This document shows positions 1-64,000 of a DNA stretch of 64,000 nucleotides, one piece after another. This DNA comes from a virus. The notes beneath the pieces were generated by a model that did no database searches, had not been told where the DNA came from, and was given only the letters and a program-made list of their open reading frames with translations. Where the stretch lies: IMG/VR virus record IMGVR_UViG_3300029723_000002, positions 1 to 64,000 of that record, one strand, 5' to 3'. Within the stretch, counting starts at the first letter, position 1. Every line of letters begins with the position of its first letter. The position numbers and the translations under genes were made by a program.

Positions 1-381
1 TACTCTCATTTTTTCTAAGGTTCTATACGCCGTTTTAATAAGACTAAGAATTCTTGAAGAATCTTTTATTTCTTGATACTTTCTACAAGCTGCTCTAAAA
101 TCTGGATCATTTCACTCATCATCTGTTAATCCACTATCTTCTAATGCTGCTAAATGTCTTTCTTGCTCAAGATATTGCTGATAAGGACTTTTTCAATCTA
201 TCATCAGCCATATATACTTAAATTCTTTTCAAGCTCTTAATCTTTTTAAACCCTTTGGGTCCTCTTTGCATTTATTGCGTTCAGGATCTCAAAGGGTTTT
301 AAATTCATTAATTAACAAGATTCCATATTCATTTATGCGTAACGAACCAGTTGCGTTGTCATAAAGAAATATATCTTGCAT
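1..381 (-). CDS. hypothetical protein, 5' part only (gene runs off the window start); 5 in-frame TGA codons
   Basis: Minus-strand translation from ATG (plus 379-381 cat) gives MQDIFLYDNATGSLRINEYGILLINEFKTLWDPERNK...TAYRTLEKMRV with no TAA/TAG down to position 1. TGA is read as W. Not in the ORF track because TGA fragments it. Confidence 0.45.
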
Positions 382-431
382 TATTTTTTCTTGTTAAGTA
401 AACCTCCCAGACGATATATACCTAAATCTTT

Positions 432-1022
432 TCACCTTTGTTGGTAGAATTTATAATCAGGATGATTTTTTCCAACTACTATTTCCAGATCTGGAAGTGG
501 ATTAGAAACTTTAAAGGTAGTGTCTCCTGATGGACGTATATCTCGTTCAGTATACACACCTCCACTATGAACTCGGTCCATTTGTCTTCCCGAAGGAGAC
601 TTAACTCTCTGAAGAGTTCTAGTTCTGCCATCACCTAAGGATGGCAAAGCGGTGTGTGGAGCACGCCAATTAAAAGAATAATTCCAAGGTGTTAGAAGTC
701 ATTTTGACCAGGTTTTTACGCCGTCTTGACCTTTTATAATCTTAGCATTCTTTTTATTACATCCACAATCAGAAGTTTTACCTCCTTTTTTGTAACAGTT
801 TACTAAATAAGCTAATTTACCGCCTTTTTTAAAAAGCTCTGATTTAGGAGCTTCCGTTTCAGTTTTAAATTCTTCCATTAATCGACTTATTTCATTCATT
901 CCTTCTTTCGTTTTAGAGATTTGGTTTAAAGCAGAAACAATTTCTTCTGGAGATTTACCTTCTAATTCCTTTATTTTGGTCGGTAACCACTCAATAAAAG
1001 CTTTAAGCTCTTGTTCTTCCAT
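432..1022 (-). CDS. hypothetical protein; track ORFs 432..647 and 699..1022 fused across an in-frame TGA at 699-701
   Basis: The two track ORFs are in the same frame and separated only by TGA. Codons 648-698 were checked and contain no TAA/TAG. The real stop TAA at 1053-1055 separates this gene from the upstream gene. Confidence 0.5.
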
Positions 1023-1052
1023 ATTATATTGAATTATTTGACTTATTATTTA

Positions 1053-1340
1053 TTACTTGAAAAACTTAGGATCACAAGATCTAAAGTTCTTTTCAAGTTC
1101 TGTTAGTTTACCATCAAAGTGAATTAAATCTTTAGTTGAAAAAACAGCTTCTTGTAGATCCATATTAGTATTAAACCATCTACATTTAATTCCTTTAAAC
1201 ACATTATTTAATTCATCATTATGTTTAAAAGTTTTTGTAACTTTTTCAACTACATACATAATAGGAGCATTTAATTGTACATGTTTTAATGTTACAATAT
1301 CTCCTGGTTTAAAAAATGTTTTTTCAATTTCTTCAATCAT
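1053..1340 (-). CDS. hypothetical protein (95 aa)
   Basis: Track ORF. Its stop/start is tightly coupled to the neighbouring gene. Confidence 0.45.
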   Translation of the reverse strand: MIEEIEKTFFKPGDIVTLKHVQLNAPIMYVVEKVTKTFKHNDELNNVFKGIKCRWFNTNMDLQEAVFSTKDLIHFDGKLTELEKNFRSCDPKFFK

Positions 1341-1341
1341 A

Positions 1342-1863
1342 CTATTTATCTTTTTCTAATACTCGACATATAACATTTTGCTCACTTAGAGCATAATAGC
1401 CTCTAGTGTCAAACGGCACTGGGACGGCAGTGTTTCTATAATATATATCTTCGCCAACCTTAACATATTTACATTCAGGTCCAACTGATATAACATGACC
1501 ACATGCAATAAATTCTTCTGCATCTTCCTGTTCGCCACTTTCGTGTGATTTATATGTTCGATTAACATCAAATCCTCCAATTAATAAACCAGATGCTGAG
1601 GTTTTTAACTTTCTATAAGGATTTTTATTATATGGTTTTAAAATAATAGTATATCCTGTGGCTGCTAAATATTTATTATCACAGTTTTTTGCACCCTCAT
1701 TAAGTTCTACTAACCTAGCAGCTAAAGCGAGTTGCTCTTGTTCTTCTTGTTGTTTTAAGGTTTCTAATTCTTCTTTTGTAGGTTCAGTATTGTTTTTGAG
1801 ACCAATGCCCATATAATGGGTTCCTACGGCTTCCATGTGTGTGTTTCCTAAAATATTACTCAT
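1342..1863 (-). CDS. GroES-like co-chaperonin (Hsp10/phage gp31-like), tentative
   Basis: The pattern ILKPYNK...SGLLIGG...HESGE...GHVISVG...VKVGEDIYY...ICRV resembles the GroES mobile-loop and beta-barrel signature. Judged by eye only. Confidence 0.4.
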   Translation of the reverse strand: MSNILGNTHMEAVGTHYMGIGLKNNTEPTKEELETLKQQEEQEQLALAARLVELNEGAKNCDNKYLAATGYTIILKPYNKNPYRKLKTSASGLLIGGFDVNRTYKSHESGEQEDAEEFIACGHVISVGPECKYVKVGEDIYYRNTAVPVPFDTRGYYALSEQNVICRVLEKDK

Positions 1864-1890
1864 AATTCATAAACATTAAATTAAACATTA

Positions 1891-2160
1891 TCATAAATTT
1901 ATAATACAGTGTGCATTTTGCACTCTGGTCTTCGCGCTGATCCTGCATCCGCAGCCTCTTGTAAATCCCAATTTTGGTTTGTCTGAAACTTCTTTATCTT
2001 TATTAATATATAAATTAGGATTACAAATTGCACCAATTGGTCCCTCCTTATATAAGGGACAGGTTTTACAGATTTTTAATCTTTGTTCTGATAAAGATTC
2101 ATTTCTTCCTAAAACTTCATTAACATGACCATTAATTATATCTCCTACCTTCATACTCAT
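1891..2160 (-). CDS. small Cys-rich (zinc-ribbon-like) protein
   Basis: Track ORF with CKTCP...CGCRIS cysteine pairs. Confidence 0.4.
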   Translation of the reverse strand: MSMKVGDIINGHVNEVLGRNESLSEQRLKICKTCPLYKEGPIGAICNPNLYINKDKEVSDKPKLGFTRGCGCRISAKTRVQNAHCIINL

Positions 2161-3101
2161 TAAAATTTAATAGGTTTATCTCTATCTAGTTCTGTTTTGA
2201 TTTTTATCGATCTCTTATAATGCTTTAACATTCTCTCTACATCATCTTTAAGATATTCACATTTATATTCAGTAACTTTATTATTATGATCAGTGTGAAC
2301 TATCCTTAATGATTTAATTTTAAATTTTGGATTTATTTGTTTAAGTAAATAAGCGTATAACGACAACTGTAAAGAATAATGATAAAAATTACAATCCATT
2401 AAATTATTTAATGGAAATTTCATAGTTTGATATTTACGAGTCGTTTTATCAAAATAAGATTTTTGTTTTATTTCTCTATTAGTCTTGTAGTCAACAATAT
2501 AGACGTCATTCCCATCAATAATCAACAGATCTATTTGACCTGCAATACGTAATAATCCATCCTTTGACTTTACACTAATTAAGTATTCAGGATACACTCC
2601 TCTTGGCAGATCAAGTTTATAGTAACCTTTTTTACAAGTAAATTTTCCTCCTAGTCCAAATTTTTTTAAATCCTGTTCTTCTGATTTATAAAATTGATTT
2701 TCGTATTCAGCATGTATTTTAGTCCCTCTTTCACAAGATTTATTTTTTTCATCTTCATATCCCTGAAGGATTTCAGCTCGTTTGTCTTCAAAGACAACTG
2801 GATCTAGTCCCAACTTCTCTATAAGACTCGGATCTCATCTTTTTGTTGTTAATAAAACAGGCTTTAATGATGAAAAAATTTCAGGCTTTAGCAATGCTTC
2901 AGCAGCTTTATATGCTGATCAAAATGCTGAGTCAAATGGGTTAGTATAATTATGTATCAACGTAGTAACTGATACATAAGGAATATTATCTTGCTTATCT
3001 ATGTAGATATGTTTATCATCAGAATAAATAACATTATCATCCTCTTTATCTACCTTATAACCATTAACATATTTTACTTTTGCATTATCTAATTTAGGCA
3101 T
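2160..3101 (-). CDS. PD-(D/E)XK family nuclease (RecB/Cas4-like) with 2 in-frame TGA
   Basis: Motif GQIDLLIIDGNDVYIVDYKT (D...D/E-x-K). Track ORFs 2160..2813 and 2919..3101 are in the same frame and were joined through TGA at 2919-2921 and 2835-2837. Intervening codons were checked and contain no TAA/TAG. The start is ATG at 3099-3101. Confidence 0.55.
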
Positions 3102-3126
3102 ATTAATTTCGTTGTATTAAATATTT

Positions 3127-3735
3127 TATTTCACCGCTATCTGTATATAAACGTTGTACAATAGTTTCGACATCTATATCTTTGGGTATAGAAGCTCAAG
3201 TAACACCAAAAATTCCAATATCTTTTCCTGTATTATCCTTAATAAGAATACAAGCTAAATAAGCAACATTATTTTTAGCTAGTTGCTCATATAATACTCT
3301 ATCATACTTCTGTAATTCGTTTAAATCTCCCACAAATAAGTTATGATCCTTAAGATAATAAGGAAGATTTAGTCATGTTAAATTAAAATCATTGTATTGA
3401 GTTTGAACTGGTTCTAAATTAGAACGAGTTAACTCAAATCTCATTGTTCCATGTTGTCAGTCCATAATCCCATTATGGTACTGAATTATTCAAACGCGGT
3501 CTGCTCTATATTTATAGAGATATGTTGGAAGATTATTTTTAATTTGGCGATCTAATTCTGCTCTTTCATGTAGTTCAATATCGTGTTTTTCTATTACAAA
3601 CTTATTATACCTTTCAAATATATATTCAGGATCAAAACAAAGCCGTAAAGAAAAACTTAATATTATTAATAACATTGTAGCTTTAATAATATTAAACACT
3701 CCATATTGTTTTATATAATTTAAGAGAGTTCCCAA
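3127..3735 (-). CDS. hypothetical protein, about 202 aa, 4 in-frame TGA
   Basis: Track ORF 3490..3735 ends at TGA. Codon-by-codon extension continues to TAA at 3127-3129 (...LYTDAGE*). Confidence 0.45.
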
Positions 3736-3923
3736 TCAAGAGAGGCCAGAATCAATATTAGGTTGTTTTTTCATTATTATAAGTAATCATATTGTTAATC
3801 AATTTAATACTAATCGCAAATATACAACATATATAGCTATTATCCAAATAATTTAAATGTTTATTTGCAAATGAGTTATAGATTGGTTATCTTTGCATAA
3901 TAACAATTATAAATATATTTATT

Positions 3924-4199
3924 ATGAGATACAATAACGATATTTTAAACAAAATAATTTCTACAACATCAGAAAAAGTAGACAACAAAACTCATCTAGA
4001 TAATATTATGAATGGTTATCTAGAAATGATGAAGAAAGGCAGTAAAATTCATATCAAGAAAGCTAATCGTGGAAAATTTACTGCTTACTGTAAAGGAAAA
4101 GTGACCTCAGAATGTATTACAAAAGGTAAAAATTCTCCTGATCCTAAAGTTAGAAAGATGGCTACATTTGCTGCCAACAGTCGTAAGTGACATAAATAA
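3924..4199 (+). CDS. small basic protein
   Basis: Track ORF 3924..4190 ends at TGA. Readthrough adds WHK, then TAA at 4197-4199. Confidence 0.4.
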
Positions 4200-4450
4200 T
4201 GAAAAATAACTTCTTTATTAAGATGTTTACGGCACATTCAGGTTTATCAAGTAAACGAGTGTGTGGATTTATTGGATGGATAGTATGTCTTTTTATTTGT
4301 ATATGATGCACGATATATACTATTCAAGCACCTATAATTGCTGATACTTTATTTATCTGTAGTGCTGCTTTATTAGGAGTAGATGCTGTTATGAGACCTT
4401 TTTATAAACACAAAAACCAAAATGACAAAGAAGATAGTAAAGATTCTTAG
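4199..4450 (+). CDS. small hydrophobic membrane protein (holin candidate), 1 in-frame TGA
   Basis: ATG overlaps the upstream TAA. MKNNFFIKMF...GFIGWIVCLFICIW... Two hydrophobic segments. Stop is TAG at 4448-4450. It sits immediately upstream of the endolysin. Confidence 0.4.
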
Positions 4451-4559
4451 ATGAATTTGAGAATTTCCACAATGTCTACTAGGTATAGTTCTTATAAACT
4501 TATATAAAGCTCAGTATATTAGTACTTATAAGAAAATAGATTTCTATATTACAGATAGA

Positions 4560-4808
4560 ATGAAAGGTGGTATATCATGTGGTCTTTATGTAATACTACA
4601 TAAAGAATTATATGCTAATAAAAATAATATTCTGCATGAATGAGGTCATACTAAACAATCATTATATTTTGGATGATTATATCTTCCAATCATTGGATTA
4701 CGTAGTGGTGTACATGCACTAGTGCATAGTAAAGTCTGTAATAAACTACAGAAATATACTCATTATTGAACAGAAAAGTGGGCAGATAAATTAGGAGGAA
4801 TTAAATAA
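4560..4808 (+). CDS. small protein with 3 in-frame TGA (lysis-cassette member, function unknown)
   Basis: MKGGISCGLYVILHKELYANKNNILHEW... The stop TAA at 4806-4808 overlaps the ATG of the next gene. Confidence 0.35.
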
Positions 4809-5245
4809 TGTTAGCTAATAAATATTTTGATGTTAAAGAATTAGTTCCTAAAGAAGTATATGAGGAACTTGGAGATCAAGGATCTCTAAATTTATTAAAT
4901 CCTATTGCATTAAAAGCCTTAGAAGAGGTTAGAGAAATATTGGGTGTCCCATTAATTTGTAATAACTGAGCAGCTGGTGGCTCAAGAAATTATTGTGGAT
5001 ACCGACAAGAAAATTGCCCTATTGGAGCTAAAGCAAGCCAACACAAAAGAGGTAATGCATTTGACTTAATATGTAAAAGTAAATCAGCAAGACTTATGAG
5101 ATATGAACTTGAACAGAATAAATCTAGATTAACATATCCAATTAGAATAGAAAAATGAGATCAAAAAGGCAATGAAACAACGTGATTACATATTGATACA
5201 AAGAGTTTTACAGGAAATGGTAAAATTTATTTCTTCAGGGCGTAA
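4808..5245 (+). CDS. peptidase M15 family (zinc D-Ala-D-Ala carboxypeptidase-like) endolysin, 3 in-frame TGA
   Basis: The sequence NNW AAGGSRNYCGYRQENCPIGAKASQHKRGNAFDLI matches the Peptidase_M15 signature (G-G-x-R...S-x-H...G-x-A-x-D). The reading frame was checked through to TAA at 5243-5245. Confidence 0.65.
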
Positions 5246-5391
5246 ATATATCTGTAGAATATTAGGATGATTATTCTTATTCCTATTTATTTTTACTGTA
5301 AATTTATATTATTTAATTCCAATTAGTTGTTTAGTAATATCATTAGTATTTACTATCTTAGATGAATTAACACGTTTTAATGATAAAAATG

Positions 5392-5425
5392 AAAAAGGCA
5401 GTCAATAAGACTGCCTTTTGTTTTT
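5392..5425 (+). terminator. rho-independent terminator after the lysis cassette
   Basis: aaaaaggcagtc-aataa-gactgcctttt stem-loop followed by ttttgttttt. Confidence 0.6.
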
Positions 5426-5537
5426 ACTTATAATATAGATTCTTAAACTCATTTCATAGTTCTCATTGTCTCTGTGAAGCCTCTTTCTCTCAAGGTCTAC
5501 TTGCATAAGACTGTAAAGGAATCTGTTTCTTTCCTTT

Positions 5538-5978
5538 TCAAATAAAGTATAGTTTATTATCTTTTTCTTCCATTACTAAATCCCCTCTTTCATTCTGATC
5601 AAAATGAACCATTTCGTGACATATAATGGATTCTAAAGAGACTCCAGGATCTTCTCTTATAATTAAACTATAAGTGTGAGGAACTATGTTTTTATATAAA
5701 ATAGCTTGTAATTCTATATCCTTAGTTGAATATTTATTTAATATGCTATTATTAGAATATATTGTTATATTAGCTGTATCATACCCCATTATTTTATTTC
5801 CAATAACTTTCACTAAGTCAGTAATATCATAATCTCTTGGAGATTCAATAAGACTAGTTACTTGAAAGGTTTCAGGAAAGGTAAATGTATTTCTTTCTTT
5901 TTTCTTACTCATTAGTAGTATTATTAATATAATAAACAATATACCAATGATTATTAAAGGTATATATCAAGTTTTCAT
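5538..5978 (-). CDS. HExxH zinc metallopeptidase-like protein with N-terminal membrane anchor; 1 in-frame TGA near the N-terminus
   Basis: Track ORF 5538..5939 contains IICHEMVHF. In-frame upstream extension through TGA reaches ATG (plus cat 5976-5978): MKTW YIPLIIIGILFIILIILLMSKKK... Confidence 0.5.
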
Positions 5979-8200
5979 TATGGCCTCCTATAATTCATTC
6001 ATTTTGTTTGAAACTCTGGGAGATCTTTATTTATAGATTGTTCATATGGCATAGTTCCATCAATTAATCCTCGAATATAACCATATCTTAATCAATTTCC
6101 TCTTAATGTGTCTTTATTAAAGACTGTTTGTTCAGTAATTCATCGATTAACTAGATTCGGATCATTGTAATCAGAGTATTCCGAAAGTAAATTTAATGTA
6201 CCTCCAATTTTTGCTCCCATATATTTTAGGTGTAATAATGCTGATTGAAAATTTTCAGGAAGCTTATTTACATCTACATTATATTTTGCAGCAGTATCTT
6301 TTACTACTTGCCATTCACTGTCTACAGCTAACTTATCAATAAATTTAATATCATCTAATGATAACTCATTTTTTAAAGATCTCTCATAGATATCTGGAGC
6401 TTTCTCTTTAAGTAGTTTATCACTAACCCCATGACCAATCAGCATTAATCCATTTTTCGCATAATTCGGATCTTTATATCACGACAAATGCCTTTTTATG
6501 CCCTCAAATGATCCTATTTGTTGCTGAACAATATCTAAATCTAAATTTGAATAAGTTTTTGGAGCTTGTCAGTTTTTATTAGCTCTATCAAACGATTTTT
6601 GTTTTGGAGGTTCTATTGATGGAATAAATTTACCACTGTTCTGAAATTTAGGAATAATACCTCCTAATTTGGCACTTTTAACGTTATCGTTTTTCTTTAC
6701 AGGAGCCTTTGCTACATCATTTAATAAGAATAATAAAAAATCATCATTGTATCTATTAAATAAATCAGGATCTCCCTCTGATTTATAATGACGAAACATA
6801 GTAGCATCTTCTAAATGCCAATCTTTAGTAGATCCAGGATAAATCGAAAAATCAATTTTATCAACTACTTTAGCTACTTTCTTACCTGTATTGTTATTTT
6901 TAAAAGTATATCCATATTGTATTTTTTGAGTCTGTTTATCTCTAAACTCCTCAATTTCTTTCTCAGTAAAGACATGTGTGGGATCAATATTATGCTGTCT
7001 TCTAAATTGCATTAACCTAGAATAAATCTCAGCAGGATTATCTAAATAATCATCCTGAGAAACATGTATAGTGTGAATAGGTCTACGTTTCTCGTATTCT
7101 TTAATAGTGTCGATTATAAAATAAGGATTCGTAGAATGAGCTAATTCATGAGCTGCTATTTCACTTACAGGTACTTTACTATTAGCTTTTACAACTAAAT
7201 AGTGATCCTCTGGATTATAAAAACCTTCTTTATTTTCCATAAGCTTATCAGAAATATCGTACCTAAGTAACTTACCCAGAGGACCATTGACAACTTGTTT
7301 ATACTCTTCTTGTTCCTCGGGACCAGAGTTATATAAATATGTATCAACAGAAGTTAATCTGTCATTTAATCAATGGTATCCTAATGTTTTACTCTGTAAT
7401 CATTTTGGAAGTGATGACCGCTCTCATAGATTTTTATTAATAATATGTCTTCTTTTATTATACCAGTTAGTCATTCATTCTTGAGTCGACTCAATGTCTT
7501 CTCGATCTGTTCAGCGATCCTTAATTCTTCCACCTTCTTGTAACTTTTTTAGAATACCTCCTAGTTTAGAATTTTGTATCATCTTGTGTAATACAGACTG
7601 ATACTTAGGATCAGTAGCATAACCACCTCGTGCTACTCTAGATGCAAAATCATTCACAGATCCAGAAAATGCTCTATATCTCTTATTATTTAATAAGTTA
7701 ATCTTATAATTAGCATAATCTTCTAAAGAAGAAAAATCCTTAAATTCCTGATTTAATCTTATATCCTTACCATTAATAACTTCTCGTGTGCTAGCAACAG
7801 TACCTTTACCTTTGATCCCTCCAAAATTGAATAATCCAGAAGGCTTTTTACCTCAAGCTGATTCCAACCCATCTTGTGCTACTAAAGCCTTAGCAAATGT
7901 GGGATTTAATCCTTTTTGCCTTAGTAACCTTTCATATATAGGAGTCATTATTGATTTAAACTCTTCCTTAGAAGTAAATTTTTTAATCGGTTTCTTAACT
8001 AAAGACTGATATTCTTCTATGGGAGTTTCTTGTATACTTAAATCAATAGAAGACTCAACTGAATTTTCTTCTGGAATATCAGAAGCTTCTTTAGTAACTA
8101 AATATTTAGGAGTATATTCAGATACAGGAACAGGTCTGGATAAAGAATAGTCTGTATTAAAGCTGTCCTCTCGTATATAAGGTCTATATGTTATATCCAT
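5978..8200 (-). CDS. large virion-associated peptidoglycan hydrolase: N-terminal FlgJ-type glucosaminidase domain plus HExxH metallopeptidase-like domain; 741 codons with about 11 in-frame TGA
   Basis: Track ORFs 7853..8200, 6569..7240 and 6140..6445 are all in one frame. Every codon between them was translated and no TAA/TAG was found from the ATG (8198-8200, preceded by in-frame TAA at 8219-8221) to TAA at 5978-5980. The N-terminal stretch ...AQDGLESA W GKKPSGLFNFGGIKG...YRAFSGSVNDFASRVARGGYATDPKY matches the Glucosaminidase (PF01832-like) ESGWG...NN[LF]FGIK...YATDP pattern. The middle carries HELAH. Confidence 0.6.
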
Positions 8201-8261
8201 AATAATGTAGTTTATTAATTATCTTGCAAATATAATAATTAATAAACAGTATTGCAAATAA

Positions 8262-8540
8262 TTATATTATCTCAATAGTGTGAATTTTATTCAATTTTTC
8301 AAGTTCGACAATTCTTGTGTTAAGATTAGTAATATGAGATTCTTGCAAGTCTATTTTATTTTGTAAATAAGTAATCTGATCTTTTAAAGTCTTAAGCTCT
8401 TGTAAAACTTTTGATAAATCGATGGAAAGGGTTAGCTCATTTTTAATAGGATGTGTAGTTGTATCATAATAATAACTTGGAGTACTATAAGGATTCGAAG
8501 AATCTGAAAATAAATCTCCAATGTAACTGGTAGTAGTCAT
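8262..8540 (-). CDS. coiled-coil protein
   Basis: Track ORF with heptad-like LQELKTLKDQITYLQNKIDLQESHITNLNTRIVELEKL. Confidence 0.4.
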   Translation of the reverse strand: MTTTSYIGDLFSDSSNPYSTPSYYYDTTTHPIKNELTLSIDLSKVLQELKTLKDQITYLQNKIDLQESHITNLNTRIVELEKLNKIHTIEII

Positions 8541-8543
8541 ATA

Positions 8544-9287
8544 TTAAAAGTTAAATTTATGTAAATCTTGATTCTGTCGAAGAAGTTTCTCATTTTCTCT
8601 TTTTAATGCTAAAATTTCCTTCTTTAACATCTTAATATCTTCTGTATGTCTTTCTAATTGCTCTGTATGTTCATCAACCTTTTTATTAATGAATAATACA
8701 GCTTGACAAACTAAAGCTAAATCAACAAGCTTTGCAGTTTTTCTAAGTCCTGTAATCTTATCAAAAGCACTAGTCCTATTAGTAATTAATATACCTTTAT
8801 CTTCCAATTGTCTAAAGATCCTGGATAATACTTTAACACTCATATCCATCTTATCTGCTAACTCTCGATTAGAAGCTAAGGTAACCGCATACTTTCCATC
8901 AGATTTATTTGTATACTGTTGCATAGCTAATAACACTCCTTTTTCTTCTGGGGTAGTATTATCAGCTTCTAAAAATTCATAAGTAAATCGTTCAAAATAT
9001 TTACCTGTTTTTTGAATTTCATAAATATTACTTCTACCACGCTTCTTATCTAGTAATTTAATCTCTCCAGCATCTTGTAATTTTTTAATACTTGATTGTA
9101 CCGTGTTAACTGACACTCGTGCAAGATCAGCTAAAAACCTAAAAGATACGAAAGTCTGAAATGTATTTTTGTCCATGTACTTTCGCATATAACCATAAAT
9201 CAAATAATCTGTGGGACTCATTTTAATCTCTTTTGTGCTGCCCAGATTTCTAGGAACTTGAATGTGTTGTACATTTTTATTATCCAT
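8544..9287 (-). CDS. winged-HTH DNA-binding protein, replication initiator/regulator-like
   Basis: Track ORF. The N-terminal segment FLADLARVSVNTVQSSIKKLQDAGEI and a second ADKMDMSVKVLSRIFRQLEDKGIL look like two wHTH units as in Rep or transcription-regulator proteins. The gene lies next to iteron-like repeats. Confidence 0.4.
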   Translation of the reverse strand: MDNKNVQHIQVPRNLGSTKEIKMSPTDYLIYGYMRKYMDKNTFQTFVSFRFLADLARVSVNTVQSSIKKLQDAGEIKLLDKKRGRSNIYEIQKTGKYFERFTYEFLEADNTTPEEKGVLLAMQQYTNKSDGKYAVTLASNRELADKMDMSVKVLSRIFRQLEDKGILITNRTSAFDKITGLRKTAKLVDLALVCQAVLFINKKVDEHTEQLERHTEDIKMLKKEILALKRENEKLLRQNQDLHKFNF

Positions 9288-9391
9288 AATATGTTTTTAG
9301 TTTTATTTACAAATATAATAAAAACTATTTGTTGTATCAAATCTTTATATAACTTTTTAACAAAATGACAAGAATATCTTATAAAGTTAGT

Positions 9392-9487
9392 ATCCCGTAG
9401 AGATACACTTGTGTCTCCTAGAGATACACTATGAAAAAATTACTATCCCTCAGAGATACACTTACTATCCCGTAGAGATACATATCT
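9392..9487. repeat. four direct iteron-like repeats, TATCCC(G/T)(T/C)AGAGATACA(C/T), spaced 21-32 bp
   Basis: Repeat cores AGAGATACAC/T start at 9399, 9420, 9452 and 9474. Copies 1, 3 and 4 share an 18-nt unit. A short inverted repeat ttaagtcttcagacttaa follows at 9525-9545. The array lies in the intergenic region upstream of the Rep-like gene 8544..9287. Confidence 0.55.
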
Positions 9488-9558
9488 ATAGTACTATATA
9501 TCCTCCTGGGGTCGGATAGATCTAGAGTTAAGTCTTCAGACTTAAACAACGCTGAGTT

Positions 9559-10443
9559 TTAGAAGTTATTTAAATTATTATAGATTTGAGTAATTATCAT
9601 CTTAAATTGTTCAATCGATAAATTATTTTTCATCATATTAACAATTAATGTACAAATATATACATTGCCCTTAATATATCCTTTAGAAGAATCAATTCTA
9701 TCTATTGTGGGATATGTTAACTTGTCTCTAAAATTGTTTTTAAATTCAGTGCCGCTGTATATACATTTATTATCTTGTTTATCTAATAATTCTCTAATGT
9801 ATTTAATGTCTAAATTATATTCATAGCCTTGGCTTTGGGCATTTTGTTTGCTCCTTTTATATAATCTTTCTTCTAAAGGTATTATGTCACGTAAATGTTT
9901 GTTATAACAGTCTATACATATAGACTTTGATGTATTAAACTTTTTAACGTCAGATTCACCACAGTAAATACATTTTGGTTCTGTTTTACTTGATCTGTTA
10001 TATATCTTATATCCCTTGTCATCCTTTTCTAAATGAGCATTAGACTCAATCGTTTTCTTAACATAAGATATTCCTCCCAAAAGTTGGTTTCTAGTATATC
10101 CTTGATTTTCAATTTTCTTATCCTTAACAGTGTTATAGGTTACTACTTCACCTCATTCTGTAAGTTGATCTAATAATTCGATTAAGTATTCTTTAGATCT
10201 TATATCTAAATTCTCTTCTCAAATAAAATTTGGACAGTCTAATACTTTATTAATTTTAATGTGTTTTGCATAACCATTGGTAGTGCAATCTTCAATTAAT
10301 TTCATACGTTGAAGTTCTTTTATGCTGTTTTTAAAAAAATCATTTTTAGCAACAGCATTTAAATTGGTAAATGTAAAATCGGCATATCCATCTTTCTCAA
10401 AGGCAGATAATGCCATTAATGCTAATTTTTGTCTCGTTTTCAT
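9559..10443 (-). CDS. HNH homing endonuclease (free-standing), 2 in-frame TGA
   Basis: The C-terminal region has the Cys pairs CIYCG...CIDCYNKH and TIDRIDSSKGYIKGNVYIC (HNH motif). Track ORFs 10219..10443 and 9559..10080 are in the same frame and were joined through TGA at 10219-10221 and 10153-10155. All 46 intervening codons were checked. Confidence 0.6.
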
Positions 10444-10666
10444 AAGTTATTAAATTTATAATTACAAATTTATACAAAATATTTTAGTTTTCCTAATATA
10501 ACCCTCCCCATATAGTATACACATGAGGTTACTCTACATTTTCATCCCCCGCCCCTTTCAAATGGAAAACGCTTTCAATTTTTAAAGAAAAATTCCTAAA
10601 AAATAAAACTGAATTTTGAAAACCAAATCTATCCATTCACTATTTATACCATTAACTTATTACATT

Positions 10667-10960
10667 ATGAAAACAACTCTTGAGTATCTTCAGTCTATAG
10701 CTCCAGAATCTTCTGACATTATTTGTGTTGCTAAGCTTCGTGGCCGAAGAGCTGATCCTAAAGAAGCCTCTCAGATTGTTCGGGAGCGTATTAAACATCG
10801 TATTTCAGTTGTTGAAGACGTTTTAAACGAACTACACAATTGCTGTAAGGCTCTGGACCATACAGAAATTTCCTGCGCAATTATTAATACTGTCGCAGAT
10901 AGGATTGTCAATGATGCTTTTACAAAGCTTATCTGGAGTATAAAAGAAAAAGGAGAGTAA
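10667..10960 (+). CDS. hypothetical protein (first gene of the GC-richer island)
   Basis: Track ORF 10616..10960, trimmed to the first ATG at 10667. Local GC is about 45% against about 29% for the surrounding sequence. Confidence 0.4.
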   Translation: MKTTLEYLQSIAPESSDIICVAKLRGRRADPKEASQIVRERIKHRISVVEDVLNELHNCCKALDHTEISCAIINTVADRIVNDAFTKLIWSIKEKGE

Positions 10961-11027
10961 TCTCTTTCTTTTTTCTACTAAATCTACTATTTGTTACGTA
11001 GATTATAATCTCAAAACTTATTACGTC

Positions 11028-11234
11028 ATGGTACACGTTGCAACTAATTTTGGAGTTATTGAGGCCGAGTCTTATCTTATGGATGACAGTTTCGCAGGTG
11101 ATGACGTACTGTCAATGCTTCTCACTCGTAAACCTATTCGTCAGAAAAATCGCTCTCGTAAAGAGTACAGTAAATCTGCAGCTCGTGCAGCGATGAAGGA
11201 CATGCGTGAAGAAGGCTGGGTAAGGCGTAAATAA
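11028..11234 (+). CDS. small basic protein
   Basis: Track ORF, followed directly by a strong terminator. Confidence 0.4.
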   Translation: MVHVATNFGVIEAESYLMDDSFAGDDVLSMLLTRKPIRQKNRSRKEYSKSAARAAMKDMREEGWVRRK

Positions 11235-11245
11235 CAATCACCACA

Positions 11246-11277
11246 ATCTCTGGAGATAATTTCTCCAGAGATTTTTT
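11246..11277 (+). terminator. rho-independent terminator
   Basis: atctctggaga-taatt-tctccagagat followed by ttttt. Confidence 0.6.
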
Positions 11278-11329
11278 ATATTAACAAAAGCCACAAAAGA
11301 GTGGTTACAACCATAAAAAATATTGCGTT

Positions 11330-11854
11330 ATGAAAAGATTTAAAGATGAAGCAAGAGAAACCATGCCCGAAGGTGCAACTCCTCTGGATCCCAAAGATCT
11401 CGAACAAAAGGGACTGTTTTCACAGAATATTTTGCTGAAAGGAGACGTTATCGAGTTACCAGATGAACTCTCGTCCGACTATTTTTGTGAGGGCAAGCCG
11501 TTCAAAACCCGTGTCAAGAACAAGGAAACTGGTGAAATCGAAGACGGAGTTATACGACCCACGCTTATTTTCGTTCATCGCAATGGGGCACCGATTTGGA
11601 TGCCGCTTGGGAACTTTTTACGTGGCAATCGTGTGCACAATGCATCTGAATATCGCGAAGCTGCTGAAAAGCACCCTATCAACACGGAACTGCTCCGTGC
11701 TCAGCATCAAGGCGAAGCGGCCAAGATTTTGTGCACTGGGAAAACTCTCGAAGTTGTTGACTTCTTTGACGGCAAGTTCGCTCGTTTTGAAAAGAACGTC
11801 GTTGTGGAAGGTAAGTTCGATATCAAACGTATTCCGCTGTTTGCAGAGAAATAA
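11330..11854 (+). CDS. hypothetical protein, paralog of 12349..12819
   Basis: Track ORF. LEQKGLFSQNILLKGDVIELPDE...PLGNFLRGNR aligns with LEEKGLGIVSYGVQKGEVIEFPDTE...SIGGLRRMD in 12349..12819. Confidence 0.5.
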   Translation: MKRFKDEARETMPEGATPLDPKDLEQKGLFSQNILLKGDVIELPDELSSDYFCEGKPFKTRVKNKETGEIEDGVIRPTLIFVHRNGAPIWMPLGNFLRGNRVHNASEYREAAEKHPINTELLRAQHQGEAAKILCTGKTLEVVDFFDGKFARFEKNVVVEGKFDIKRIPLFAEK

Positions 11855-11859
11855 CAATC

Positions 11860-11897
11860 AACCCAACCCTGATCACTCGGGGTTGGGTTATATTTTT
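11860..11897 (+). terminator. rho-independent terminator
   Basis: aacccaaccc-tgatcactc-gggttgggtt followed by atattttt. Confidence 0.6.
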
Positions 11898-11973
11898 CTA
11901 CTAAACCAAAGCTACCAACAATTACCAAAGCTACCAACAAATATGTAGTGACATTTGAATTAAATTTTATAAT

Positions 11974-12306
11974 ATGAAACATAAAGTAGTATATAATAAC
12001 TGTTTTGGAGGATTTTCTTTATCAAAAGAAGCAGGTCAATGGCTTCTTGATCATAACATTGAAGATCCTTATAAACATGATATAGAACAGAGCTTACATT
12101 GGATAGAAGAAGATCCTGTTTTAAAAAGTGTATATTCTAGAATTCCAAGACATCATCCTCTCTTAGTTCAATGTGTAGAAGAACTTAGAGAAGCTGCAAA
12201 TGGTGAATGTGCAGAACTAGCTATCGAAGAAATCTACACTGACCATTACAGAATTACCGAATATGATGGTAACGAATCTGTAGAAACATCAGATACTATT
12301 AACTGA
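11974..12306 (+). CDS. hypothetical protein
   Basis: Track ORF. Confidence 0.45.
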   Translation: MKHKVVYNNCFGGFSLSKEAGQWLLDHNIEDPYKHDIEQSLHWIEEDPVLKSVYSRIPRHHPLLVQCVEELREAANGECAELAIEEIYTDHYRITEYDGNESVETSDTIN

Positions 12307-12348
12307 ACATCAATTGAGTGATAAACCTTTTAAACCTATTTATATAAT

Positions 12349-12819
12349 ATGAAAAAATTTGCAAAAGAAGAACTGGCACCGATTCCTGAACGTAACGGCC
12401 TCAAAGCTAAAGAGGTAAGTCTGAAAGCACTCGAAGAAAAAGGTCTGGGTATCGTTTCATACGGTGTGCAGAAGGGAGAAGTCATCGAATTCCCTGACAC
12501 CGAAGAAGACGCAACTGTATGGGCACGGCCTGTTCGTGAAAACGGTCCTGAAGAAATGCTCGTCGCTGTAAAACGCAACGACAAACCCAGCTGGTTCAGT
12601 ATCGGCGGACTTCGTCGTATGGACTATCAGGGTAAACCTGTAGGTCCTGTATGCGAGGATCTGCGCTCGTGCAGCAACGATTACGAACGTGTGAAACGTA
12701 TGCTGGGTAAGAAGATCACGGCAAACGAAACCACTGAAATCCAGGTATATCACTTCGACAATGGGGTTCGTACTACTGACCTCGAACCTCGTACTGTACC
12801 TGTACTCGTTTATGCCTAA
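12349..12819 (+). CDS. hypothetical protein, paralog of 11330..11854
   Basis: Track ORF. The paralogy to 11330..11854 was seen in the sequence. Confidence 0.5.
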   Translation: MKKFAKEELAPIPERNGLKAKEVSLKALEEKGLGIVSYGVQKGEVIEFPDTEEDATVWARPVRENGPEEMLVAVKRNDKPSWFSIGGLRRMDYQGKPVGPVCEDLRSCSNDYERVKRMLGKKITANETTEIQVYHFDNGVRTTDLEPRTVPVLVYA

Positions 12820-12841
12820 ACGACGAAATGGAGAAATAACA

Positions 12842-12877
12842 GTTAAGGGCTTTTGAGATAAGCCCTTAACTTCTCTC
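12842..12877 (+). terminator. terminator-like hairpin
   Basis: gttaagggc-ttttgagataa-gcccttaac, then ttctctc (weak T-run). Confidence 0.4.
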
Positions 12878-13013
12878 AAAACAAATGCTGGGAATTATAG
12901 TATAGTCAACTGACGAGGATGATATCACAACCCAGAAAGCTACTTCACACTATGTAGTAACTCTCAAGGACAATGATTCATCCAACGTTGTATACACGTT
13001 AAAAATCAATAAC

Positions 13014-13166
13014 ATGGAAACAATTTACTCAATAATCATCTTTCTTATAGGCATATTCTTAGCGGTATACATCTTCTCAGTATTCTTCCAAATTATGCCT
13101 GTAGTAGCGATTATCCTAATTATCGTAGCCGTAGGTCTCATAATCTACAACGCTACAACCAATTAA
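13014..13166 (+). CDS. small membrane protein (50 aa)
   Basis: METIYSIIIFLIGIFLAVYIFSVFFQIMPVVAIILIIVAVGLIIYNATTN*. Below the 60-aa cutoff of the ORF track. Confidence 0.35.
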   Translation: METIYSIIIFLIGIFLAVYIFSVFFQIMPVVAIILIIVAVGLIIYNATTN

Positions 13167-13250
13167 CACACACAAAGCCATAAACTCCTTCCAAGTTGTT
13201 GAGGACACTCAGGCTCCCACATCATAACGTGGTTCGAGTGTAAAACACAC

Positions 13251-13547
13251 CTGTCAAAATGTCAGTTGAACATGACAAATTGGCAGATAAAACTGACAAA
13301 ATGTCAGTATCACTGTCGGGATGATAGGGATTTTTTTTTCAGTCATAACGTAAGTTTTTATGGGTAGTGTAAGGATGAAGAATTAGTTGAATTGATTGAT
13401 GTAACTTGTTGATTATCAACCTCTTCTTCATCCTCTACACTTTTTTATTCTCTCGAAAGTTCACAAAATGTGGGATATATATTATTTATATATTCCTCAT
13501 TTTCAACATATTGCCAAATATGACATAATGTCAGTTTTCTGACAGTG
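13251..13547. promoter_or_regulatory. cluster of TGACA-N3-TGTCA palindromic operator-like sites in an 800-bp non-coding switch region
   Basis: ctgtcaaaatgtcag (13251-13265), perfect palindrome ctgacaaaatgtcag (13293-13307), tgacataatgtcag (13521-13534), plus extra ctgacag half-sites. A long imperfect hairpin, gtgtaaggatgaagaa...ttcttcatcctctacac followed by ttttttatt, lies at about 13366-13450. Confidence 0.4.
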
Positions 13548-13682
13548 TACCATTATACACATCTTATTTTAAAAAATCAAAGCTATATAGTTTTTGAATT
13601 CACATGTTTTAAACAATATAAATATCATTAAATGGATAATCTATATTGTTTCTTTAAGATTTAAAATTAAAAATAACATATT

Positions 13683-14036
13683 ATGATTATTCGATTCTCT
13701 AAGAGTACTTCTGATCAAATTACCACACTTGAAGAAGTGCATGTATGTATGCCTATTTTCGATAAGTTTCAAGTTTTAAAAGGGTTTAATCTTGTTTTGG
13801 AAAAGAAAGATGGAAATCTTGGAGAGTTAGTTCTTCGAAAAGATGTAGACTTTGATCTAGACCAATTTGAAATTGCCAAGGATGATAATGTCCCTTGTTT
13901 ATTTCAAATGACGCTTGCCTTAGAAGAAGCTGGTTTAAATCCAGGTGATTTTAATTCTGAAGAAGATTTTCTTGAAGCTGTTTATAAGGCAGGATTAATA
14001 AAAGGATCTAATTTTGAACCTATCGAAATAAATTAG
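13683..14036 (+). CDS. hypothetical acidic protein
   Basis: Track ORF. Confidence 0.45.
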   Translation: MIIRFSKSTSDQITTLEEVHVCMPIFDKFQVLKGFNLVLEKKDGNLGELVLRKDVDFDLDQFEIAKDDNVPCLFQMTLALEEAGLNPGDFNSEEDFLEAVYKAGLIKGSNFEPIEIN

Positions 14037-14039
14037 TAT

Positions 14040-14336
14040 ATGATACACTTTTGTATTTACGAAGATACATTTCCAAATTTATATAAATGGTTGATGGAAA
14101 CATATCAACCTAATATGGATAACTTTTCTGATAAAGAAGGAGAACCCTATTTCTATATAGATTTTCAAAATAATCAAATTATTTTCAATCGGGATTCTTT
14201 TAAACTTCCTAGTAACGTTAGAAGACAGATTTTAACAACTAAAGTTGTATTAGAATTACAAGTAACTACTGGACTGTTTACTATTGTAACACCTGAAAGA
14301 AAAATATATTCTAAAAAATTAGAAACATATAAGTAA
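14040..14336 (+). CDS. hypothetical protein
   Basis: Track ORF. Confidence 0.45.
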   Translation: MIHFCIYEDTFPNLYKWLMETYQPNMDNFSDKEGEPYFYIDFQNNQIIFNRDSFKLPSNVRRQILTTKVVLELQVTTGLFTIVTPERKIYSKKLETYK

Positions 14337-14687
14337 ATAGTTATATTTAATAACAAAATCCTAAGAGTTCTGCAGAGCTACTTAGGTCTTATATAGCTTC
14401 GTCAACTATATCATGAGATACTGAAGGTGACTCCAAACTTGATTATAGATACCGTAAAACTTTCTATAATTAATAAACTTTAAGTTATCCAGCGTACAAT
14501 GGGATTATATGAGTTTATTTAATTACAAAACTCTCAATTTCGAATAAGAGATGGTTACCCATAGCTAGGGTGGACAGTGTTGTAGTATAATGGATTACGC
14601 GTAACTCCGTAAAAAAGAGGAGAAGAGATGTAAGTTTCGAGACTTACCAACACACAATTAAGTTTAACAATATCTAAAATTGTAATT

Positions 14688-14921
14688 ATGTATATCTCAA
14701 AGAAAACCATGCGGCAAAAAGATTTTGCTGCTTTGAAAGCCAAGAAACCTGGTTTTAAAAAGTTCAAACTGGGTAAATCCATGCTCTATCGTACCAAACG
14801 TGGTTGGTTTTTGTCATCTCCTAATGAGGAGACAAAGAAGTATGATGTTGGGGAGATTTCTATCACACAAGCTCAATTCTTGTTAGACTCTTACAACATT
14901 AACTACCAAACAGGTTGGTAA
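14688..14921 (+). CDS. small basic protein
   Basis: Track ORF. Confidence 0.4.
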   Translation: MYISKKTMRQKDFAALKAKKPGFKKFKLGKSMLYRTKRGWFLSSPNEETKKYDVGEISITQAQFLLDSYNINYQTGW

Positions 14922-15274
14922 TCATATATTGTTCAGTTTACTAACTAAGTATTAACCTTAATCTAGTAGATAATGAGGATTAGAGATATGCCGTAGTATA
15001 GACTTATTATGATGAATATTTAATTATTGAATAGTAGGTGGTTACTTACCGCAGTGTAACATATTAGGCTATTAGAGATTAGTTTCTCTAATAGCCACTA
15101 ATTAATTTTATTTTAATTATACTCTTCTAAGTAAAAGTTATTTTACAAAAAAAAAATTAAAGGCTCACTCCGAAATAACTTCAAGGATCAATCACAAAAT
15201 GTTTGTTATTCATATAAAAAAGTTCGTCCAAATTAAAATAACCTATACTTAGAAGAGTTTTTAAAATTACAATT

Positions 15275-15994
15275 ATGGCAAATTTATTTTCTGACGATAC
15301 TAAATATCGGAAAACATGGTTAATCAACCGTGAACAAGCTCGTAAACTCCAAATTCTAGAGTCAAACCGAGACGTTGATCTCAAACGAGTAAAGTCGATT
15401 TATCAAGCTATTACAGAAGGTAAATGGATGCCTGCAATATATATTGATAAAAACTATTTTATCATTGATGGCCAACATCGTTATTACGCCTATTTGATGG
15501 CATGGGATAACGGTATTGATTGTGAAATGCCTGTTGAGGAAGTAGTCTCTAACGAATCTACTATTGATCTAGTTATTGCATTCAATTCTAAACGTAAGAA
15601 TTGGGTTGCTAAGAACTATATGAAATCTTACTGTACTCGCGGTAACAAAAATTATTTAAGAGTAGAGAAGTTGATGCAGAAATTTCCTGCTCTCGATCTT
15701 AAAGCAGCTGTACAGATTCTTAAAGGTTCTCATTCAACAAGCACTTTCAACAATGGAGCATTGAAAGTTTCTCCTGCGGATTATGCAACGGCATTATCTC
15801 GTTGTAGAGCACTTCAATCAATGGCTTCACATTTATCGAATATTGTTTTCAGACGGGATATTATTCTTGCTTTTTATAAAGTAGTAGATGATATTCCTGA
15901 CTTTCAACAGTTTCTCCAAAATATCCAGGAATTCAAATGTCCTTTAACAGAACGTAATTCTGATTGGATTGAAGCTTATAAAGCATTGTTTTAA
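15275..15994 (+). CDS. ParB/Srx-like nuclease domain protein (DGQHR motif)
   Basis: YFIIDGQHRYYAY matches the ParB-like/DUF262 DGxHR signature. Confidence 0.5.
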   Translation: MANLFSDDTKYRKTWLINREQARKLQILESNRDVDLKRVKSIYQAITEGKWMPAIYIDKNYFIIDGQHRYYAYLMAWDNGIDCEMPVEEVVSNESTIDLVIAFNSKRKNWVAKNYMKSYCTRGNKNYLRVEKLMQKFPALDLKAAVQILKGSHSTSTFNNGALKVSPADYATALSRCRALQSMASHLSNIVFRRDIILAFYKVVDDIPDFQQFLQNIQEFKCPLTERNSDWIEAYKALF

Positions 15995-16064
15995 AACTAT
16001 CACAAAATGTTTTTTATAGTGTAGAGATTATTTTATATCTTTGTAAGATAATCTCTATGCATTT

Positions 16065-16149
16065 GCTCCTGTGGTGAAAATGGTAAACACACACCTCTTA
16101 AGAGGGTGCGCCGTAAGGCTTGTCAGTTCGAGTCTGACCAGGAGTACCA
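16065..16149 (+). tRNA. tRNA-Leu(UAA), type II, CCA encoded
   Basis: Hand-folded. Acceptor gctcctg/caggagt. Three-bp D-stem gtg/cac. Anticodon stem cacct/gggtg with loop cttaaga. Variable arm gccgtaaggc. T-arm gtcag-ttcgagt-ctgac. Discriminator a, then cca. Confidence 0.7.
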
Positions 16150-16182
16150 ACTTTATAAAATCAAGCTTAAAATAAAACTATA

Positions 16183-16434
16183 ATGTTTATATTGTTAAAT
16201 AATGTCCCTATAAATACTTTAGATATTACTAAAGTAAGTTCTGTTTTTAAAGTTAGTCCTACTCACATATTTCCTCATACACAAGAGGGATATAGATTTT
16301 CAGTAGAAATGAAAGATAAAAAGAGGATTATGTCTAAGCTCTATAAAACAGAAGATGAAGCCGTAAATTCTATGAAAAATTTACTTCTTAAAATTAATAC
16401 CAATATTGCTGAGTTACCTGTAATAAGTATATAA
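16183..16434 (+). CDS. hypothetical protein
   Basis: Track ORF. Confidence 0.45.
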   Translation: MFILLNNVPINTLDITKVSSVFKVSPTHIFPHTQEGYRFSVEMKDKKRIMSKLYKTEDEAVNSMKNLLLKINTNIAELPVISI

Positions 16435-16436
16435 GT

Positions 16437-16622
16437 ATGCAAAGAATAACTTGTAAGACTGCAGAGTTAGCTGTAAAGAAAGGTTATCCTATTTGTAGAA
16501 ATAAATATTATCCTGTTCAGTATAGTTATGGAGATTCTATAAAAGGTGAAAATGCTCCTACATATGAGTATAGTAAAGGAACATGTGAATTATATTCTGA
16601 TATAATTCTTGCTTTATGGTAA
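16437..16622 (+). CDS. small Cys-containing protein; an in-frame ORF continues after its TAA to 16835
   Basis: Track ORF. See the finding about a 71-codon stop-free in-frame continuation beyond the TAA. Confidence 0.4.
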   Translation: MQRITCKTAELAVKKGYPICRNKYYPVQYSYGDSIKGENAPTYEYSKGTCELYSDIILALW

Positions 16623-17267
16623 GAGGAGTTAGCTGAATGGCTTCGAATTAAAAACATTTTCATAACTTTACTTCGTCCTAATAAACGACTAACTAAATGG
16701 TATGGTGAAGTATGGCATATTAAAGATGAAGATTGGCATACTGATCTTGAAATTGAAGGTAATTCTGCTGAAGACTGTTTCGAGCAAGGACTACAGGTTG
16801 GATTATCTTTATTGCCTGATATAGTTGATGAGTAATTTTAAAATCCTGATAATGTAGATGCTCCTATTAACGAAAGTTAATTGCTACAAAAACAGGTTAG
16901 GTCATAGAGAGCACTATGACAAGGGATAAACTCCAATGAATACAGAAAGGAGATCCCGATGACAGGATGCATAGCAACCTCGATTTGAAAAATAGTTTGA
17001 TAAAGATTGTCATTTTTTTATAATTTCAAATAATACTATATCTACAGCAGCGACGCAGGAAGTTGTACAATCTGTTTTCAGAGCACTGTAATGAGTAGAG
17101 AGTCAGATGTATAGTATTATTTTATTAATTTATAAATAGTTATCGAGGCAATAGGAATTAGACAACGAACGAGACAGGAGTCTAAGAAGGAGGTATTTTA
17201 AAGAATAATACTATCGAGTCTCAACGTATTATTTTGAGAAATGTGTAGATAATTATTTACATTATAT

Positions 17268-17483
17268 ATTACAGTGATGGAATTGGTAGACATGTGAAGT
17301 TTATAGAAAGTATGTTGATTATATAGAAAATATATAAGAAGGGTAACTGTTAACCTAGGATACACATGTGATAAAGGCGAAGTAAATCTGCAGAAGCTCC
17401 CTGTTACTTCCAGACTTAATATTTTCTATGAACTTCAAGATTATTGGTACTAATCGTTGCAAGTTCGAGTCTTGCCTGTAATA
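17268..17483 (+). tRNA. split type-II (Leu-like) tRNA gene interrupted by a 126-nt insertion in the anticodon loop (exons 17268..17304 and 17431..17483)
   Basis: Perfect acceptor pairing attacag/ctgtaat. Leu-like D-arm atg-gaattggtaga-cat. Anticodon stem tgaag (17295-99) pairs with cttca (17433-37). Variable stem-loop gatta-ttggtac-taatc. T-arm gcaag-ttcgagt-cttgc. The anticodon-loop identity is ambiguous (UAU or UAG depending on the exact junction). Confidence 0.5.
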
Positions 17484-17627
17484 TATATTTATTTATATTT
17501 AACCTTTCAAGCTTCAGTAAACTTGGATAATTTGCTCAAATCGAGAGGTATACATAGATTAACTCAATGACCAAGTAAGAGAGTTAGTATTTGCTGCGAT
17601 GGTGGAATAGGTAGACACGAGGGACTT

Positions 17628-18451
17628 TAACAAATAAATTCATTTTTTATTTGGTATAGATAAAGCTTTTTAATATCTTTGTATACAATAAATATATAAA
17701 GAATATGTCAAAAGTAAAATGAACCAAAGAACTACTTGAAAAAATAGTACCTGAATGTTATTCATATGCAGAGGTGCTAAGAAGAGTGGGATTAAAGCCT
17801 ATGGGTAGTAATCCAAAGACTTTAATTAAAAAATTAAATGAATTTAACATAGATTATTCACATTTTACAGGACAAGGATGAAATAAATACGGACATCCAA
17901 GTTTTGGAAACTCAGGAAAAGCACTTACAAGTGTGTTGAATAAAAATAGTTCTTTGCCTTCTTCAAAGGTTAAAGAAAGATTACTAAATAATCACTTGAA
18001 AGAGAATAAGTGTGAAGTATGCGGTATTACTGAATGACAAGGTTCTCCAATTATATGTGAATTACATCACATTAATGGAGACACAACTGATAACAGGATT
18101 GAAAATTTACAAATATTATGTCCTAATTGTCATAGTCAAACAGATAATTTTAGACGCAGAAATGTGAAAAAGGTAGTGAGCACTCAGAAGGAAACTTCTG
18201 ATGTGAATGTAGGCTAATTCGGCGAAGGTATCAGCCTTATAAATGATAATAACGCCGAGCTAAGTAAGTAGAAGGAATTTTCGTTTTTGTTCGTAATTCT
18301 TAATATATCGTCCAACGGGAGTGTATGTATACTAGCACCGACGCGATAACTTCTACTTTAAATGTGTAGAGACTATACACCTACCTCCTAAACTGAAAAG
18401 CATGGAGAAGACATAGTCCACGTAATTAGCTGATTCTCAGGCTATTACGAG
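17628..18451 (+). mobile_element. group I intron (824 nt) carrying an HNH homing endonuclease ORF
   Basis: Core elements seen downstream of the ORF: P4 pairing ttcggcg...cgccga, an R-like gtagagactata and an S-like gaagacatagtcca. The last nucleotide is G. Confidence 0.6.
17705..18217 (+). CDS. intron-encoded HNH homing endonuclease (170 aa), 3 in-frame TGA = Trp
   Basis: MSKVK W TKELLEKIVPECYSYAEVLRRVGLKPMGSNPKTLIKKLNEFNIDYSHFTGQG W NKYGH...CEVCGITE W QGSPIICELHHINGDTTDNRIENLQILCPNCHS. The GQGWNK and EW tryptophans are encoded by TGA. Confidence 0.7.
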
Positions 18452-18525
18452 AAAATCCCTTGGGCAGTGATGCCCGTGCGAGTTCGATTCTCGCTCGCAG
18501 TACAAAAATTTAATTTTGTTGTGAT

Positions 18526-19359
18526 ATGATGATTATAGATAAAATTAAAAAGATGTTAGGATACAATATATTAACCTTAAGGCAAAATAAAGAAACAGAT
18601 ATCGATGATTATGATATTGCATTAATTAAGTTATGTAAGATGTTTCGTATTAATATCAAACATCAACAATTTTTTGCAGATCATATTGTTGATTCTGTTA
18701 AGATTCCATATCATCCATACGATTATTGTGAAAAGTTATTAATAGACGATTTATATAGAAGACCTTCAATTAAAAGAAATCATCATTTAATATTCTTTCA
18801 ATATCTAGTAAGACTATTATGCCAAAAAGAGGAAATCTCAAGTAGAAGAATCAATACTTTTGAGTATATTGGTACTTATATGCTTATTAAATACAATAGA
18901 GAATATATCCAAGAGTTGATTAAAAAATGGAGTTCTCCAGAATGTGATCCTTGTTTCCATGTTTGGCAAGATTGTGTAAAATACTATCAAGCATTTCGGG
19001 TTAACTATATGTTTAATAGTTATGACATTAATCTAAGAAAAGCAAGGAAAATCTTTTCACTAAATTCAAAATCAGTGGACTTCGAATGGTATGTTTGGGA
19101 TAATAGTGCCAGTTGGTTATATACCTGGTTTGCAGAAATCACTAAACAGCATAAAGTTTATAGATCGTCACATTCAACAGTAAAAGATAGACTAACTCAA
19201 TGTTTTAATACTCTTGAAATCACCTATACAAAAAATAAAAGTATCATTAAAAGCGCTTATAAAAGAGCGTGTTTAAAATCTCATCCTGACAAAGGTGGTA
19301 GTCAAGAAAAATTCATTGAAGTTACTCAAAGTTACGAATACATAATGACACATGTGTAG
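18526..19359 (+). CDS. DnaJ (J-domain) protein
   Basis: The C-terminal AYKRACLKSHPDKGGSQEKFIEVTQSYEYI carries the HPD motif of J-domains. Confidence 0.55.
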   Translation: MMIIDKIKKMLGYNILTLRQNKETDIDDYDIALIKLCKMFRINIKHQQFFADHIVDSVKIPYHPYDYCEKLLIDDLYRRPSIKRNHHLIFFQYLVRLLCQKEEISSRRINTFEYIGTYMLIKYNREYIQELIKKWSSPECDPCFHVWQDCVKYYQAFRVNYMFNSYDINLRKARKIFSLNSKSVDFEWYVWDNSASWLYTWFAEITKQHKVYRSSHSTVKDRLTQCFNTLEITYTKNKSIIKSAYKRACLKSHPDKGGSQEKFIEVTQSYEYIMTHV

Positions 19360-19621
19360 TACACAAGAATTACTTAAACCTAAAGGCTATAAAGGATCCA
19401 ATGATCTTTCTGAAATTATTAACTGATTACACTCATATGGAATATTCATAGAGGTGGGAGTACGATGAAATGAAGACGGAACTTTAATGCAAGGATATTT
19501 TGGAAAACTCTGATTACCTCCATATGAAAATATGTGAATCAGTCCATCTTATATTACATTTTCACAAGCAGTTGATACTGTTATCAGTAAAGCTTTAGCC
19601 TTTTTGCCAGATAGTAAATAA
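19352..19621 (+). CDS. hypothetical protein (89 aa) with 5 in-frame TGA
   Basis: The ATG overlaps the end of the DnaJ gene. MCSTQELLKPKGYKGSNDLSEIIN W LHSYGIFIEVGVR W NEDGTLMQGYFGKL W LPPYENM W ISPSYITFSQ... Stop is TAA at 19619-19621. Confidence 0.35.
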
Positions 19622-19634
19622 TTTGAAAGGGTCA

Positions 19635-19721
19635 GTAGAAGTAACGCGTAAGGGATGACCGCACCAGTCTTCTAAACTGGAATCTGAAAAGATTTTGAGG
19701 GTTCGAATCCCTCCTTCTACA
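19635..19721 (+). tRNA. tRNA-like gene with a type-II (long variable arm) body, anticodon loop cuUCUaa (UCU) and an irregular acceptor-to-D linker; possibly a pseudo-tRNA
   Basis: Acceptor gtagaag/cttctac. T-arm gaggg-ttcgaat-ccctc. Anticodon stem ccagt/actgg with loop cttctaa. Sixteen-nt variable region aatctgaaaagatttt. There are 4 nt (taac) rather than 2 before the D-stem gcg/cgc. Confidence 0.35.
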
Positions 19722-19779
19722 CATAAAATGCAAGTTGTTGGTTTGAGCCCAACCAGGGATACAAATTATATTAATAACT

Positions 19780-20355
19780 ATGGATAAGTTAGATAAATAC
19801 TTAAGAAAAGTTTCACATTCTGTTGTACAGTCCAGTATTTCTGAATCAAGATATTATACAATTGGTAGTACAATAATTAGAGTTTCAAGTCATATTGGAC
19901 GTCATTCTGATGGAGACTTTACAATTATTATAGATCGCAATAACAATTATTTGCTTTATAATGCAAAAAGTCAAAGTGTACATCTAGTTTCCTATAGTGA
20001 AGTTAAATTATTCATTAAAAGTATAGTTCTTTGTTTCGAAACATTCTCAATTGGAAATCCAAGACTTCATCAACAATTATGCTTTGACAATACTAATTTG
20101 AAACTGGAGAATGCAAGATTGTCTAAATATGTTCGATCCTTAGAAGAAAAGTTAGCAGAGATACCTCTTCTTGAGAGTACAAAACTAAGTGAAGTTGATC
20201 CAAGTAAAAGACAATATTTTATTCACAGGCTAACTAAAAAACAAAGACAGCGAGTTAAAGAGGTTTTTAGATTTTCTTCACTTCAAACACTAACAGAAGA
20301 GCAACTAAAGTCTATATTTACTTTTCCTGAATTTCAAACTTGGTATATTCCATAA
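19780..20355 (+). CDS. hypothetical protein
   Basis: Track ORF. Confidence 0.45.
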   Translation: MDKLDKYLRKVSHSVVQSSISESRYYTIGSTIIRVSSHIGRHSDGDFTIIIDRNNNYLLYNAKSQSVHLVSYSEVKLFIKSIVLCFETFSIGNPRLHQQLCFDNTNLKLENARLSKYVRSLEEKLAEIPLLESTKLSEVDPSKRQYFIHRLTKKQRQRVKEVFRFSSLQTLTEEQLKSIFTFPEFQTWYIP

Positions 20356-20361
20356 TAAATT

Positions 20362-20727
20362 ATGAGATATTTAGAATTATTTCTTGGATTTTTCCTTTCT
20401 ATATTACAGCCTATATATATTTGGAGAACCAAATTGCATTATATGCAAAATAAAGAATTTTCTTCTGTCCAAATACAAGTTTCATATAGGCAGTTTAAAA
20501 AGGCATTTAAGAAAACTAAATTTAATTATAGAATACAGTATAAACAAGAACAAGGATTTTATCAAATTGTAAAAGATAGTCCAAATCCTGTTTCAGAATG
20601 TTTTGCAAATGTAATTAAATTTGATAATGTTGGTTACAATCTTACATTATTCGGATTTTATCTTTCGCAAAAATACATTAAAAAGGAGTTTTCTCGTCAA
20701 ACAAATATTCCTATAATTTCAAGATAA
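20362..20727 (+). CDS. hypothetical protein
   Basis: Track ORF. Confidence 0.4.
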   Translation: MRYLELFLGFFLSILQPIYIWRTKLHYMQNKEFSSVQIQVSYRQFKKAFKKTKFNYRIQYKQEQGFYQIVKDSPNPVSECFANVIKFDNVGYNLTLFGFYLSQKYIKKEFSRQTNIPIISR

Positions 20728-20737
20728 ACAACCTTTT

Positions 20738-20820
20738 GCTATTATAGCTTAATTGGTAGAGCAAGTGTAACATAGGGCCCTATGTTACTATGAGCGTTGG
20801 TTCGAATCCAACTAATAGTA
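20738..20820 (+). tRNA. tRNA-like element whose anticodon arm is replaced by a 22-nt perfect palindrome (gtaacataggg|ccctatgttac)
   Basis: Canonical acceptor gctatta/taatagt. Leu-like D-arm gct-taattggtag-agc. T-arm gttgg-ttcgaat-ccaac. No 5+7+5 anticodon arm can be drawn. A second orphan ggttcgaat and a 9-bp hairpin agtgctagg...cctagcact follow at 20824-20890. Confidence 0.35.
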
Positions 20821-20920
20821 AAAGGTTCGAATAGTGCTAGGTCAATAAGATTGACTTCGTTTAGAAGAAGGAGCAACACCTTCCTAGCACTCTAATCATT
20901 AACTAAAACTATTAAGTCAT

Positions 20921-21115
20921 ATGAATACGATTAAAATTTCAGATCATGTTAGTATTGTAGAAATTTCTACTCCAGATGGTTCATTGTATAAAGTAACTGT
21001 TGATGGCTTAGTAGTTTTAGCAACTCTAAGTATCTCAACTGCAAAGTATCAAGCTGATATTTGCACTAAAGTATACAAACTTGGAGAACAAAATGGATTA
21101 GAACTTACTAAATAA
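20921..21115 (+). CDS. hypothetical small protein
   Basis: Track ORF. Confidence 0.4.
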   Translation: MNTIKISDHVSIVEISTPDGSLYKVTVDGLVVLATLSISTAKYQADICTKVYKLGEQNGLELTK

Positions 21116-21122
21116 TATCATA

Positions 21123-21395
21123 ATGGAATTTCTTTTAATTATATGCTTTGTCGTATGTCTCATATTGTTTGGTATAGCAGTAAGGTGTGAAAACTCAGTT
21201 GTTACAGCTTTATCTAGTGGGATAATCAGTGTGATATTTGTAACTCTTATTTTTATTCCATCAAAAAGGATTAAACAAAATGTTGTTAAAGACTATCTTA
21301 GAGGTAATATAGAAGTACAATATCAAGATATTGTCACAGATTCTGGAAGGATTATTTCAAGAGATACAATTATAGTTTCTAAACACAAAAAATAA
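21123..21395 (+). CDS. small membrane protein
   Basis: Track ORF with a hydrophobic N-terminus. Confidence 0.4.
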   Translation: MEFLLIICFVVCLILFGIAVRCENSVVTALSSGIISVIFVTLIFIPSKRIKQNVVKDYLRGNIEVQYQDIVTDSGRIISRDTIIVSKHKK

Positions 21396-21396
21396 T

Positions 21397-21624
21397 ATGC
21401 TAAAGGTAGACATAACATATAAAGTAGAATCTGAAGCATGGAAACATATAGTGCTGAAAGCAAGTGATATTTTAGGATATAAGTCTGATTCTATTTCAAT
21501 CGGAACCTTATCTGATTTTAATACATTTGATGAGTTTTCAGCAACTCTCAGAAATACGCTACTTCGTGGATTAGGATTAGGTAATACTACGTCGTTAGTA
21601 GTTGGCAAGGTAGAATTCATATAA
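21397..21624 (+). CDS. hypothetical small protein
   Basis: Track ORF. Confidence 0.4.
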   Translation: MLKVDITYKVESEAWKHIVLKASDILGYKSDSISIGTLSDFNTFDEFSATLRNTLLRGLGLGNTTSLVVGKVEFI

Positions 21625-21747
21625 TTCTATAGAAACTGATAAGATAATAAACTGCCATTTATTGTCGAAACAGTATAGCTCTGGCAGGAGTGACGGTAAA
21701 GTATAAGTCTGCACCGTGGAGTGTAATGCTCTTTTTTACTTAACAAG

Positions 21748-21819
21748 ATTAGTATCGTATAATGGTTATTATACTGCGCCACCCAGCGGGAGATGTGAGT
21801 TCGAGCCTCACTGCTAATC
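21748..21819 (+). tRNA. tRNA-like gene, anticodon arm not resolvable (best fit is a 6-nt loop, caccca)
   Basis: Acceptor attagta/tgctaat. D-arm gtat-aatggttatt-atac. T-arm gtgag-ttcgagc-ctcac. The region gcgccacccagcggg does not fold into a canonical anticodon stem. Confidence 0.3.
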
Positions 21820-21835
21820 CAAATACTTTAATATT

Positions 21836-22114
21836 ATGGAAGAGATTAAAGAGAGATTTTTTAATAATGATGGAATATTGATATTCCTTTTTTGTTTTTG
21901 TGCATTAGCTGTAATGTTTATAATTGCTTTTGGATTTTATAATTCGTTAGATAACAAAGTATCTAATGATATTAACAATCTCCAAATTCAACTAAAACAA
22001 ACTATCCATCAAGTCGATTCTTTAAATACAGTAATTAAAAAAGTACTAATTAATAAGAAAGATACAATTCTTATTCAAGTACATCCACAAAAAATTGAAA
22101 TTTATTCAAAATGA
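21836..22114 (+). CDS. membrane-anchored protein
   Basis: Track ORF with a TM segment. Confidence 0.4.
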   Translation: MEEIKERFFNNDGILIFLFCFCALAVMFIIAFGFYNSLDNKVSNDINNLQIQLKQTIHQVDSLNTVIKKVLINKKDTILIQVHPQKIEIYSK

Positions 22115-22320
22115 TCTTAATTATCTATTTAGTTATAGTTATAATATCCTATTATGGAACAAGATATATAACTAAGAGTATATATAAATCTTGGGATTGG
22201 AGTGATATTATCCGCATACTAGCATTAAGTTTTATTGTTCCCATAATAAGTACTATAATCTGGCTTATTGTAAATTTTGAGGATTTAAACATAAAAATGA
22301 AGCCACCTAAATGGCTATAA
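22111..22320 (+). CDS. small membrane protein
   Basis: Track ORF with two TM segments. Confidence 0.4.
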   Translation: MILIIYLVIVIISYYGTRYITKSIYKSWDWSDIIRILALSFIVPIISTIIWLIVNFEDLNIKMKPPKWL

Positions 22321-22478
22321 AATTTAAATATATGTGGATATTTTTAGGTGTATTAGGAGGATTAATTTTAATCACAGTTACTCTATGGATAACTGTTTAT
22401 CTTACAGGTAAGTGGGCACAAGATCTAGCAGAAATATTAAGAAACTTTCCAAATTTTCATAAATTTTAAAATAAACTG

Positions 22479-23291
22479 ATGAAAAAGATTTTATTGTTGA
22501 TGGCTATTGCTATCATTGGATTTACAAGTTGTACAACCATTGACTCTGGTAGTGTTGGAGTTAAGTTTTATAAATGGTCTTCTGATGAAACTGAAAAGGG
22601 CGGTGTAAAAGGAACCTGTAAAGGTTTTGTATTTTATAATCCCTTCTCCCAAGATATCTACGAATATCCTACATTTGTACAACGCCGCAGTTATGAACCC
22701 TTTCAAGTAAATGCTAAAGATGCTGCTATTTTTGAAATGACTCCTACTCTTGCTTATCGGTTGAACCCTGATATGATTGAGCAAATTTTTGTAAAGTACC
22801 GTAAGCCTATTAATGAAATTGAAGAAGGATATATTCGCACTTGTATTTACGAAGCCTATAGAACTTGCGGGAATACTTATACTTCTGATTATTTAATGTC
22901 AAACCGTGGAGAGTTTGAATCTGAAGTTCGCAAACGTCTTGAAAAATCATTGATGGAAGAGGGTTTTATTGTTGAAGAGTTTACTACTCAAATTGTTCCT
23001 CCTAAATCTCTGGTACAGGCTATTGATCAGAAAAACGCTGCTATACAAAATGCGTTACGTGCTGAAAATCAGGTAAAAGAAGCAGAAGCAAATGCTAAAA
23101 TTGTAGTAGCAAAAGCAGAAGGCGAAGCTAAAGCGTTGAAGATTAAGGGCGATGGTGAAGCTTATTATAATAGGGTTGTTTCTGCTTCACTTAATGATCT
23201 TCTTGTAAGACAAAATGCTGTTGAAAAATGGAATGGTGCTCTCCCTGTGTATTCTGGAGGTGGAGCTGTACCTATGATTAAAGTCGAGTAA
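22479..23291 (+). CDS. SPFH/band-7 (stomatin/HflC-like) lipoprotein
   Basis: Lipoprotein signal MKKILLLMAIAIIGFTSC. The coiled-coil NAAIQNALRAENQVKEAEANAKIVVAKAEGEAKALKIKGDGEAYYNRV is typical of the C-terminal part of SPFH proteins. Confidence 0.5.
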   Translation: MKKILLLMAIAIIGFTSCTTIDSGSVGVKFYKWSSDETEKGGVKGTCKGFVFYNPFSQDIYEYPTFVQRRSYEPFQVNAKDAAIFEMTPTLAYRLNPDMIEQIFVKYRKPINEIEEGYIRTCIYEAYRTCGNTYTSDYLMSNRGEFESEVRKRLEKSLMEEGFIVEEFTTQIVPPKSLVQAIDQKNAAIQNALRAENQVKEAEANAKIVVAKAEGEAKALKIKGDGEAYYNRVVSASLNDLLVRQNAVEKWNGALPVYSGGGAVPMIKVE

Positions 23292-23292
23292 T

Positions 23293-23547
23293 ATGTGTGT
23301 ATTTTTTGTTTATATATTACCAATCGTCTTAACAATTATTCTATTTATTCTATATCAAATAATTATTAAGAATAAAGAAGATATCCCTAGAATTCTTCGT
23401 TGGATTTTCTTCTTAATGACTCTAATACCTATACTAGGATTATTATTATGTATAGCCTACTGGTTTATATTTATATATATGGTCCTAGATGATGCACTAG
23501 AACTTAAAGAAGATTCAAAGTTAGCAAATTACTTATTTAAATCATAA
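23293..23547 (+). CDS. small membrane protein
   Basis: Track ORF. Confidence 0.4.
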   Translation: MCVFFVYILPIVLTIILFILYQIIIKNKEDIPRILRWIFFLMTLIPILGLLLCIAYWFIFIYMVLDDALELKEDSKLANYLFKS

Positions 23548-23549
23548 AT

Positions 23550-23708
23550 ATGGCAAAAGTAAGATTTGGAGCAATTAAAATGCCTTTTCGAGAACAAACT
23601 TATGACGAAGAAGGAAATCCTAAAAAGGATAAAAATGGAAATCCTGTAATTGCAGTAGTCCACAGAAACGTTCGTCATAATAAAGCATATTTTCCTAATA
23701 AGAAATAA
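23550..23708 (+). CDS. small protein (52 aa)
   Basis: MAKVRFGAIKMPFREQTYDEEGNPKKDKNGNPVIAVVHRNVRHNKAYFPNKK*. Below the track cutoff. Confidence 0.3.
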   Translation: MAKVRFGAIKMPFREQTYDEEGNPKKDKNGNPVIAVVHRNVRHNKAYFPNKK

Positions 23709-23904
23709 ATCATATAGCAGAGAAGCCTAACTGCTTTATCAAAGGTGTAGTCTCTATAGTAGAAGTCTATAGTTTAAGGCCCATAAGAAAACTATGAAGC
23801 CAACAAAAGACGATAAACGTTTTTAATCTTTCCTATAGATTCTTGGTTGAATTTATAGGAGCAAAAGGCCCAAGCAATCCTCGTCATTGTTTGCTGCCTC
23901 GTAA

Positions 23905-23940
23905 GTTGTGTAGATTATTTTCTACACAACTTTTTATTTT
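23905..23940 (+). terminator. rho-independent terminator
   Basis: gttgtgtaga-ttatttt-ctacacaac, then tttttatttt. Confidence 0.6.
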
Positions 23941-23952
23941 AAACTACTGAAT

Positions 23953-24405
23953 ATGAAAGAAAAATTAGTTTCTATAGAGCTCGCTAAATTAGCATTGAGA
24001 AAAGGATTTGATTATCCTACACATGATTATATTTGGACAGATCGTGATTATATACAACGTATGTGTGATTCAAATAAACCTTCTGAATTACACAGACAAA
24101 TGCTCTTTACAGAAGATATTAATAAAAAGAAACGAGTTTTATATACTATTTCTATTCCAACTCAAAGTCTTTTGCAAAAATGGTTAAGAGAAATACATAA
24201 AATACATATTGTAGTCTTACAAACTAATTTACCTTTAACTGAACCCGAAACAAAAGAATGGGAGTGGGGATACGATATTCATATCATTAATAATCCGAAT
24301 CATAGTATTAAAACTAAAATAGGACCATTCCTAACCTATGAAGACGCATTAGAATCCGCCTTAATAGAGGCATTAAACTTACTTGGAGATGACAAAACTG
24401 TATAA
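23953..24405 (+). CDS. hypothetical protein
   Basis: Track ORF. Confidence 0.45.
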   Translation: MKEKLVSIELAKLALRKGFDYPTHDYIWTDRDYIQRMCDSNKPSELHRQMLFTEDINKKKRVLYTISIPTQSLLQKWLREIHKIHIVVLQTNLPLTEPETKEWEWGYDIHIINNPNHSIKTKIGPFLTYEDALESALIEALNLLGDDKTV

Positions 24406-25333
24406 CAAGTTCAAGTACAGAATAAAAAAGTATTTGAATATACCAAAAAGTATTTATCTTTGTATAAGGTTTCCATTCTTGTACCCTAGAAACAGATTCT
24501 CAGGAAAGCATGAAGTTTATATTCCTTGGATTTATAAGTTACGTGATATATTTCATGATAAAGCTACGGATAAATTTTCACTTGTGTACAAATTTCATAA
24601 AGATCCTGAAGAATTTAATGATGGCATTTTTAGTTTTAAGATAGAAGATTCCTATACTATTAACTTACTAGATAATAAGATCTTACAAATTGTAAGTGCC
24701 AAAACTTCTACGGAATTTAATCTACAGGATCATATTGGTAAAGATTTTAAAATCTTAGGTATTGAGTCTTGTCAGTCTCTTTTTGGTAAGCATGTTATTT
24801 ATTATCATGTAAGTAAAAATGAAATTACATCTATTAACTATGGCTTTCAATGGAAAATGTTACAAATAGTAAAGAACACGTTTTATCTTAAACTTGTTGC
24901 TATTATTGATTGGATAAATCAATACATAATTAATCCAATATGTTTTATTCCAACATATACTGAGCTTGATGCTATGCCTAAAGGTTGGAGGAAGTGTTTT
25001 GGCATTTCTATGTGTAAGGAGATAAAAGCTTCTTTAAAAAGATCTAATTATCTGTATAAGTACAGAATTGTGCAGATTAAAGAGAAGTACGGATCATTGC
25101 GTTGGTATGACGCAGGCTCTCCAGAAGAAGTAAAGAAAATAATACAAAAGTATGAGTATATAAGTGAAAGGACTTGTATAATATGTGGTCGTCCTGCAAC
25201 AAAAATATCACAAGGATGGATATCTCCTTATTGTGATGATTGTTACAAAAAGTATTATAAAGATCAGCCTTATAGTGTCTTTAAAACCTGGTATGGTTGG
25301 ACATCATCGGCAATCTATAACGAAATATCTTAA
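24383..25333 (+). CDS. hypothetical protein with C-terminal Cys4 cluster
   Basis: Track ORF. CIICGRP...CDDCYKK. Confidence 0.45.
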   Translation: MEMTKLYNKFKYRIKKYLNIPKSIYLCIRFPFLYPRNRFSGKHEVYIPWIYKLRDIFHDKATDKFSLVYKFHKDPEEFNDGIFSFKIEDSYTINLLDNKILQIVSAKTSTEFNLQDHIGKDFKILGIESCQSLFGKHVIYYHVSKNEITSINYGFQWKMLQIVKNTFYLKLVAIIDWINQYIINPICFIPTYTELDAMPKGWRKCFGISMCKEIKASLKRSNYLYKYRIVQIKEKYGSLRWYDAGSPEEVKKIIQKYEYISERTCIICGRPATKISQGWISPYCDDCYKKYYKDQPYSVFKTWYGWTSSAIYNEIS

Positions 25334-25825
25334 ATGAATCAAATAGAATTTCAAATCCCAGAAGGATATGTATTAGACAAAGAGGCTAGTACAGATTCTA
25401 AATTAGTGTATAAAAAACAAAGCAGTTTCCCTAAAACATGGGAAGAATTTTGTGAAGCTGTTAAAAGTCCTGACTATTACTATATAGATGAAAATAGTAA
25501 AATCTGTAAAAAGAAGCTTAACGGTAGTATGGACTTTCAAAAGGATAGAAATAAAGTTTTTACAAAAGCAAGGGCAGAATCACTTTTAGCATTAACTCAA
25601 CTTCTTAATTTGAGAGATGAATACTCAAGGCATGATTGTGCAGATGATTATAAACCTTATTATTATAGTATTGTCTACTGTGAAAATATAAGTAATTTGA
25701 AGATTTTAAAAACTGGACATCAAACTTTATTTAGTTTTTTTAGAGAGGACTTAGCACAAAAGTTTCTAGAAAACTGTAGAACATTACTTCATCGTGTTTT
25801 AGGAATGATTCCTTATTATGATTAA
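25334..25825 (+). CDS. hypothetical protein
   Basis: Track ORF. Confidence 0.45.
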   Translation: MNQIEFQIPEGYVLDKEASTDSKLVYKKQSSFPKTWEEFCEAVKSPDYYYIDENSKICKKKLNGSMDFQKDRNKVFTKARAESLLALTQLLNLRDEYSRHDCADDYKPYYYSIVYCENISNLKILKTGHQTLFSFFREDLAQKFLENCRTLLHRVLGMIPYYD

Positions 25826-25854
25826 CAGTACCAACACTGTTAATATACTGCCTT

Positions 25855-25935
25855 ATCGCCCCTGTCTTATACACAGTCATTAAAAGCGTAGTTGGTGTAC
25901 GCAGGTTCGAGTCCTGCAGGCAGTACTTTTTAAGA
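25855..25935 (+). tRNA. tRNA-like element with an intact acceptor/T-arm but an irregular 5' half
   Basis: Acceptor actgcct/aggcagt. T-arm gcagg-ttcgagt-cctgc. The internal 45 nt do not give a canonical D-arm. A 4-bp stem ctgt/acag with loop cttatac (UAU) is possible. Confidence 0.3.
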
Positions 25936-26068
25936 AGGAAGCAGACTAGCGAACAAAGGATTGTAGTAGTAATTGCAGACCTGAATCCTTGAGTAGGCTC
26001 AATCAGCCGAACAGCCACAGTTGTAATGACTAAGGAGCGCAGTTAGGCAATTTTTAATAAAGTATTAT

Positions 26069-26263
26069 ATGTTATTTAAAGAAATATCAAAAGGAGTCGG
26101 AACAAAATGCATACCTGCTTCTGACGAAGAAGTAGAAGAGGCTAAGAAAATATATAAGGAAACTAAAAAGTGTGACCATAAATTTATCTATGATGAAGCT
26201 GGATATTCTGATTATGACTTCAGATATTGTGGTATTTGTGGAAAACTTATAGGGCTTATTTAA
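26069..26263 (+). CDS. small Cys-containing protein
   Basis: Track ORF. Confidence 0.4.
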   Translation: MLFKEISKGVGTKCIPASDEEVEEAKKIYKETKKCDHKFIYDEAGYSDYDFRYCGICGKLIGLI

Positions 26264-26271
26264 GCTTACAG

Positions 26272-26347
26272 AGAGTAGTAGAGGAGTCAGGTTTATCTCG
26301 CTGCATTTGGGATGCAGAGCACGCTGGTTCGAATCCAGTCTACTCTA
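26272..26347 (+). tRNA. tRNA-Pro(UGG)
   Basis: Acceptor agagtag/ctactct. D-stem gagg/tctc. Anticodon stem ctgca/tgcag with loop tttggga. T-arm gctgg-ttcgaat-ccagt. Confidence 0.65.
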
Positions 26348-26372
26348 CACAATAGTTTTGAAATCTTAAAGT

Positions 26373-26705
26373 ATGACAGAAATTTGGATTTATAGCTACA
26401 TTTCTAATAATGCTAATATTATTAGAATAATGAGTAAACTAAGGGATTACAATCGTGAGGGCATTACAATAAATAATGTAAATTATTCAAATTCTAGATA
26501 TTTAGTTATTAAAATTGGTACTAACACTAATAAATTAATTACAATAACAGGATGGGAAATTAATCCTGAGATAGTATCTAAATTTCATGAAGTAAGAGCT
26601 AGAATCGAGATTACCCCCAAGAAAATGTATGAACTATTAGTAGGTATTTATGGTATTCTAATTAGCATAGAAAGACAGTTTATACCAATTTATAAACCTA
26701 ATTAA
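26373..26705 (+). CDS. hypothetical protein
   Basis: Track ORF. Confidence 0.4.
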   Translation: MTEIWIYSYISNNANIIRIMSKLRDYNREGITINNVNYSNSRYLVIKIGTNTNKLITITGWEINPEIVSKFHEVRARIEITPKKMYELLVGIYGILISIERQFIPIYKPN

Positions 26706-26713
26706 ATGATAAT

Positions 26714-26896
26714 ATGAAAGCATTACTAGTGTTTAATATAATAATAAGCATGATTGGAATTATCATTGTTAGTTATTTCAAAACATTTCACTATTATTCA
26801 GAAAACAATATTGACTCTATTAAACCTAATATAGAGATAGTTGATTCAGTTAAAACAGTTACTGACTCTATCAATCTTAATCATGTCGAGCATTAA
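26714..26896 (+). CDS. small membrane protein
   Basis: Track ORF. Confidence 0.35.
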   Translation: MKALLVFNIIISMIGIIIVSYFKTFHYYSENNIDSIKPNIEIVDSVKTVTDSINLNHVEH

Positions 26897-27475
26897 TAAA
26901 AAGAATAAAGCTAAAAACTCATATGTGTTCAGAAATAAATCTTTAGTTGAAAAGAAATTTAAAATTAAAAGATTATATTTCTTTAATTCTTGTATGAGAA
27001 GACTTTTAAAAGAACAATTAAGAAATGAACAAAGATTTATATAACTGGCTTGAAAAAGAGTGGAGATTTAATAATCATGTGAAGTATCAAAAATACTTTA
27101 AAGAATGGATATCAAATCTTACACCTGATCAAATTACTGGATTCACTAAACAATATGAACAAGGATTAAATGAAAGTATGGTCCAACATTAAAAGGCTTT
27201 TTACTAAATTGCATAAAAAGTCTACATTTACCAAAATTTCTTCGAAAGAATTAGAAAAACGAAGAATAAAAGTTTATAAAAGATTAATTAACTAAAATGG
27301 AAGTAATTAAACTTATTTATGCAATCTGTGTCTTTTTAGTTGGGCTTGGATTAGCGATTTCTAACATAGTTCTACATTACAAAGAAGAACAAGAATATAG
27401 TGGTTGTGTTATATTTGGATCAACTATTATTATTGTTTTCTTTTGTTTAGCCTGTGAAAAAATTCTCTTTGGATA

Positions 27476-27760
27476 ATGAAAGAATGGGAACAAAAAAATT
27501 TAGTAAGACAAATACTATATAACCTTCAAAAGACATTTGATCGTTATTGTAATAGTATTGACTTATATTGTCCATTAGCAACTACTCAACTCAATAATAC
27601 ATATAACTGGGCATTAAGCGTTATGGATCAGTTAGAAACTTCGTTTCCACTTAGTTGTGTTAGTAAAGTAGGATTTTTAGAAGTTAGAGTTTATATTGAG
27701 AATACTCACTATCGATTAATAAATACGATATTAAATAATAGTAGTAATGGAAGTAAATAA
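27476..27760 (+). CDS. hypothetical protein
   Basis: Track ORF. Confidence 0.4.
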   Translation: MKEWEQKNLVRQILYNLQKTFDRYCNSIDLYCPLATTQLNNTYNWALSVMDQLETSFPLSCVSKVGFLEVRVYIENTHYRLINTILNNSSNGSK

Positions 27761-28340
27761 TTTTCTACTTCTTAAAAAGCTTTTGAAATTTGAGAATAGA
27801 GATGATTTCTATTTTTTACAAATCCTTCAAAGGTCTAAAGATAATCCTGACTTAGGCGCCAATAATAGATTAATAAAGGCATACTCTGTTGGCAGTATTG
27901 AATATCTAAATAAAAAGGAGAAAGAAATCAAACTTCTTTGTAAGACCTTTAATGCAAGAGCTTATATCCATCTTACAAAACGTAGCTATAAAGACGTAGC
28001 ATTAGAGATGTTACAGAACTTAGTACAACGTATTCGTTGCGATCAAATGGAAGAAGTCTATAGATGTTTTACAACAGCATGTGGAATTTCCTACCAAAAG
28101 GAAGATAAATCTTGGATTGTAGATATAGATGGTAACGTAGATCATCGTACAATCAACACAATTTTGAGATTTATTGAAGCTGAATGTGAACCTATTGGTT
28201 CAAAATTTATTGCTTTAGTTCCAACAGTTAATGGTCATCATCTTATTACTACTCCATTTAACTTACAAAAATTTTCAGAACAGTATCCTGAAATAGATGT
28301 TCATAAAAATAATCCAACTCTTTTATATTATAAAAACTAA
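27747..28340 (+). CDS. hypothetical protein
   Basis: Track ORF. Confidence 0.45.
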   Translation: MEVNNFLLLKKLLKFENRDDFYFLQILQRSKDNPDLGANNRLIKAYSVGSIEYLNKKEKEIKLLCKTFNARAYIHLTKRSYKDVALEMLQNLVQRIRCDQMEEVYRCFTTACGISYQKEDKSWIVDIDGNVDHRTINTILRFIEAECEPIGSKFIALVPTVNGHHLITTPFNLQKFSEQYPEIDVHKNNPTLLYYKN

Positions 28341-28564
28341 TGTGCGAGGAACTTGATAAACTTCTTAAAAATTTTGTAACTAAACCACACATTACAGGTG
28401 AAGTTAAAAGTTTAAATAATAGGTTAGTATACAGATACATTTGGTATTTTACGCCTATTGGAGACCATAGTACTAAAACAGCTGAATGTAGAGAAGAAGG
28501 ATTTAAAACTCTTTCAGAATGTCTCCAGAATCTTGAACAATTTGTGTCAACTGGTAAAAAATAA
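28340..28564 (+). CDS. hypothetical protein
   Basis: Track ORF. Confidence 0.4.
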   Translation: MCEELDKLLKNFVTKPHITGEVKSLNNRLVYRYIWYFTPIGDHSTKTAECREEGFKTLSECLQNLEQFVSTGKK

Positions 28565-28855
28565 GATATGGTGTTGCCTGGTTGGCCTTACATAACCAGA
28601 GGTAGACCTTTCCAGAAAGGCCGTCTTTCTTAGTTTATTCGTTAATATAACTAAGCTCCAGACCATAGCTAGAATGTCTGAAAAAACTTATAAAGTTTTG
28701 TCCTCACCGTTAGACGTTAAATAACGGTATTTGTTTGATCTGTAAGAATAATTAGATGAATTAATGGTCAGTCTTTAAGGAATCTAAGAAGAATAACAGG
28801 GATGTTGTTCTCAAACACGTTGTTAAGGAGTTTCAACGTTAAATAGACTCCCATC

Positions 28856-29261
28856 GGGGGATACAGGTATTGACTAGTATATCGAAAGTTATTAATCAAG
28901 CTGAGTTTGAATAATACTCATTAAACAGATTCAAAAAATAAACGCAAACAAAACTATTTCGAGAGCTATTAACAAGGTTAAGAACTCTCTCGCTCCTATG
29001 ATGACTCTGACTCGTTCTGAAGTTGCATATGCAGCGTAGGCTTGTATCGCCTTATAATAGATACAAACTGGGTTTCTTTGTTTAGACATAAAAACAAAGT
29101 GGTGGAAGTTGACCTAACTGGTCAGCCCTACTGTTCCATTGACGTTGGGAACTAAAAACTAATGCTATCGAGGTGTGGACAACCAGAAATGTATCCTAAG
29201 CTTGTAAGTATGTTAATAATAATAGAATACTAACACATGAGTTCGAATCTCATATCCTCCA
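28856..29261 (+). ncRNA. ssrA: candidate tmRNA (SsrA-like), about 406 nt
   Basis: The 5' gggggat pairs with the 3' atcctcc to give an acceptor stem with G3:U70 (Ala identity) and discriminator A. T-arm atgag-ttcgaat-ctcat. An internal reading frame starts at GCA (28944), 88 nt from the 5' end, and ends ...SEVAYAA-TAG at 29037-29039. The element sits in a 718-nt ORF-free, GC-richer intergenic region. Confidence 0.5.
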
Positions 29262-29282
29262 CTAAATCAATAAGTTACATAT

Positions 29283-29573
29283 ATGGAAGAAGCTAAGTAT
29301 AAAGTTGGAGATAAAGTTATAGTTAAAACCGAATATGATATTGATCTTAATACGGGAAAACGCTATGATGGTAATGATTATTTATATGCTTTTCCAGAGC
29401 ATATGTTAGAAATTAGTGCAAATATTATTTGGAACATTAAAACTGTTTTTCCTCCAAATCCTGAGAGAAAGGAGATGTATCCAAGTAAAAAGATATATGG
29501 AGATTGTGCAAAATACATTCTCCAAAGATCGGATTATTCATATCATTCAGGAATGTTTGAAAATGGGAGATAA
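29283..29573 (+). CDS. hypothetical protein
   Basis: Track ORF. Confidence 0.4.
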   Translation: MEEAKYKVGDKVIVKTEYDIDLNTGKRYDGNDYLYAFPEHMLEISANIIWNIKTVFPPNPERKEMYPSKKIYGDCAKYILQRSDYSYHSGMFENGR

Positions 29574-29910
29574 ATGTTGTAAGTATATAAGGAAATGTAC
29601 TGAACCTGATGATCACATGTGTGATATATTTTATTTAAATCCTAATAAACTTCAAATAGGGACGATTATTAAAGATATCAAACATGGTCAAGTTACTCAA
29701 GTAACAGGATATGGGTGTGTTAGTGGTAATGATTTTTTATATTATGCTGCATATCTACAGTGTGGTCATGACGGAGTTGGGAACTTATATAATGCTGATG
29801 GTATTGCACTAGAAGATCTTAATTTTCATACATTTTTTTATGCTGATAATGAAATAGAATCTTGTTTAAATTTAATAGAAATTGGATATGGCGCAGAAAT
29901 CTCACGATAA
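29563..29910 (+). CDS. Cys-rich hypothetical protein
   Basis: Track ORF 29416..29910, trimmed to the ATG at 29563 (MGDKCCKYIRKC...). Confidence 0.35.
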   Translation: MGDKCCKYIRKCTEPDDHMCDIFYLNPNKLQIGTIIKDIKHGQVTQVTGYGCVSGNDFLYYAAYLQCGHDGVGNLYNADGIALEDLNFHTFFYADNEIESCLNLIEIGYGAEISR

Positions 29911-29976
29911 GACTGTAGAGGAGAAACGAGCTGAATACGAAAGTAATAGACCTATTTTTATTAACTGGACAAACTA

Positions 29977-30978
29977 ATGAATTTAAGATGTAATTCCTGT
30001 GATGGAATATATGGAAGTTTAGATATTCGTCTTACTAAAAGATGTTATAATAAATGTCCATTTTGTATTGAGAAAAAATCTAGTGTAAGTACAAGAAGGA
30101 AAGATCCTGATACTGAAAAAATGTTAGATAATATTCTTAATATAAATCAGGATTTAAGAAGTACTTTGATTCCTAATCAGGATATAGAAAGTGTTTTAAT
30201 CTTAGGCGGAGAACCATTACTTTATTTTAAGGATTTAATAAATCTTATTCACGAAATTAAGTTACTTAGTAAGTTAAAAGTCTATGTAACTACTTCTTTA
30301 CCTGCAGATCTTGTTACATATCCTCAGTTTGAAGAATTAGTAACTAGAGCTGATGGAGTTAATATCTCTTATCATTCAGGATGGAAAGGAACTAACGCTG
30401 CAGTATATTATGGATCAAAATATAATACTTACTTAGAAACCAAAAAGAAAGAATATCTAGTTAAGATTAATAGATTTAATTCAAATAAGATTCGAATTAA
30501 TCTTAATCTTAGTAAATGTGGTGTAAACTCATTAAATGGTTTAAGGTATGCTCTCAATACTTTTGCAGAATTAGGCTGTAATTGGGTAAAGATCAATGAA
30601 CTTCAAGACAGTCCTGAATACTATGTATCTTTTGAGGATCTTACTGAAGAGGATCTACCATCACCATATGCTCATGGATGTGAATCTGTTCTTTATTATC
30701 AAGGACTCACATATTCTCTTGATTCCAATCTAAGTCCAGTAAAACCTGCTCAGTATCATCGTGAAAACCTTCCAGATTGGTTAAAAGGAATTAAATTACC
30801 AGATCTCATTACTCTTAAAAGAAGTTGTTTTCTTACTGAGCCAAGTCGAGAAGCAACTTTATCTGATTTAACTAAATTAATTCTTAGAAAAGTGTTACCT
30901 TTGTCTAAGAAAAAGTTCAGAGTTATGTATGAAGATGGATCGGTTTATAATAGTTGGTTAAAAAATGAAAAAGAATAA
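29977..30978 (+). CDS. radical SAM domain protein
   Basis: CYNKCPFC is a CX3CX2C motif and ILGGEPLLY matches the GGEP motif (QueE/anaerobic RNR activase-like). Confidence 0.55.
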   Translation: MNLRCNSCDGIYGSLDIRLTKRCYNKCPFCIEKKSSVSTRRKDPDTEKMLDNILNINQDLRSTLIPNQDIESVLILGGEPLLYFKDLINLIHEIKLLSKLKVYVTTSLPADLVTYPQFEELVTRADGVNISYHSGWKGTNAAVYYGSKYNTYLETKKKEYLVKINRFNSNKIRINLNLSKCGVNSLNGLRYALNTFAELGCNWVKINELQDSPEYYVSFEDLTEEDLPSPYAHGCESVLYYQGLTYSLDSNLSPVKPAQYHRENLPDWLKGIKLPDLITLKRSCFLTEPSREATLSDLTKLILRKVLPLSKKKFRVMYEDGSVYNSWLKNEKE

Positions 30979-31085
30979 ACTTATTACGAGGATTGCAAGA
31001 TTTATAGCTGGAGTTAGAGAATGTCATCCTACTGGTAAATGCCACAGCTGGTAATTAACAATTTTTAATTTAACAAATAATCGTT

Positions 31086-31334
31086 ATGACAAAAGAAGAA
31101 TTTGAAACAGCAACCACTATTCACAGTAAAATGTTGCAGTATAAACGATTATCAGATCTTCTTAAAGAAGCTATAAAAAGTAGTAGGATCACGTCTGTAC
31201 AATTTCGTGTTTCTCATGGATCGCCAATTGAATTTGCTGATAATGGACTAGATTTCTACTCACTTCTTACAAAATTACAGGAAGGACTAGAATGTCTTTA
31301 TGAAGAAAATAAAGAAGAATTCAAGAAATTATAG
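31086..31334 (+). CDS. hypothetical protein
   Basis: Track ORF. Confidence 0.4.
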   Translation: MTKEEFETATTIHSKMLQYKRLSDLLKEAIKSSRITSVQFRVSHGSPIEFADNGLDFYSLLTKLQEGLECLYEENKEEFKKL

Positions 31335-31572
31335 TAAAGATAAAAGTACTAAATAAAAAAGAGGATAAGTGGAGATCTGTGAAAACAGTTAACTTGAAAA
31401 CTAAAAAATAATGGCTAAACGTATGAAACTGCCAAATCCTTTACTTGGTTTAGTTCGGCCTGGCGGGGAACGTTATATTAAGACTGATGTAGAAAAACGG
31501 AGAGAAGCACGAGAAAGAGCCGAAAGAAGAGCTCCAACTTTGGCATCTACAAAGTCAACAACTAAAAAATAA

Positions 31573-31968
31573 ATGAGAGAACTTAAAATACTAAGTATAG
31601 CAGTAGTTAAATATGTGCCTATCATCCTAAGTATCTGTATTTTAGGAGCAATAGTAATACATTACTGGTTGCCTAGTATAGAATTCGTTAATATAATTTG
31701 GATGATATACTATGCTTGCCAATTGTGTGCATTTTTGATTTTATCATTAACTTTCAAATTTTGTATATATCATCGGCTTATAATTTATTATCTATTTTTA
31801 ACTTTTGCTATATTAGCTTTAGATTCTATAATTGTTCTGCCTATTAGTGTTTTTACATTTAATACTATTTTAGTAATAATTTCTGGTATTACTCTAATAG
31901 CAGTAATCATAACCTATCTCAAGTATGGAGATAGAAAGATAAGTCAGAAAGATAAATTAACAGATTAA
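31573..31968 (+). CDS. polytopic membrane protein
   Basis: Track ORF with 4 predicted TM segments. Confidence 0.4.
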   Translation: MRELKILSIAVVKYVPIILSICILGAIVIHYWLPSIEFVNIIWMIYYACQLCAFLILSLTFKFCIYHRLIIYYLFLTFAILALDSIIVLPISVFTFNTILVIISGITLIAVIITYLKYGDRKISQKDKLTD

Positions 31969-31999
31969 TCTGACTTTTTATTTATTAAAATGCAATAAT

Positions 32000-32182
32000 A
32001 TGAAAGCATTTTTAACTGGTTTATTTATGTTTGTACTTTTGTTAAGTATCGGCAGTATTGGATACTTATTCTTCTATGGAGAGATTCTGTTTGGAATTGT
32101 ATCTACAATCTTAACATTAGTGTCAGGTATTTGTTTCTTTACAAAGGTACCTTATCCAAATGTGAAAAATATTACAGAATAA
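32000..32182 (+). CDS. small membrane protein
   Basis: Track ORF. Confidence 0.35.
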   Translation: MKAFLTGLFMFVLLLSIGSIGYLFFYGEILFGIVSTILTLVSGICFFTKVPYPNVKNITE

Positions 32183-32222
32183 GCTTACAGAGGAGTAGAA
32201 ATACTCCTCTTTCTTATTTATT

Positions 32223-32453
32223 ATGGAAAAGATAAGTGAAAATACTGTTAGAGATAAGGATCATGCTTACACTCGAATTGAAGGATTATTAGACCCTCGT
32301 TATTACAATAATTGTTATAGATGTGCACTTTATCCTACTTCTACAGAATGCAGAGAATTAACTCGTATATTAGGTCCTTGTAAAGAATACCACTATTTTA
32401 AAAGAATTATTTTGATAGATAAAGATGTCGTCCAAGAAGTTCAAATTATCTGA
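32223..32453 (+). CDS. small Cys-rich protein, member of a tandem paralog set
   Basis: CYRCALYP...C...C. Confidence 0.4.
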   Translation: MEKISENTVRDKDHAYTRIEGLLDPRYYNNCYRCALYPTSTECRELTRILGPCKEYHYFKRIILIDKDVVQEVQII

Positions 32454-32658
32454 ACCATCACCACCGATTTACATTGAAAATAAGATATATCAGTTAGTGT
32501 TTACTGGAACAAATTCCTGTGATGGGTGTGTCTTTTATGAAAATAATGGAGAAAAATGTATAGCATTATCCGAGAAGCACTTAATCTTATGTAAACCTCG
32601 CCATATGTTTGTAGAAGTAAAGAACAAAGATAGCTTTATTTTAATTGATATTATATAA
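32425..32658 (+). CDS. small Cys-rich protein (paralog)
   Basis: NSCDGCVFYENNGEKC. Confidence 0.4.
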   Translation: MSSKKFKLSEPSPPIYIENKIYQLVFTGTNSCDGCVFYENNGEKCIALSEKHLILCKPRHMFVEVKNKDSFILIDII

Positions 32659-32852
32659 TGAAAGAGTTTGAAATGATTAAATCTTGGAGTAAAGACTGTA
32701 TTGGTTGTTATTTTTTCCACAAACCTGGTAGCTGTCTGCCTAAGTTTAAAAAATATAACCTACCTGCATGTATTCAAAGTGGAGAACATTATATTTTTAA
32801 ACTTAAATCAGAGACCCCTCCACAAAAAATTATTAATATTATAATTGAATGA
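32658..32852 (+). CDS. small Cys-rich protein (paralog)
   Basis: DCIGCYFFHKPGSC. Confidence 0.4.
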   Translation: MKEFEMIKSWSKDCIGCYFFHKPGSCLPKFKKYNLPACIQSGEHYIFKLKSETPPQKIINIIIE

Positions 32853-33052
32853 TAAATGATGTATTTACTATAAACGGTAAAAAATATTATCGTATTGAAA
32901 AATCGATAAGTAATTCTTGTAGAGGTTGTGTATTTTTTCCTCATTTATGTAGTACTTCAACAACTGAACTTTATAAACACCAAGATCTCTTTAAGACATA
33001 TATCTTCAAAGGAATTGATGATCTAGATATAATACCTATAACAATAATTTAA
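32849..33052 (+). CDS. small Cys-rich protein (paralog)
   Basis: NSCRGCVFFPHLC. Confidence 0.4.
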   Translation: MINDVFTINGKKYYRIEKSISNSCRGCVFFPHLCSTSTTELYKHQDLFKTYIFKGIDDLDIIPITII

Positions 33053-33122
33053 TTCTATAGTTCAATGGATAGAATATCAAACTACGAATTTGAAGATTAA
33101 GGTTCGATTCCTTATAGAATTA
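33051..33122 (+). tRNA. tRNA-Arg(ACG)
   Basis: Acceptor aattcta/tagaatt. D-arm gttc-aatggata-gaat. Anticodon stem tcaaa/tttga with loop ctacgaa. T-arm taagg-ttcgatt-cctta. Confidence 0.6.
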
Positions 33123-33138
33123 CATAATACTTAATAGT

Positions 33139-33348
33139 ATGAAAGTTGAAATTAATTTTGGTTTTGTGTTCTTAGTATTCCTTGTTTTAAAGCTTACAGG
33201 GCACATTACTTGGTCATGGTGGTGGATTACTTCACCAATATGGATTGGATTTATTCTATGGCTTATTATAGGGATTTTTGGCCTATATTTGACTAACAGT
33301 AAATCTTATAAACGGAGAAAAATGTTTAACCACCTTAATAAAAAATAA
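33139..33348 (+). CDS. small membrane protein
   Basis: Track ORF. Confidence 0.4.
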   Translation: MKVEINFGFVFLVFLVLKLTGHITWSWWWITSPIWIGFILWLIIGIFGLYLTNSKSYKRRKMFNHLNKK

Positions 33349-33746
33349 TGAATATTTTAAATCATTTGGTTGATTATGGCGAGTCAATTACCTTATTTAA
33401 CCCTGACATTGTTTTTATTACTTGTGTAAAAGAGCAAAAAGCAAGATATACTGCATATCATAATAAAAAAGGTTGGTATATTATTGATGATACAGCAATA
33501 TTTAAGCCTGAAAAAATCTATATGGATGATAATGGATTTTTTATTGACCGTTTCACTCCATATTATATAAATGATGAAACAAATGATGTTTATGAATATC
33601 CATGCGTCAATATATGTTATAAAGTAGATGAAAACAAGTTTGATAACATATATATTTATGCTAACGATATAGACGAGGCAAATAGTCTCTATAATAAGAT
33701 ATGCGCCAGATATAAAAAAGGTATGAATAAAATTACATTTGGCTAA
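33348..33746 (+). CDS. hypothetical protein
   Basis: Track ORF. Confidence 0.4.
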   Translation: MNILNHLVDYGESITLFNPDIVFITCVKEQKARYTAYHNKKGWYIIDDTAIFKPEKIYMDDNGFFIDRFTPYYINDETNDVYEYPCVNICYKVDENKFDNIYIYANDIDEANSLYNKICARYKKGMNKITFG

Positions 33747-33997
33747 TGAAAAAACTAGTAGTTTGCGATAGCGTTCGGTCTGAAACTTTTGATATAGGAA
33801 ACTATGTAGCTGCCTGTATTCAAGAATTAGGTAAAGAGTTTCCTACAGAAGATTTATCAGTAATTACAAATCTCCCTAAAGAATATTTCGAACAGGAAGA
33901 TGTAATCTTTTATATTGTTGAATAAACTAATTCACTATAAATTAAATAATTACCCAGAGGGGGGGGGTATATTACTTCTCTCTAAAGAGTAAAAATC

Positions 33998-34300
33998 ATG
34001 AAAAATATTGAATCACCAACAAGAACTATTCTTAATCCTGGTGAGTATATTGTTGGGCACATTGAAAACTATCCAGTAATTTATGTAAAGGATAGAGATA
34101 TTTTATTTTGTAAAAATACAACAGTTAAATATCCTCTAATTAAACAAATCTTTGATTCTGGAGAAGATAAACATAGAATTGAAGAAAAATCCTTAACTAT
34201 TACTAAAGAAGCTCACTTTGTAACATTAGGCTGTCTTGTTACAGATAGAGCAAATTGTAAAACAATACTAAAAAATACTAAAAAGATTAAAAATGAATAA
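33998..34300 (+). CDS. hypothetical protein
   Basis: Track ORF. Confidence 0.4.
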   Translation: MKNIESPTRTILNPGEYIVGHIENYPVIYVKDRDILFCKNTTVKYPLIKQIFDSGEDKHRIEEKSLTITKEAHFVTLGCLVTDRANCKTILKNTKKIKNE

Positions 34301-35714
34301 TTCTATTGTTGGTGTTAAAAGTGCAATGCGTAGTACTGTTTCTAAACATGAACAGCTGCAAAAAGCAAAATTTGTAGAAAAAGCTTCTGACAAGACTATG
34401 AGATATGCTGATTTCTTAGCTTATGTTGAGAATGAAATTAAGCAGTCAAAGGTTATGGCTACATTTAACTATAATTTCCCATGTTTTAAAAACGATGGTG
34501 TTTTTCAGTTAAATAGAGCTATTCAAGAAGTATTTGGATTAGTTGCTGCTATGAAAGGAGAAAGTAGTCCATCTAATGATGAAGAAGAAGCAGTAAACAC
34601 AATTGAAGTAATTCTTGCCAATGGTGAACGTGTAAAAGTTCCTTATGGAGATATTGCTCTTGAAGAGTTAGGTAAGGACAGTAAAATCTCTATTTCTTAT
34701 AATACTGATCAACATAGGCTCTATGTTAAAGGTAAATGTCAACAGAAGTATAGCACTTTGATTGATGATATTATTGATCGTACCAAATGGTTGTTAGCCA
34801 ACGAATCTATTTATCGAGGACAGGCTCTTGAAATTACTGATCCTTCAGAGCCAAGTATTATGGATTTGTCAAATATTCATAGTGAGAAAATGATTCTCTC
34901 AAGGCAAATTAAGTATGAACTTCAGCCTTTAGAATCCCGAATTTTACACCCAGAAATTTGTATTGAAAAGGGAATTCCTTTAAAGTTTGGAGCCTTGTTG
35001 GAAGGACCGTATGGCAGTGGTAAAACATTGATAGCTTTTAAGTTAGCTGCAAAAGCTATTCTCAATAATTGGATGTTTGTATATTTGAAAGATCCAACTT
35101 TGTTAGCTGAAACTATTAGACTGTGCAAAGTGATTGATAATACTGGATATGGTGTTATCATCTTTACTGAAGATGTAGATCAGGTAACTCGTGGTGATCG
35201 GGATGCTGCAATGCAAGATATTCTGAATACGTTGGATGGTGGTGATACTAAAGGTATGAATGTAATTACGTTGTTTACTACTAATCATATTGAACTTATT
35301 GAACCTACTTTCCTGCGAGGGAAGCGTATTGGTTCAGTAATTTCTTTAGGGTCACTTGATGCCGAAACAGCTGAAGTATTTGTTAAAGAGGCATTTAAAG
35401 ATGGATATACTCTAAAAGGTGATTTTACTAAAGTTTACAAACTTATTGAAGAGAAGAATATTGTACCTGCGTTTATGGCTGAAATTGTAGAGTCTGTAAA
35501 AGGACATATGATTTTTATGGATAATAGTACTGAAGTTCTTCCTGAGTATATTGAGAGTTCAGTGAATTCTTATCTTCGTCAGGTAGCTCTTTCTCATAAG
35601 AAAGATATGAATAAGAAACCTGAAGAAATCTTTGTAGAGTCTCTGCAGCAAATTATTGGTAAGGAGAAATTAGAAGATAAAGTTGACAAAATCTTCAATC
35701 TTCTTAATGAATAA
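34293..35714 (+). CDS. AAA+ ATPase
   Basis: Walker A GPYGSGKT. Walker B VIIFTEDVD. Sensor/arginine region TNHIELIEPTFLRGKR. Confidence 0.55.
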   Translation: MNNSIVGVKSAMRSTVSKHEQLQKAKFVEKASDKTMRYADFLAYVENEIKQSKVMATFNYNFPCFKNDGVFQLNRAIQEVFGLVAAMKGESSPSNDEEEAVNTIEVILANGERVKVPYGDIALEELGKDSKISISYNTDQHRLYVKGKCQQKYSTLIDDIIDRTKWLLANESIYRGQALEITDPSEPSIMDLSNIHSEKMILSRQIKYELQPLESRILHPEICIEKGIPLKFGALLEGPYGSGKTLIAFKLAAKAILNNWMFVYLKDPTLLAETIRLCKVIDNTGYGVIIFTEDVDQVTRGDRDAAMQDILNTLDGGDTKGMNVITLFTTNHIELIEPTFLRGKRIGSVISLGSLDAETAEVFVKEAFKDGYTLKGDFTKVYKLIEEKNIVPAFMAEIVESVKGHMIFMDNSTEVLPEYIESSVNSYLRQVALSHKKDMNKKPEEIFVESLQQIIGKEKLEDKVDKIFNLLNE

Positions 35715-35720
35715 AAAAAT

Positions 35721-35750
35721 ACACAGAGAGATATTTCTCTCTGTGTTTGT
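35721..35750 (+). terminator. terminator-like hairpin
   Basis: acacagagag-atattt-ctctctgtgt, then ttgtgg (weak T-run). Confidence 0.4.
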
Positions 35751-35830
35751 GGTATCATAGTTCTACCTTTACGTTGGTGATACTATAAGTAAATATGAAT
35801 TGAAACTAAAGAACTGCTAAATCTGTTAAT

Positions 35831-36397
35831 ATGGAAATTATTTGTCAAGAAATTATTCACTTTACTACTAAAGAAGAAGCTCTGTATGTTTTAGGAGAGT
35901 TAGAAAAAAGAGAAGAAATAACTCTTAATGATGGACAAGCATCCCTTACTAAGTGGTTTACAGAAAGAGGCATAGAGTGGTATTCAAGATTGTCTTCAGA
36001 TGAAGAAGGAATTATTCTTGTAGGAGAGAAATATATTGAGAAAGAAAGTCAAGGTGTAAAAGCATTCTTAGGATCATTAAGTAATAAGAACTGTAATGAG
36101 TATGATTTTAAATCTGAATTTGAATCATGTTCTGATACTTTTAAGTTAGAATATTGTACTTATAGTGAAGCTTCATCTTGGGAAGATAGTAGTACAATAG
36201 ATACTGGTTTTAACTATGACGTATATGATGCAGAAGACAATTTAGTGTTTACTATTAGAAGTCCTAAAGAATTAGAAATTCTATTGCGTACTGTTATGAA
36301 GGATCATGTTAGTTACTATTCTTATGTAAACGCTAAGAAGGTTACAATTAATGAGGATCATGATATCGATTATTATGATCAAATATTTTCATTTTAG
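35831..36397 (+). CDS. acidic hypothetical protein
   Basis: Track ORF. Confidence 0.4.
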   Translation: MEIICQEIIHFTTKEEALYVLGELEKREEITLNDGQASLTKWFTERGIEWYSRLSSDEEGIILVGEKYIEKESQGVKAFLGSLSNKNCNEYDFKSEFESCSDTFKLEYCTYSEASSWEDSSTIDTGFNYDVYDAEDNLVFTIRSPKELEILLRTVMKDHVSYYSYVNAKKVTINEDHDIDYYDQIFSF

Positions 36398-36399
36398 GA

Positions 36400-36663
36400 A
36401 TGTACGACGTTGGAGATATCGTTAAAATTAGAAGTAAAGAATGGTTTGATTCTCAATGGTTTCCAAATCATCACCATAAAACAGATTATTCTAGTGCATT
36501 ATTTATTCCAAATATGTACAAGTTTTGTGGTAAAACATTTAAAATTGAAAGTAGACTGAGAATCAGAAATGATGAATATGTATATTTTTTAAATAGTGAT
36601 CCACGTTGTTCTTTTACTGCACCTATGTTTGAACTTGTAATACAGTTTCCCATTATAGAATAA
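36400..36663 (+). CDS. hypothetical protein
   Basis: Track ORF. Confidence 0.4.
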   Translation: MYDVGDIVKIRSKEWFDSQWFPNHHHKTDYSSALFIPNMYKFCGKTFKIESRLRIRNDEYVYFLNSDPRCSFTAPMFELVIQFPIIE

Positions 36664-36758
36664 ATTTAAGTAAAAACTTGTATAAATATTTGGTAGTATT
36701 ATTAAATTAACCTATATTTGCGGATACAATTAAGTACTATTCATAGGCGATTTAAACT

Positions 36759-36832
36759 TGCTCGTTAGTGTATTTGGTTGTGCACGCTACGCTTTGACCG
36801 TAGAAGTTAAAGTTCGAATCTTTAACGAGCAA
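36759..36832 (+). tRNA. tRNA-Gln(UUG)
   Basis: Acceptor tgctcgt/acgagca. Anticodon stem ctacg/cgtag with loop ctttgac. T-arm taaag-ttcgaat-cttta. Confidence 0.6.
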
Positions 36833-36861
36833 CTAATAAAATCACATAAAACTAAATAAAA

Positions 36862-37107
36862 ATGACGGCTGTTATTCTTTTTATTTTAATCGTACTATTG
36901 GTTCTCTGTGTTTATTTCTTTATTAGAAATTGTTATGTATATCAATTCCGCAATCAGATTATTGACCGTATTTTAGATTTTGAAGAATACGATTCTCTTT
37001 TTGAGGTATATGAAAATGTAAGTTATAATCAAATGGTACTTTCGTTTAAAAGATTAATATTAGAAAATTGGTATCCAAAAGAATTTTGTAATAAATTAAA
37101 GAAATAA
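36862..37107 (+). CDS. small membrane protein
   Basis: Track ORF. Confidence 0.4.
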   Translation: MTAVILFILIVLLVLCVYFFIRNCYVYQFRNQIIDRILDFEEYDSLFEVYENVSYNQMVLSFKRLILENWYPKEFCNKLKK

Positions 37108-37115
37108 GATATTAA

Positions 37116-37197
37116 GCCAACTTCGCATAGTGGTCGATTGCACGGATCTTGTAAGTCCGACCTTATAGGCACGTCAGTTCGAATCTGACAGTTGGCT
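37116..37197 (+). tRNA. type-II-bodied tRNA (3-bp D-stem, 13-nt variable arm) with anticodon loop cuUGUaa (UGU), one U longer than a Tyr GUA loop
   Basis: Acceptor gccaact/agttggc. D-arm gca-tagtggtcgat-tgc. Anticodon stem cggat/gtccg. T-arm gtcag-ttcgaat-ctgac. Variable region accttataggcac. Confidence 0.45.
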
Positions 37198-37205
37198 CAA
37201 AAAAT

Positions 37206-37544
37206 GTGTTTAATATGAAAAATAAAAATATTGTTAGTTATAACGTTATTACATACGATTTTAATAAACGTTATATGACGCATTATGATATCATGCCTTA
37301 CCTGATAAGCTGTTATGAATCAGTAACGAAAGCTGAGCATCCTAAAACTTTTGAAGAGTTTAAACAGTTTATTATTGATGAAAGTCGCTATCAGTGGTGG
37401 TCTAGATGTGAATATGAAGTAATTATTTCATCGTGGCCTGGACAGCAGGTTGAAGAAAAATGGGACGTACATAAACAAGTAATGATGAATATTGATGTTG
37501 TTACCAAAGTATTTATGGAAAATATTGCTAATCTAACTAAATAA
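37206..37544 (+). CDS. hypothetical protein
   Basis: Track ORF. Confidence 0.4.
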   Translation: MFNMKNKNIVSYNVITYDFNKRYMTHYDIMPYLISCYESVTKAEHPKTFEEFKQFIIDESRYQWWSRCEYEVIISSWPGQQVEEKWDVHKQVMMNIDVVTKVFMENIANLTK

Positions 37545-37909
37545 TGGAAGATAAACTATTAACCCTTACTTTATCTACTAAAGAGTGGAAACATATTATT
37601 GGTTCTTTGGATGTAGATTATTCTGAAGTTAGCGATTGTGATCCAGCTGAATTATCTAATGGGATAATTTACAGAGTATTACCAAGACTTTATGAGATTG
37701 ATAAAGATCTTCCTGAGGCTTGGATTAAATATGTTAAGAATAATCCTCCCTCGGTTAAAGAAATTTTACTATACTTGGATAAAATTGGTTGGTCTAACCT
37801 TATTGATGAACGATGGATAAAAAAGGTAACTAATGATATTAAAGAAGAATATCCAAATATTACAGAGGATATTTTAAATAAGGTATTAGATATAATTATA
37901 ATTAAATAA
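37544..37909 (+). CDS. hypothetical protein
   Basis: Track ORF. Confidence 0.4.
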   Translation: MEDKLLTLTLSTKEWKHIIGSLDVDYSEVSDCDPAELSNGIIYRVLPRLYEIDKDLPEAWIKYVKNNPPSVKEILLYLDKIGWSNLIDERWIKKVTNDIKEEYPNITEDILNKVLDIIIIK

Positions 37910-37916
37910 TTTACCT

Positions 37917-37990
37917 CGGGATGTCGCCTAACGATATGGCGCCTGATTTGGGATCAGGAACTAAAGATGGTTTGACTCCATTCGTCCCGA
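37917..37990 (+). tRNA. second tRNA-Pro(UGG)-like gene with a non-canonical T-loop (tttgact) and a D-loop lacking GG; possibly a pseudo-tRNA
   Basis: Acceptor cgggatg/cgtcccg. Anticodon stem cctga/tcagg with loop tttggga. Confidence 0.35.
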
Positions 37991-38011
37991 CTAATTAATT
38001 ACTAATAGATT

Positions 38012-39148
38012 ATGAATCCCATAAAATTAGACTTTTCTTCTGATATTTACCAATTTGGAGAAGATATTTCTGCTGCTCGATTGCATGCAAAACTCTTTAA
38101 TGTTATTAGTTCAAAAATTAATATTATTGTTAATACAGAGGGAAATAAGAAATTAGATAGAATTGGTTTTACCAAAAAGTTTCAAGAGCTTTATCCTTAT
38201 TATCAATATCAAACTGCAGCATCACTTGGGCATGATGGCAAAGATATCGAATCGTTAATAGAAGAAGACAAATCTCCAAGTTTTCTAAGAGCATTTGATG
38301 ATGAGGATGCTTGTAGTTTTGTCGCAGTTGACATTGAAAACAAACGTGTATTTAAGTTCAGTGATAAACTTTTTACTATTTGTTATGATATCTCTGATTT
38401 TATAGAAGTTCAGAAACTGTTACTAGTATGTCAAAATCTTTTAAATAGTTGCATCAAAACGGCTAATAGTGTTGCTAAAGTTAATGTAATTACTTATGAT
38501 GGTCAGGATTTTGAATTAGTTAGTTGCAAAATTAATTCTAATATGCCTATTGACTATGATAAACATTATAATGATGATTTCAAACCTATTGCGAAAAAGA
38601 TCGATGAATTTATTGAATCTATAGATTCTGGATTAATAATTGCTCATGGTGTTGCTGGAACTGGTAAAACTACATATCTTAGGCATTTAATGACTCATCA
38701 TAATAAAAAGTTTATTATTTTGAGCAATGCTTTGATGAATAATATTGCCGATCCATCATTTATCAAGTTTATTTTAGAGCAAAAAGACTCCATTCTCATT
38801 CTTGAAGATTGTGAACAATTACTTCAAGATAGAAAAAATAATGCTTTTAATAATGGAATTGCAAATATTCTTAATATGACAGATGGGTTGTATTCTGATA
38901 TTTTAAATATTAAGATTATTGCAACTTTTAATGCTGATATTAAGGATATAGACCAAGCTTTATTAAGAAAGGGTCGATTAGTAGCCAAATATGAATTTGG
39001 ACCGTTATCTGCAGATAAAACGAAAGCTCTAATGAAAGAACTTAATAAGTCTGATGATCATCCTACACAAATGACATTAGCTGATATTTATAATTTTGAA
39101 GATATTACGGGAGGAGAATCCGTAAGTAGAAAAAAAATTGGTTTTTAA
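38012..39148 (+). CDS. AAA+ ATPase (classic AAA core)
   Basis: Walker A HGVAGTGKTT. Walker B ILILEDCE. Second region of homology with arginine LLRKGRL. Confidence 0.55.
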   Translation: MNPIKLDFSSDIYQFGEDISAARLHAKLFNVISSKINIIVNTEGNKKLDRIGFTKKFQELYPYYQYQTAASLGHDGKDIESLIEEDKSPSFLRAFDDEDACSFVAVDIENKRVFKFSDKLFTICYDISDFIEVQKLLLVCQNLLNSCIKTANSVAKVNVITYDGQDFELVSCKINSNMPIDYDKHYNDDFKPIAKKIDEFIESIDSGLIIAHGVAGTGKTTYLRHLMTHHNKKFIILSNALMNNIADPSFIKFILEQKDSILILEDCEQLLQDRKNNAFNNGIANILNMTDGLYSDILNIKIIATFNADIKDIDQALLRKGRLVAKYEFGPLSADKTKALMKELNKSDDHPTQMTLADIYNFEDITGGESVSRKKIGF

Positions 39149-39160
39149 ATAAGTAGAAAT

Positions 39161-39325
39161 ATGAAAAAGTATTTTATAGTTGTTTTAGTAATGATTACTG
39201 TTACTGTAATGAGTTGTATTGGAGTATCAAATAAAACTACTGAAGTTAAAACTGACTCAACAAGTATGATTGTTGATTCAACTGAAGTAGTTGCAGATAC
39301 TACTGCGGTAGACTCTATTCAGTAA
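39161..39325 (+). CDS. small lipoprotein (about 54 aa)
   Basis: MKKYFIVVLVMITVTVMSCIG has a signal peptide and a lipobox Cys. Followed by a terminator. Confidence 0.35.
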   Translation: MKKYFIVVLVMITVTVMSCIGVSNKTTEVKTDSTSMIVDSTEVVADTTAVDSIQ

Positions 39326-39346
39326 CAATTATTATTCTATAGTTTT

Positions 39347-39379
39347 TAGCTGTTAATTTTTATTAACAGCTAATTTTTT
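39347..39379 (+). terminator. rho-independent terminator
   Basis: ttagctgttaat-ttttt-attaacagctaa, then tttttt. Confidence 0.55.
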
Positions 39380-39394
39380 CTAAATATTTAGATA

Positions 39395-39658
39395 ATGGAT
39401 ATTAGAACAGATCCGTTAATAACAAAAGAATTTATTGACGAAGTATCCTCAAATATTGCTGCATATCGGAAAGAGATTACATGGTCTAGTAAAAATGGTG
39501 ATGTATACACATTAGCTGATTTAAATAGTGGTCATTTGATTAATATCATTAAACTTATAATAAGAACTAGAACCAGGGTGGAAATCTTACCTGTACTAAA
39601 GGCTGAGTTAAATTATAGAAATAATCTTTCAAAAATATCAATTATTACGATTATTTAA
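39395..39658 (+). CDS. hypothetical protein
   Basis: Track ORF. Confidence 0.4.
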   Translation: MDIRTDPLITKEFIDEVSSNIAAYRKEITWSSKNGDVYTLADLNSGHLINIIKLIIRTRTRVEILPVLKAELNYRNNLSKISIITII

Positions 39659-39661
39659 ATA

Positions 39662-40144
39662 ATGAAACCATTAAAAAAGAATATTATCTTCTTAGATATT
39701 GATGGTGTTCTTAATTATACAAATTGGTATTCTAATCCTAGAAACTTTGGAAATATTAACGGTCAAGAAGGAGACTTAGATCCATTTTGTATTGAACGAG
39801 TTAATATATTAGCTAAAATAACTAATTCTTATATTGTTATATCTAGTGACTGGAGGTATGATGAGAGACAATGTCGAATTAGACTGGAAAAAGCTGGTTT
39901 AACAGCTTTAATTATTGGATTTACCCCAATTCATCTATGGAATGAAAAGCAGTTAGATAAATCTAGAGGAGCAGAAATCCAAAGTTGGTTAAATAATAAT
40001 CTATGTATTGTAAATAATTATGTTATACTAGATGACAGAACAGATATGTTAGAACACCAACTTAGAAATTTCATATATGTAAATAGTCATATAGGATTAT
40101 CTGATGATGATATAAATGAAGCTATTATTATTTTATCTAACTAA
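39662..40144 (+). CDS. HAD-superfamily phosphatase-like protein
   Basis: IIFLDIDGVLN matches HAD motif I (DxDG[VT]L). Confidence 0.45.
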   Translation: MKPLKKNIIFLDIDGVLNYTNWYSNPRNFGNINGQEGDLDPFCIERVNILAKITNSYIVISSDWRYDERQCRIRLEKAGLTALIIGFTPIHLWNEKQLDKSRGAEIQSWLNNNLCIVNNYVILDDRTDMLEHQLRNFIYVNSHIGLSDDDINEAIIILSN

Positions 40145-40149
40145 TAAAC

Positions 40150-40221
40150 TGGAGTGTAGCTCAGAGGCAGAGCATGAAACTGTTAATTTCAGGGTCGAGA
40201 TATCGTAATTCTCCACTCCAG
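40150..40221 (+). tRNA. tRNA-Asn(GUU)
   Basis: Acceptor tggagtg/cactcca. D-arm gctc-agaggca-gagc. Anticodon stem tgaaa/tttca with loop ctgttaa. T-arm has a non-canonical loop. Confidence 0.55.
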
Positions 40222-40250
40222 CTAATATTTTATGTTAATAAGGTTTTTAC

Positions 40251-40341
40251 GGAAGAGTACTCAAGTGCTTTAAGAGGGCAGTTTTGAAAACTGCTAGGTT
40301 GTGTAACAAGCAACGCGTGAGTTGGAATCTCACCTCTTCCA
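40251..40341 (+). tRNA. tRNA-Ser(UGA), type II
   Basis: Acceptor ggaagag/ctcttcc. Three-bp D-stem. Anticodon stem gcagt/actgc with loop tttgaaa. Long variable arm. T-arm gtgag-ttggaat-ctcac. Confidence 0.55.
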
Positions 40342-40357
40342 CATTTATATTAAAGTT

Positions 40358-40633
40358 ATGTATAGAGAAATTGGAGACGTATTTACAATGGTAGATTCTG
40401 ATGCTTCAAAAGTATTAGAGTTACAGGTGGTAAAAGAGAGGTATGGTTTAGTATGTGAAGAGTGTTATTTTTACAAAGAATACGAACATTGTGTTCCATA
40501 CACTAATTCACAATGCAGAGCACAAGTAGGCCACTGTTCTTTTCATTATAGAGAAGATCATATGGATGTTATATTTAAATTACTTAAAGAACATAAAAAT
40601 TTTAATAAGGTAATTCCTATTAATATAACATAA
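40358..40633 (+). CDS. Cys/His-rich small protein
   Basis: Track ORF 40322..40633, trimmed to the ATG at 40358 so that it does not overlap the tRNA-Ser. Confidence 0.35.
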   Translation: MYREIGDVFTMVDSDASKVLELQVVKERYGLVCEECYFYKEYEHCVPYTNSQCRAQVGHCSFHYREDHMDVIFKLLKEHKNFNKVIPINIT

Positions 40634-40671
40634 TCAATTATATTTAAAGTGTAAATATTGCACTTTAGAAT

Positions 40672-40744
40672 GGAGTTTAAGCTAATCTAGTGAAAGCACT
40701 AGACTGAAAATCTAGGGAGCCAGGAGCGTAACCTGGAAACTCCA
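40672..40744 (+). tRNA. tRNA-Phe(GAA)
   Basis: Acceptor ggagttt/aaactcc. Anticodon stem ctaga/tctag with loop ctgaaaa. T-arm ccagg-agcgtaa-cctgg. Confidence 0.55.
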
Positions 40745-40948
40745 CAGAATCGTCTCTAGAACAATTATCAATAAAATTACTGTAAATTATTATAACTGCT
40801 AAAAGGAGATATGCTTTCTAAATTATTTATCAGTAGTCTTCGTCTAGAAGCTTAGGATACAGATAAAAGATCAGTTAAAATAAGGTTTTAATTTATTTGC
40901 TGAGTCTCTGAGAGAAAGGTGCAAATCCTTTAGATTACTATTTTTTCT

Positions 40949-41019
40949 GCATGTATGACCGAGTGGTGAGGTGCGGCTCTGCAAAAGCCATTACGTAGGT
41001 TCGAGTCCTGCTACATGCT
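40949..41019 (+). tRNA. tRNA-Cys(GCA)
   Basis: Acceptor gcatgta/tacatgc. Anticodon loop ctgcaaa. T-arm gtagg-ttcgagt-cctgc. Confidence 0.5.
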
Positions 41020-41030
41020 CCTAATCTTAT

Positions 41031-41102
41031 GCATTGTTGGTGTTAGTGATAGCATATGTGACTTCCAATCACAAGGGGAGAGTTTGAATCTCTTACAATG
41101 CT
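41031..41102 (+). tRNA. tRNA-Gly(UCC)
   Basis: Acceptor gcattgt/acaatgc. Anticodon stem tgtga/tcaca with loop cttccaa. T-arm gagag-tttgaat-ctctt. Confidence 0.5.
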
Positions 41103-41117
41103 CAAATAATAAGTAAT

Positions 41118-41480
41118 ATGAAAAGTTGAAATTTTATAACACATAAACAAAAATTACACTGAGGATATAGGATCTTACTAATGGAGAATCAAGGTAAAGC
41201 ATTTGGCAGCATTTACTGATATTTTGATGAGCCTAGAGATCTTTATATTGATATGATTAGTGTTTCAGAAGAAAGTCAACAAAAAGGATTGGGCACATTC
41301 TTATTGAAGAAACTAGAACACATTTGTGTTAATGATTTGTCTGCTGAAAAAATTTCTTTATGAACATTCAAGAATAGTTGAACAAAAAAATGGTATAATC
41401 GTTGTGGATATAAGGATGCAGAACCTAATGAGTCAGAACCAGAAACAATTTGAATGGAAAAAAGAATAAATTCATTTTAA
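41118..41480 (+). CDS. GNAT family N-acetyltransferase (120 aa), 6 in-frame TGA
   Basis: YIDMISVSEESQQKGLGTFLLKKLEHICVNDLSAEKISL W TFKNS W TKK W YNRCGYKD matches the GNAT motif A/B pattern. The frame was checked from ATG 41118 to TAA 41478-41480. The gene is invisible in the ORF track. Confidence 0.55.
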
Positions 41481-41502
41481 TCTTATATATTTACTTAACT
41501 TA

Positions 41503-41844
41503 ATGAAACTTAAATTTGTTAAACTATCTAATAGATGGTTTGTAGATATACCTTATATAGGCTCTATCGAAGATCTTGAAATGGTATCTGGTAGTGATAA
41601 ATTTTTAAATAATCTATGTTTAAGAACCGAGTCTACTACTACAGCATTAGAGTTAGATGTTTCAACAACTGAAGAGTCTCAATACTGTTTTAAATTTGTA
41701 ATTAGTGACATTGACTCTAGTGGAGCTACTTATAAATGTGACTCTCTTGAAAATATTGATTCTATATGGCTTTGTAATGTAACAAAACTAATCTTCTCCG
41801 AGTTTCCAAGAGCTATTTATATTACATCAATAAAAACAATATAA
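41503..41844 (+). CDS. hypothetical protein
   Basis: Track ORF. Confidence 0.4.
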   Translation: MKLKFVKLSNRWFVDIPYIGSIEDLEMVSGSDKFLNNLCLRTESTTTALELDVSTTEESQYCFKFVISDIDSSGATYKCDSLENIDSIWLCNVTKLIFSEFPRAIYITSIKTI

Positions 41845-41847
41845 ATT

Positions 41848-42177
41848 ATGATTACCTTTACAGAATTTTGTAGTGAGTTACTAGCTAAACATGGATATTT
41901 AGATTTTGAATATGATATTGTTATTTCGTTTACTCAAACCTTCTCTAATACTACATGCGGTTTAGGTGGAATAGGAGGGCAGGCATTTACTAATGCTCAA
42001 ATATTCGCGTTTATTACTTGTAATACTGTAATTATAATAGGACCTGCGTGGAGCTATTGTATAGAAGACTACACAGAAATGTTATCAGTCGATATCTATA
42101 ATCATCATATTGCTGATATGTGCAACATAGCAAGAATAAACCAATATGGCAACATTAAGAAAATTAAAAGGATTTAG
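41848..42177 (+). CDS. hypothetical protein
   Basis: Track ORF. Confidence 0.4.
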   Translation: MITFTEFCSELLAKHGYLDFEYDIVISFTQTFSNTTCGLGGIGGQAFTNAQIFAFITCNTVIIIGPAWSYCIEDYTEMLSVDIYNHHIADMCNIARINQYGNIKKIKRI

Positions 42178-42220
42178 CTCAAATTAAAAAATAATACATC
42201 AGTAAAAACAGTATAATAAG

Positions 42221-42748
42221 ATGATCAATCTATCTATTTTAGAAACAGGATGGTATCAAACTAGCAACGATGAAATTAAATACATTTACGTTAACTCAGA
42301 AAATTGTGATGATGAATCATCTGATATTGAAATTGACTGTATGTTAACGGCTGCTGGAAATATTGGAATCCTTAATAATACTCTATCAGACACATATCAT
42401 TTTAAAATTCCATCAAGTAAATTAGGTACTATAAGTTATTTAGGAGATTGTATTTTGCCAAATGTAATTACAACACAAATGGCTGAAAACTACTCAGATC
42501 CAACTATTATCTGTAGAACAGCATTATTGTCATTGATAATGAGATTTACTAAACGAAAGGATAATTCTGTTAGAATACAAAAAGAAACAAAACTTAGTGA
42601 TATTTTTGCAGGTATTTCTGTTTCTGGTATAGCTATGTTATTGTTCACATATTTTGGAATACAAACGTATGAATTTGACAGGTTTAAACCTGAGGATGCA
42701 TCCATTCTAGATTTGTGTAACTACTTACTAGAGAAATTAAACCTATAA
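42221..42748 (+). CDS. hypothetical protein with C-terminal TM segment
   Basis: Track ORF. Confidence 0.4.
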   Translation: MINLSILETGWYQTSNDEIKYIYVNSENCDDESSDIEIDCMLTAAGNIGILNNTLSDTYHFKIPSSKLGTISYLGDCILPNVITTQMAENYSDPTIICRTALLSLIMRFTKRKDNSVRIQKETKLSDIFAGISVSGIAMLLFTYFGIQTYEFDRFKPEDASILDLCNYLLEKLNL

Positions 42749-42758
42749 TTAGACTAAA

Positions 42759-42842
42759 GCCCAAGTGGAGGAATTGCTAGACTCTCCAGACTTAGGATCT
42801 GGTATCCGAAAGGATGTGCAGGTTGGAATCCTGTCTTGGGTA
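42759..42842 (+). tRNA. tRNA-Leu(UAG), type II
   Basis: Acceptor gcccaag/cttgggt. D-arm gag-gaattgctaga-ctc. Anticodon stem ccaga/tctgg with loop cttagga. Variable arm tatccgaaaggatg. T-arm gcagg-ttggaat-cctgt. Confidence 0.6.
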
Positions 42843-42860
42843 CTAAATTTAACTGAAATT

Positions 42861-43736
42861 ATGATAAAAATTTACGATCCTAAAACTAATACACTTGATT
42901 GGAAGTTGTTAGACCAAATTCCAGAGATAGTAGCTTTAAAAAACACTCCTCAGAATCAAAAACATCATAAAGAAGGAAATGCTTTTATACATACATGTTT
43001 GGTAACACAAAATATGCTTGATTGTATTGAGCTAGGGCATCCTTTTATTGAAAAACAACACATGTTTGAAGATGATGATTTTAAGGAGATGTTAGTATTA
43101 TCTGCTTTACTTCATGATATTGGCAAACCCACTGTAACTAGTCTTGGAGAAGACGGCTTATATCATTGTAGAAATCATGCTGAAGAAGGAATAAGAATTG
43201 CTGATCCAATGCTTAGAGAATACTTTAAAGATGATAAAATGAAGGACTTTAAAGTTTTAGCAATATGTAATATGATTAGATACCACATGCGTCCTTTATA
43301 TATTTTTAGTAAGGCAAATCCAGCAAATAGAATATTATCATTAGCAAATGATTTGAAATATGTTTTAATGGATGCTCTCTTGTTGTTAAAGTATTGTGAT
43401 TGTAAAGGTTCTATAACTGATGAAGATACCAGGTGGTACGAAATGTTACAAAAAGTGAGAGAGTTATATTATAATACAGTTACCTATAAAGCTGGAGAAG
43501 AAGTTACGATTGAAAAAATTAGTGACAATACTACCTGTGAATATGAATCTGGAAATCATCCGAATGGTATTAATGTAGGATATCGTCGATCAGGTAAATT
43601 ACAATATCCTGTAACGGTTGGAACTAGGTGTACTATTGGGTTTCCATTCTCTAGCTCTCCTGTAACAAAAATTATTGATAAATGTACTTTCGAAACAAAA
43701 AACTCAGTATATAAAATAGTTAAACCAGAAAAGTAA
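42861..43736 (+). CDS. HD-domain phosphohydrolase
   Basis: QNQKHHKEGNAFIHTC...SALLHDIGKP carries the H...HD...D motifs. Track ORF 42765..43736 was trimmed to the ATG at 42861 after the tRNA. Confidence 0.5.
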   Translation: MIKIYDPKTNTLDWKLLDQIPEIVALKNTPQNQKHHKEGNAFIHTCLVTQNMLDCIELGHPFIEKQHMFEDDDFKEMLVLSALLHDIGKPTVTSLGEDGLYHCRNHAEEGIRIADPMLREYFKDDKMKDFKVLAICNMIRYHMRPLYIFSKANPANRILSLANDLKYVLMDALLLLKYCDCKGSITDEDTRWYEMLQKVRELYYNTVTYKAGEEVTIEKISDNTTCEYESGNHPNGINVGYRRSGKLQYPVTVGTRCTIGFPFSSSPVTKIIDKCTFETKNSVYKIVKPEK

Positions 43737-44551
43737 TGAATTTTATTTGTGTAGTAAAAGATCCAGCTATTATTCTTTGAACTTTAATTCAGAAAGGTTT
43801 TAATTGTGTTAATCCAGAATTTGCATCAGAAGTAACAGCTCTGGGAGCTGAAGGTAAATTATCTGATAAATACCCTTATCTTTTTATTGCAAAAATTCAT
43901 AAAGATTATGCAATTTTTAAGGATAAACACACAGCTGAAAGATGGCTAGCTTCTAAAGGTATTGATTCCTATCAAAGGTATTGGGCAGTAGATGATGTTT
44001 TAAAGGCTTTAGGCGTTAACAAAACGGAAGCAGAACAGAGACAAGAAGCTATTAATATTATTAATGGTAAAACAAAAAATATGGATAAAAAAGAATTTAG
44101 CTCAATTGCTAATTTGATGTCGTCGTTACTTGGCGGTGATTTTGAAAAAATGTTAAAAGAGATTAAGGAAGAACTGGAAAAGGAAGATAAAAAAAATAAT
44201 TCTGAAGAGGAATCTTTAGAAGAAAAATCTGGTACCTTTGAAGACGCTATTATTCCTGGTTATATTGTAAAATTTGCTATTGATGATCTTGATTATGGAG
44301 TCATTCTGGCAAATAGGATGATTGTATGTTTTGGTAATGATGGAAGAGTTAAAGGATATCTAAAGAAGTTCACTCAAGACACTCCAAGACCAATTGCAGG
44401 GATTTATAAACCTACTGAGGAAGCATACGGTTTTAGTAAAACTGATAAAATGATTCCAGTGTGGATAGCTCCAAAGCAAGAGGTAGTTTATACTATGGAA
44501 GATATTGAAAAGAAACTTGGTTTAGAACCTGGTTCACTCAAAATCAAATAA
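43736..44551 (+). CDS. hypothetical protein (271 aa) with 1 in-frame TGA
   Basis: The ATG overlaps the upstream TAA. MNFICVVKDPAIIL W TLIQKGF... runs in frame into track ORF 44081..44551. Confidence 0.45.
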
Positions 44552-44553
44552 TA

Positions 44554-44577
44554 AAGAGGGAATTTCCCTCTTTTTTG
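44554..44577 (+). terminator. rho-independent terminator
   Basis: agaggga-att-tccctc, then tttttt. Confidence 0.55.
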
Positions 44578-44587
44578 CTTTAATAAT

Positions 44588-44746
44588 ATGAGTAAATATA
44601 TTAGGGATTATCAAGTAGATAATTTTTCTGACGAGGATCTTGAACAAATAAAGCCAAAAAAGAATAAAATTAAAAAATTCAAAGAACCAAAAAATTCTAA
44701 GGACTCTAAGAAAAAACCTTTAAGGAAAATAAAAGATGAAATTTAG
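44588..44746 (+). CDS. small basic protein (52 aa)
   Basis: MSKYIRDYQVDNFSDEDLEQIKPKKNKIKKFKEPKNSKDSKKKPLRKIKDEI*. Confidence 0.3.
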   Translation: MSKYIRDYQVDNFSDEDLEQIKPKKNKIKKFKEPKNSKDSKKKPLRKIKDEI

Positions 44747-45563
44747 TATTGAAGATGTTTGGTTGTATCCAACTGAGATTGCATCAGAATCAGTAGATTA
44801 TAATATATATAATAAAGACGGTAAGTTACCTGTGTTTACTTCCATTGAGGAACCACTAAAACTTGAGGAGTATATTGAGTTAGGTAAACTTGGTATTAAC
44901 ACGATTATCCCACAAAGTATTAGTTTGTGGGGACGGTTATCAATGATTCATCAATCATTTATAGATTTATCCTATCACGAATTAAATAATTTGTTATCAA
45001 GCGACAATTTTACCTCTGATTTTGATAACACAAAAACATACTATATTTATATAGAATATACTCCTTATAATGGTAAACAGTTTTTTCATACTTGTAAATA
45101 TATTAAACGACAATTTGGAGGAAATGTGTTATTAATGGTATCTAATATTGGCTCGCCTGAATTATATTTAGAATGTTGTAAAACAGGCATTGATTATGTT
45201 ATTCTTGTAGATTCTTCTCGATATGTAGATCTTAAATTCTCATATCCATCTGGATCATTAATTGCTGATTGTAAAAGCAAGCAATGGGAAATTCAAGAAA
45301 CTATTAAATCAAGTCAGAATGCAGGAATTTTTTGTCCTTATACAGCAGCTTCTATTATTCATATCGAACACACATTAAACCAGATTCCAAGTTTTAGAGG
45401 TTTAGTTTTAGGAGCTGATTATGTTATGACGAAATTTAATTCCTCAAAACTTGACTATAATACGCATGTTAAAGCTATAGAAACCAAATTATTTAATATA
45501 ATGCAGTATGGAGGAATTAGAACTTTATCCGATTTTGAAAAAATTAAATATATTATTAAATAA
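44736..45563 (+). CDS. hypothetical protein
   Basis: Track ORF. Confidence 0.45.
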   Translation: MKFSIEDVWLYPTEIASESVDYNIYNKDGKLPVFTSIEEPLKLEEYIELGKLGINTIIPQSISLWGRLSMIHQSFIDLSYHELNNLLSSDNFTSDFDNTKTYYIYIEYTPYNGKQFFHTCKYIKRQFGGNVLLMVSNIGSPELYLECCKTGIDYVILVDSSRYVDLKFSYPSGSLIADCKSKQWEIQETIKSSQNAGIFCPYTAASIIHIEHTLNQIPSFRGLVLGADYVMTKFNSSKLDYNTHVKAIETKLFNIMQYGGIRTLSDFEKIKYIIK

Positions 45564-46741
45564 TGGAAGATAGAATTATATATTGTAAACTAACTGAAAA
45601 AAGTTCTAGAAAGGTTTGGGTTATAGAACCTAAACAGTTTTATCCTGATAAAACCGAAATATATCCCCTATCTGTTTCCTTAGCGTCCACTGTGATTGAC
45701 CGAATAGAACATCCAATAGGATGTGTTATTGGCCTTTATAGTAGTAAATTAACTCTAGCAAGTACTAAAAAGTATTATTCATATTCTGGAGAAAAATGTG
45801 CGGAAGTCTATGACGATCCAGTATCAGGACCTGGATATCAAAGATATTTAAGAAATCGAGACAAAACTCCAGAAGAAATTGCAGAAGAGGAAGCTAAAAT
45901 AAGTAAAACGTTACTATCTCATCTACTTAGAGACACTCAGACTAAACCTCTAACAATTGAACAACATGGATTCTATATTGAAGACGATAAGTATTATCTT
46001 CTAGTTCGGAATATTAAAAAAGTAGTTAATACTTTGTTATTAGGACCAACTGGTAGTGGTAAAACCGAGGTTATAGCTTTAGTTGCTAAGCAATTAGGTT
46101 TAGAATGTGAATATTATGACATGGGTGCAATGGCTGATCCTATTGCTGATTTGTTAGGTGTTCATAGGTTAGAGAATGGTAATTCTATTTTTGATTTTGC
46201 TAAGTTTTGTGATGATATACAGAAACCTAAGATAATCATTCTTGATGAGCTATCTAGAATGCCGCACACTTGTGCTAATATTATTTATCCGTTATTAGAC
46301 AACCGACGTTATCTTCCTGTGGAAATAGCAGGTTCAAAAGATGTTAGGCGTATACCTGTACATCCTAAATGTGTGTTTTTTGCTACTGCAAACATCGGTA
46401 TTGAGTATACTGGTACTTCAACTATGGACAAGGCGTTGACGAATCGTTTCTTTCCTATAGAGTTAGATTATTTGAATGCAACTAATGAAACTAGTGTTCT
46501 TGTAAAAAGATGTGGAATTGCTAAATCAGATGCTAAGATTATTTCTAATCTTGCTGAATCTATTAGAAAAATGAAAAGAAACTCTGATTTAGAAACCGCT
46601 ATTTCAACGCGAGAAACTTTAATGATTGCTGATTTAATCTATGATGGATGGGAACTTGTTAATGCAGTCAAAGCCGTATTACTGCCACTTTACGAACAAG
46701 ATGACAGAGAAAAAATTATTAAACTTATAATGAGTAAATAA
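45563..46741 (+). CDS. MoxR-like AAA+ ATPase (AAA_5-type)
   Basis: Walker A GPTGSGKTE. Walker B IIILDELSR. Sensor region FFATAN. Confidence 0.55.
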   Translation: MEDRIIYCKLTEKSSRKVWVIEPKQFYPDKTEIYPLSVSLASTVIDRIEHPIGCVIGLYSSKLTLASTKKYYSYSGEKCAEVYDDPVSGPGYQRYLRNRDKTPEEIAEEEAKISKTLLSHLLRDTQTKPLTIEQHGFYIEDDKYYLLVRNIKKVVNTLLLGPTGSGKTEVIALVAKQLGLECEYYDMGAMADPIADLLGVHRLENGNSIFDFAKFCDDIQKPKIIILDELSRMPHTCANIIYPLLDNRRYLPVEIAGSKDVRRIPVHPKCVFFATANIGIEYTGTSTMDKALTNRFFPIELDYLNATNETSVLVKRCGIAKSDAKIISNLAESIRKMKRNSDLETAISTRETLMIADLIYDGWELVNAVKAVLLPLYEQDDREKIIKLIMSK

Positions 46742-48636
46742 TGGCTGTTACTGATTGGTTTGGAAGAAATAAGAATAGGAATTATATATCAGAACATGGT
46801 AATCATAAGTTACAATGGGATTTTGGAATGGAGAATTCCTATTCTTCATTCTTTGCTCCAAACTTAGATAAACAAAAATTAATAAAAGACTCTTATAAAC
46901 ATGCTTGTGATATTAGGGACATTATGGAGGTCCCGAAATCAATTAAAGTTAGTTTATTTGCCCAACCTAGTTCTTATAGTACCTCCAAAAAAGTTGTAAT
47001 TTCAACTGATGTTTTTGATGATTCGGCGTTGAATAATAATCAAAAATTAGATATCTTTTTAGGATTAGCAGTTCATGAGTTCTCCCATATTTTATACACT
47101 GACTTAGATTCAGTAAAGAACTACAAATCAGACGATTACATTGGACAGTTAACTAATATAATTGAAGATGAGAGGATTGAAAGTAAGGCAACATATTTCT
47201 ATCCAGGATACGCTAACTTCTTAAAAGAAGTAAAGCGTTATTATTTTCAGAAATGTTTCAAGGAAGAACATTTAAATGATGTAACTGACGTTTTGCAAAC
47301 AGTATTTTACATTATTAGATATCCAGAAAATGTAAGTGAAGACATTTATAATCGTCATTTAGTTTTATTTGAAAAAATCAAAAATGTTATGTCTTCTTTG
47401 GGTAAATCATTTGTAGAGTCTAATTCAAAAGCAAAGAAAATTTGGAAATTAATTTGTGATTATTTTGAACTCCCACCAGAACCTCCAACAAATAATAAAG
47501 AATATTCTCAAGAAGGAGAACCAGATGAGGGTGATAATAATGATAACAGTGATATGAGTCAAGGAAATGAATCTTCTGACAATCGCTCTGGTAAAAGTGA
47601 GAGTAATTCAACTTCTGAAGGCTCTAATTCCAAAGGCTCTAACTCAGCAACGTCTAAACCTGCTGAAACAGGCACTGTAAAGCCAAGATCTGAAGAGGAG
47701 TTAAAAGACTTTGCAAATTCTATAGCGAGAAGAATCTCTAAGGTTACAAGCAGTTACACTACTCAACGTAGTTCTGAAATTAGAACATCATGGGATGCAG
47801 AAGAATATGCTGGAGATTTAGTAAGGGAGAGTGATGATTTAGTATTGCATCGTCAGGAAAATAATCAGGAAAACTATAATGAAGTTAAGACTCAGTTAGG
47901 AGTTTCTATTACACCACTAGTTAATGCTTTTAGCAAATTTTTTGTTGAGCAAAAATATAATCTTAGTGGGTTAAGAAGAGGTAAACTTGATACGGGAAAA
48001 CTTGCTGAAGCTTATCAAAATGTTGAGACTGTTTATACACAAACATTCGAAAGAATAACGCCAGGTTTAGATTTATGTCTGTTAATTGATGAATCAGGTT
48101 CAATGGACGGAAGCAAAATTGATACTGCTCAACAAGCTGCAATCTTATTGAATGAAGTTTGTTTAAAATTACCTAAATGTAACTTGTTTATTTATGGTCA
48201 TACTGCTGATATTGTATCATCTGGCGATACATTTATTAATGTTTATCGAGACTCTTGGAATAAGAATAAGTATTCTTTAGGATCTGTAAGAGCAATGTGT
48301 AACAATAGAGATCATGAAGCAATCGAGGAAGTTTATAAACTTGTAAGAAAACAAACTAATAACCCTCTTTTAATGTTTGTAATATCTGATGGATATCCTG
48401 CTGCACGAGGTTTACTTAATTTATCAGAATCAATAAGGTTGGTAAAAAAGACAGTTGACTGTATAGAATCAAGAGGTGACACAGTTATTTGTCAGATAGC
48501 TATTGAAAGTGATATCGATCCTCAAAAAATGTTTAATAATTATATTCATCTTACAGATTTAGATACATTTCCTAGAGATTTATCTAATTATGTACTAAAA
48601 ACTCTTATATCAAAACTTAAAAGAATTGATATATAG
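46741..48636 (+). CDS. multidomain protein: N-terminal HExxH metallopeptidase motif, acidic Ser-rich linker, C-terminal von Willebrand factor A (VWA) domain
   Basis: LAVHEFSHILY. Low-complexity EGEPDEGDNNDNSDMSQGNESSDNRSGKSESNSTSEGSNSKGSNS. MIDAS-like LLIDESGSMDGSKIDTAQQAA. Translationally coupled to the upstream MoxR-like ATPase. Confidence 0.55.
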   Translation: MAVTDWFGRNKNRNYISEHGNHKLQWDFGMENSYSSFFAPNLDKQKLIKDSYKHACDIRDIMEVPKSIKVSLFAQPSSYSTSKKVVISTDVFDDSALNNNQKLDIFLGLAVHEFSHILYTDLDSVKNYKSDDYIGQLTNIIEDERIESKATYFYPGYANFLKEVKRYYFQKCFKEEHLNDVTDVLQTVFYIIRYPENVSEDIYNRHLVLFEKIKNVMSSLGKSFVESNSKAKKIWKLICDYFELPPEPPTNNKEYSQEGEPDEGDNNDNSDMSQGNESSDNRSGKSESNSTSEGSNSKGSNSATSKPAETGTVKPRSEEELKDFANSIARRISKVTSSYTTQRSSEIRTSWDAEEYAGDLVRESDDLVLHRQENNQENYNEVKTQLGVSITPLVNAFSKFFVEQKYNLSGLRRGKLDTGKLAEAYQNVETVYTQTFERITPGLDLCLLIDESGSMDGSKIDTAQQAAILLNEVCLKLPKCNLFIYGHTADIVSSGDTFINVYRDSWNKNKYSLGSVRAMCNNRDHEAIEEVYKLVRKQTNNPLLMFVISDGYPAARGLLNLSESIRLVKKTVDCIESRGDTVICQIAIESDIDPQKMFNNYIHLTDLDTFPRDLSNYVLKTLISKLKRIDI

Positions 48637-48692
48637 ATTTTATATTTCACTGTTTTTTATTATTTTTGCAGTATAACTAAAAATAATAAAAT

Positions 48693-48763
48693 GCCTTTGT
48701 CGTTCAATGGTAGGACAGCGCTCTTCAAAAGCGTGTATGTGAGTTCGAATCTTGCCAAGGGTG
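48693..48763 (+). tRNA. opal suppressor tRNA: tRNA-Trp-like body with anticodon UCA (reads UGA as well as UGG)
   Basis: Hand-folded, 71 nt. Acceptor gcctttg/caagggt. D-arm gttc-aatggta-ggac, as in Trp tRNAs. Anticodon stem gcgct/agcgt with loop cttcaaa (U33, UCA, A37). T-arm gtgag-ttcgaat-cttgc. Discriminator G73, which is the Trp identity base. Confidence 0.7.
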
Positions 48764-48793
48764 CTAACTGATTAAAAACTAACAAGTTATAAT

Positions 48794-49003
48794 ATGTTAT
48801 TATTCTCAGAAGAAGAAGAAATTCAAGAATTAGCAGAAGAATTAAACTGTACAACGCAAGAAGCAGGTATCATTTATCTAAGGCAGGAAGGGTGTACTTA
48901 TACACAAATAAGACTAAAACTAGGTAATCCTTCCAATAAACTAATTAGACAAACACTACTAAAATATGCACCTAATCTTATAGAAAATAATGAAAAAGTT
49001 TAA
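48794..49003 (+). CDS. small HTH-like protein
   Basis: Track ORF. Confidence 0.35.
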   Translation: MLLFSEEEEIQELAEELNCTTQEAGIIYLRQEGCTYTQIRLKLGNPSNKLIRQTLLKYAPNLIENNEKV

Positions 49004-49520
49004 AATATTGTTACATGATTATGTAATTGTAATCGCTTTACTTGCTTTTAGTGTCTTATATATTAAATTTTCTACAGAATCGGTATCTGCAGAACCTTCC
49101 AATATTGAAATAGAGTCTCCAAAAGAAGACTCTATTATTATTTTAAGGGATTCGTTAACAGAATGGCAAGTATTTATCATGGCACTTATTGAAGTTGAAT
49201 GTGAAAGAAATCCTAAAGCTAAATCTCCTGGTGGTGCGGTTGGACCATTTCAAATAACACAGTCTTATATTAATGAAATTAATAGAATATATAAGACAGA
49301 CTTTATTTTGTATGAAGCTTATAATTTAGATAAGGCTTTATGTATGTTTGAGATGATGAACGATCACTATAATCCTAATCGAGATGTAGATAAAGCTATT
49401 AAACTTCATAATCCTAAGGCTGGTAACTGGTACACTAAAAAGGTAAAGCAAAGAATGCAGGCTATTGAGTTTAATGAGGAAGTTAGAGCTAAAATCATAG
49501 ATTTATATAATATTTATTAA
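48990..49520 (+). CDS. membrane-anchored lytic transglycosylase-like (SLT domain) protein
   Basis: N-terminal TM segment. ECERNPKAKSPGGAVGPFQITQSYINEI resembles the SLT catalytic E...GLMQ motif region. Confidence 0.45.
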   Translation: MKKFKILLHDYVIVIALLAFSVLYIKFSTESVSAEPSNIEIESPKEDSIIILRDSLTEWQVFIMALIEVECERNPKAKSPGGAVGPFQITQSYINEINRIYKTDFILYEAYNLDKALCMFEMMNDHYNPNRDVDKAIKLHNPKAGNWYTKKVKQRMQAIEFNEEVRAKIIDLYNIY

Positions 49521-49525
49521 GTAAA

Positions 49526-50134
49526 ATGAAAAGAATAATAATAGAAATATTAGCTGTAATTGCGGTCTTTGCTCTTTTATTGTATTTAGGAAAAACTATC
49601 AAAGATCTTAATACTAGATTAGCATATTCTGTTAATAATGAAAAAGCATATGCTGCTGAAAGGACAGATTTAAATGCAAAAAATAGAGCGTTTCAACTTA
49701 CAATAAAACAACTTGAAAGCTCCACCGACTCCTTAACAAGAAAACTGAAAGAAGTAGCTAATGAAAGTGGAATTAAAGATAAGAGAATTAAATCACTACA
49801 GTATCAGCTTGAACACTATTCTAAAACGGATACAATAAAAATTCAAGACACAATTTTTAAAGATCCTCAGTTTGTATTAGATACATGTGTCCAAGATGAA
49901 TGGAATAAATCTTGTTTACATTTAAAGTATCCAAATGAGATTGCTATGAACCATGAATATACTAATTCTAAGTATATATTAGCTGAAGGAAAAAGGGAAA
50001 CAATTAAACCTAGAAAGTGGTTTTTACCTCGCTGGTTTAGTAAAAAACACACTATTGTTGAAATTACAGTTGTTGATGAAAATCCATATGTAATTACCAA
50101 AGAGCAACGTTTTATACAAATTGTTGAAGATTAA
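49526..50134 (+). CDS. membrane-anchored coiled-coil protein (spanin-like candidate)
   Basis: N-terminal TM segment followed by a long coiled-coil. Sits next to the SLT gene. Confidence 0.35.
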   Translation: MKRIIIEILAVIAVFALLLYLGKTIKDLNTRLAYSVNNEKAYAAERTDLNAKNRAFQLTIKQLESSTDSLTRKLKEVANESGIKDKRIKSLQYQLEHYSKTDTIKIQDTIFKDPQFVLDTCVQDEWNKSCLHLKYPNEIAMNHEYTNSKYILAEGKRETIKPRKWFLPRWFSKKHTIVEITVVDENPYVITKEQRFIQIVED

Positions 50135-50136
50135 TT

Positions 50137-50349
50137 ATGAAGACTTTAAATGCTATAGCATTAAGAGACTATATTGACGATAACGGTGTTTTTATTTGTA
50201 CTCAAGGTCAAAATGTAACCATTATTAAAGATAATAAAGATTGTTTGGTTAAAACCTCTTGTGGATGGTATGAGGCAGACGTAGAGGATTTTGAAGTAAA
50301 AGAACTGAATAATGAGGTATCAGGAGTGTTTAAAAAGAGGATTTGATAA
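50137..50349 (+). CDS. hypothetical small protein
   Basis: Track ORF 50137..50346 ends at TGA, which is followed immediately by TAA. Confidence 0.4.
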
Positions 50350-50821
50350 AGAAGAAGAATTTGCAAAGTTATTAGTTAGTACCTGTGGTGGAGTTACTCA
50401 AAAGGCAAATCCTAAAGAGGATATACATGATCATATAGATTTGTGGTGAATCATTAATGGAAAGACTATTGGATTAGATATTAAGGCACTTAAAAAGCAG
50501 TCTAGAAATGATAAAGTTTATAGCAATAATATTCATTGAATAGAACTAAAAAACGTTAATGGTAAACCTGGTTGGCTTTTTGGAAAATCTGATTATATAG
50601 TTTTTGAAGGAGTTAACATGTGGATTGTTGTAAAAAGAAAAATATTATTAACCTTTCTTAAACAAAACGTTAACTTTAATACTATTCATGAATCACTTAC
50701 TAATTTAAACGCATATGAATTATATCGTCGGAGTGGCAGAAGTGATTTAATTCTTAAAATCCCAGTAGAGGACCTACTTAAATTAAATTCAAAAATTATT
50801 ATAAAAAATGAAGCGACTTAA
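50312..50821 (+). CDS. nuclease-like protein (169 aa), 3 in-frame TGA
   Basis: MRYQECLKRGFDKEEEFAKLLVSTCGGVTQKANPKEDIHDHIDL W W IINGKTIGLDIKALKK...NNIH W IELKNVNGKPGWLFGKSDYIVFEGVN runs in frame into track ORF 50618..50821. The D...D-x-K-like spacing suggests a PD-(D/E)XK fold (inference only). Confidence 0.4.
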
Positions 50822-51308
50822 TATAGCTCTTGTTGCACATGATGCTAGAAAAAAGGAATTAGTTGATTGGGTTAAATTCAATATACATTCACTATATAAT
50901 CATCACATTATTGCTACTGGTACCACTAGTAAATTACTTGGCAATATTATGGTTAAACAAGTTACAGAGACAGATTGGAGAGAGAAAGAATATTTTGTAA
51001 ATAAATATCTCGATATAACTCCTGTTCTTTCTGGTCCTCTTGGAGGTGATCAAATGATTGGTGCTATGATTGCAAAAGGACAAATTGATGTATTAATTTT
51101 CTTTTGTGATAATCTTATTACACAGGGACATCAAACTGATATTTCAGCATTAACTCGACTAGCTTCGCTGTATAATATTGCATTTGCAACAAATCGCACT
51201 ACTGCTGATATGATTCTTACCTCTTCTTTATTTGCAAATGAAAGTTACCAACCCATTAAAAATGATTTTAGTACATATTTAAACAGACCATTATATGAAA
51301 AAAGCTAG
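50808..51308 (+). CDS. mgsA: methylglyoxal synthase homolog
   Basis: NIALVAHDARKKELVDWV...IIATGTTSKLL...VLSGPLGGDQMIGAMIAKGQIDVLIFFCDNL...ALTRLASLYNIAFATNRTTADMIL aligns motif by motif with E. coli MgsA (HIALVAHD, ATGTTG, SGPMGGDQQ, IDVLIFFWDPL, ATN..TAD). Confidence 0.7.
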   Translation: MKRLNIALVAHDARKKELVDWVKFNIHSLYNHHIIATGTTSKLLGNIMVKQVTETDWREKEYFVNKYLDITPVLSGPLGGDQMIGAMIAKGQIDVLIFFCDNLITQGHQTDISALTRLASLYNIAFATNRTTADMILTSSLFANESYQPIKNDFSTYLNRPLYEKS

Positions 51309-51804
51309 ATTTTATTATCCTAAACCTGTGGAGTTTATTGATGGTGTGGTTTTCCCAGACACTGATAATATCATTATAAATCCTAAAAAAACTTATGGTA
51401 AACGTTATACTATGGTTTCTGTGTATAACGATGAAAATGATAGTATTAGATTTGGTGTAGCTACTTGTTGTCCTGAAGATAAATTTGAAAAAGCAATTGG
51501 AAGAAAAATTGCACTAGAAAAAGCTGATTCTGAGCCTTTCCTGACTATAGATAATGCAACTGAAGAAATGGAAAGAACAGGTTTAACATTCTCAGAACTA
51601 GTAATGAAATGTCTCAAACGTCACACACTTTTCTTACTTACTTCAGATGAAAAATATAATAAATACTTTAAGTCAGACACTCGTGTACCACTAAGGAATT
51701 TTAAAGAATTGACCAATCTTGAAGACGCCGAAGAAGAGATAATACAGGATCAAATTGATAAGATAATTTTTGCTATGAAAGGTGATGGTTGATTTTGTAC
51801 TTAA
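51295..51804 (+). CDS. hypothetical protein
   Basis: Track ORF, extended through a TGA at 51790-51792 to TAA at 51802-51804. Confidence 0.45.
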
Positions 51805-51955
51805 TGGAAAGATTATTCTTGAGGATCACAACTTAAATAAATTTCAAGAAGATTTTGCTCAACTACTATATAAATATCAAACTGTTTTCAAGGGAGAAAT
51901 AAGAAGTTATAGTTTTGAGGAATGCGAAATAATAGAACCAGAAGTTAGTGATTAA
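51785..51955 (+). CDS. small protein (56 aa)
   Basis: MVDFVLNGKIILEDHNLNKFQEDFAQLLYKYQTVFKGEIRSYSFEECEIIEPEVSD*. Confidence 0.3.
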   Translation: MVDFVLNGKIILEDHNLNKFQEDFAQLLYKYQTVFKGEIRSYSFEECEIIEPEVSD

Positions 51956-52388
51956 AATTTATACTGATGGGAGTTATAAACCTTCTACAAATCAAGGAGG
52001 GTATGCTTCAATCATTATTAATGATGATAAAATAGTTAAAATTTTACAACAAGGATATATAAATACTACAAACAATAGGATGGAAATTATGGGAGTTTTA
52101 AAGGCGTTAGAGTTTTTTAAGACTCCTCAAGATATTATTATCTATTCAGATTCAAGTTATGTAGTAAGTAGTATGTCTAATAATTATGTACAGAGATGAG
52201 TATCAGATAATGATACATCAAAAAAGAACATGGATTTGTGATCTAAGATCCTAAACTTATCAAATTTTCATAATGTAAAGTTTGTATGAGTTAAGGGTCA
52301 TAATGATAATAGATGAAACGAACTAGCTGATATTTATGCAAATATATCAGCTACTGTCGAAAACCCACAAATAGACTTAGAAGACTAA
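51948..52388 (+). CDS. rnhA: ribonuclease HI (146 aa), 4 in-frame TGA at conserved Trp positions
   Basis: IKIYTDGSYK...NNRMEIMGVLKALEF...IIIYSDSSYVV...VQR W VSDNDTSKKNMDL W SKILNLSNFHNVKFV W VKGHNDNR W NELADIYA matches YTDGS, TDS.Y, DLW and W.WVKGH...NE.AD of RNase HI. The start appears to be GTG at 51948. The stop is TAA at 52386-52388. Confidence 0.75.
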
Positions 52389-52393
52389 TAAAT

Positions 52394-52759
52394 ATGAATA
52401 GTAAACAATTAAGATTGAAAAAAGTTGGAAACCATTGGCTTCCCTGTATTTCCCATGAAATTGGCGATAATATAGCACTTAACAAAAAAATTGATAGATA
52501 CTTAGATTGTTTAGATTTTAGCAAAATGGAAGAAGTTGTTATTGAGTTTGAAGAGCTAGATATTATATGGGATGGTCTTAATATTGTTTACTTTAGTGAG
52601 GAAGATATTACTAGATATCTAACTACTGATGATGACTTTAATATTAGGTTTACTATCAACAATCATAATTTTGAAATTTCATCATCTCTTTATTGGCTTC
52701 TAGAAGATCAATTTAACTTCAACTTTCATAAAGTAGGTTATAAGATTCATATTCTTTAG
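52394..52759 (+). CDS. hypothetical protein
   Basis: Track ORF. Confidence 0.45.
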   Translation: MNSKQLRLKKVGNHWLPCISHEIGDNIALNKKIDRYLDCLDFSKMEEVVIEFEELDIIWDGLNIVYFSEEDITRYLTTDDDFNIRFTINNHNFEISSSLYWLLEDQFNFNFHKVGYKIHIL

Positions 52760-52798
52760 ATAATAGGAAACTATTTATTATTTTTAATTTTATTTACT

Positions 52799-54463
52799 AT
52801 GAAAATGAAAACTGAAGCACCAAGTATTGAAAAATTAGATCTTAAAAGACGTAAATGTACTTTAAGTGACGATATGATTCGATTGATGCTAAGACAGTTA
52901 ACTCATGAAATGTACAATCATAACTTGTATAGAAGTTTTGCAAACTTTTATGGAGTTAGAGGTTTTCAAGTACTAGAACAATATTATATTGATCGTGCTG
53001 AGGAAGAAAAACTGCATCATGATTGGGTATATGGATATTTAAATGAATGTGATGCTGAATTTATTTATCCCGAAATTCCTGCCATTTCAGAAAAGTTTGA
53101 AGATATGATTACTCCTTTCCAATTAACAGTTGATAAGGAAATTCAAACAACTATGGAAATTAATGAAATGGTTGATTTAGCTTGTGACACAAGCGATTGG
53201 GCAACTTTCAATTGGCTTAATGGACATGACAAAGAAAAAGGCATGTTAGTTAATGAGCAGGTAGATTTCTGCCTGGCTATATAGTAATATATAGTAAGAA
53301 CAAACCAAAAACGGTGGAGGCTGCGATGCTAATACCGTGCTAATTTAGAACTTAAAAAATTCTAAACAGTGTAACGCGTAGATTTTGAACCTAATTATTA
53401 ATAGTTTTAAATTTGTTTGTGAGTTTAGTAAAGAATTATTATCTTTGTACTGAACCTTTAAAAGAATTAATATGGCTAAAATTAAAGAAACAAACAAATT
53501 TTATGAAAATAAGATTTTTCAATCAAAATCTTATGGAGATTTTAAAGTATTAAAATATAATAATACTTTTAATGTAGAAATAGAGTTTTTAACTACTGGA
53601 TATAAAACTTCAGTACAGTTGAGTAATGTTAAATCTGGTAGTGTCAGAGACCCTTATTATCCAATAGTTTATGGTGTTGGGTATATGGGAGAAGGTCCTT
53701 ATAAGTCTCGACCAGTACAAAATGGCCCGCAGAGCAGATGTTATAAAATTTGAAAAGAAATGTTGGGAAGATGTTATTGTAATAGCACTTCAAGTTTTAT
53801 AAATTATGGAGCTTGTGGAGTTGTTGTATGTTCAGAGTGGCATAATTTTCAAAACTATGCAAAATGATATTATAAAAACTGCATAAACGAATCTTATTGT
53901 GTTGATAAAGACTTTTTAGGAAAAGGTCTTAAAATTTATAGTCCCACGACTTGTTGCTTTATTCCTGAAGAGATTAATGCACAGTTAACATTAAGACAGT
54001 CAAGGAGAGGAAAATTTCCATTAGGTGTAAGACCCTGTGGAAAAAAATATCAAGCACAATTAAACAAAAACTCTAAAAAAATTCCATTAGGTGTATTTAA
54101 CACAATTGAAGAAGCATTTAACGCATACAAAACAGCTAAAGAAACGTTTTTGAAAGAGTTAGCTGATAAATATAAAGCTACTATTTCTGAGGAAGTTTAT
54201 TATGCATTAAAAAATTTTCAAATAAATATTAATGATTAGAATAAAATAAATCCAAGAGTGGTTTGCCCCTATATTTTAGGGTGAAAATGTACGCTGAACT
54301 ATAGTGAAATGAAGCTATAGAAGTTAAGATAAAAAGCTTAACGATAACAAATTGAGAAGAAGAAAATATCAGTCGAACAGCGTTGGATATAGCAGAGTCT
54401 GAAGGCAGTTGGCTTAGAAAAGAGAAATCTATCATGAATGCATATAAGGGTGATACAGATTAA
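52799..54463 (+). CDS. ferritin-like protein, split gene: exon 1 52799..53262, group I intron, exon 2 54355..54463
   Basis: Exon 1 ends ...ATFNWLNGHDKEKGMLVNEQ-V(gt|). Exon 2 supplies (a)EEENISRTALDIAESEGSWLRKEK... The spliced product matches the bacterial ferritin C-terminal region (E. coli FtnA ...[25 protein letters not shown]...). Unspliced, the ORF would end VDFCLAI*. Confidence 0.6.
53263..54354 (+). mobile_element. group I intron carrying an HNH-AP2 homing endonuclease
   Basis: The 5' exon ends with U and the intron ends with G. It shares the motifs gtgtaacgcgtag and ccaagagt...aaaatgtacgctgaact and the 3' terminus gataacaa(a/t)ttg with the intron at 60996..62095. Confidence 0.55.
53472..54239 (+). 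CDS. intron-encoded HNH homing endonuclease with AP2-like DNA-binding domain (255 aa), 2 in-frame TGA
   Basis: ...GYMGEGPYKS...RCYKI W KEMLGRCYC...NYGACGVVVCSE W HNFQNYAK W ...RPCGKKYQAQLNKNSKKIPLGVFNTIEEAFNAYKTAKE matches the HNH_3 plus AP2 architecture of phage homing endonucleases (I-HmuI-like). Confidence 0.55.
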
Positions 54464-54478
54464 TTAAAATAGCTAATA

Positions 54479-54808
54479 ATGTCTCTAATAACTGATTTAG
54501 GATTAGATCAACAATATACTACAGATCGTCCAATACTGTATTCTATACCTATAATATTTCCTAAAGTTATTGACAAAGAATATATAAGTTATTTAGTTAG
54601 TTTAGGTGTTACTTGTATTTTAGATACATCTGATCCTAGGTGGCATGACGCACCATTAAGTTGGATTTCTTTGTATTTAACAAATGGTCAGAACATGCAT
54701 GACATTAACACTTATTTGTCAAAAGGCGATTTAATACCATTAAGTACTGATAAGAAAAGAATATGCATTAACTTTTGTGGACTAAAATTAATACAAGAAA
54801 ATGATTAG
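54479..54808 (+). CDS. hypothetical protein, first of a tandem paralog array
   Basis: LGLDQQYTTDRPILYSIPIIFPKVIDKEYISYLVSLGVTC. Confidence 0.45.
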   Translation: MSLITDLGLDQQYTTDRPILYSIPIIFPKVIDKEYISYLVSLGVTCILDTSDPRWHDAPLSWISLYLTNGQNMHDINTYLSKGDLIPLSTDKKRICINFCGLKLIQEND

Positions 54809-55136
54809 AGATTTAAATCTATTGGGTTTAGACGAACAATATACAGCTCTTGGCCCACAGATCATGAATCTTCCTGTAGTATTCCCAAAAACTACTAACA
54901 AAGAAGCAATACAATATCTTACAAGTTTAGGGTACACATGTGTATTCGATCAGATATCAAAAAATCCAGATCAACGCCTAGCTATTGGGATTTGTATATT
55001 TATAAGCGAAGGCTTCACTCTATTTGATGTTGAAAAATATTTAGAGGATAATGAACTAGTACCTTTGGATTCTAATAGGAAAAATTTATTCATAAATATA
55101 AATGGATTATATAAAATGAGGTTAAACGATGGATAA
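54801..55136 (+). CDS. paralog
   Basis: LGLDEQYTALGPQIMNLPVVFPKTTNKEAIQYLTSLGYTC. Confidence 0.45.
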   Translation: MIRDLNLLGLDEQYTALGPQIMNLPVVFPKTTNKEAIQYLTSLGYTCVFDQISKNPDQRLAIGICIFISEGFTLFDVEKYLEDNELVPLDSNRKNLFININGLYKMRLNDG

Positions 55137-55440
55137 TTTGAATTTATTAGGTTTAAAACAACAATACTATAAGAAATCTTGACCAGAACAAATTTTTATA
55201 TTTCCTCAAACTACTAACTTTGATAGCTTAAGATATCTGCTTAGTTTAGATTATGTTTGTGTAGTTTCTGGGCTTTTTGATAGTTTAATTACAGAAGGTA
55301 AATCTAGAGGTACAATTTATATTTATGATGTTGATCAATTAGATTCTTATAAAAACATGTATCTAGATCTTAAGCTAGAACCAGTTCCAGAAAAAATTAA
55401 AGAAAGAATAATACTATCCCTATCGTTAGAACAAATCTAA
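55129..55440 (+). CDS. paralog (103 aa), 1 in-frame TGA
   Basis: MDNLNLLGLKQQYYKKS W PEQIFIFPQTTNFDSLRYLLSLDYVC... Confidence 0.4.
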
Positions 55441-55459
55441 CAAGTATATATGCTAAGTT

Positions 55460-55681
55460 ATGGAAACCCTAAATATTAGAGATTACATATGCTCCTATGA
55501 TACATCTGTAGAAGCAGCAAGAAAAGTTGTAGATAAGATTATTCAATGGTGTAATAAGTACGAATGTACTGGAGGAGAAATGCTTTGTCAAAATGATGAT
55601 TGTATAATTGAAAGTCCTTATCTAGTTGCAGACATTATTGATAATATACTTAAATTTGGACATAAGTTAAATGATGATTGA
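55460..55681 (+). CDS. hypothetical small protein
   Basis: Track ORF. Confidence 0.35.
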   Translation: METLNIRDYICSYDTSVEAARKVVDKIIQWCNKYECTGGEMLCQNDDCIIESPYLVADIIDNILKFGHKLNDD

Positions 55682-55958
55682 GGAAATTAATCATATATAT
55701 GTAATTCCAAGTTATAAGAAGGAGTATTTTATTTTTCCACAAACTGTTGAATACGACACACTTAAATACTTGATCGATATGGGTTTTATTTGTATTGTTG
55801 GAGGATTTATTAACAGTAGTAAATTACAACCTATATGTCTATATAATAGATATGTTCTAGATAAATACAGGAAGTGTGATCTAGTGTCTATACCTGAAGA
55901 TATGAAAGAATTTTGTATTAAAGATGTATATGGTTTTGAACAATTATCAGATGATTAA
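55671..55958 (+). CDS. paralog-like small protein
   Basis: YFIFPQTVEYDTLKYLIDMGFIC. Confidence 0.4.
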   Translation: MMIEEINHIYVIPSYKKEYFIFPQTVEYDTLKYLIDMGFICIVGGFINSSKLQPICLYNRYVLDKYRKCDLVSIPEDMKEFCIKDVYGFEQLSDD

Positions 55959-56691
55959 CTTACCAGATACGATTAAAAAAATAGGATTCTTAGGTGACGA
56001 ACATGGTAATCTAAAACATATTAGATATATTATCAATAGTTATCATTTAACTGATACAGTTCTGTTTTTATGTGGTGATGTTGGTTTAGGATTCCAACCT
56101 AAATGAGAAAGGTCTATAATAGATTATATCAATAAAAAATTGGTTATCACAAACTGTTATGTAATTGGAGTTCGTGGTAACCATGACGATCCAAGTCAAT
56201 TTCGGGATACTGAGTTAGTTAAAGCTAATGGCAATCCTAGGAACTGGTTAAATGTTCCAGATTATACTGTTGTTAATGTATGTAATAAGAATATCTTGTG
56301 TGTTGGTGGAGCTACATCGATTGATCGTAAATATAGACTTGCAAATGGCTGGGGTTATTGGGAAAATGAATCTCCAATTTATAAACCTAAATTAGAAGAA
56401 CGTATAGATATTATTGTTACACATAGTGCTCCTTCTTTTTGTTTTCCTCAGATAAAAAGTGATATTGTTTATGAGTATGCAAAGTATGATGAAACTTTAT
56501 TAGATGATATTTCTAAGGAAAGAATGGTTTTTGATAAAATATATGAGGATTATAAGGACACAATAACTGACTGGTTTTACGGACACTATCATCAGTCTCA
56601 TTTAGAGCAAATAAATGGAATTAATTTTCGTTTACTAAATATAGAAGAATTTTGTGAATACCGCTCCACAGATAATTACAATATATTGTAA
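55924..56691 (+). CDS. calcineurin-like metallophosphatase (Ser/Thr phosphatase family), 1 in-frame TGA
   Basis: GFLGDEHGNL (GDxHG) and GVRGNHD (GNHD/E) motifs. Track ORFs 55924..56106 and 56140..56691 were joined through TGA at 56104-56106. Confidence 0.5.
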
Positions 56692-56983
56692 AATTTGTGC
56701 TATTGAAGAAGGTCAATATACAGCAATTGTTGTAGAAGATTTAAATAGAGATTATACAGATGATCTCAAATATGTAACTGTTATAAAGTTACCAAACTGA
56801 GGCTCTTCTATAATGCAGGTTGGAGACATTGGTTATCTTCAATTTGAATCTATAGAAGGTGGAGTTACTCAATGATTTAACAAATCATCAGAAGATTTTG
56901 AAGTTTATAAATATAATAATAATTATTTTATAAACTTTTTTATACAAAAAGATAAGAATAATATGAAAGAATTTAGTTTTTAA
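56654..56983 (+). CDS. hypothetical small protein with 2 in-frame TGA (start uncertain)
   Basis: ...ICAIEEGQYTAIVVEDLNRDYTDDLKYVTVIKLPN W GSSIMQVGDIGYLQFESIEGGVTQ W FNKSSEDFEVYKY..., with TAA at 56981-56983. The nearest in-frame start is GTG at 56654. Confidence 0.3.
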
Positions 56984-56984
56984 A

Positions 56985-57822
56985 TATGAATACAGAATTT
57001 GGTGAAAAATTGCAGAGTGCAATGAGCTCTATTGATTCCTTAACTTGGAGAGATAAACAAGGTAATATTGTAAAATTAGTTGACGCCTCAAAAGAAGAAT
57101 TGCAGAAATGATATAACCATTGCTGGGAAATGCTTCATAATGAGAGTCTTTATAATCCAGGAAAAATTAAGATTAGAAAGAATATTCATCTTACTTGAGA
57201 TGCTTGTAATACTGAACTATTTGTCAGATATTTATTGCACGAATGTAATACTGAACTAAAAACTAAAAAAGACATATTAGATTATATTAATTCTAAGAGA
57301 ACTACTGGCGATCAAGATATTCTAAATGAGTCTATTGCTATTTTGTTTAGTGGTCTTCCTCCCATTTTTGAGAAAGTAACTGTTAATAGGTTAATGGATG
57401 CCTGCTTTGATAAATTAGACGTTCTTAACAAGAAAATGATTTCGGATAAATTTATCTGGTCTCAAGGAATTTGATTAACTGAGGAAGAAAAGGCAGAATT
57501 AACCGAGATTATGCCTGATGGTAAAATCAGAAATAGAATGGAGGTTATTAAGGAAAGATTAGCAGGATATGTTAATGCTGATGTTAAACTTAGGATCACT
57601 CCGACTGGATTAACTTTTGCTGAGTTTCGTTCTCTTGTACAACTACCACCTCTTCCTAAAATCAGCTCATTATCAACAGTAGCCCTTAAGACATTGAGGG
57701 ATAAAATCCTGTTATTATTAGATAATGATCTTGATTATCATATTAATAAATGGACAACACTTATTAATAATATTGAAAGAGTTGCGGAGTTTAAAAATTA
57801 TCAATTAGTAACTAAGAATTAG
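56985..57822 (+). CDS. hypothetical protein (278 aa), 3 in-frame TGA
   Basis: Starts at ATG 56985 (MNTEFGEKLQSAMSSIDSLTWRDKQGNIVK...) and runs in frame through track ORFs 57235..57474 and 57511..57822. Confidence 0.45.
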
Positions 57823-57917
57823 TATATAATATTGAAAGTTAATAACTTATAATATAAAACTTATTAAACCATTTTTAGTAAGTTTCTTTAATATTTCTAT
57901 AAATTTTCGTATCTTTG

Positions 57918-59144
57918 ATGGACAGAACCGAAAGACAAAAAGTAGGAATAAGACGATGAATTGATGGGGGTGGAACAGGCACTCTTGCTTGGAGTACGGG
58001 TTTAGGTAAAACTTATGCTACAATGCTCCTAATAAAGGAATTACATAAGGCGAATCCCACCTTAGTTGTTTTAGTCGCGGTTCCTACTAATGTGTTAAAA
58101 GAACAATGAGTTAGAGAGTTGGTCAAATACCAGCTCTTTTCTGTCTGTAAGGTAGAAGTCTTTAACACTATTGTAAAACATAGTTATACAGTTGATTTAT
58201 TTGTAATAGATGAGTTACATAATGCTGCTAGTCCTGTACATATCTCGATGTTTGAAACAGTCAAGTACAGGTATTTTTTAGGCTTAACTGCTACGTTTGA
58301 ACGATTAGATGGCAGACATAAATTATTAGAACAGTACACTTCAATTTGTGATAAAATTACTATAGAAGAAGCTGTTCAGAATAAGTGACTATCTGATTAT
58401 CGAAACTACAAGGTAATACTCGATGTTGATCTGACTAAATATAATGAATGAAATCAAAAGTTCCAGTCATTATTTGCTTTATTTGATTTTAACTTTGATT
58501 TAGCTATGAAGTGTGTTCAAAGTCCAAGAATTGCAGCTTTATATGCTAAAAAACTTGGAAGAACACTAAAGGAAATAAGAGGCATTGCCGCTGCCTGAAT
58601 GAAAATGTTACGTAATAGAAAGTCCTTTGTAATGTCTCACCCTAAGAAGCTTGAAATAGCAAATAAAATTTTAGATGCTCGAAAGGATAAAAAGTGTATT
58701 ACATTTTCAGCTACAATCAAAGATGCAGAACAATTTAAATCTAGAGGAGCTCTTATACTACATAGCAAACAGAAGAAACAAGAGAATAAACAGATTATTG
58801 AAACCTTTAACAGTCTAACTTCTGGAGTGTTAAGTACTTCAAAATCTGCAGATGCTGGTTTAGATGTTAAAGGGTTAAGTGTAGGAATTATTCTTAGTGG
58901 TGACAGCTCTAAAACACGTACTACACAGAGGATCGGAAGAGCAATTCGTCAGGAGGAAGGCAAAATAGCAGAAATATTTACATTGGTTATTAGTAAAAGT
59001 ATTGAGGAGAACTGATATTCTAATGCTAATGTAAATCAACAGTATATTACTATAAATGAGAATCAATTAGATATTATACTTAATGGTGGAGAAGTGTCTA
59101 CTAAAATAAAGAGAGGTATTGCTGATACAAAATATAGATTTTAA
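57918..59144 (+). CDS. SF2 (DEAD/DEAH-like) helicase (408 aa), 6 in-frame TGA
   Basis: Motif I GTGLGKTYA. Motif II LFVIDELHNA. Motif III GLTATFER. Motif VI TTQRIGRAIRQ. The frame was checked from ATG 57918 to TAA 59142-59144 and includes track ORFs 58119..58388 and 58599..59015. Confidence 0.55.
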
Positions 59145-59189
59145 ATAAAAGATCTAACGTATTACGTTTGTTTACATTAACGGTAATAA

Positions 59190-59771
59190 ATGGAGTTAGA
59201 TACAATAATTAATATAATAACTCAATATAATTTAACAGGAGATGAACTCTTGTTAATTTATTTAACTCTTTGTGCTCAGGATGGTCATCCTGAGTATTTT
59301 GCAAAGTGATTCAATGGTGGAGGTCAAACAAAACTAAAGGATCTCTTTATTTCTTTAAAAGAAAAAGGAATAATACACAAAAATTATGATCCTTCGTCTT
59401 ATATACCAGATGAAATTGAATTTAATAAAACTTTTTTAAAACGATATTTTAAACTGGCTGGGGAGCTAGGTAGAGAGTTATTTGAGGCTTACGAACCATT
59501 TATTAAAGTTAATGGAGCATTATACAGCTTAAAAAACTACTCTAAAAAGTTTTATTCTCTTGATGAATTTTGTTTTTGATACTCTTCTACTATTGGACAC
59601 AGTGTAGAAAAACACAAAAAGATAATTGAAATCCTTAAATGAGCTAGAGAAAATAACTTAATAAATATAGGCATCTTAGAATTTGTCAGTTCACATAAAT
59701 GAGTTGATTTAGAAAAACTGAGATTAGAAGGATTCAATAAACAAACTATCAGTTCTATATATCTTGACTAA
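59190..59771 (+). CDS. hypothetical protein (193 aa), 4 in-frame TGA (replication-module member)
   Basis: MELDTIINIITQYNLTGDELLLIYLTLCAQDGHPEYFAK W FNGGGQTKLKD... The frame was checked through to TAA at 59769-59771, which overlaps the next ATG. Confidence 0.4.
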
Positions 59772-60910
59772 TGTTTGGAGTTGATAATTTATTTGAACAA
59801 ATAGAACGAGGTAGAGAAGGGAAAAATATTGGTTTGAGTACAGGAATGCCAAAAATGGATAGTTATACAGGTGGTCTACAAAAAAGCTGCTATACTCTAA
59901 TTTTTGGCTTGTCTGGGAGCGGTAAGTCCAGCTTTGTGCTATATACTCATATATATAGGCCGCTAAAAGATTATCCAGAAAAAAATATTAAACTAATTTA
60001 TTATTCTCTTGAAATGAGCGAAACTGTTTTATTAGCTAAGTTATTGTGTCTTTATATTTATGAGGAATATCATTATGTACTAAGCTATAAGGATATTATG
60101 TCTTGATCTGAAATACTAGATGACGAATCTTATGAATATGTTAAAAAAGGCAAAGCTTGGTTAAATTCGATTTCAGACAAGCTCATTATTTATGATAAAG
60201 CTTTAAACTCGAAGTTTTTTTATAAATCAATGAAGGACAATCTTGAACGTTGAGGGACATTTAAAGATTCGCCCGATGGAAGAAGAACAATTTATGTTAA
60301 AAATGATCCAGAACAGTTTGTTGAAGCAATTATTGATCATATAGGTTTAGTAAGACCATCACCAGGTAGTACTAAAAAACAAGAAATTGATGAATTGTCA
60401 ACATATGCAGTATCATTAAGGGAAAAATGTTCATGCTCTTTCTGTGTGTTAATGCAAGAAAATAGAAATTCTTCTGATATGGATAGAAGAAAAGCTGATT
60501 TAACAGAAAGCAGTGCTGAAGATATCAAGGATTCAGGTAACCCATATAATGATTCAGAAGTATGTATTGCGATATATAATCCATTAAAACATAAATTAAC
60601 TTCTCATAGAGGATATCCAATTATTGTTGAAGACAGTCAACCAGGAGCATTTATTGGTCTTAGAGATCGATATAGATCAGCCATTTTAATTAAAAATAGA
60701 TTTGGAGAGGCTGATAGATTAGTTCCATTAAATTTTTTTGGCGAAATTGGACTCTTTAAAGAACTACCAAAAGTTCAAGAATGTTCAGACTGAAAAGATT
60801 ATTGTTATTTAAAAGATAACATTAGAAAAAAGAATAAGGAAGAAAAAGATTCAACTACTAAAGAAGTAGAAGTAAAAGATAGTTCAAAAAAGTTAACATA
60901 CAGTTTTTAA
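59771..60910 (+). CDS. DnaB-like replicative helicase C-terminal (RecA-fold) domain protein (379 aa), 3 in-frame TGA
   Basis: GLSTGMPKMDSYTGGLQKSCYTLIFGLSGSGKSSFVL matches the DnaB H1/Walker A region. Continues in frame through track ORF 60395..60793. Confidence 0.5.
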
Positions 60911-60912
60911 AT

Positions 60913-62756
60913 ATGGCTATCGAATTACCAAAAACAAAAATTCCTGCAGCAACCCAAGATCCTAAGTATCTGATTCTCTTTGGTTTGCCAAAGGTCAATC
61001 TGGCCCATTAGTTTAGTAATAGACTAAGTTGTATCGGGGAAAGTCGATGAATGCTAAAATTTTCTTACTTTGGTATTGGAATATACGGAAAATTTAACTA
61101 TATTTGTGTAGTTAAATTAAAAATTATATGAAAATAAACCAATTAAAGTATACAGAACAAGAAATTAAAAAGTTTGGTGAATATTATAAGTTAGGCCATT
61201 CTTTAAAAGAAACTGCAGAATATTTTAATGTTAATTATCACACATTAAAACAAAATTTGATACGATTTGGATATAGAACTCCAATAAAAAAATTAAGTAA
61301 CCAAAGAGTAACTAGTATTACTTATTTTGATTGTATTGACACTCATGAGAAAGCCTATTTTTTAGGACTGTTATTTGCAGATGGATACATTTCAAAAACT
61401 CCTTATGGAGTTAATATTGGAATTGCTCTTCAGTTACAAGATAAATATATCTTAGAGCATTTAAAGAGAGAAATTAATGTGTCAAATAAAATTTCAGATT
61501 ATAAAAACAGTTCAAAATTTTCTGTAACATGCCAACATATGTATAAGATACTAAGGAGTTTAGGGATAAAAGAAAATAAATCACATCTAGATTACAAAAT
61601 TCCTAATATTGATGAAAATTTTATCAATTCTTTTATACTTGGATATTTTGATGGAGACGGTTGTATAACTATAAAATCTACGGGCTATAGCGTTGTTTCT
61701 ATTTGCTGTAACTCTAAATTATTTTTAGAAGATATACAAAAATATTTAAATAAGTTAAATATTGCAACCCGACCTATTACTACAGAAAAAAGAATGCATA
61801 ATAATTTATTTGTTCTATATCTTTCAAAGAAAGAAAATCAGTTAAAATTTATGAATTTAATTTATAAAAATAGTAATATATTTTTACAAAGAAAATACCG
61901 TAAATTTTTGCAAATATCGAGCTAACTATTATAATAATATATAATAGTAGTGTAACGCGTAGGAAGTGAACCTGTTTTACAGAATATAATCTTCCCAAGA
62001 GTCTCCGAAACTTTTATTAAAAGTTTAAAATGTACGCTGAACTTATAGGAAACTATAAGAACTATAGGATAAAAAGCCTATAGGATAACAATTTGTGGAA
62101 AAACTACAATTTTAAGCACTCTAGAAAATAATCTAATTTTAGATACTGAATCAGGAAGTGATTATATTGATGCTTTAAAGGTTAAAGTATCTAGTGTAAA
62201 GGATATTAAGGAAGTTTGTAAAGCTATTATTGAGGCCAAAAGACCTTATAAGTACATTACTATTGATACTGTTACTGCATTGGAAGAAATTGTTAAACCA
62301 TTAGCCCTTAATTTATATAAAAACTCTCCTGTATTTGGAGAGAGGTTTGCTGATATAACTGATGTTACTGCTCTTCCTAATGGTCAGGGATATATGTGAA
62401 GTCGACAAGCTCTTGAAATGGTTATTGACATGGTATCTAAATGTGCTCCAAATATTATTTTATGTGGTCATGTTAAAGATGTATCATTAAATGAGGGTCT
62501 TGATGGCAGTGTTAAGGATTTAGACCTGACAGGTAAAGTTAAACGTATTCTTTCTGCTAGAAGTGATGCTATTGGTTTTTGTCATCGCGATACTAATGGT
62601 AACCTTTGTATTAATTTTGGTGGGGATGGTGAGATCCTTACTGGTTCAAGATGTCAACACCTAGCAGGTAAAGATATTATTGTAGCAGAGCGTCAGGAAG
62701 ATGGTTCATTTGTTTCACATTGGAATAGGATTTTTCCTTCATTAAGCAGTAAATAA
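60913..62756 (+). CDS. Sak4-like (AAA_24/RecA-like) recombination ATPase, split gene: exon 1 60913..60995, group I intron, exon 2 62096..62756; 1 in-frame TGA in exon 2
   Basis: Exon 1 is MAIELPKTKIPAATQDPKYLILFGLPK(gt|). Exon 2 is (t)GKTTILSTLENNLILDTESGSDY... The splice restores the Walker A GLPKVGKTT. The 5' exon ends with U and the intron ends with G. Confidence 0.55.
60996..62095 (+). mobile_element. group I intron carrying a LAGLIDADG homing endonuclease
   Basis: Its 5' segment resembles that of the intron at 53263 (caatctggccca... against agatttctgcctggct...). Shared core motifs gtgtaacgcgtag (61955) and aaaatgtacgctgaact (62029). Ends ...gataacaatttg. Confidence 0.55.
61128..61925 (+). 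CDS. intron-encoded LAGLIDADG homing endonuclease (265 aa)
   Basis: Two LAGLIDADG-type motifs: LLFADGYISK and ILGYFDGDGCITIK. Confidence 0.65.
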   Translation: MKINQLKYTEQEIKKFGEYYKLGHSLKETAEYFNVNYHTLKQNLIRFGYRTPIKKLSNQRVTSITYFDCIDTHEKAYFLGLLFADGYISKTPYGVNIGIALQLQDKYILEHLKREINVSNKISDYKNSSKFSVTCQHMYKILRSLGIKENKSHLDYKIPNIDENFINSFILGYFDGDGCITIKSTGYSVVSICCNSKLFLEDIQKYLNKLNIATRPITTEKRMHNNLFVLYLSKKENQLKFMNLIYKNSNIFLQRKYRKFLQISS

Positions 62757-62758
62757 TT

Positions 62759-63214
62759 ATGTTAAAAATTTCTTTTGATTTTGATGAAACAACTAATTCA
62801 GTTACTAATGTTAAGGTTGTAAAAACCGCATCAAAATTTGAGAATTTAGACCTACCTATAGTAGAATTGGGAGATAGTAAGTTAATTATGTCTCCTAAAA
62901 CAATTGAGTTGTTATCTGCCCAAATTGGGGATAGAATATCAGTAAATTATATTCAAAAAAATAACGAACTCACTTTTCCTGTGATAGGCAAATCTGAAGT
63001 ATTTACAGATAAAGAAGCAGGAAATAAATTAAGTAAGACAAACACAGTTTCATTTAGAGGATCACAAAAAACCTGTTTATCTCAATATGGCAACTTATTT
63101 AAATTAGAAGCCTTAAGGTCAGGAGTTTTTAAAATGGTTAAAATTGAAGAATCAGAATTGTCTGAAGCTGATCCTGAATTTAAAGAAGAAACTGAAATTT
63201 TAAACACAATTTAA
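62759..63214 (+). CDS. hypothetical protein
   Basis: Track ORF. Confidence 0.45.
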   Translation: MLKISFDFDETTNSVTNVKVVKTASKFENLDLPIVELGDSKLIMSPKTIELLSAQIGDRISVNYIQKNNELTFPVIGKSEVFTDKEAGNKLSKTNTVSFRGSQKTCLSQYGNLFKLEALRSGVFKMVKIEESELSEADPEFKEETEILNTI

Positions 63215-63230
63215 CTAAATTATAGAATTT

Positions 63231-63902
63231 ATGAGTATGTTCAATCTTGGTGGTGTAAAAGACGCCCGTGTAGTAAGTACTAATTATCTTAAACCTGGTA
63301 TTCATCAAGTTGTATTCAAAGGAATCCAAAAGGCAGAAATGTCTGATGCAACTATAAATGCTATTGAACTTCAATTTGAAGCAGTAGATGGTAGTGGGAT
63401 TCATAACGAACGTTTATTTGAACCTCGTTCAACAGAACGTGTTCCTAATCGATTTAATCCTTCTAATGAAGATCCATCACAAGCTGAACAATTTATGGTA
63501 AAAATTAAGCAAGTGATTGAAGCTTTAGACCCAGAATTAGGAAAACAAATTAATGAAAATGGTGAGAAATTTTCAGCTCCTGATTTTAATGGGTTTTTGA
63601 AGCTTCTGAAGAAATATTTGGACCCAAAAGTAGGCACTAAAACTTATATTAAATTAGTTCCTAATGGACGTTATGCAGGATTTCCTGGATTCCCTGCTCG
63701 TTGCTCAAAAGATGGAGGATTAATTATTACAACTACATTTATAGGAGAAAATTTGGTTCTCTCTTCTTATGAAAAGACACAAATTGATAATGCTTTAGCA
63801 GCTAAACCCACTCCTATGGGTACTAAAAATGAACTTGATGATTTAAAAGAAGCATTTCCTAGTGTAGACTCAGGTGATGATTCTGATGATTTGCCTTTCT
63901 AA
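63231..63902 (+). CDS. ssb: single-stranded DNA-binding protein with acidic C-terminal tail
   Basis: The C-terminus ...SVDSGDDSDDLPF matches the SSB amphipathic DDD(I/L)PF tail. It sits in the replication module after the helicase and Sak4 genes. Confidence 0.5.
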   Translation: MSMFNLGGVKDARVVSTNYLKPGIHQVVFKGIQKAEMSDATINAIELQFEAVDGSGIHNERLFEPRSTERVPNRFNPSNEDPSQAEQFMVKIKQVIEALDPELGKQINENGEKFSAPDFNGFLKLLKKYLDPKVGTKTYIKLVPNGRYAGFPGFPARCSKDGGLIITTTFIGENLVLSSYEKTQIDNALAAKPTPMGTKNELDDLKEAFPSVDSGDDSDDLPF

Positions 63903-64000
63903 AAAAAAAATAGTTTAGGTGGAATATACGTTAGAACCGATTATTATAACTAAAGACCTAATTCTAAATAAAGTAAGTGAGGAGACCTTAATGGAGCACT

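Follow-up and report, generated by a model that had tools for sequence, protein, structure and literature searches.

Within the window, a 64,000-nt stretch of viral DNA from IMG/VR, a tRNA-Leu(UAA) gene is interrupted in its anticodon loop by an insert that carries an open reading frame (ORF). The trnL(UAA) intron is the textbook case of an ancient, mostly vertically inherited bacterial intron. This locus raises the question of whether the insert is a group I intron of the same family, and whether it moves. A reading made from the sequence alone had answered yes to the first part, describing a group I intron at the U34/A35 site with an HNH gene inside it.

All features described here lie on the + strand. 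Exon 1 (17593-17627) is 35 nt long with the 3' end GGGACTT and supplies the 5' strand of the acceptor stem, the D arm, the 5' strand of the anticodon stem and C32 U33 U34. Exon 2 (18452-18502) is 51 nt long and starts with AAAATCCCTTGGG; it contributes A35 A36 A37 A38, the 3' strand of the anticodon stem, the long variable arm, the T arm, the 3' acceptor strand and A73. When fused, the exons fold into a type-II tRNA-Leu(UAA) cloverleaf that ARAGORN calls tRNA-Leu(taa), with a 7-bp acceptor stem (G1.U72), a 3-bp D stem, a long variable arm and A73. The 5-bp anticodon stem (AGGGA/UCCCU), which has three G-C pairs, closes the loop CUUAAAA. ARAGORN in intron mode also recovers the split gene in place. 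A 7-nt loop together with a terminal intron G is possible only at the U34|A35 boundary, so the intron occupies 17628-18451, 824 nt between U34 and A35, and ends in CGAG. The exon ends and the size and site of the insert agree with the sequence-only reading, and ARAGORN bears them out both fused and in place. Two independent contigs, L381 and L385, also carry this split gene.

The intact second tRNA-Leu(UAA) that had also been claimed is present at 16065-16149, 1.5 kb upstream of the split gene. It is uninterrupted, quite unlike the split copy in sequence, and by its sequence would be a functional back-up. With this second gene in place, decay of the split copy would be tolerable. Split genes of this kind are missed by standard tRNA finders, so the tRNA inventories of large phages are undercounted. 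The phage setting itself is borne out by the large ORFs of the window, which match phage endolysin, helicases, a DnaB-like helicase, CobT/CobS-like proteins and an exonuclease.

A group I intron of the tRNA-Leu family

The Intron_gpI model (RF00028, Rfam 15) found no match in the whole 64-kb window at its gathering threshold, and none at E<=10 in a 2-kb scan of 16700-18700. Against the part 3' of the ORF only (18150-18470), the same model aligned over its full length to 18156-18436 with 31.1 bits and E=2.3e-6, an E value that applies to this small search; the score falls below the gathering score of 50 bits. The Rfam check suggested in the sequence-only reading thus gave a split result, with a sub-threshold match once the ORF was left out but nothing at the curated threshold. 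Because Rfam alone was insufficient, we sought relatives.

Two pattern scans of IMG/VR were run for tRNA-Leu(UAA)-type genes split at the same site. Matches to the first viral pattern, ATAGTCC..GAAAATCC, were mostly due to chance, so an ARAGORN filter was needed. At related loci ARAGORN also made intron calls labeled 'Tyr(ata)', 'Phe', 'Stop' and the like; those inspected, including every 'Tyr(ata)' call, are mis-parsed tRNA-Leu(UAA) genes. In at least 49 viral contigs a tRNA-Leu(UAA)-type gene is split at this site, with inserts of 178-877 nt, and the intron family is common in phage tRNA genes. Several ORF-less relatives score above the Rfam gathering threshold (L220, 68.6 bits; L075, 68; L089, 55.6; L038, 51; L026, 50.2). 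L150 and L209, the ORF-less relatives closest to the window intron, fall below it. The low score therefore reflects both the subfamily and the insertion of the ORF.

We aligned 21 ORF-less phage tRNA-Leu introns, drew the P1-P9 structure on them (alignment A1), and built a covariance model (R1) from A1 with the window sequence excluded. Standard pairs fill 96.5% of the paired cells in A1, and 26 of its 48 pairs have changed on both sides. The observed values were reached in none of 500 shuffles, and slid controls were 33-38% paired. A wider set is 90.5% paired, with changes on both sides in 40 pairs. P7 is invariant in the family, so its support comes from conservation, not covariation.

Searched against the whole 64-kb window, R1 matches 18150-18457 at 98.2 bits (E=7e-25), far beyond chance. 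In the R1 alignment, the window row forms standard pairs at 9/9 positions in P2, 5/6 in P3, 7/7 in P4, 4/4 in P8 and 4/4 in P9. Many of these pairs deviate from the consensus on both sides in a compensatory manner, several of them in P2. P3 illustrates the covariation: it reads GUAGG/CCUAC in the window, GAUGG/CCAUC in L021 and GCUGG/CCAGC in L016 and L054. The alignment and its pair counts show the P3-P8 core with its P3/P7 pseudoknot and the bulged P7 nucleotide. The exon-final U34 (17627) forms a U.G wobble with G18178 of the guide sequence, as it does in 21/21 A1 sequences, and the terminal omega-G is present as G18451. The covariance model and the covariation establish both the anatomy of the intron and its place in the family, and the group I reading held. 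Self-splicing is what this anatomy would predict.

The intron begins with an AT-rich 5' leader (17628-17704) that forms the start of loop L1 and has no counterpart in ORF-less relatives. Sequence reading and homology with the IGS column of alignments A1/A2 place the internal guide sequence, GAG, at 18178-18180. It pairs with exon C32 U33 U34 (C-G, U-A, U.G) to give a P1 of 3 bp; next to it, relatives pair A-4 with U and +1 with A/U, and the window intron has mismatches. This short P1 is the ribozyme's weakest feature. A GGGAGU near 18318 had been considered as the guide of a 135-nt mini-intron; it was rejected, as homology puts the guide at 18178-18180.

Downstream of the guide, the P2 hairpin CACUCAGAAG-GAAA-CUUCUGAUGUG (18181-18205) lies within the 3' end of the ORF. 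The P3 5' strand GUAGG (18209-18213) overlaps the final codons and covaries with the 3' strand CCUAC (18380-18384), which is placed by the R1 alignment. P4, UUCGGCG/CGCCGAG (18218-18224 / 18253-18259), encloses P5, AAGG/CCUU (18225-18228 / 18235-18238). P6, AAGUAGAAG/CUUCUACUU (18266-18274 / 18350-18358), carries in L6 an extra insert of about 75 nt that the window intron has in common with L191. The P7 5' strand, or R element, is G-A(bulge)-GACUA (18369-18375). It is followed by the P8 hairpin CUCC...GGAG (18385-18388 / 18404-18407), J8/7 AAGACA (18408-18413) and the P7 3' strand, or S element, UAGUCC (18414-18419). Both the RF00028 and the R1 alignments place P7 and J8/7. The P9 hairpin CGUAAUUAGC...GCUAUUACG (18421-18430 / 18441-18449) precedes a single A and the omega-G at 18451. 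The P4 pairing and the R- and S-like elements that had been noticed 3' of the ORF are therefore real parts of this core, the latter as GTAGAGACTA and AAGACATAGTCC.

The ORF sits in L1 of the window intron and of L003, L034, L126 and L191; a homologous ORF sits in L6 of L016, L021, L054 and L135. With the ORF in L1, the guide sequence, P2 and P3 overlap its final ~13 codons.

The HNH gene and its TGA codons

The ORF at 17705-18217 encodes 170 aa followed by a TAA stop when TGA is read as Trp. It has in-frame TGA codons at 17720, 17879 and 18035 and no TGG. Its identity as an HNH gene, proposed earlier from the letters, is confirmed by two Pfam families above their cut-offs (HNH_3, 26.7 bits against 24.8; HNH, 22.9 bits against 21.4) and by PHROG 10822 'HNH endonuclease' (E=7e-49). 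In an alignment with intron ORFs from 16 other contigs, the window ORF keeps CxxC...HHxxG...N...CPNCH, that is, all conserved HNH and zinc-ligand residues. The peptide tail ..TQKETSDVNVG is common to the relatives with the same layout. A PDB sequence search with the protein gave no useful match and detected no solved HNH endonuclease. Endonuclease activity and a target in tRNA-Leu genes are predictions.

More than 10 homologues have a conserved, TGG-encoded Trp where the window ORF has two of its three TGA codons, those at aa 59 (FTGQGW) and aa 111 (ITEW). The nearest relatives, L126 and L191, likewise have TGA at these two positions and no TGG. The third TGA, at aa 6, aligns with Tyr in homologues. 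Judged from the alignment, the ORF does read TGA as Trp, just as the sequence-only reading had it.

A candidate TGA suppressor is encoded in the window, a 72-nt tRNA with anticodon UCA (48693-48764), which would be needed to translate the HNH ORF. ORFs of 100 aa or more cover 54% of the window with TGA as a stop and 73% when TGA is treated as sense. Genes that contain TGA cluster at 1-13 kb and 50-61 kb, and those of 15-50 kb are nearly free of it. These TGA-free surroundings make the HNH gene an alternative-code gene in a standard-code block.

A comparable arrangement has been described in recoded Agate phages, where a TGA-enriched group I intron endonuclease lies in an early gene; Borges et al. 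proposed that the intron is spliced early and the endonuclease made late (bioRxiv 10.1101/2021.08.26.457843). Both endonuclease genes use TGA instead of TGG within the TGA-free part of a recoded gut phage. The host gene in the window is a tRNA, in contrast to the Agate case, for which the text of Borges et al. names no tRNA host. Since all three Trp codons of the window ORF are TGA, the HNH gene would be translatable only while the phage UCA suppressor tRNA is active. A role of these codons in timing is thus plausible.

Apparent mobility and rival explanations

Related phages differ in the presence of the intron. L381, a 137-kb IMG/VR contig, and L385, a gut metagenome contig, both have the intron. 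Between the window and L381 there are zero differences over 17583-18472 (890 nt, including all 824 intron bases and all 170 codons), compared with differences at 52 of 834 positions (~6%) in the next gene. L386, a 93-kb gut contig, is near-isogenic with the window, being syntenic and 90-97% identical, and its orthologous tRNA-Leu(UAA) gene is without the intron. The two tRNA-Leu genes are identical in the acceptor stem and D arm and nearly identical in the T arm, yet about 22 of the 47 central bases differ, in the anticodon and variable arms. The breakpoints lie at ~17607/17619 and 18474/18481, positions that define a mosaic, co-conversion-like tract around the insertion site. A more distant haplotype (L369, L360, L382 and L383) lacks the intron and matches the exon flanks of the window exactly in the central block of the gene. 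The exact 24-nt junction sequence occurs in intron-less tRNA-Leu genes of 34 viral contigs.

The closest relative of the window intron among the matches listed is that of L191, 87% identical over a 256-nt stretch that takes in the L6 insert. It has a TGA-using HNH gene and is located at U34|A35 of a tRNA-Leu(UAG) gene. The presence/absence polymorphism and the mosaic exon tract are direct observations, and they are consistent with homing accompanied by exon co-conversion. Among the few relatives recovered, presence of the intron tracks haplotype, so one gain or one precise loss would account for the polymorphism as well.

The reading that we prefer, and hold to be very probable, is that the 824-nt insert belongs to the tRNA-Leu(UAA) family of group I introns and interrupts its gene in a large gut phage that recodes TGA as Trp; it would splice and home, and its endonuclease would probably be timed by TGA. 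In the precursor, the anticodon stem would hold the exons together; the anticodon stem is reported to be required for splicing of the Anabaena intron (Zaug et al. 1993). The guide GAG would pair with C32-U33-U34 to form the short P1 with its U.G wobble at the splice site, and guanosine would bind in P7 of the P3-P9 core. Two transesterifications would then release the intron ending in G18451 and join U34 to A35, leaving the ligated junction GGGACUU-AAAAUCCC in a normal tRNA-Leu(UAA). Dependence on TGA probably limits the endonuclease to late infection and keeps ribosomes off the ribozyme core earlier. In co-infecting relatives, the HNH enzyme would cut or nick tRNA-Leu alleles without the intron, and repair would copy the intron and adjacent exon sequence into them. 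Against this reading count the missed Rfam threshold, the 3-bp P1 with its mismatched neighbors, the redundant tRNA-Leu(UAA), the tie between intron and haplotype, and a PDB search that turned up no characterised close homologue of the HNH protein.

The Rfam score, the short P1 with its mismatches, the redundant tRNA-Leu(UAA) and the extra ~75 nt in L6 speak for a decaying relic, in which the ribozyme splices poorly and the split tRNA-Leu is a pseudogene tolerated through the intact copy. We regard such decay as distinctly improbable. The core helices are all intact and carry compensatory changes, R1 scores the window intron at 98 bits, in the same range as its relatives, and the ORF is open with its HNH motif conserved. 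A neutral relic should diverge like its flanks, but the intron has no substitutions relative to L381. The Rfam score loses its force as well, given that L150 and L209 share it as a property of the subfamily. Still less can be said for a free-standing HNH cassette, or other mobile DNA outside group I, that inactivates the tRNA gene. The absence of a whole-window Rfam match at the curated threshold speaks for it; the complete P2-P9 set, the invariant P7 and J8/7 sequences, the exon-final U and intron-final G, the R1 score, and ORF-less homologues at the same tRNA position that pass Rfam gathering all contradict it. It is effectively refuted, and we give it almost no weight.

The more serious challenge concerns the HNH gene. 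The intron might splice while its endonuclease is defunct, or is kept since its 3' end doubles as ribozyme, in which case the distribution of the intron would reflect an old gain or precise loss. The link between intron and haplotype would be expected under this scenario. The first TGA comes as early as codon 6, the PDB sequence search gave no characterised close homologue, and the C-terminal tail is constrained by RNA structure. Yet the ORF is full-length and retains all conserved HNH and zinc-ligand residues. The same endonuclease gene family occupies L1 or L6 in related introns, and the same intron subfamily is found in the tRNA-Leu(UAG) gene of L191; both point to recent movement. The identity of the intron across genomes 6% apart and the mosaic exon tract centered on the insertion site also speak for an active enzyme. 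We consider a defunct or merely structural HNH gene unlikely, though not far-fetched, and keep to an intron that homes.

Relatives and neighboring elements

The proposed kinship with the cyanobacterial and plastid trnL intron can be judged with the same model. R1 matches cyanobacterial trnL introns in eight loci/genomes at 107-123 bits. Over shared core columns, identity to the window intron is 74-89% for the nearest viral contigs among the matches listed, 67-71% for Bacteroidales/Paludibacteraceae metagenome-assembled genomes (MAGs), 64-66% for Clostridiales/Ruminococcus MAGs, 56-57% for Bartonella and 49-53% for Cyanobacteria. This gradient places the window intron within the trnL(UAA) family, in a gut phage/Bacteroidales branch. 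The cyanobacterial architecture thus stands as far as the site and the homologous core are concerned, with about 50% core identity, but the closest relatives are found in gut phages and Bacteroidales, not in Cyanobacteria. A scan of one genome per species found more than 120 bacterial genomes with a tRNA-Leu(UAA) intron of the same type and site, among them Alphaproteobacteria, Cyanobacteria, Bacteroidota, Acidobacteriota, Bacillota and Patescibacteria. The Bacteroidales introns retrieved are ORF-less, and two of their contigs, L275 and L317, look chromosomal by eye.

The trnL intron of Nostoc/Anabaena PCC 7120 belongs to subgroup IC3. The window intron has the same host gene, U34/A35 site and helix set, along with the motifs GAGC[C/U]AAG after P4, [C/U]AGAGACU in P7 and AGUCC in P7'. 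It differs from the cyanobacterial intron in its HNH gene in L1, its extra L6 element and its P9, and in being phage-borne instead of cellular. Phage group I introns with HNH endonucleases are well known from I-HmuI (SPO1), I-TwoI (Twort) and I-BasI, which also have the HNH gene in a peripheral loop; those introns interrupt protein-coding genes, whereas the window intron splits a tRNA gene. A recent survey (mSystems 2026, PMC13011429) counts position 34/35 of tRNA-Leu among the standard bacterial intron sites and notes an HNH gene in a Bacteroidota tRNA-Leu(UAA) intron. As described there, the Bacteroidota intron shares with ours the tRNA-Leu(UAA) host, the 34/35 site and the HNH family, and ours is distinguished by its phage setting and its use of TGA for Trp.

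A 2014 review found all then-known phage introns in protein-coding genes despite the many phage tRNA genes (PMC3984707). Our literature search, of incomplete coverage, found no report of phage tRNA introns after that review, and blastn of 17400-18700 against GenBank phages returned weak HNH-gene matches only, with no related intron or phage. Where the 2014 review knew of no intron in a phage tRNA gene, the window has a complete, apparently mobile trnL(UAA) copy in a phage tRNA-Leu gene. As a ribozyme, the window intron is a real and fairly ordinary addition to the known tRNA-Leu group I family. With an intron at this site in at least 49 viral contigs, phages may be important carriers of the trnL intron.

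We put forward, tentatively and with more doubt than confidence, a wider proposal: that phage tRNA-Leu genes form a large, essentially undescribed reservoir of trnL(UAA) introns, with exchange between phages and Bacteroidales and, in this recoded phage, homing gated by the genetic code. If so, phages would move the intron and adjacent exon sequence among themselves and into and out of gut Bacteroidales. In the recoded phage, homing would be confined to late infection, and ribosomes would stay off the ribozyme core during tRNA splicing. The near-isogenic genomes with and without the intron, and the mosaic tract between them, offer a suitable system for studying homing with exon co-conversion, and the locus suits a test of whether stop-codon recoding times the expression of a selfish endonuclease.

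Further candidate interruptions occur elsewhere in the window. A third tRNA that ARAGORN reports as intron-containing, at 21594-21820, is unconvincing by eye: a plausible D arm is lacking, and the call overlaps another tRNA-like sequence. A ferritin-like gene appears to be split at ~53252 by a group I-like element, downstream of which lies a TGA-containing ORF. R1 scores this element at 28 bits, and Rfam finds no match in 53150-53500.

A second split type-II tRNA lies 110 nt upstream of the tRNA-Leu gene, at 17268-17483, with an insert of about 125 nt (17305-17428) in its anticodon loop. Joined as UUUA|GAA, its exons would read as tRNA-Leu(UAG); joined as UUUAU|AA, they would carry the anticodon UAU. 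R1 with filters off detects no group I intron in this insert, and 16830-17500 has no Rfam match at E<=10. Our search found no insert-less allele, and a loose pattern for similar inserts elsewhere returned chance matches only. The ends of the insert prolong the anticodon stem into a helix of ~18 bp. Among eight related contigs, one site of the insert varies, against several in the exons, acceptor-stem compensatory changes included; L386 adds a compensatory change in the T stem. This tRNA, with its conserved non-group-I insert, is a stranger object than the split tRNA-Leu(UAA).

A second split tRNA beside the intron-split tRNA-Leu(UAA)

A second split type-II tRNA lies at 17268-17483, 110 nt upstream of the tRNA-Leu(UAA) gene that carries the group I intron. 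All seven pairs of its acceptor stem form (7/7), and an insert of ~125 nt occupies approximately 17305-17428. The product depends on where the exons are joined: a cut after A35 yields a tRNA-Leu(UAG) fold, and cuts after a U at one end and after a G at the other give the anticodon UAU.

The insert is not group I. It gave no match to our custom group I covariance model (built from 21 ORF-less phage tRNA-Leu introns) with filters off, and an Rfam scan of 16830-17500 at E<=10 returned no match to it. At the ends of the insert, a 19-nt inverted repeat lengthens the anticodon stem. Across eight related contigs, the insert contains a single variable site; the exons contain about seven, among them one compensatory change in the acceptor stem. 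The counterpart in L386, a syntenic, near-isogenic relative without the tRNA-Leu(UAA) intron, has an additional compensatory change in the T stem. A search for an allele of this tRNA lacking the insert gave no matches. The insert may belong to a novel class of small intervening sequences in tRNAs; alternatively, it may be a MITE-like insertion.

Noncoding sequence and weaker candidates

Between the two split tRNAs, a hairpin at 17503-17549 resembles the Rfam abiF RNA motif, with a score (26.5 bits, E=0.056) that falls under the gathering threshold. In L369 and L360, which represent a more distant intron-less haplotype, the hairpin is 100% conserved despite differing flanks. Upstream, some 420 nt (16840-17260) contain no convincing ORF and have raised local GC content and several inverted repeats. 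This stretch, which has no match in Rfam, is 82-95% conserved in L381, a contig with the same tRNA-Leu intron, and partially conserved in the related contig L359.

At 20738-20820, a tRNA is called by Rfam (49 bits) and not by ARAGORN; a 22-nt perfect palindrome, GTAACATAGGGCCCTATGTTAC, stands in place of its anticodon loop. At 21594-21820, a region with 94% conservation in L381, ARAGORN in intron mode predicted a third split tRNA whose insert would measure 130 nt. We rejected this call on inspection by eye: its 5' "exon" amounts to no more than a hairpin, and its 3' part is an odd tRNA-like sequence in its own right. A match to the custom group I model at 60988-61136 is weak (8.3 bits, E=0.8) and probably due to chance.

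A group I-like element in a TGA-rich part of the window

Most in-frame TGA codons lie in genes towards the two ends of the window (1-13000 and 50000-61000), among them an endolysin-like ORF of 740 aa with 11 such codons. The central block (15000-50000) is nearly free of in-frame TGA and contains 16 or more tRNA genes if those called by Rfam alone are included, along with a tmRNA (28856-29264) and a predicted UCA suppressor tRNA (48693).

At 53252-53434, the custom model found a match of 28 bits (E=4e-6); Rfam gave none over 53150-53500. The match coincides with the point at which a ferritin-like ORF (52799-53284; Pfam Ferritin, profile positions 5-119 of 142) breaks off. Downstream lies a 255-aa ORF (53470-54239) with three TGA codons and no Pfam match, and the RNA 3' of it, to about 54440, appears structured. 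Together, the element and this ORF probably constitute a second group I intron, a divergent one that encodes a putative endonuclease of its own.

tRNA arrays of related viral contigs

The tRNA arrays of five related viral contigs carry extra features. Two group I introns lie in L191 (11088-11308 and 12399-12687), one of them within a tRNA-Leu(UAG). ROOL RNAs occur in L016 (8971-9618, 298 bits) and L011 (3472-4037, 278 bits), a skipping-rope RNA in L054 (1708-1777) and a tmRNA in L209 (6451-6796). L016 also encodes a tRNA-Leu with anticodon CAA (4541-5403), split by an intron of the same family as that in the window's tRNA-Leu(UAA). Because the final exon base before this intron is C, the P1 splice-site pair would be C-G rather than the usual U.G.

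Follow-up and report, generated by a model that had tools for sequence, protein, structure and literature searches.

A probable tmRNA gene with an unusually long, basic tag in a human-gut phage that reads TGA as tryptophan

Introduction

The standard bacterial tmRNA (SsrA, RF00023; 10Sa RNA in E. coli) has a G3:U70 pair, a canonical T loop, a D-loop analogue with GG and a long P2 helix, and its pseudoknot PK1 is followed by a single-stranded A-rich stretch, a GCA resume codon and a tag that ends in two alanines and a stop. The tag is acidic or neutral, and its commonest length is 10 codons (PMC11915505). In some tmRNA genes, the T loop is interrupted by a group I intron.

Phage tmRNAs are already known and have been found in 2.3% of isolate genomes. 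In Bxz1-type mycobacteriophages, Bacillus phage G, huge phages and the OM43 phage Melnitz, a complete ssrA gene sits in a large, tRNA-rich genome, and its proposed role is the upkeep of the hijacked translation machinery (PMC4131195, PMC12484599, PMC7162821, PMC9004378). The phage G tag is AKLNITNNELQVA, and the Melnitz tmRNA is two-piece. Such genes are routinely annotated, with their function not established in the literature searched. Two other systems are close to the locus described here. Mycobacteriophage DS6A carries a gene that consists only of the tRNA-like domain (TLD), which could bind SmpB; it has no reading frame, and its proposed role is the inhibition of tmRNA (PMC4131195). Mycoplasma, in a genome in which UGA encodes Trp, has a cellular tmRNA gene whose 27-residue tag, with a short hydrophobic/alanine end, is read by Lon in an organism without ClpXP (PMC8403727).

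Here we describe a tmRNA gene within a 64,000-nt stretch of DNA (hereafter the window; positions 1 to 64,000 of IMG/VR record IMGVR_UViG_3300029723_000002) from a roughly 165-kb human-gut phage that reads TGA as tryptophan. The gene has all of the features of the standard bacterial form listed above, but differs from it in having a basic tag of 31 codons, an extra hairpin within the open reading frame (ORF), a single stop with the next in-frame stops five codons on, no encoded CCA, no confidently recognisable PK2–PK4, a phage location and no smpB seen nearby. Like the known phage genes, it is a complete ssrA in a large, tRNA-rich genome; unlike them, it belongs to a phage in which TGA is a sense codon, with no riboswitch or phage smpB seen. 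It is one-piece where the Melnitz gene is two-piece, and its tag is much longer than that of phage G. It resembles the Mycoplasma gene in its long tag, its UGA = Trp genome and its tag end, although the two tags have no detectable sequence relationship and the host of the window phage most likely uses the standard code. It shares with DS6A a phage-borne tRNA-like domain that could bind SmpB, but retains the ORF, PK1 and stop. A phage tmRNA as such is thus of a known kind; what is less ordinary is the long basic tag, the location in a block that uses only TGG for Trp, and a T-loop intron in a relative.

Results

The original prediction had proposed a phage-encoded tmRNA (SsrA) from sequence features alone. 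ARAGORN in tmRNA mode called a tmRNA at 28856–29262 with exactly the tag first noted, and Rfam matched RF00023 at 73.4 bits (E = 1.2e-26; gathering score, 47 bits) over model positions 1–374 of 374. Together with syntenic homologues, these calls define a one-piece, standard-form ssrA gene on the plus strand, as are all features described below, at 28856–29261, from G1 to the discriminator A406. Its T loop is tRNA-like, and a D-loop analogue is present, without an anticodon arm. Its minimum-free-energy fold has z = −2.96 relative to shuffles, and its GC content exceeds that of its surroundings, as had been noted (0.365 vs 0.295 in the 5-kb flanks). The surrounding 718 nt had been described as ORF-free, and we observed no ORF of at least 60 amino acids at 28565–29282; the tmRNA occupies only 406 of these 718 nt. 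From the sequence, we infer that 28856–29261 is likely a functional, phage-encoded, one-piece tmRNA gene.

The phage origin of the gene agrees with its neighbourhood. It is flanked by phage ORFs with PHROG matches and by tRNA genes on the same strand. Phage-type genes and tRNA genes extend for at least 28 kb to either side, and terminase and portal genes are found just past the left end of the window. Syntenic copies are found in related gut-phage contigs of 106–171 kb (six IMG/VR contigs), in which the tmRNA adjoins a phrog_14949 gene whose protein is 67–97% identical, and contigs of 136–168 kb come from several samples. We considered whether there is no working phage gene here, the sequence being a host ssrA beside a prophage, a recently captured passenger, or a chance combination of a tRNA-like sequence and an ORF. 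Prophages commonly integrate at tmRNA genes, pieces of which occur in prophages (PMC9004378, PMC4383910). However, the window gene is full-length and lies at least 28 kb from either window end among phage genes, diverged phages keep it in the same position and show compensatory changes, it agrees in GC content and 3′ flank with the phage's own tRNA genes, the contigs of 136–171 kb carry terminase and portal genes, and the Rfam E-value of 1e-26 excludes chance. These data already contradict such a reading, which we regard as exceedingly improbable.

The tRNA-like domain of the phage gene was borne out in the form first proposed. The 5′ strand of the acceptor stem, GGGGGAU (28856–28862), pairs with AUCCUCC at 29254–29260, followed by the discriminator A (29261). 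In a hand-registered alignment, 100% of cells are paired across the seven pairs of this stem, and four pairs are changed on both sides between clades. The alanine identity pair G3:U70 (28858 with the U at 29258) is invariant in 8/8 distinct sequences. The D-loop analogue ACAGGUAUUGAC (28863–28874), with conserved GG and UUGAC, was placed at high posterior probability on GAucuGGaUUCGAC of the RF00023 consensus. The T arm (29237–29253) has the stem AUGAG/CUCAU and the loop UUCGAAU (29242–29248), and three of its five stem pairs are compensatory in the same alignment. In both the acceptor stem and the T arm, the tmRNA is identical to the tRNA-Ala(UGC) gene of L011. The 5′ strands of P2 (28875–28901), the long helix that links the tRNA-like domain to the pseudoknot ring, comprise P2a at 28875–28880, P2b at 28888–28896 and P2c at 28897–28901; their 3′ partners (29200–29232) lie at 29200–29204 (P2c), 29212–29220 (P2b) and 29227–29232 (P2a), as given by the alignment pairing and RNAalifold. 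Nine of the 21 P2 pairs are changed on both sides in the hand-registered alignment.

The DNA at the 3′ end of the gene reads ...TCC-A-CTA, with CTA at 29262–29264 where CCA would stand. CCA is likewise absent from 11 of the 12 ARAGORN-called tRNA genes of the window, so that in the tmRNA, as in these tRNAs, it would be added post-transcriptionally; CCA-less genes are common, and the lack concerns the gene and not the mature RNA. The 3′ flank, C-TAA, is common to the tmRNA and six of the 12 tRNA genes. We considered the ORF at 42861–43736 as a phage CCA-adding enzyme on the basis of a weak PHROG match to tRNA nucleotidyltransferase. Pfam, however, identified only an HD domain, and the ORF is therefore not evidence for such an enzyme.

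A failure to form PK1 upstream of the resume codon would have argued against the original prediction. We found that PK1 (28902–28935) forms and covaries. Its stem 1 (28902–28905/28917–28920) is UGAG 47–50/CUCA 62–65 in tmRNA numbering, and its stem 2 (28906–28912/28929–28935) is UUUGAAU 51–57/AUUCAAA 74–80, giving an H-type topology directly upstream of the resume codon, with 94–100% of cells paired in the alignment. One of the four pairs of stem 1 is compensatory between the two phage clades; in stem 2, the inner four pairs include three compensatory ones, and the outer three pairs are found only in the window's clade.

Of the conserved pseudoknots, PK1 can be assigned, but the partners of PK2–PK4 are ambiguous. 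In the post-tag region (29040–29199), where helix P5 and PK2–PK4 are expected, a stem search gave hairpins at 29042–29048/29060–29066, 29076–29083/29092–29099 and 29108–29114/29120–29126. Exhaustive stem lists for both clades contain several mutually exclusive pairings for PK2–PK4, none of which is fixed, and RF00023 posterior probabilities are low across the region. The hairpin at 29076–29099 covaries, being CUUGCAU/AUGCAAG in clade B and CUUGAU/AUCAAG in the wider family, and GUGGUGGA at 29099–29106 is invariant. A 12-bp helix in one relative (L003) was rejected as a downstream pseudoknot element; it is not common to another (L004).

The acceptor stem, P2, PK1 and the T stem together comprise 44 base pairs, in which 98.8% of cells are paired, compared with 38–51% when the partners are slid, and 20 of the 44 pairs change on both sides, in favour of selection on the structure; this alignment was registered by hand, and the covariation rests mainly on two deep clades. 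An unguided MAFFT alignment of 13 sequences analysed with RNAalifold recovered P1, P2 and the T stem, with 23 of 35 pairs compensated on both sides.

Directly 5′ of the resume codon lies the single-stranded AAAUAAAC (28936–28943), in which AAUAAAC, invariant in both clades, aligns with the RF00023 consensus AAUAAuU preceding GCa. The tag ORF (28944–29039), which has no start codon, begins with the GCA resume codon at 28944–28946, tmRNA position 89 and hence 88 nt from the 5′ end as predicted, encodes 31 codons, ANKTISRAINKVKNSLAPMMTLTRSEVAYAA, and stops with TAG at 29037–29039. Homologues have tags of 26, 26 and 29 codons, all in frame, without TGA, and ending ...LMAA, AIAA and AMAA followed by TAA. 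The tag lengths thus differ by whole codons only (31, 29, 26 and 26), AAUAAAC-GCN around the resume codon does not vary, and all of the tags finish with x-A-A and a stop, which speaks for selection on the reading frame. This is an intact ssrA gene in a lineage with an unusually long tag of 26–31 residues. Seven further viral contigs contain related tmRNAs with 20- to 26-codon tags that have a conserved motif of their own.

The tag is basic, and the clades agree in its N-terminal part, which follows the pattern A-x-K-T-x-x-[RK]-x-x-N-K-V-x-S-L-[AV]-P. The 96-nt ORF differs within clade A by only one synonymous and one Val/Ile change, and differences between clades in S-L-A of the tag fall at third codon positions only. 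We rejected the silent changes in S-L-A as clean evidence of peptide-level selection, because the same bases form the 3′ strand of a hairpin within the ORF, which confounds the signal. This hairpin (28960–28992) was predicted in the minimum-free-energy fold as CGAGAG 28960–28965/CUCUCG 28987–28992 and UUAAC 28969–28973/GUUAA 28977–28981. At the corresponding place, but one base off in register, clade B has GCAAG/CUUGC, GAC/GUC and UAAC/GUUA; a hairpin common to both clades is probable. The ...AYAA end of the tag had been likened to the ...ALAA degradation tag; the resemblance is there, but as a pointer to degradation it goes no further than resemblance. Because the tag is unlike characterised degrons except in its last residues, proteolysis of the tagged protein is an assumption.

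The form of the tag bears on whether the phage RNA mainly competes with the host tmRNA, either by titrating SmpB or by replacing the host degron with a tag that alters protein fate through another protease, an adaptor or a lack of degradation. The tag is three times the commonest length, basic, and conserved between clades in its N-terminal part, with S-L-A differing at third positions only; the related viral tmRNAs have 20- to 26-codon tags with their own motif; a TLD-only tmRNA-like molecule such as that of DS6A inhibits tmRNA (PMC4131195, PMC11915505); and the long Mycoplasma tag is read by Lon, not ClpXP (PMC8403727). A pure inhibitor, however, needs no intact ORF, PK1 or stop codon, all of which are conserved here, the nucleotide conservation of the ORF is partly explained by the RNA hairpin, and the x-A-A end typical of degradation tags is kept in all tags. 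Competition with the host tmRNA as the main function therefore strikes us as quite unlikely.

Upstream of the gene is a 291-nt untranslated leader (28565–28855) with terminator-like hairpins at 28578–28599, 28604–28626 and 28706–28728, the last two followed by T runs; the promoter and the RNase P leader presumably lie in the rest of this stretch. Within clade A, the leader hairpins show compensatory changes (CTGGTT/AACCAG to CTGATT/AATCAG; ACCGTTA/TAACGGT to ACTGTTA/TAACAGT), and the leader fold has z = −1.6. The leader matched no Rfam family at a permissive threshold, and a sigma-70 promoter/terminator scan of it gave nothing above chance. No Bacteroidetes TAnnTTTG box occurs in the 290 nt upstream of the tmRNA, nor is this box clearly enriched in the window. 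No riboswitch was seen with the phage tmRNA.

We observed no tblastn match to SmpB in the window or the related loci (using an approximate E. coli SmpB query), and SmpB was absent from the Pfam-scanned ORFs and from the precomputed Pfam annotation of the 10 kb adjoining the window at either end (~84 kb in total, of a genome of roughly 165 kb). The phage therefore presumably uses host factors, and activity of the tmRNA would depend on compatibility with host SmpB.

Discussion

The following scheme draws on established tmRNA biology, and the parts of it observed at this locus are the absence of CCA, the C-TAA flank and the invariance of G3:U70. The gene would be transcribed with the tRNA-rich, standard-code block of the phage. 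RNase P would cut the 5′ leader at G1, the 3′ end would be trimmed after A406, a CCA-adding enzyme would append CCA, and host AlaRS would charge the RNA with alanine through G3:U70. Assisted by SmpB and EF-Tu, which the host presumably supplies, the tmRNA would enter the empty A site of a ribosome stalled on a broken or stop-less mRNA, and translation would resume at GCA (position 89), adding Ala and 31 encoded residues before termination at UAG. The ribosome would thereby be freed, leaving a truncated protein with a C-terminal ...AYAA, which host AAA+ proteases probably recognise. The phage would likely benefit by keeping ribosomes available during infection; the same functional proposal has been published for phage tmRNAs (PMC7162821, PMC9004378, PMC4131195).

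A more specific possibility arises from the genetic code of the phage. One Glucosaminidase domain runs across a TGA, which falls on the W of ESxWG; helicase, DnaB, HNH and PD-(D/E)XK genes are interrupted by TGA only. Trp codons at 0–10.4 kb and 56–61 kb are mostly TGA, and TGA is absent from confident ORFs at ~18.5–50 kb, a block that holds the tmRNA, the tRNA array and a tRNA(UCA) at 48693–48764. The tmRNA could thus be specialised for the code switch: a UGA-reading tRNA would raise readthrough of host UGA stops or pausing at UGA, and the phage tmRNA would meet the resulting rescue demand and add its long tag, as part of a translation-takeover module and not as a generic helper. The reading of TGA as Trp, the shared TGG-only block, and the fact that no tag ORF uses a TGA stop are consistent with this, and in recoded E. 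coli, whether phages propagate depends on tmRNA, which resolves the ribosomes at an unassigned stop codon (PMC6207430). On the other hand, ORF-length ratios in the short loci around the related tmRNAs do not reveal the code of those phages, many standard-code phages also carry tmRNAs (PMC9004378), the main survey of recoded gut phages has no mention of tmRNA, and readthrough of a UGA stop usually reaches another stop before the mRNA end. We therefore put forward specialisation for the code switch only tentatively.

We think it rather unlikely that the lineage-specific long tags (20–31 codons) do more than a generic degron, with the window tmRNA, the UGA-reading tRNA and the tRNA array forming a code-switch module that clears UGA readthrough and stalls and marks the products for a particular protease or adaptor. 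If true, such a module would functionally connect stop-codon recoding in phages with trans-translation for the first time. As the phage is widespread in the human gut and alters the meaning of UGA, it makes it possible to test directly whether recoding phages require additional ribosome rescue. Moreover, the tryptic tag peptides NSLAPMMTLTR and C-terminal SEVAYAA are searchable in gut metaproteomes and could show viral trans-translation in nature. Even if none of these prospects is borne out, an intact ssrA gene has been cleanly annotated in a family of uncultured phages.

Searches for a wider distribution of the gene covered phage and bacterial genomes. In 50,697 INPHARED phage records, neither the tmRNA nor the wider family had a close or distant DNA match; the searches gave only a tRNA-Pro match and a 32-nt match to the tRNA-Ala-like 3′ end. 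A tag-pattern scan of 185,579 species genomes gave a single match, in a Colwellia MAG, and no bacterial source was found; because this MAG has no tmRNA, we attribute the match to chance.

A 209-nt insert in one relative (L016) had no Rfam match at a permissive threshold. In another (L023), an 877-nt group I intron (RF00028, 107.3 bits) interrupts the T loop of the tmRNA, as in the intron-form tmRNA genes. A U is at position −1, G is the last intron base, and the insertion site, after the UU of the loop, corresponds to the boundary between 29243 and 29244 of the window, whose tmRNA is the intron-less allele of the gene that carries the intron in L023. The site, after the second loop base, is apparently the minor 'position 3', reported there only from the class Bacteroidia, and the L023 gene would be ~1286 bp, compared with the longest length given, 1152 bp (PMC11915505). 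Mobile group I introns enter phage tmRNA genes in these relatives, apparently at a site otherwise found only in Bacteroidia, which provides a host clue and an example of phage–host ssrA intron traffic. Pfam identified only a zinc finger in the intron ORF, which encodes a putative endonuclease. TGA codons occur in this ORF, which is encoded on the opposite strand.

An intact tmRNA gene in the phage genome

The phage carries an intact, native tmRNA gene whose structure and reading frame are both under selection. The original prediction placed this ssrA gene at 28856..29261 (+) in an ORF-free gap, and we found no ORF of at least 60 residues between 28565 and 29282. The acceptor stem and tRNA-like T arm that had been proposed are both present: GGGGGAT at 28856-28862 (+) pairs with ATCCTCC at 29254-29260, with G:U as the third pair and A29261 as the discriminator, and ATGAG-TTCGAAT-CTCAT occupies 29237-29253 (+). 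The proposed resume codon, GCA at 28944 (RNA position 89), opens a 31-codon frame, ANKTISRAINKVKNSLAPMMTLTRSEVAYAA, that ends at a TAG stop (29037-29039, +), and the gene does have the elevated GC content that had been noted (0.365, versus 0.295 in the flanking 10 kb). ARAGORN called a tmRNA at 28856..29262 with an identical tag, and the Rfam tmRNA model, RF00023, matched from its first through its last position with a score of 73.4 bits (E-value 1.2e-26; curated threshold, 47 bits). The ARAGORN call and a full-model match at this E-value exclude a match by chance. Pseudoknot PK1, whose absence had been named as grounds for rejecting the candidate, does form. We conclude that the initial observation and its interpretation as a tmRNA were both correct.

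Three leader hairpins lie upstream of the tmRNA (28578-28599, 28604-28626 and 28706-28728), two of them followed by T runs. Two of the three stay paired in close relatives via compensatory changes. These hairpins are probably terminators of the upstream operon; a terminator scan of the leader called none of the three.

Covariation supports the RNA structure

We searched for relatives via the gene upstream of the tmRNA (27747-28340, phrog_14949); the IMG/VR contigs found in this way are 106-171 kb long and come from a single human-gut metagenome. Every contig with a phrog_14949 protein 67-97% identical to that of the window has a tmRNA at the same position, and a pattern from the tag region identified further copies in other human-gut assemblies. 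The relatives form two clades: clade A, with the window and six near-identical variants in all, and clade B, with contigs L003, L004 and L016.

In a hand-registered alignment of eight distinct sequences, covering 97 nt at the 5' end and 75 nt at the 3' end, 98.8% of cells pair over 44 pairs of the acceptor stem (P1), the T stem, the long helix P2a-c and the two stems of PK1, as compared to just 38-51% in a control in which the 3' partners were slid by 1-3 columns. Both sides have changed in 20 of these 44 pairs, and G3:U70 is invariant. Some compensatory changes arise inside a clade, and are thus independent of the split between clades A and B: within clade A, T-stem pair 4 is A-U or G-C and P2a pair 2 is A-U, G-U or G-C; within clade B, L003 and L004 differ at T-stem pair 3 and P2b pair 5. 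Because this alignment was fitted by hand, we repeated the test unguided, using MAFFT and RNAalifold on 13 sequences, seven of them more distant. P1, P2 and the T stem were found again, with 23 of 35 pairs still paired despite changes on both sides. PK1 is an H-type pseudoknot in clade A (UGAG/CUCA and UUUGAAU/AUUCAAA), with stems GGAG/CUCC and UGGU/ACCA in clade B. The region 3' of the tag, where PK2-PK4 are expected, contains several hairpins, one of them covarying, and an invariant GUGGUGGA.

The clade B tmRNA of L016 (IMGVR 3300045988_158715), like that of contig L020, has an insertion of 209-217 nt (L016 6592-6808) after the tag, in the PK2 region, with no counterpart in the window. ARAGORN missed the L016 tmRNA, yet Rfam scores it at 66.6 bits. 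The insert matched neither Rfam families nor the other fetched sequences.

The tag is long and its reading frame is conserved

The clade A tag is ANKTISRAINKVKNSLAPMMTLTRSE[VI]AYAA (31 codons, stop TAG); the clade B tags, which all stop at TAA, are AKKTFRKMTNKVMSLAPSRDIEEVVLMAA in L003 (29 codons), AKKTFRKMTNKVMSLVPQTRLMAIAA in L004 (26 codons) and AKKTFRKMTNKVMSLAPQMRPMAMAA in L016 (26 codons). Tag lengths thus differ across clades by whole codons, the AAUAAAC-GCN context is fixed in both clades, every tag ends in x-Ala-Ala, and variation in the clade A ORF is limited to one synonymous and one Val/Ile change, together indicating that the reading frame is maintained. Retention of the ORF, PK1 and the stop codon makes it unlikely that the RNA is a pure decoy.

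Most often, tmRNA tags are 10 codons long (PMC11915505), and a 27-residue Mycoplasma tag has been termed unusually long (PMC8403727); the window tag is longer still, and Lys/Arg-rich. With so odd a tag, it is possible that the tmRNA acts as a competitor or tag reprogrammer. The N-terminal part of the tag is conserved across clades, with S-L-A varying at third codon positions only. The ORF also contains an internal hairpin, one strand of which includes the S-L-A bases; it is formed by CGAGAG/CUCUCG and UUAAC/GUUAA in clade A, and by GCAAG/CUUGC, GAC/GUC and UAAC/GUUA in clade B. Because the conserved S-L-A bases double as a hairpin strand, RNA-level and peptide-level constraint on the tag are inseparable in the present sample.

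Scanning IMG/VR with two conserved motifs identified seven more viral contigs (L028-L033 and L036), from other metagenomes, whose full-length tmRNAs score 59-98 bits and have GUGGUGGA and CUAAGCNUGU in common. Their tags are acidic and span 20-26 codons (AEEISAFTFEDAMAFVGAEEYALAA, DEMSTMTFDDLMAFVGADYALAA-like and GTSNVDRVAEGEAILASIFGEVAIAA); hence, long tags appear to characterize a broader set of uncultured phages. No isolate phage matched these seven tmRNAs, some of which adjoin tRNA genes.

A group I intron interrupts a related tmRNA

A near-identical relative, L023 (human gut contig OPBO01000138), has an 877-nt group I intron (1949-2825; RF00028, 107.3 bits) in the T loop of its tmRNA, inserted after the UU corresponding to window 29243/29244. 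The base at -1 is U, the intron ends in G, and its P1 is GGGUU/GGACCC. Its 197-aa ORF, on the opposite strand, contains in-frame TGA and has a C-terminus resembling that of window ORF 9559-10443. As we read PMC11915505, only Bacteroidia are known to have intron-form tmRNAs with this loop subsite, and the L023 gene, at about 1286 bp, would be larger than the longest given there. A 44-nt stretch of L003 (4192-4235) matches the L023 intron's catalytic core at 84% identity, a hint that a clade B phage also has a group I intron; Rfam reported no intron there at the gathering threshold.

The tmRNA lies in a standard-code block of a TGA-recoded genome

The reading frames of the phage show that TGA is a sense codon, which most likely encodes Trp. 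One frame of 746 codons, at 5978-8218 (-), contains 11 in-frame TGAs, and its Glucosaminidase domain aligns straight over the TGA at 7855, the W of ESxWG. TGA alone splits genes for a helicase (57918-59144, interrupted by six TGAs), a DnaB-like protein, an HNH endonuclease and a PD-(D/E)XK nuclease. Of the 47 Trp codons at 0-8 kb, 39 are TGA, as are 19 of the 26 at 56-64 kb. In contrast to these TGA-using regions (1-10443, -; 56000-61000, +), confident ORFs in a TGG-only block (about 18500-50000) contain zero TGAs, with Trp encoded by TGG. This standard-code block houses the tRNA array, the tmRNA and tRNA(UCA), and matches the published description of TGA-recoded gut phages, whose machinery for changing the code is itself encoded in standard code (bioRxiv 10.1101/2021.08.26.457843). 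A tmRNA is not mentioned in that paper.

The tRNA with anticodon UCA (48693-48764, +) was called 'SeC' by ARAGORN and scored 53.3 bits with the Rfam tRNA model. Its discriminator is G, and G1:U72 is a wobble pair. This tRNA is likely to be the one that decodes UGA as Trp. One idea is that UGA suppression raises the load of read-through or stalled ribosomes, such that the tmRNA would be part of a code-switch toolkit; its location in the standard-code block is consistent with this idea, as are experiments with recoded E. coli (PMC6207430).

3' processing, partner factors and proposed function

The tmRNA gene does not encode CCA, since the DNA reads ...UCC-A-CUA at the 3' end, and among the window's 12 tRNA genes called by ARAGORN, only tRNA-Leu(taa) (16065-16149) does so. 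The discriminator is followed directly by C-TAA in six of these 12 genes (+ strand; e.g. 36833, 37991, 40222, 41021, 42843 and 48764) and in the tmRNA (29262, +), and C-TAA may be a common 3'-processing signal. The common flank and mostly unencoded CCA suggest one 3'-processing route for the tRNAs and tmRNA, and a tmRNA at home in this genome. A tRNA-Ala(UGC) on an unrelated viral contig (L011 10791-10865, -) is identical to the window tmRNA in both its acceptor stem (GGGGGAU/AUCCUCC) and its T arm. In a search covering about half of the phage genome, we found no SmpB by tblastn or among Pfam-scanned ORFs in the window, nor in precomputed Pfam lists for 10 kb past each window end. Host SmpB, AlaRS, EF-Tu, RNase P and CCA-adding enzyme would presumably serve the tmRNA.

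We infer that the tmRNA would first be processed and then alanylated, and would enter stalled ribosomes with SmpB and EF-Tu, adding Ala and 31 residues before ending at UAG. Trans-translation would recycle ribosomes and mark the product for proteolysis, and the phage would keep its translation capacity, as proposed for other phage tmRNAs (PMC7162821, PMC9004378). Phage ssrA genes are already known and are called by standard pipelines: they have been catalogued from 2014 at the latest (PMC4131195), and their carriers include 2.3% of isolate phage genomes (PMC9004378) as well as huge phages (PMC7162821). The recoding context, long conserved tag and intron-bearing alleles make this gene, with its putative function, a useful case beyond routine annotation.

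Genome setting and host

The window is ~30% GC, with many small ORFs. ARAGORN called 13 genes (12 tRNAs and the tmRNA) and Rfam called 15 tRNAs, four of which ARAGORN missed, giving about 16 tRNAs altogether; all of these tRNAs and the tmRNA are on the + strand. The Rfam-only tRNAs are at 20738-20820, with a long extra hairpin in place of the anticodon arm, 25847-25925, which scores only 29.8 bits, 40672-40744 and 41031-41102. PHROG and Pfam matches include CobS/CobT-like proteins, AAA+ ATPases, a radical SAM protein, an RNA-repair HAD domain, helicases, DnaB, and HNH and LAGLIDADG endonucleases, content that fits a large phage. The HAD domain is encoded by ORF 39662-40144 (+), which directly precedes a tRNA cluster, and is that of the 'Swiss Army Knife' RNA-repair proteins (PF18143, E 4e-28). 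Several human-gut samples yielded contigs of 136-168 kb on which the window's proteins recur. Within 10 kb past the left end of the window are genes for a portal protein and a large terminase subunit (in two pieces), indicating that this is the genome of a tailed phage.

We found no close isolate in INPHARED and no DNA match for the tmRNA among 50,697 phage records, and scanning 185,579 species genomes with a sequence pattern gave no counterpart. The nearest relatives of the helicase are in uncultured human-faecal phages (39-41% identity), followed by crAss-like phages and Cellulophaga phage phi14:2, and a tRNA-Pro in the window shares 95% identity with its equivalent in Cellulophaga phages; these similarities are weak pointers to a Bacteroidota host.

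Homing endonucleases are frequent, with free-standing HNH and LAGLIDADG genes at 17705-18217 and 61128-61925 in the window. Just outside it, in loci L038 (14637-17639) and L041 (12068-14927), NrdD is split by NUMOD4/HNH and the terminase large subunit is in two.

Follow-up and report, generated by a model that had tools for sequence, protein, structure and literature searches.

A probable phage-encoded tryptophan-type opal-suppressor tRNA in a partly recoded crAss-like gut phage, with intron-split alleles in its relatives

Introduction

Phage-encoded UGA suppressors that accompany TGA-to-Trp recoding are already well described in crAss-like phages. UGA and UAG suppressor tRNAs, the use of TGA for Trp in part of the genome, genome sizes of 145–192 kb and dense introns have all been reported for these phages (Yutin et al., 2021, PMC7886860), and the Zeta crAss-like phage Lera carries a Sup-TCA tRNA as well as TAG stops with a nearby TAA (PMC12386605). 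A switch from the standard to an alternative code, with recoded lysis and homing-endonuclease genes, was described by Borges et al. (bioRxiv 10.1101/2021.08.26.457843), who detected a TGA suppressor in only 35% of code-4 phages with tRNAscan-SE in bacterial mode; the opal suppressors derived from E. coli trpT are the precedent in that study. Proteomic validation has been reported for code 15.

The window analyzed here is the whole stretch of 64,000 nt (positions 1 to 64,000 of the IMG/VR record IMGVR_UViG_3300029723_000002). It contains a tRNA gene with anticodon UCA, for which we estimate a probability of about 85% that it is a functional phage-encoded opal-suppressor tRNA decoding the TGA codons of the phage itself.

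The locus resembles the phages of Yutin et al. and Lera in many respects: the relatives' contigs are 160–175 kb, there are many tRNAs, TGA stands for Trp in part of the genome, DnaB and SNF2-type helicases and a PD-(D/E)XK nuclease are present, homing endonucleases and introns are frequent, and a stop codon is followed by a close TAA. The DNA similarity to deposited phages is limited to a 38-nt stretch, and whereas the recoded genes of Lera are mostly structural, the identifiable recoded genes of the window are replication and hydrolase genes. As in the Agate, Jade and Sapphire clades of Borges et al., a standard-code host is predicted, the suppressor lies in a region readable under the standard code, recoding extends to a lysis-type hydrolase and to homing-endonuclease ORFs, and TGA is rare as a stop. 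The replication genes of Agate are in the standard code, whereas both helicases of the window are recoded; unlike in Jade, neither TrpRS nor RF1, nor any other release factor, was seen among the larger window proteins that were scanned.

Outside the phages, the tRNA is like the tRNA-Trp(UCA) of Mycoplasma and Spiroplasma in its UCA anticodon, its reading of UGA as Trp and its G73. In those bacteria the whole cell uses code 4 and there is no suppressor, whereas here the virus supplies the tRNA and the cell most likely stops at UGA. The UCA mutants of E. coli trpT, which are charged by TrpRS, are likewise Trp-type tRNAs with U34 that read UGA; they are laboratory point mutants of a host gene, unlike the phage tRNA, which is at most 76% identical to the Trp(CCA) tRNAs found.

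Results

Identification of the tRNA gene

ARAGORN reported a tRNA with anticodon tca at 48693–48764 (+), and the Rfam model RF00005 matched the gene over its full length (model positions 1–71) with 53.3 bits (gathering score 29, E = 1.2e-8). The minimum-free-energy structure was a cloverleaf with the anticodon loop CUUCAAA. The two programs and the fold therefore agree with the sequence-only reading, which had described a 71-nt tRNA with a UCA anticodon loop and had proposed the gene-finder check; its assignment of G73 as the discriminator was likewise confirmed by direct reading. The fold energy was close to that of shuffled sequences (z = -0.1), and the call therefore rests on the covariance-model score and not on energy.

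By direct reading, the acceptor stem is GCCUUUG/CAAGGGU with a G1-U72 wobble, followed by U8 C9. The D-arm is GUUC-AAUGGUA-GGAC with a 4-bp D-stem, the anticodon arm is GCGCU-CUUCAAA-AGCGU, the variable region has 4 nt, and the T-arm is GUGAG-UUCGAAU-CUUGC. The ARAGORN label "SeC" was due to the anticodon only. Selenocysteine tRNAs are characterized by a length of ∼90–100 nt, a long variable arm, an extended 8/5 acceptor/T stack and a long D-stem. Given its 71 nt, 4-nt variable region and 7/5 acceptor/T arrangement, together with the 4-bp D-stem, the gene is not a selenocysteine tRNA, and this identity was ruled out.

The immediate neighbors of the tRNA are a VWA gene (46741–48636) on one side and a small ORF on the other. 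A scan for sigma-70 promoters and terminators around the tRNA gave nothing informative. The box TATTTTTG was taken as a putative promoter of the suppressor tRNA according to its sequence and position (Table 1).

Table 1. Features of the window and of the corresponding site in related contigs.
Feature	Position	Strand	Details
Opal-suppressor tRNA (probable)	48693..48763	+	Anticodon UCA 48725-48727; discriminator G73 at 48763; CCA not encoded; ARAGORN, Rfam RF00005, fold
Putative tRNA promoter box	48661..48668	+	Matches Bacteroidota -7 box TAnnTTTG; 25 nt 5' of tRNA
Left recoded block	381..10443	-	40 in-frame TGA, 9 TGG; coverage 0.89 with TGA as sense vs 0.50 standard
Middle block, mostly standard-code-compatible	10667..56691	+	∼121-126 TGG; coverage 0.78 with TGA as sense vs 0.71 standard
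Right recoded block, four genes	56986..60910	+	16 in-frame TGA, 6 TGG; coverage 0.90 with TGA as sense vs 0.34 standard
PD-(D/E)XK nuclease	2160..3101	-	2 in-frame TGA; Pfam PF12705, 4.9e-7
Glucosaminidase/endolysin-type protein, 740 aa	5978..8200	-	11 TGA, 3 TGG; Pfam PF01832, 9.8e-15; PHROG endolysin families
Recoded gene	50312..50821	+	1.5 kb downstream of tRNA; codon 76 (50537-50539) = TGA
SF2 (ResIII/DEAD/SNF2-like) helicase	57918..59144	+	6 in-frame TGA; Pfam
DnaB-like replicative helicase	59771..60910	+	3 in-frame TGA; Pfam PF03796; tblastn vs phages
Split tRNA(UCA) in relatives	L004 7953-8699; L005 same coordinates; L153; L154; L152 5704-6071		Syntenic with window 48693-48763

Distribution of in-frame TGA codons in the window

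The ORFs were called with TGA as a sense codon, and for each region the coverage was compared with that under the standard code. In the window (G+C 30.3%), two blocks were found to be recoded, with ∼56 in-frame TGA codons across them, and a 46-kb middle block was found to be mostly compatible with the standard code (Table 1). Roughly a third of the window genes hold in-frame TGA. The frequency of TGA and TGG together was 1.6–1.75% of codons in the recoded blocks, near the 1.1% of TGG in the middle block, as expected if TGA had replaced TGG. The proteins with recognizable domains, namely the hydrolase, the nuclease and the two helicases, were full-length only with TGA as sense, which upholds the earlier claim that window genes contain recoded TGA.

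The middle block carries every tRNA gene, the tmRNA and the suppressor, and the suppressor thus sits in a part of the window that is readable by the standard code. Its other products include AAA+ ATPases and VWA, radical-SAM, DnaJ-domain and HD-domain proteins, and its TGA codons are mostly at ORF ends or before a likely start. Some TGA-containing ORFs also fall within this "standard" block, which blurs the two-block division.

Sixteen tRNAs and a tmRNA were found in the window. ARAGORN gave 13 tRNA/tmRNA genes, and Rfam added three tRNAs that ARAGORN had missed. The tmRNA at 28856–29264 was confirmed by Rfam (73.4 bits), and its predicted tag is unusually long at 31 residues, the last of which are VAYAA. 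An aberrant or intron-bearing tRNA-like gene was seen at 20738–20820 (Rfam tRNA match, 49 bits), where a 9-bp hairpin, GTAACATAG-GGCC-CTATGTTAC, replaces the anticodon arm; the only ARAGORN reading of it is His(atg) with an 11-nt intron.

Two stretches of the middle block are missing from the related contig L005. The first (41110–41484) holds a 120-aa ORF (41118–41480) with six in-frame TGA and one TGG, a strongly recoded small insert within the standard-code block, directly 3' of tRNA-Gly(UCC). The second (53266–54354) holds an HNH endonuclease ORF (53472–54239; phrog_953, 9e-53) with two in-frame TGA and a G+C-richer tail after the ORF. It apparently interrupts the 3' end of a ferritin-like gene (52799–53284) and, from these features, looks like a mobile intron.

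Downstream of the suppressor, at 48990–50134, lie two TGA-free genes: one encodes an SLT-domain transglycosylase whose N terminus carries a membrane anchor, the other a membrane/coiled-coil protein. The pair looks lysis-type and is in the standard code, which is at odds with a recoding specific to lysis.

UGA is read as tryptophan

To establish what TGA encodes, the SF2 helicase was compared with its homologues in MT836666 and MT835492, two GenBank phage records with helicases ∼40% identical to it and stop-free under table 11. Four of its six TGA codons (14, 64, 157 and 366) face TGG-encoded Trp in these records; the other two do not face Trp, codon 227 being opposite a Phe that adjoins a Trp and codon 178 opposite Q or I. 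Numerous full-length homologues in the large protein database have W at all the TGA sites, and they were rejected as evidence: the DNA of a 50%-identical relative has TGA at the same codons, and the W is thus a circular result of code-4 gene calling. When the PDB was searched by sequence with the TGA codon translated as X, the alignment stopped short of the site and contained nothing on Trp. At codon 76 of the recoded gene downstream of the tRNA, the window and two relatives have TGA, and a third relative (L004, ∼97% identical) has TGG. According to the alignment with TGG-encoded Trp and this TGA/TGG swap, TGA stands for Trp, and UGA is almost certainly read by the suppressor as tryptophan in the recoded phage genes. 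The proposal that the UCA tRNA is the decoder of the recoded TGA codons gained support from both observations.

A different main role of the tRNA was also considered. It might chiefly perturb the host through read-through of UGA stops, as has been proposed for Zeta crAss-like phages that have suppressors without recoding (PMC12386605), or it might replace depleted host tRNAs, in agreement with the large tRNA set and the tmRNA of the phage. However, recoding in this phage is extensive and affects essential genes, and decoding is therefore required whatever else the tRNA does. Either role is compatible with decoding, and a tRNA that serves mainly such purposes, instead of phage decoding, is unlikely.

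Isotype of the suppressor tRNA

The D-arm had been regarded in the sequence-only reading as diagnostic of tRNA-Trp. To examine this, a pattern search was performed in 185,579 bacterial and archaeal genomes with GTTCAATGGTAGNAC followed by the anticodon loop, the anticodon being unconstrained. Among the first 120 matches listed, the counts were 114 Gly(UCC), 3 Trp(CCA), 3 Gln, 1 Asn and 1 Asp. The bacterial matches are thus overwhelmingly Gly(UCC) with few Trp, and the D-arm does not have the diagnostic value claimed for it. The same D-arm pattern recurs often in Trp(CCA) tRNAs of viruses, where at least 120 matches were obtained.

A bacterial panel of 492 tRNAs was then taken from the loci with the D-arm pattern. 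Whole-body identity of the tRNA to this panel was at most 68%, and its nearest panel neighbors were Gln and Gly tRNAs (68%). As Gln, Gly and Trp tRNAs of the panel were all alike at 65–68%, nearest-neighbor identity was set aside as a test of isotype.

The anticodon arm and the discriminator were more informative. The combination of G73, U31:A39, C32-U33 and A37-A38 was found in 14 of the 16 distinct Trp(CCA) tRNAs of the panel and was the majority form of no other isotype there; Gly tRNAs had U73 and C31:G39, and Gln tRNAs had G73, A:U and AC. The window tRNA bears exactly the Trp signature (G73, U31:A39, C32 U33, A37 A38), together with C35 and A36. TrpRS recognizes C35, A36 and G73. The 1:72 pair of the tRNA is G-U, in contrast to A-U in E. 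coli tRNA-Trp, and this counts against Trp identity. Taken together, a Trp-type tRNA is supported by the discriminator, the anticodon arm and the function.

The sequence-only reading had also derived the tRNA from a tRNA-Trp(CCA) by a change of C34 to U. With the anticodon masked, the Trp(CCA) tRNAs most similar to both suppressor alleles (see below), among the matches listed, were viral and only 70–76% identical, and such a descent was not borne out.

A non-Trp reading of UGA, with Gly (the code-25 meaning), Gln, Arg or selenocysteine as the residue inserted, has several points in its favor: the SeC label of ARAGORN, the identity of the D-arm with that of bacterial Gly(UCC), the Gln and Gly tRNAs as the nearest panel members at 68%, the Gly-like character (U73, C31:G39) of other viral UCA tRNAs with the same D-loop, and the inability of tRNAscan-SE to separate Trp from Arg for a Zeta crAss-like phage (PMC12386605). 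These are opposed by the TGA codons that face invariant TGG-encoded Trp in standard-code homologues, by the TGA/TGG swap, and by G73 and U31:A39, which differ from the U73 and C31:G39 of Gly. Selenocysteine is excluded by the 71 nt and the short variable arm. GlnRS depends on U35, which this tRNA lacks. A non-Trp residue is accordingly very improbable, and Trp is retained as the residue inserted.

Other viral UCA tRNAs were observed during the searches. In three viral contigs (L022 10513–10585, L026 12170–12242 and L029 9440–9513), a tRNA(UCA) has the same D-loop, with U73 or A73 and C31:G39; these look Gly-like from their sequences and may come from phages in which TGA means Gly (code 25). 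Two further viral contigs (L002 3772–3867 and L003 1687–1782) carry a 96-nt tRNA(UCA) with an anticodon arm identical to that of the window tRNA, A1-U72, G73, an encoded CCA and a long variable arm. In L003, a tRNA-Trp(CCA) lies within one 11-kb stretch with this 96-nt tRNA(UCA).

Assignment of the phage and its host

The window is very probably part of a ∼160-kb crAss-like (Zeta-like) gut phage that is partly written with TGA as Trp. Because TerL, MCP and portal are outside the window, the likeness to the Zeta group was judged from the replication block and the size of the relatives (against 145–192 kb, PMC7886860): DnaB and SNF2-type helicases and a PD-(D/E)XK nuclease are present, and contigs of relatives measure 160,654 and 164,455 bp. 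Homologues of the SF2 helicase were found on contigs of 145–175 kb, and one helicase homologue lies within a MAG labeled Bacteroidales. By tblastn against phages, the DnaB-like helicase is nearest to those of crAss-like phages of Bacteroides and of Flavobacterium phages. When 24 kb of the window was compared with deposited phages by megablast, the sole match was 38 nt long, and there is thus no close described relative among them. This stretch (54318–54355, at the end of the HNH insert) is identical to unannotated DNA in the crAss-like phages cr7_1 and cr131_1, where the copy lies between the terminase and portal genes.

For the Bacteroidota -7 box TAnnTTTG, only the orientation and the spacing to starts are informative, as the total in the window is not above chance (115 vs 98 ± 10). 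Upstream of features, 20 boxes were in the sense and 6 in the antisense orientation, and 11 boxes lie 20–29 nt from a start codon or a tRNA 5' end. Shine-Dalgarno-like 4-mers were not enriched before start codons (7% vs 13% in random windows). The absence of a Shine-Dalgarno signal is typical of Bacteroidota, which use the standard code.

Additional evidence came from the ends of the ORFs. Seven + strand ORFs of the middle block end in TGA and are followed by TAA or TAG 1–10 codons on. The median distance to this back-up stop was 3 codons behind the TGA-ended ORFs vs 10 behind those ended by TAA or TAG (one-sided Mann-Whitney p = 0.003; p = 0.019 when one clearly internal TGA was included). 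This suggests that the TGA codons at these ends are true stops, backed up against read-through.

A code-4 (Mollicutes-like) host, in which the gene would be an ordinary supplementary tRNA-Trp(UCA) and no suppressor, had been left open in the earlier reading, and the window G+C of 30% is in its favor. In code-4 bacteria, tRNA-Trp normally has the anticodon UCA. Against such a host, the 46-kb block is written with TGG (count in Table 1), and its few TGA codons are mostly ORF ends with a back-up TAA or TAG. Furthermore, the replication genes are crAss-like, the boxes follow the Bacteroidota-type -7 pattern and the Shine-Dalgarno signal is absent. Phages matched in code to their host have in-frame TGA in ∼90% of genes, compared with about a third here (bioRxiv 10.1101/2021.08.26.457843). 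Given the back-up stops behind TGA-ended ORFs and the host clues, a code-4 host is therefore quite unlikely. The host is probably a member of the Bacteroidota with the standard code, as judged from these genomic features, and the original proposal that it reads TGA as stop is most likely correct in view of the replication genes, the boxes, the lack of a Shine-Dalgarno signal and the back-up stops.

The suppressor locus in related phages

An identical tRNA was found at the same site in the 160,654-bp IMG/VR contig and in one human-gut contig from ENA. Altogether, eight related contigs carry a tRNA(UCA) at this site; its body occurs in two types, and the anticodon loop and G73 do not vary. Contigs that are 96–97% identical on both flanks hold the tRNA(UCA) with the different body; the intergenic sequence upstream of it is common with the window up to the first tRNA base. 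The spliced sequence of this allele is ACTCAGGTCGGTCAATGGTAGGCTCACGGTCTTCAAAACCGTCAATAGGGGTTCGAGTCCTCTACTGAGTG, in which G73 and U31:A39 are present.

Between the alleles of the window and of the relatives, 8 of the 21 cloverleaf pairs were compensatory, and 96.8% of cells were paired. Since the pairs changed in a compensatory manner while UCA and G73 were retained, the gene is under selection as a tRNA, and this pattern indicates that both alleles are kept in working order as UCA tRNAs. A decaying or chance tRNA-like sequence, with UGA read by wobble of the host tRNA-Trp(CCA) or by an undetected tRNA, would agree with a fold energy no better than that of shuffles and with the finding of a detectable suppressor in only 35% of TGA-recoded phages (bioRxiv 10.1101/2021.08.26.457843). 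The Rfam score well over the threshold, and the eight contigs with two bodies, eight compensatory pairs and no change in the anticodon loop or G73, speak so strongly against it that it can be given hardly any weight next to a working suppressor tRNA.

In the allele of the relatives, a 675-nt intron separates U34 from C35 (Table 1). An ORF in this intron belongs to the PF11645 PD-(D/E)XK endonuclease family (1.1e-13), and its codon 4 is TGA; in one 164-kb contig, a 294-nt version of the intron without the ORF was found. The split gene was missed by ARAGORN with default settings, and in Rfam neither the ORF-bearing nor the ORF-less split tRNA gave a group I intron match. U is the last base of the 5' exon and G that of the intron, and two hairpins show compensatory changes when the 675-nt and 294-nt introns are compared. 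A group I intron is probable on the basis of the U before the 5' splice site, the 3' G, the endonuclease family and the compensatory changes between the variants.

Discussion

The events that would follow from the presence of this tRNA can be outlined from the gene content. The host RNA polymerase would transcribe the tRNA from its own host-type promoter; the transcript would then be processed, receive CCA and be charged with Trp by the host TrpRS via C35, A36 and G73. The charged tRNA would compete with release factor 2 at UGA, and genes with in-frame TGA (the two helicases, the nuclease and the peptidoglycan hydrolase) would be translated only once the tRNA had accumulated. Where several TGA codons occur in one gene (11 in the hydrolase and six in the SF2 helicase, for example), full-length product would appear only when the tRNA was abundant. 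Expression would thereby switch from the standard-code block to the recoded ones, as in the published model (PMC7886860; bioRxiv 10.1101/2021.08.26.457843).

Such timing by suppressor availability is plausible, and from the arrangement of the genes we would give it slightly less than even odds. Recoding was found in the replication genes (both helicases) and the nuclease as well, and the adjoining putative lytic transglycosylase is free of TGA. The recoded replication genes and the TGA-free SLT protein depart from a gating model centered on lysis; if gating is real, it separates the standard-code block from the replication genes as well as from the hydrolase gene, and not from lysis alone. The presence of replication genes on the recoded side is relevant to the published proposal that late and lytic functions are timed by recoding.

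The intron-split suppressor alleles of the relatives are the element for which no description was found in the literature, within a search of incomplete coverage. It is conceivable, although rather doubtful, that the suppressor locus is a site of conflict with a mobile intron. If this were true, the supply of suppressor in phages with the split allele would depend on splicing, and the endonuclease would be made only once the tRNA that its intron interrupts works. The intron-less allele of the window, with its different anticodon stem, may then be a cleavage-resistant replacement.

For annotation, the two recoded blocks need to be read with TGA as Trp, as the helicases, the nuclease and the hydrolase otherwise appear fragmented. 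The split allele could hide suppressors from routine annotation and ties expression of the endonuclease to the interrupted tRNA. With default settings, tRNA finders overlook the split gene, and introns of this kind could therefore explain part of the ∼60–65% of recoded phages that are reported to be without a suppressor. The tRNA described here would be a further case in which a virus brings the decoder of its own code dialect into a cell whose code is most likely the standard one.

Follow-up and report, generated by a model that had tools for sequence, protein, structure and literature searches.

Phages are known to carry auxiliary metabolic genes (AMGs) of central carbon and phosphate metabolism, among them cyanophage talC, CP12, zwf/gnd, and pstS. 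Here, we describe a putative AMG for methylglyoxal synthase (MgsA) in a large gut phage. As with the cyanophage-type AMGs, it appears to be a host-derived enzyme gene in a large, lytic-type phage that is under purifying selection, varies in its presence among relatives, and plausibly redirects carbon or phosphate. It differs from them in the enzyme, the pathway, the probable host group (anaerobic gut Bacteroidales), and the toxicity of its product.

The roles classically proposed for MgsA are the recycling of phosphate for glyceraldehyde-3-phosphate dehydrogenase (GAPDH) and relief from sugar-phosphate overflow (PMC12291648). In Tannerella forsythia, a member of the Bacteroidales, knocking out an MgsA homolog abolished methylglyoxal production (PMC12070732). 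In the searchable literature, we found no study of a phage or AMG methylglyoxal synthase, just a passing virome listing, an automatic AMG call on a 120-kb scaffold from Lake Baikal (PMC8066274). The closest described phages are the Jade- and Agate-type TGA-recoded gut phages (Borges et al., bioRxiv 10.1101/2021.08.26.457843), a report that does not mention methylglyoxal. The phage studied here resembles them in its size class (~150 to 200 kb), its gut origin, its TGA suppressor tRNA, and the concentration of in-frame TGA codons in some gene blocks while other blocks use the standard code.

Identification of a methylglyoxal synthase homolog

We analyzed a 64,000-nucleotide stretch (here called the window) spanning positions 1 to 64,000 of the IMG/VR virus record IMGVR_UViG_3300029723_000002. 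A first-pass annotation made from the sequence had proposed that one of its open reading frames (ORFs) was a near-complete MgsA homolog, and database searches agreed. The ORF (Table 1) matched the Pfam family MGS (PF02142; E = 3.5e-10) and scored 164.1 bits against the NCBIfam equivalog for methylglyoxal synthase, NF003559, which has a cutoff of 84. Against TIGR00160, it scored 127 bits, below the trusted cutoff of 146.9, because the insertion described below splits the match; chromosomal proteins from Segatella and Prevotella also passed NF003559 and missed TIGR00160 (142 to 143 bits). Searches of the PDB returned 11 solved sequences, all of them methylglyoxal synthases, with T. maritima 1vmd at the top (9.8e-36) and E. 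coli 1b93 (3.6e-27) and Elizabethkingia 6phe also matched. These family and PDB scores are far beyond chance, and by homology the ORF is a real, full-length, stand-alone MgsA. The motifs ATGTTS, SGPLGGDQ, IDVLIFF, and ATNRTTAD are present as first quoted; the remaining one reads NIALVAHD rather than HIALVAHD.

PHROGs v4 contained no family for the protein, and no viral structure with an MGS fold was found in BFVD. A tblastn search of GenBank phages produced distant matches alone (≤44% identity), mostly short unannotated fragments that are possibly host DNA, and megablast of the region yielded just a 38-nt match, to two crAss-like phages. A 229-aa variant (P0001) was considered as evidence for an alternative start and rejected: it occurs on a single contig and is an indel or frameshift fusion with the upstream ORF.

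Table 1. Features of the mgsA locus, in window coordinates
Feature	Position	Strand	Description	Source
tRNA	48693-48764		Anticodon UCA	ARAGORN
Upstream flanking ORF	50312..50821	+	169 aa (code 4), 2 in-frame TGA, overlaps mgsA start by 14 nt	Code-4 ORF calling
mgsA CDS	50808..51308	+	166 aa, ATG start, TAG stop, 0 in-frame TGA	ORF list and sequence
H11, D12, K15 codons	50838..50852	+	E. coli His19, Asp20, Lys23	Alignment to 1b93
T37-G38-T39-T40 codons	50916..50927	+	Phosphate-binding TGTT loop (E. coli Thr45, Thr47, Thr48)	1b93 alignment, column table
Enlarged alpha2-beta3 segment ("insertion")	50943..51014	+	Residues 46-69	Unaligned versus 1vmd and 6phe (HMMER)
SGPLGGDQ motif	51030..51053	+	S75 to Q82, with catalytic Asp81 (E. 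coli Asp71)	1b93 alignment, column table
Catalytic loop FFCDNLITQGHQTD	51099..51140	+	F98 to D111	Column table
Downstream flanking ORF	51295..51804	+	169 aa (code 4), overlaps mgsA stop by 14 nt	Code-4 ORF calling

Phage genome and probable host

The first-pass annotation had placed the ORF inside a mobile element, and that element is a large phage: the window belongs to a gut phage of ~160 to 180 kb that is recoded from TGA to Trp. Its GC content is ~30%. ARAGORN identified 12 tRNA genes and a tmRNA in the window; Rfam confirmed the tmRNA and added tRNAs, for a combined total of at least 15 tRNA genes, including one with the UCA anticodon, and returned nothing in the intergenic region at 54.2 to 54.5 kb. 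When TGA was read as Trp, ORF coverage rose from 0.62 to 0.78 and the genes tiled. The RNase H gene is broken by four TGA codons, three of which fall at conserved Trp positions. Besides RNase H, the window encodes a CobS/CobT-like pair of AAA+ and VWA proteins, an SLT lysozyme, a ferritin-like protein, SNF2- and DnaB-type helicases, a PD-(D/E)XK exonuclease, a radical SAM protein, and homing endonucleases of the HNH and LAGLIDADG types. We also considered whether the window could come from a bacterium that uses genetic code 4. This was rejected given the block-specific use of TGA, the dominance of homing endonucleases and phage-type genes, and the fact that the relatives are viral contigs of 90 to 180 kb.

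While neighboring genes use TGA, Trp in mgsA is always TGG (47 of 47 codons across 27 distinct sequences), so that translation of the gene can precede the action of the suppressor tRNA. For two other proteins of the window, the closest cultured relatives were Bacteroides phage BS162P1, crAss-like phages, and a Cellulophaga phage, indicating a host in the Bacteroidota. The host is probably a member of the Bacteroidales.

Active-site residues

We mapped residues by alignment to 1b93, with an offset of 8 residues ahead of the insertion, and by a column table, and we scored conservation over 58 relatives. The catalytic and phosphate-binding roles of the mapped residues we take to be those of published E. 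coli work; the names of H98N and H98Q mutant structures among the PDB matches also informed the assignments. The first-pass annotation had judged the catalytic Asp and His to be present. In the alignment to 1b93, the equivalents of Asp71, His98, and His19 are all retained, as is every other E. coli catalytic residue: positions Asp71, His98, His19, Asp20, Asp91, and Asp101 (E. coli numbering) are invariant or nearly so among the 58 relatives. The phosphate-binding positions Lys23, Thr45, Thr47, Thr48, Ser65, and Gly66 are likewise all kept in the window protein, the last two as S75 and G76. E. coli Asp91, His98, and Asp101 correspond to D101, H108, and D111. Near the N terminus, H11 and K15 are invariant and D12 is nearly so; in the catalytic loop, F98, F99, C100, N102, H108, and D111 are invariant and D101 is nearly invariant. 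Five substitutions separate this loop from those of characterized enzymes (W90C, P92N, P97G, D99Q, and P100T), all of the Bacteroidales type.

MgsA is a homohexamer, and in E. coli it shows phosphate inhibition and cooperativity with a link between Asp20 and Arg150. In the window protein, D12 is retained, and R160, part of a nearly invariant YLNR motif in the C-terminal tail, lies one position off E. coli Arg150. With its active site intact, the window protein looks like a catalytically competent MgsA. In one phage sublineage (L020, L021, L022, and L052), D12N occurs together with G76E, accompanied in L022 by a deletion within the TGTT loop. Constraint may be relaxed in this sublineage, and activity may not be required in every relative.

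Predicted structure and the enlarged loop

The first-pass annotation had described a 23-residue insertion. The insertion is real and smaller than proposed, since part of the quoted string stands in for the ancestral linker: the spacer from TGTT to SGP spans 34 residues in the window protein and 16 in the E. coli enzyme, a net increase of ~18 residues. An AF2 model built with the 58 relatives as input had a mean pLDDT of 83.3 and a pTM of 0.77. The 26 best PDB matches of this model in Foldseek were all MGS (E of 1e-10 to 1e-13; TM of 0.74 to 0.83 relative to the target), led by the enzymes of E. coli, T. maritima, and Elizabethkingia. Like the solved MGS (E. coli 1B93, 1EGH, and 1IK4; 1VMD, 6PHE, 6F2C, 2X8W, 1WO8, and 8U2V), to which it is ~40% identical, the window protein has the MGS fold and the catalytic and phosphate-binding residues; unlike them, it has an 18-residue beta-hairpin between alpha2 and beta3, as well as the five catalytic-loop substitutions. 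Structures of carbamoyl phosphate synthetase (CPSase) were distant fold matches only (Foldseek E of ~1e-5, 17 to 18% identity). In contrast to the MGS-like domains of the CPSase large subunit and the PurH N terminus, the window protein stands alone at 166 aa and has all of the MgsA catalytic residues.

In the AF2 model, the insertion is predicted to form a beta-hairpin (strands 48 to 55 and 61 to 67, pLDDT of ~88 to 90) that runs into the strand before SGPLGGDQ. The catalytic loop, residues 101 to 110, is the lowest-confidence part of the model (pLDDT of 54). Because connections from alpha2 to beta3 sit opposite the active site in an alpha/beta fold of this kind, the modeled hairpin, which takes the place of a short connection there, probably has no part in catalysis and is instead either tolerated on the surface as a decoration or used in contacts within the oligomer or with a partner. 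It varies in length and sequence both in phages and in Bacteroidales. The spacer is 16 residues in canonical MGS (mode 16), 23 to 40 in Bacteroidales (mode 27), 29 to 56 in the phage clade of the window (mode 34), and 31 to 52 at other viral loci.

Probable Bacteroidales-type origin of the phage gene

Across 1.84 billion representative proteins, a search distinguished two groups, one with a loop of the form FFCDNL..QGHQ.D and the other with the canonical FFWDPL...PHDPD. When ten representatives were looked up by cluster, almost no names came back. We then scanned one genome per bacterial species with two conserved blocks (LYNIAFAT and NRTTADMI) as queries, which gave 126 matches. The best 80 of the 126 were almost all from Bacteroidales, at 56 to 65% identity to the window protein. 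They included Segatella bryantii DSM 11371 (on a 3.5-Mb contig), Xylanibacter ruminicola KHT3, Prevotella sp. P6B1, S. copri, Leyella, Paludibacteraceae, Rikenellaceae, and Muribaculaceae. The FFCDNL..QGHQ.D signature was present in all 78 bacterial loci among these best 80 matches, at a GC content of 38 to 59% versus ~30% for the phage. Two low-GC contigs among the same 80 look like mis-binned phage. In S. bryantii, mgsA sits between an ammonium transporter gene (amt) and ftsZ and is therefore chromosomal.

For this analysis, we defined a Bacteroidales-type MgsA subfamily by the FFCDNL..QGHQ.D loop, a LYNIAFATNRTTADM block, and a spacer of more than 16 residues. All three traits occur in the window protein, the 78 bacterial loci, and the phage loci; a few metagenomic representatives combine the loop with a 16-residue spacer. 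Chromosomal MgsA from the three named strains and from Paludibacteraceae metagenome-assembled genomes (MAGs) shares with the window protein the identity level given above, the loop, the LYNIAFATNRTTADM block, and an enlarged, variable spacer, and it passes NF003559 while falling just under the TIGR00160 cutoff. The phage protein differs in its longer spacer (modes of 34 versus 27), its setting in a phage gene block, its lower GC content, and five positions. These five (L73V, Q83M, E90Q, V112I, and I154F; window numbering) are the only fixed differences separating the phage clade from the bacteria, and no known active-site residue is among them. In neighbor-joining trees from which the hairpin was excluded, Bacteroidales and phage sequences grouped together with bootstrap support of 91/100, and the phage clade of the window was supported at 99/100.

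The first-pass annotation had implied that the insertion distinguishes the copy in this element. That did not hold, as the enlarged loop is common to chromosomal Bacteroidales mgsA; in annotation, the "insertion" should be read as a trait of the Bacteroidales MgsA lineage and no phage invention. Because the insertion and the loop signature are shared with chromosomal genes, they point to capture of a host-type enzyme and not to repurposing, and the window mgsA looks like a host-derived, Bacteroidales-type copy.

Other mgsA sequences, from putatively viral contigs, were scattered among bacterial ones in the trees and had unrelated gene contexts. This scatter suggests several captures of mgsA. 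Among the neighbors of mgsA at 14 other viral loci, no recurrent gene was common except mgsA itself. PHROG matches at these 14 loci were to replication and nucleotide genes, which fits phage and is no proof of it.

Prevalence and selection at the phage locus

A survey of related phages had been proposed with the first-pass annotation, and it placed mgsA in more than 45 related viral contigs within the same syntenic block. The underlying IMG/VR scan recovered 62 mgsA loci, ~48 of which (27 distinct genes) share the block of the window, on contigs of 13 to 179 kb (most of them 90 to 179 kb) with ~30% GC. The conserved order is upstream ORF, mgsA, downstream ORF, RNase H, and ferritin. Neither flanking ORF had a Pfam or PHROG match, and both are syntenic in related phages, including relatives without mgsA. 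In the protein database, well over 100 clusters were 60 to 100% identical to the window protein, and in the assembly collection 492 blocks index a protein identical to that of the window. One of the protein clusters is titled "MAG TPA: methylglyoxal synthase [Caudoviricetes sp.]," and one is found on at least 1,000 contigs.

Within the phage clade, dN/dS was 0.11 for the core, 0.04 for residues 71 to 140, and 0.65 for the hairpin, at a dS of ~0.8. Thus, mgsA is under strong purifying selection on its core and relaxed selection on the hairpin, and the combination of this dS with a core dN/dS of 0.11 indicates long retention under selection. These data bear on whether the gene is an artifact or a passenger, that is, bacterial DNA placed in a viral contig by faulty assembly or binning, or a recent neutral capture. 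The short, unannotated mgsA fragments in GenBank phages, possibly host contamination, would fit such an origin. However, more than 45 independent contigs, drawn from several assemblies and sources, carry the gene at the same location; it has a phage-like GC content of ~30%, overlaps each flanking phage gene by 14 nt, and bears the mark of long retention just described. An artifact or passenger is effectively refuted.

The rapidly evolving hairpin raises a second alternative, in which the protein would be a repurposed, nonenzymatic relative of MGS whose variable hairpin binds a host or phage partner. Analogies are the regulatory MGS-like domains of CPSase and the B. subtilis MgsA that binds Crh. 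The hairpin dN/dS of 0.65, the longer spacer in phages than in bacteria, the sublineage with D12N and G76E, and the distant fold matches to CPSase allosteric domains are in keeping with such a change of function. Against it, each catalytic residue is conserved, residues 71 to 140 are almost frozen, the hairpin is present and variable in chromosomal host genes too, and the five fixed phage-bacterial differences leave the known active-site residues untouched. We therefore regard repurposing as very improbable.

An accessory gene in a variable region

A search with the neighboring ferritin-like protein recovered nine contigs of the same phage family that retain the flanking genes without mgsA. 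In one of these (L146), the two flanking ORFs lie immediately next to each other; in others (L147 to L152), different small ORFs occupy the gap. The gene is therefore accessory and dispensable. Another sublineage carries different cargo beside mgsA, and the contigs most closely related to the window (L001, L002, L030, and L155 to L157) have an Fe/Mn SOD gene ~1.3 kb upstream of an identical mgsA, while the window has no SOD. Together, the gap-filling ORFs, the differing cargo, and the presence or absence of SOD show the region to be a hot spot at which host-like accessory genes vary. The features by which we recognize an AMG are found here: phage-type genes on both sides, a host-type homolog, selection, and absence from nine syntenic relatives.

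The company that mgsA keeps raises the idea of an oxidative-stress module, in which MgsA would bypass oxidant-sensitive GAPDH while the ferritin-like protein and SOD limit damage in an anaerobic host. All family members have a ferritin-like gene 1.5 kb downstream of mgsA, the SOD gene sits close upstream in the nearest relatives, and one report links the methylglyoxal pathway with oxidative stress in Salmonella (PMC10266609). Yet SOD co-occurs with mgsA at the strain level only, the ferritin gene is retained in relatives without mgsA and so forms no obligate unit with it, and adjacency in a variable hot spot may be incidental. A module of this kind seems improbable to us.

Possible roles of the phage enzyme

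The reading that we favor is that the gene encodes a catalytically competent MgsA of the Bacteroidales type, captured by an ancestor of large TGA-recoded gut phages and kept as an accessory AMG. To this reading, we assign a probability of roughly 0.55. Under it, the ancestor of a phage family with genomes of ~160 to 180 kb would have acquired a Bacteroidales-type mgsA, and in the infected cell the phage enzyme would add flux through the methylglyoxal bypass, converting DHAP to methylglyoxal and Pi. Phosphate would thereby be freed from triose phosphates, and upper glycolysis could run on when lower glycolysis is limited by low Pi or inhibited GAPDH. Freed phosphate or sustained glycolysis would in turn serve the large nucleotide demand of replicating such a genome. 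Phosphate release and relief of triose-phosphate overflow are the most likely benefits to the phage, because they fit a phage that makes much DNA. In Pfam scans that covered almost every code-4 ORF of 80 aa or more in the 64-kb window, no glyoxalase, DJ-1, or aldo-keto reductase was found. With no detoxifying partner in the window, a pure flux bypass would depend on host enzymes.

The same observation can be turned around. Methylglyoxal itself might be the effector, a flood of which would halt the growth, translation, or DNA replication of the host or would harm neighboring cells or competing phages. The predicted enzyme looks fully active with its residues intact, no detoxifying partner is encoded nearby in the window, and TGG-only Trp codons would permit translation of mgsA ahead of the suppressor tRNA. 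Prevotella ruminicola reportedly suffers "glucose toxicity" through methylglyoxal, which we count in favor of such a role. Bacteroidales can also accumulate and secrete methylglyoxal via MgsA, and the T. forsythia knockout lost this production (PMC12070732). However, methylglyoxal would harm translation and replication machinery that the phage also needs, and E. coli overexpressing mgsA reaches only ~0.08 mM methylglyoxal (PMC12291648). In addition, the residues for phosphate binding and inhibition are kept, so that the host Pi pool probably still regulates the enzyme, and mgsA is dispensable in close relatives. On balance, we consider an effector role possible though unlikely. A more specific version, in which the phage makes methylglyoxal deliberately (for host shutdown or against neighbors or rival phages) and the hairpin tunes regulation or partner binding in the infected cell, we hold to be doubtful. 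If this version held, one of the most widespread lineages of gut phages would encode a weapon based on a toxic metabolite. Phosphate release, overflow relief, and host arrest are indistinguishable from the present sequence data.

Implications

As a class, phage mgsA is an ordinary host-derived AMG; the enzyme and the AMG concept are both known. Its toxic product, strong conservation, wide prevalence, and natural plus/minus variants make it a useful, testable case. There is continuing debate over why bacteria retain an enzyme whose product is a toxic electrophile, with phosphate recycling and relief of sugar-phosphate overflow as the usual proposals. That the phage gene is under strong selection and is indexed so widely, yet is absent from close relatives, is an independent line of evidence, from evolution, that additional MgsA activity is beneficial under some conditions, and natural phages with and without mgsA offer a route to finding which conditions favor the gene. 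The finding adds an enzyme of a glycolysis branch to the AMGs of gut Bacteroidales phages, and methylglyoxal production in the gut could be partly fed by infection.

Reassignment of TGA in the window phage

In the phage represented by the window, TGA is a tryptophan codon. The window encodes a suppressor tRNA (see table), and its RNase H gene (window 51948-52388) contains four in-frame TGA codons, three of which fall at conserved tryptophan sites. Translation with code 4 raises the ORF coverage of the window from 0.62 to 0.78. TGA codons are almost missing from the plus-strand block at ~13.6-50.1 kb; they are common beyond 50.3 kb and in the block on the minus strand (0.4-10.4 kb). Recoding of TGA in large gut phages is already a known phenomenon.

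Other genes and RNA elements

Coordinates of additional features are collected in the table. Among cultured phages, Bacteroides phage BS162P1 has the protein closest to the CobT-like one, with 30% identity across 99% of its length. The four tandem paralogs have N termini such as LGLDQQY, LGLDEQY, and LGLKQQY, and a Pfam search returned no match for them. The tag peptide encoded by the tmRNA is predicted by ARAGORN to end in AYAA.

Features of the window in addition to mgsA
Feature	Window position	Evidence
HNH-type homing endonuclease gene	17705-18217	
SPFH/Band-7 protein	22479-23291	
tmRNA, phage-encoded	28856-29264	Rfam RF00023, 73 bits
Radical SAM protein	29977-30978	
HAD domain of "Swiss Army Knife" RNA repair proteins	39662-40144	
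GNAT acetyltransferase	41034-41480	
CobS-like AAA+ ATPase paired with CobT-like VWA protein	45563-48636	
Suppressor tRNA, anticodon UCA	48693-48764	ARAGORN, labelled SeC
Ferritin-like protein	52799-53284	Pfam Ferritin, E 1.6e-12
Intergenic region, 240 nt, holding the crAss-identical stretch	54240-54470	
Four paralogous ORFs in tandem, ~100 aa each	54479-55958	
LAGLIDADG-type homing endonuclease gene	61128-61925	

Within the intergenic region, a stretch of 38 nt (window 54319-54356) is identical to sequence in cr7_1 and cr131_1, two crAss-like phages in which the matching site carries no annotation. The predicted RNA fold of the region was only slightly better than that of shuffled sequences (z = -1.97), and an Rfam search of the same region found no family. 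The shared stretch could be a common regulatory element or a small RNA.

Phage mgsA variants and their genomic settings

In one sub-lineage of phage MgsA (L020, L021, L022, and L052; mgsA at ~10001-10486), the protein carries the substitutions D12N and G76E, at the positions of Asp20 and Gly66 in the Escherichia coli enzyme. The L022 protein additionally lacks three residues of the TGTT phosphate-binding loop. These changes may reflect functional decay or a change in function.

Among the genome_contigs hits, phage-like mgsA genes were found on contigs binned as Lactobacillus johnsonii (L063; 2.5 kb, GC 0.29) and Phocaeicola dorei (L142; 143 kb, GC 0.33), both of which look like phage contigs that were mis-binned into bacterial metagenome-assembled genomes. 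On two very large IMG/VR contigs (L053 and L054; 345 and 412 kb), a Bacteroidales-type mgsA adjoins the gene for an NAD-dependent DNA ligase. Because ORF coverage of these contigs is low under the standard code (0.64-0.70), they may use another recoded genetic code.

Gene content around mgsA

The ferritin-like gene is conserved throughout the phage family, even where mgsA is missing. The closest relatives of the window have a gene for an Fe/Mn superoxide dismutase (L155, L156, and L157, 2112-2702; L001, L002, and L030, 8112-8699), which lies between an SLT lysozyme gene and a 202-aa ORF and precedes an identical mgsA by ~1.3 kb; the dismutase gene is absent from the window and from L158. Nine members of the family (L146-L154) retain the genes that flank mgsA while lacking mgsA itself (e.g., L146, 6186-7033). 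The two flanking ORFs directly adjoin in L146, and other small ORFs fill the site in L147-L152. The mgsA site is a hot spot for variable cargo.
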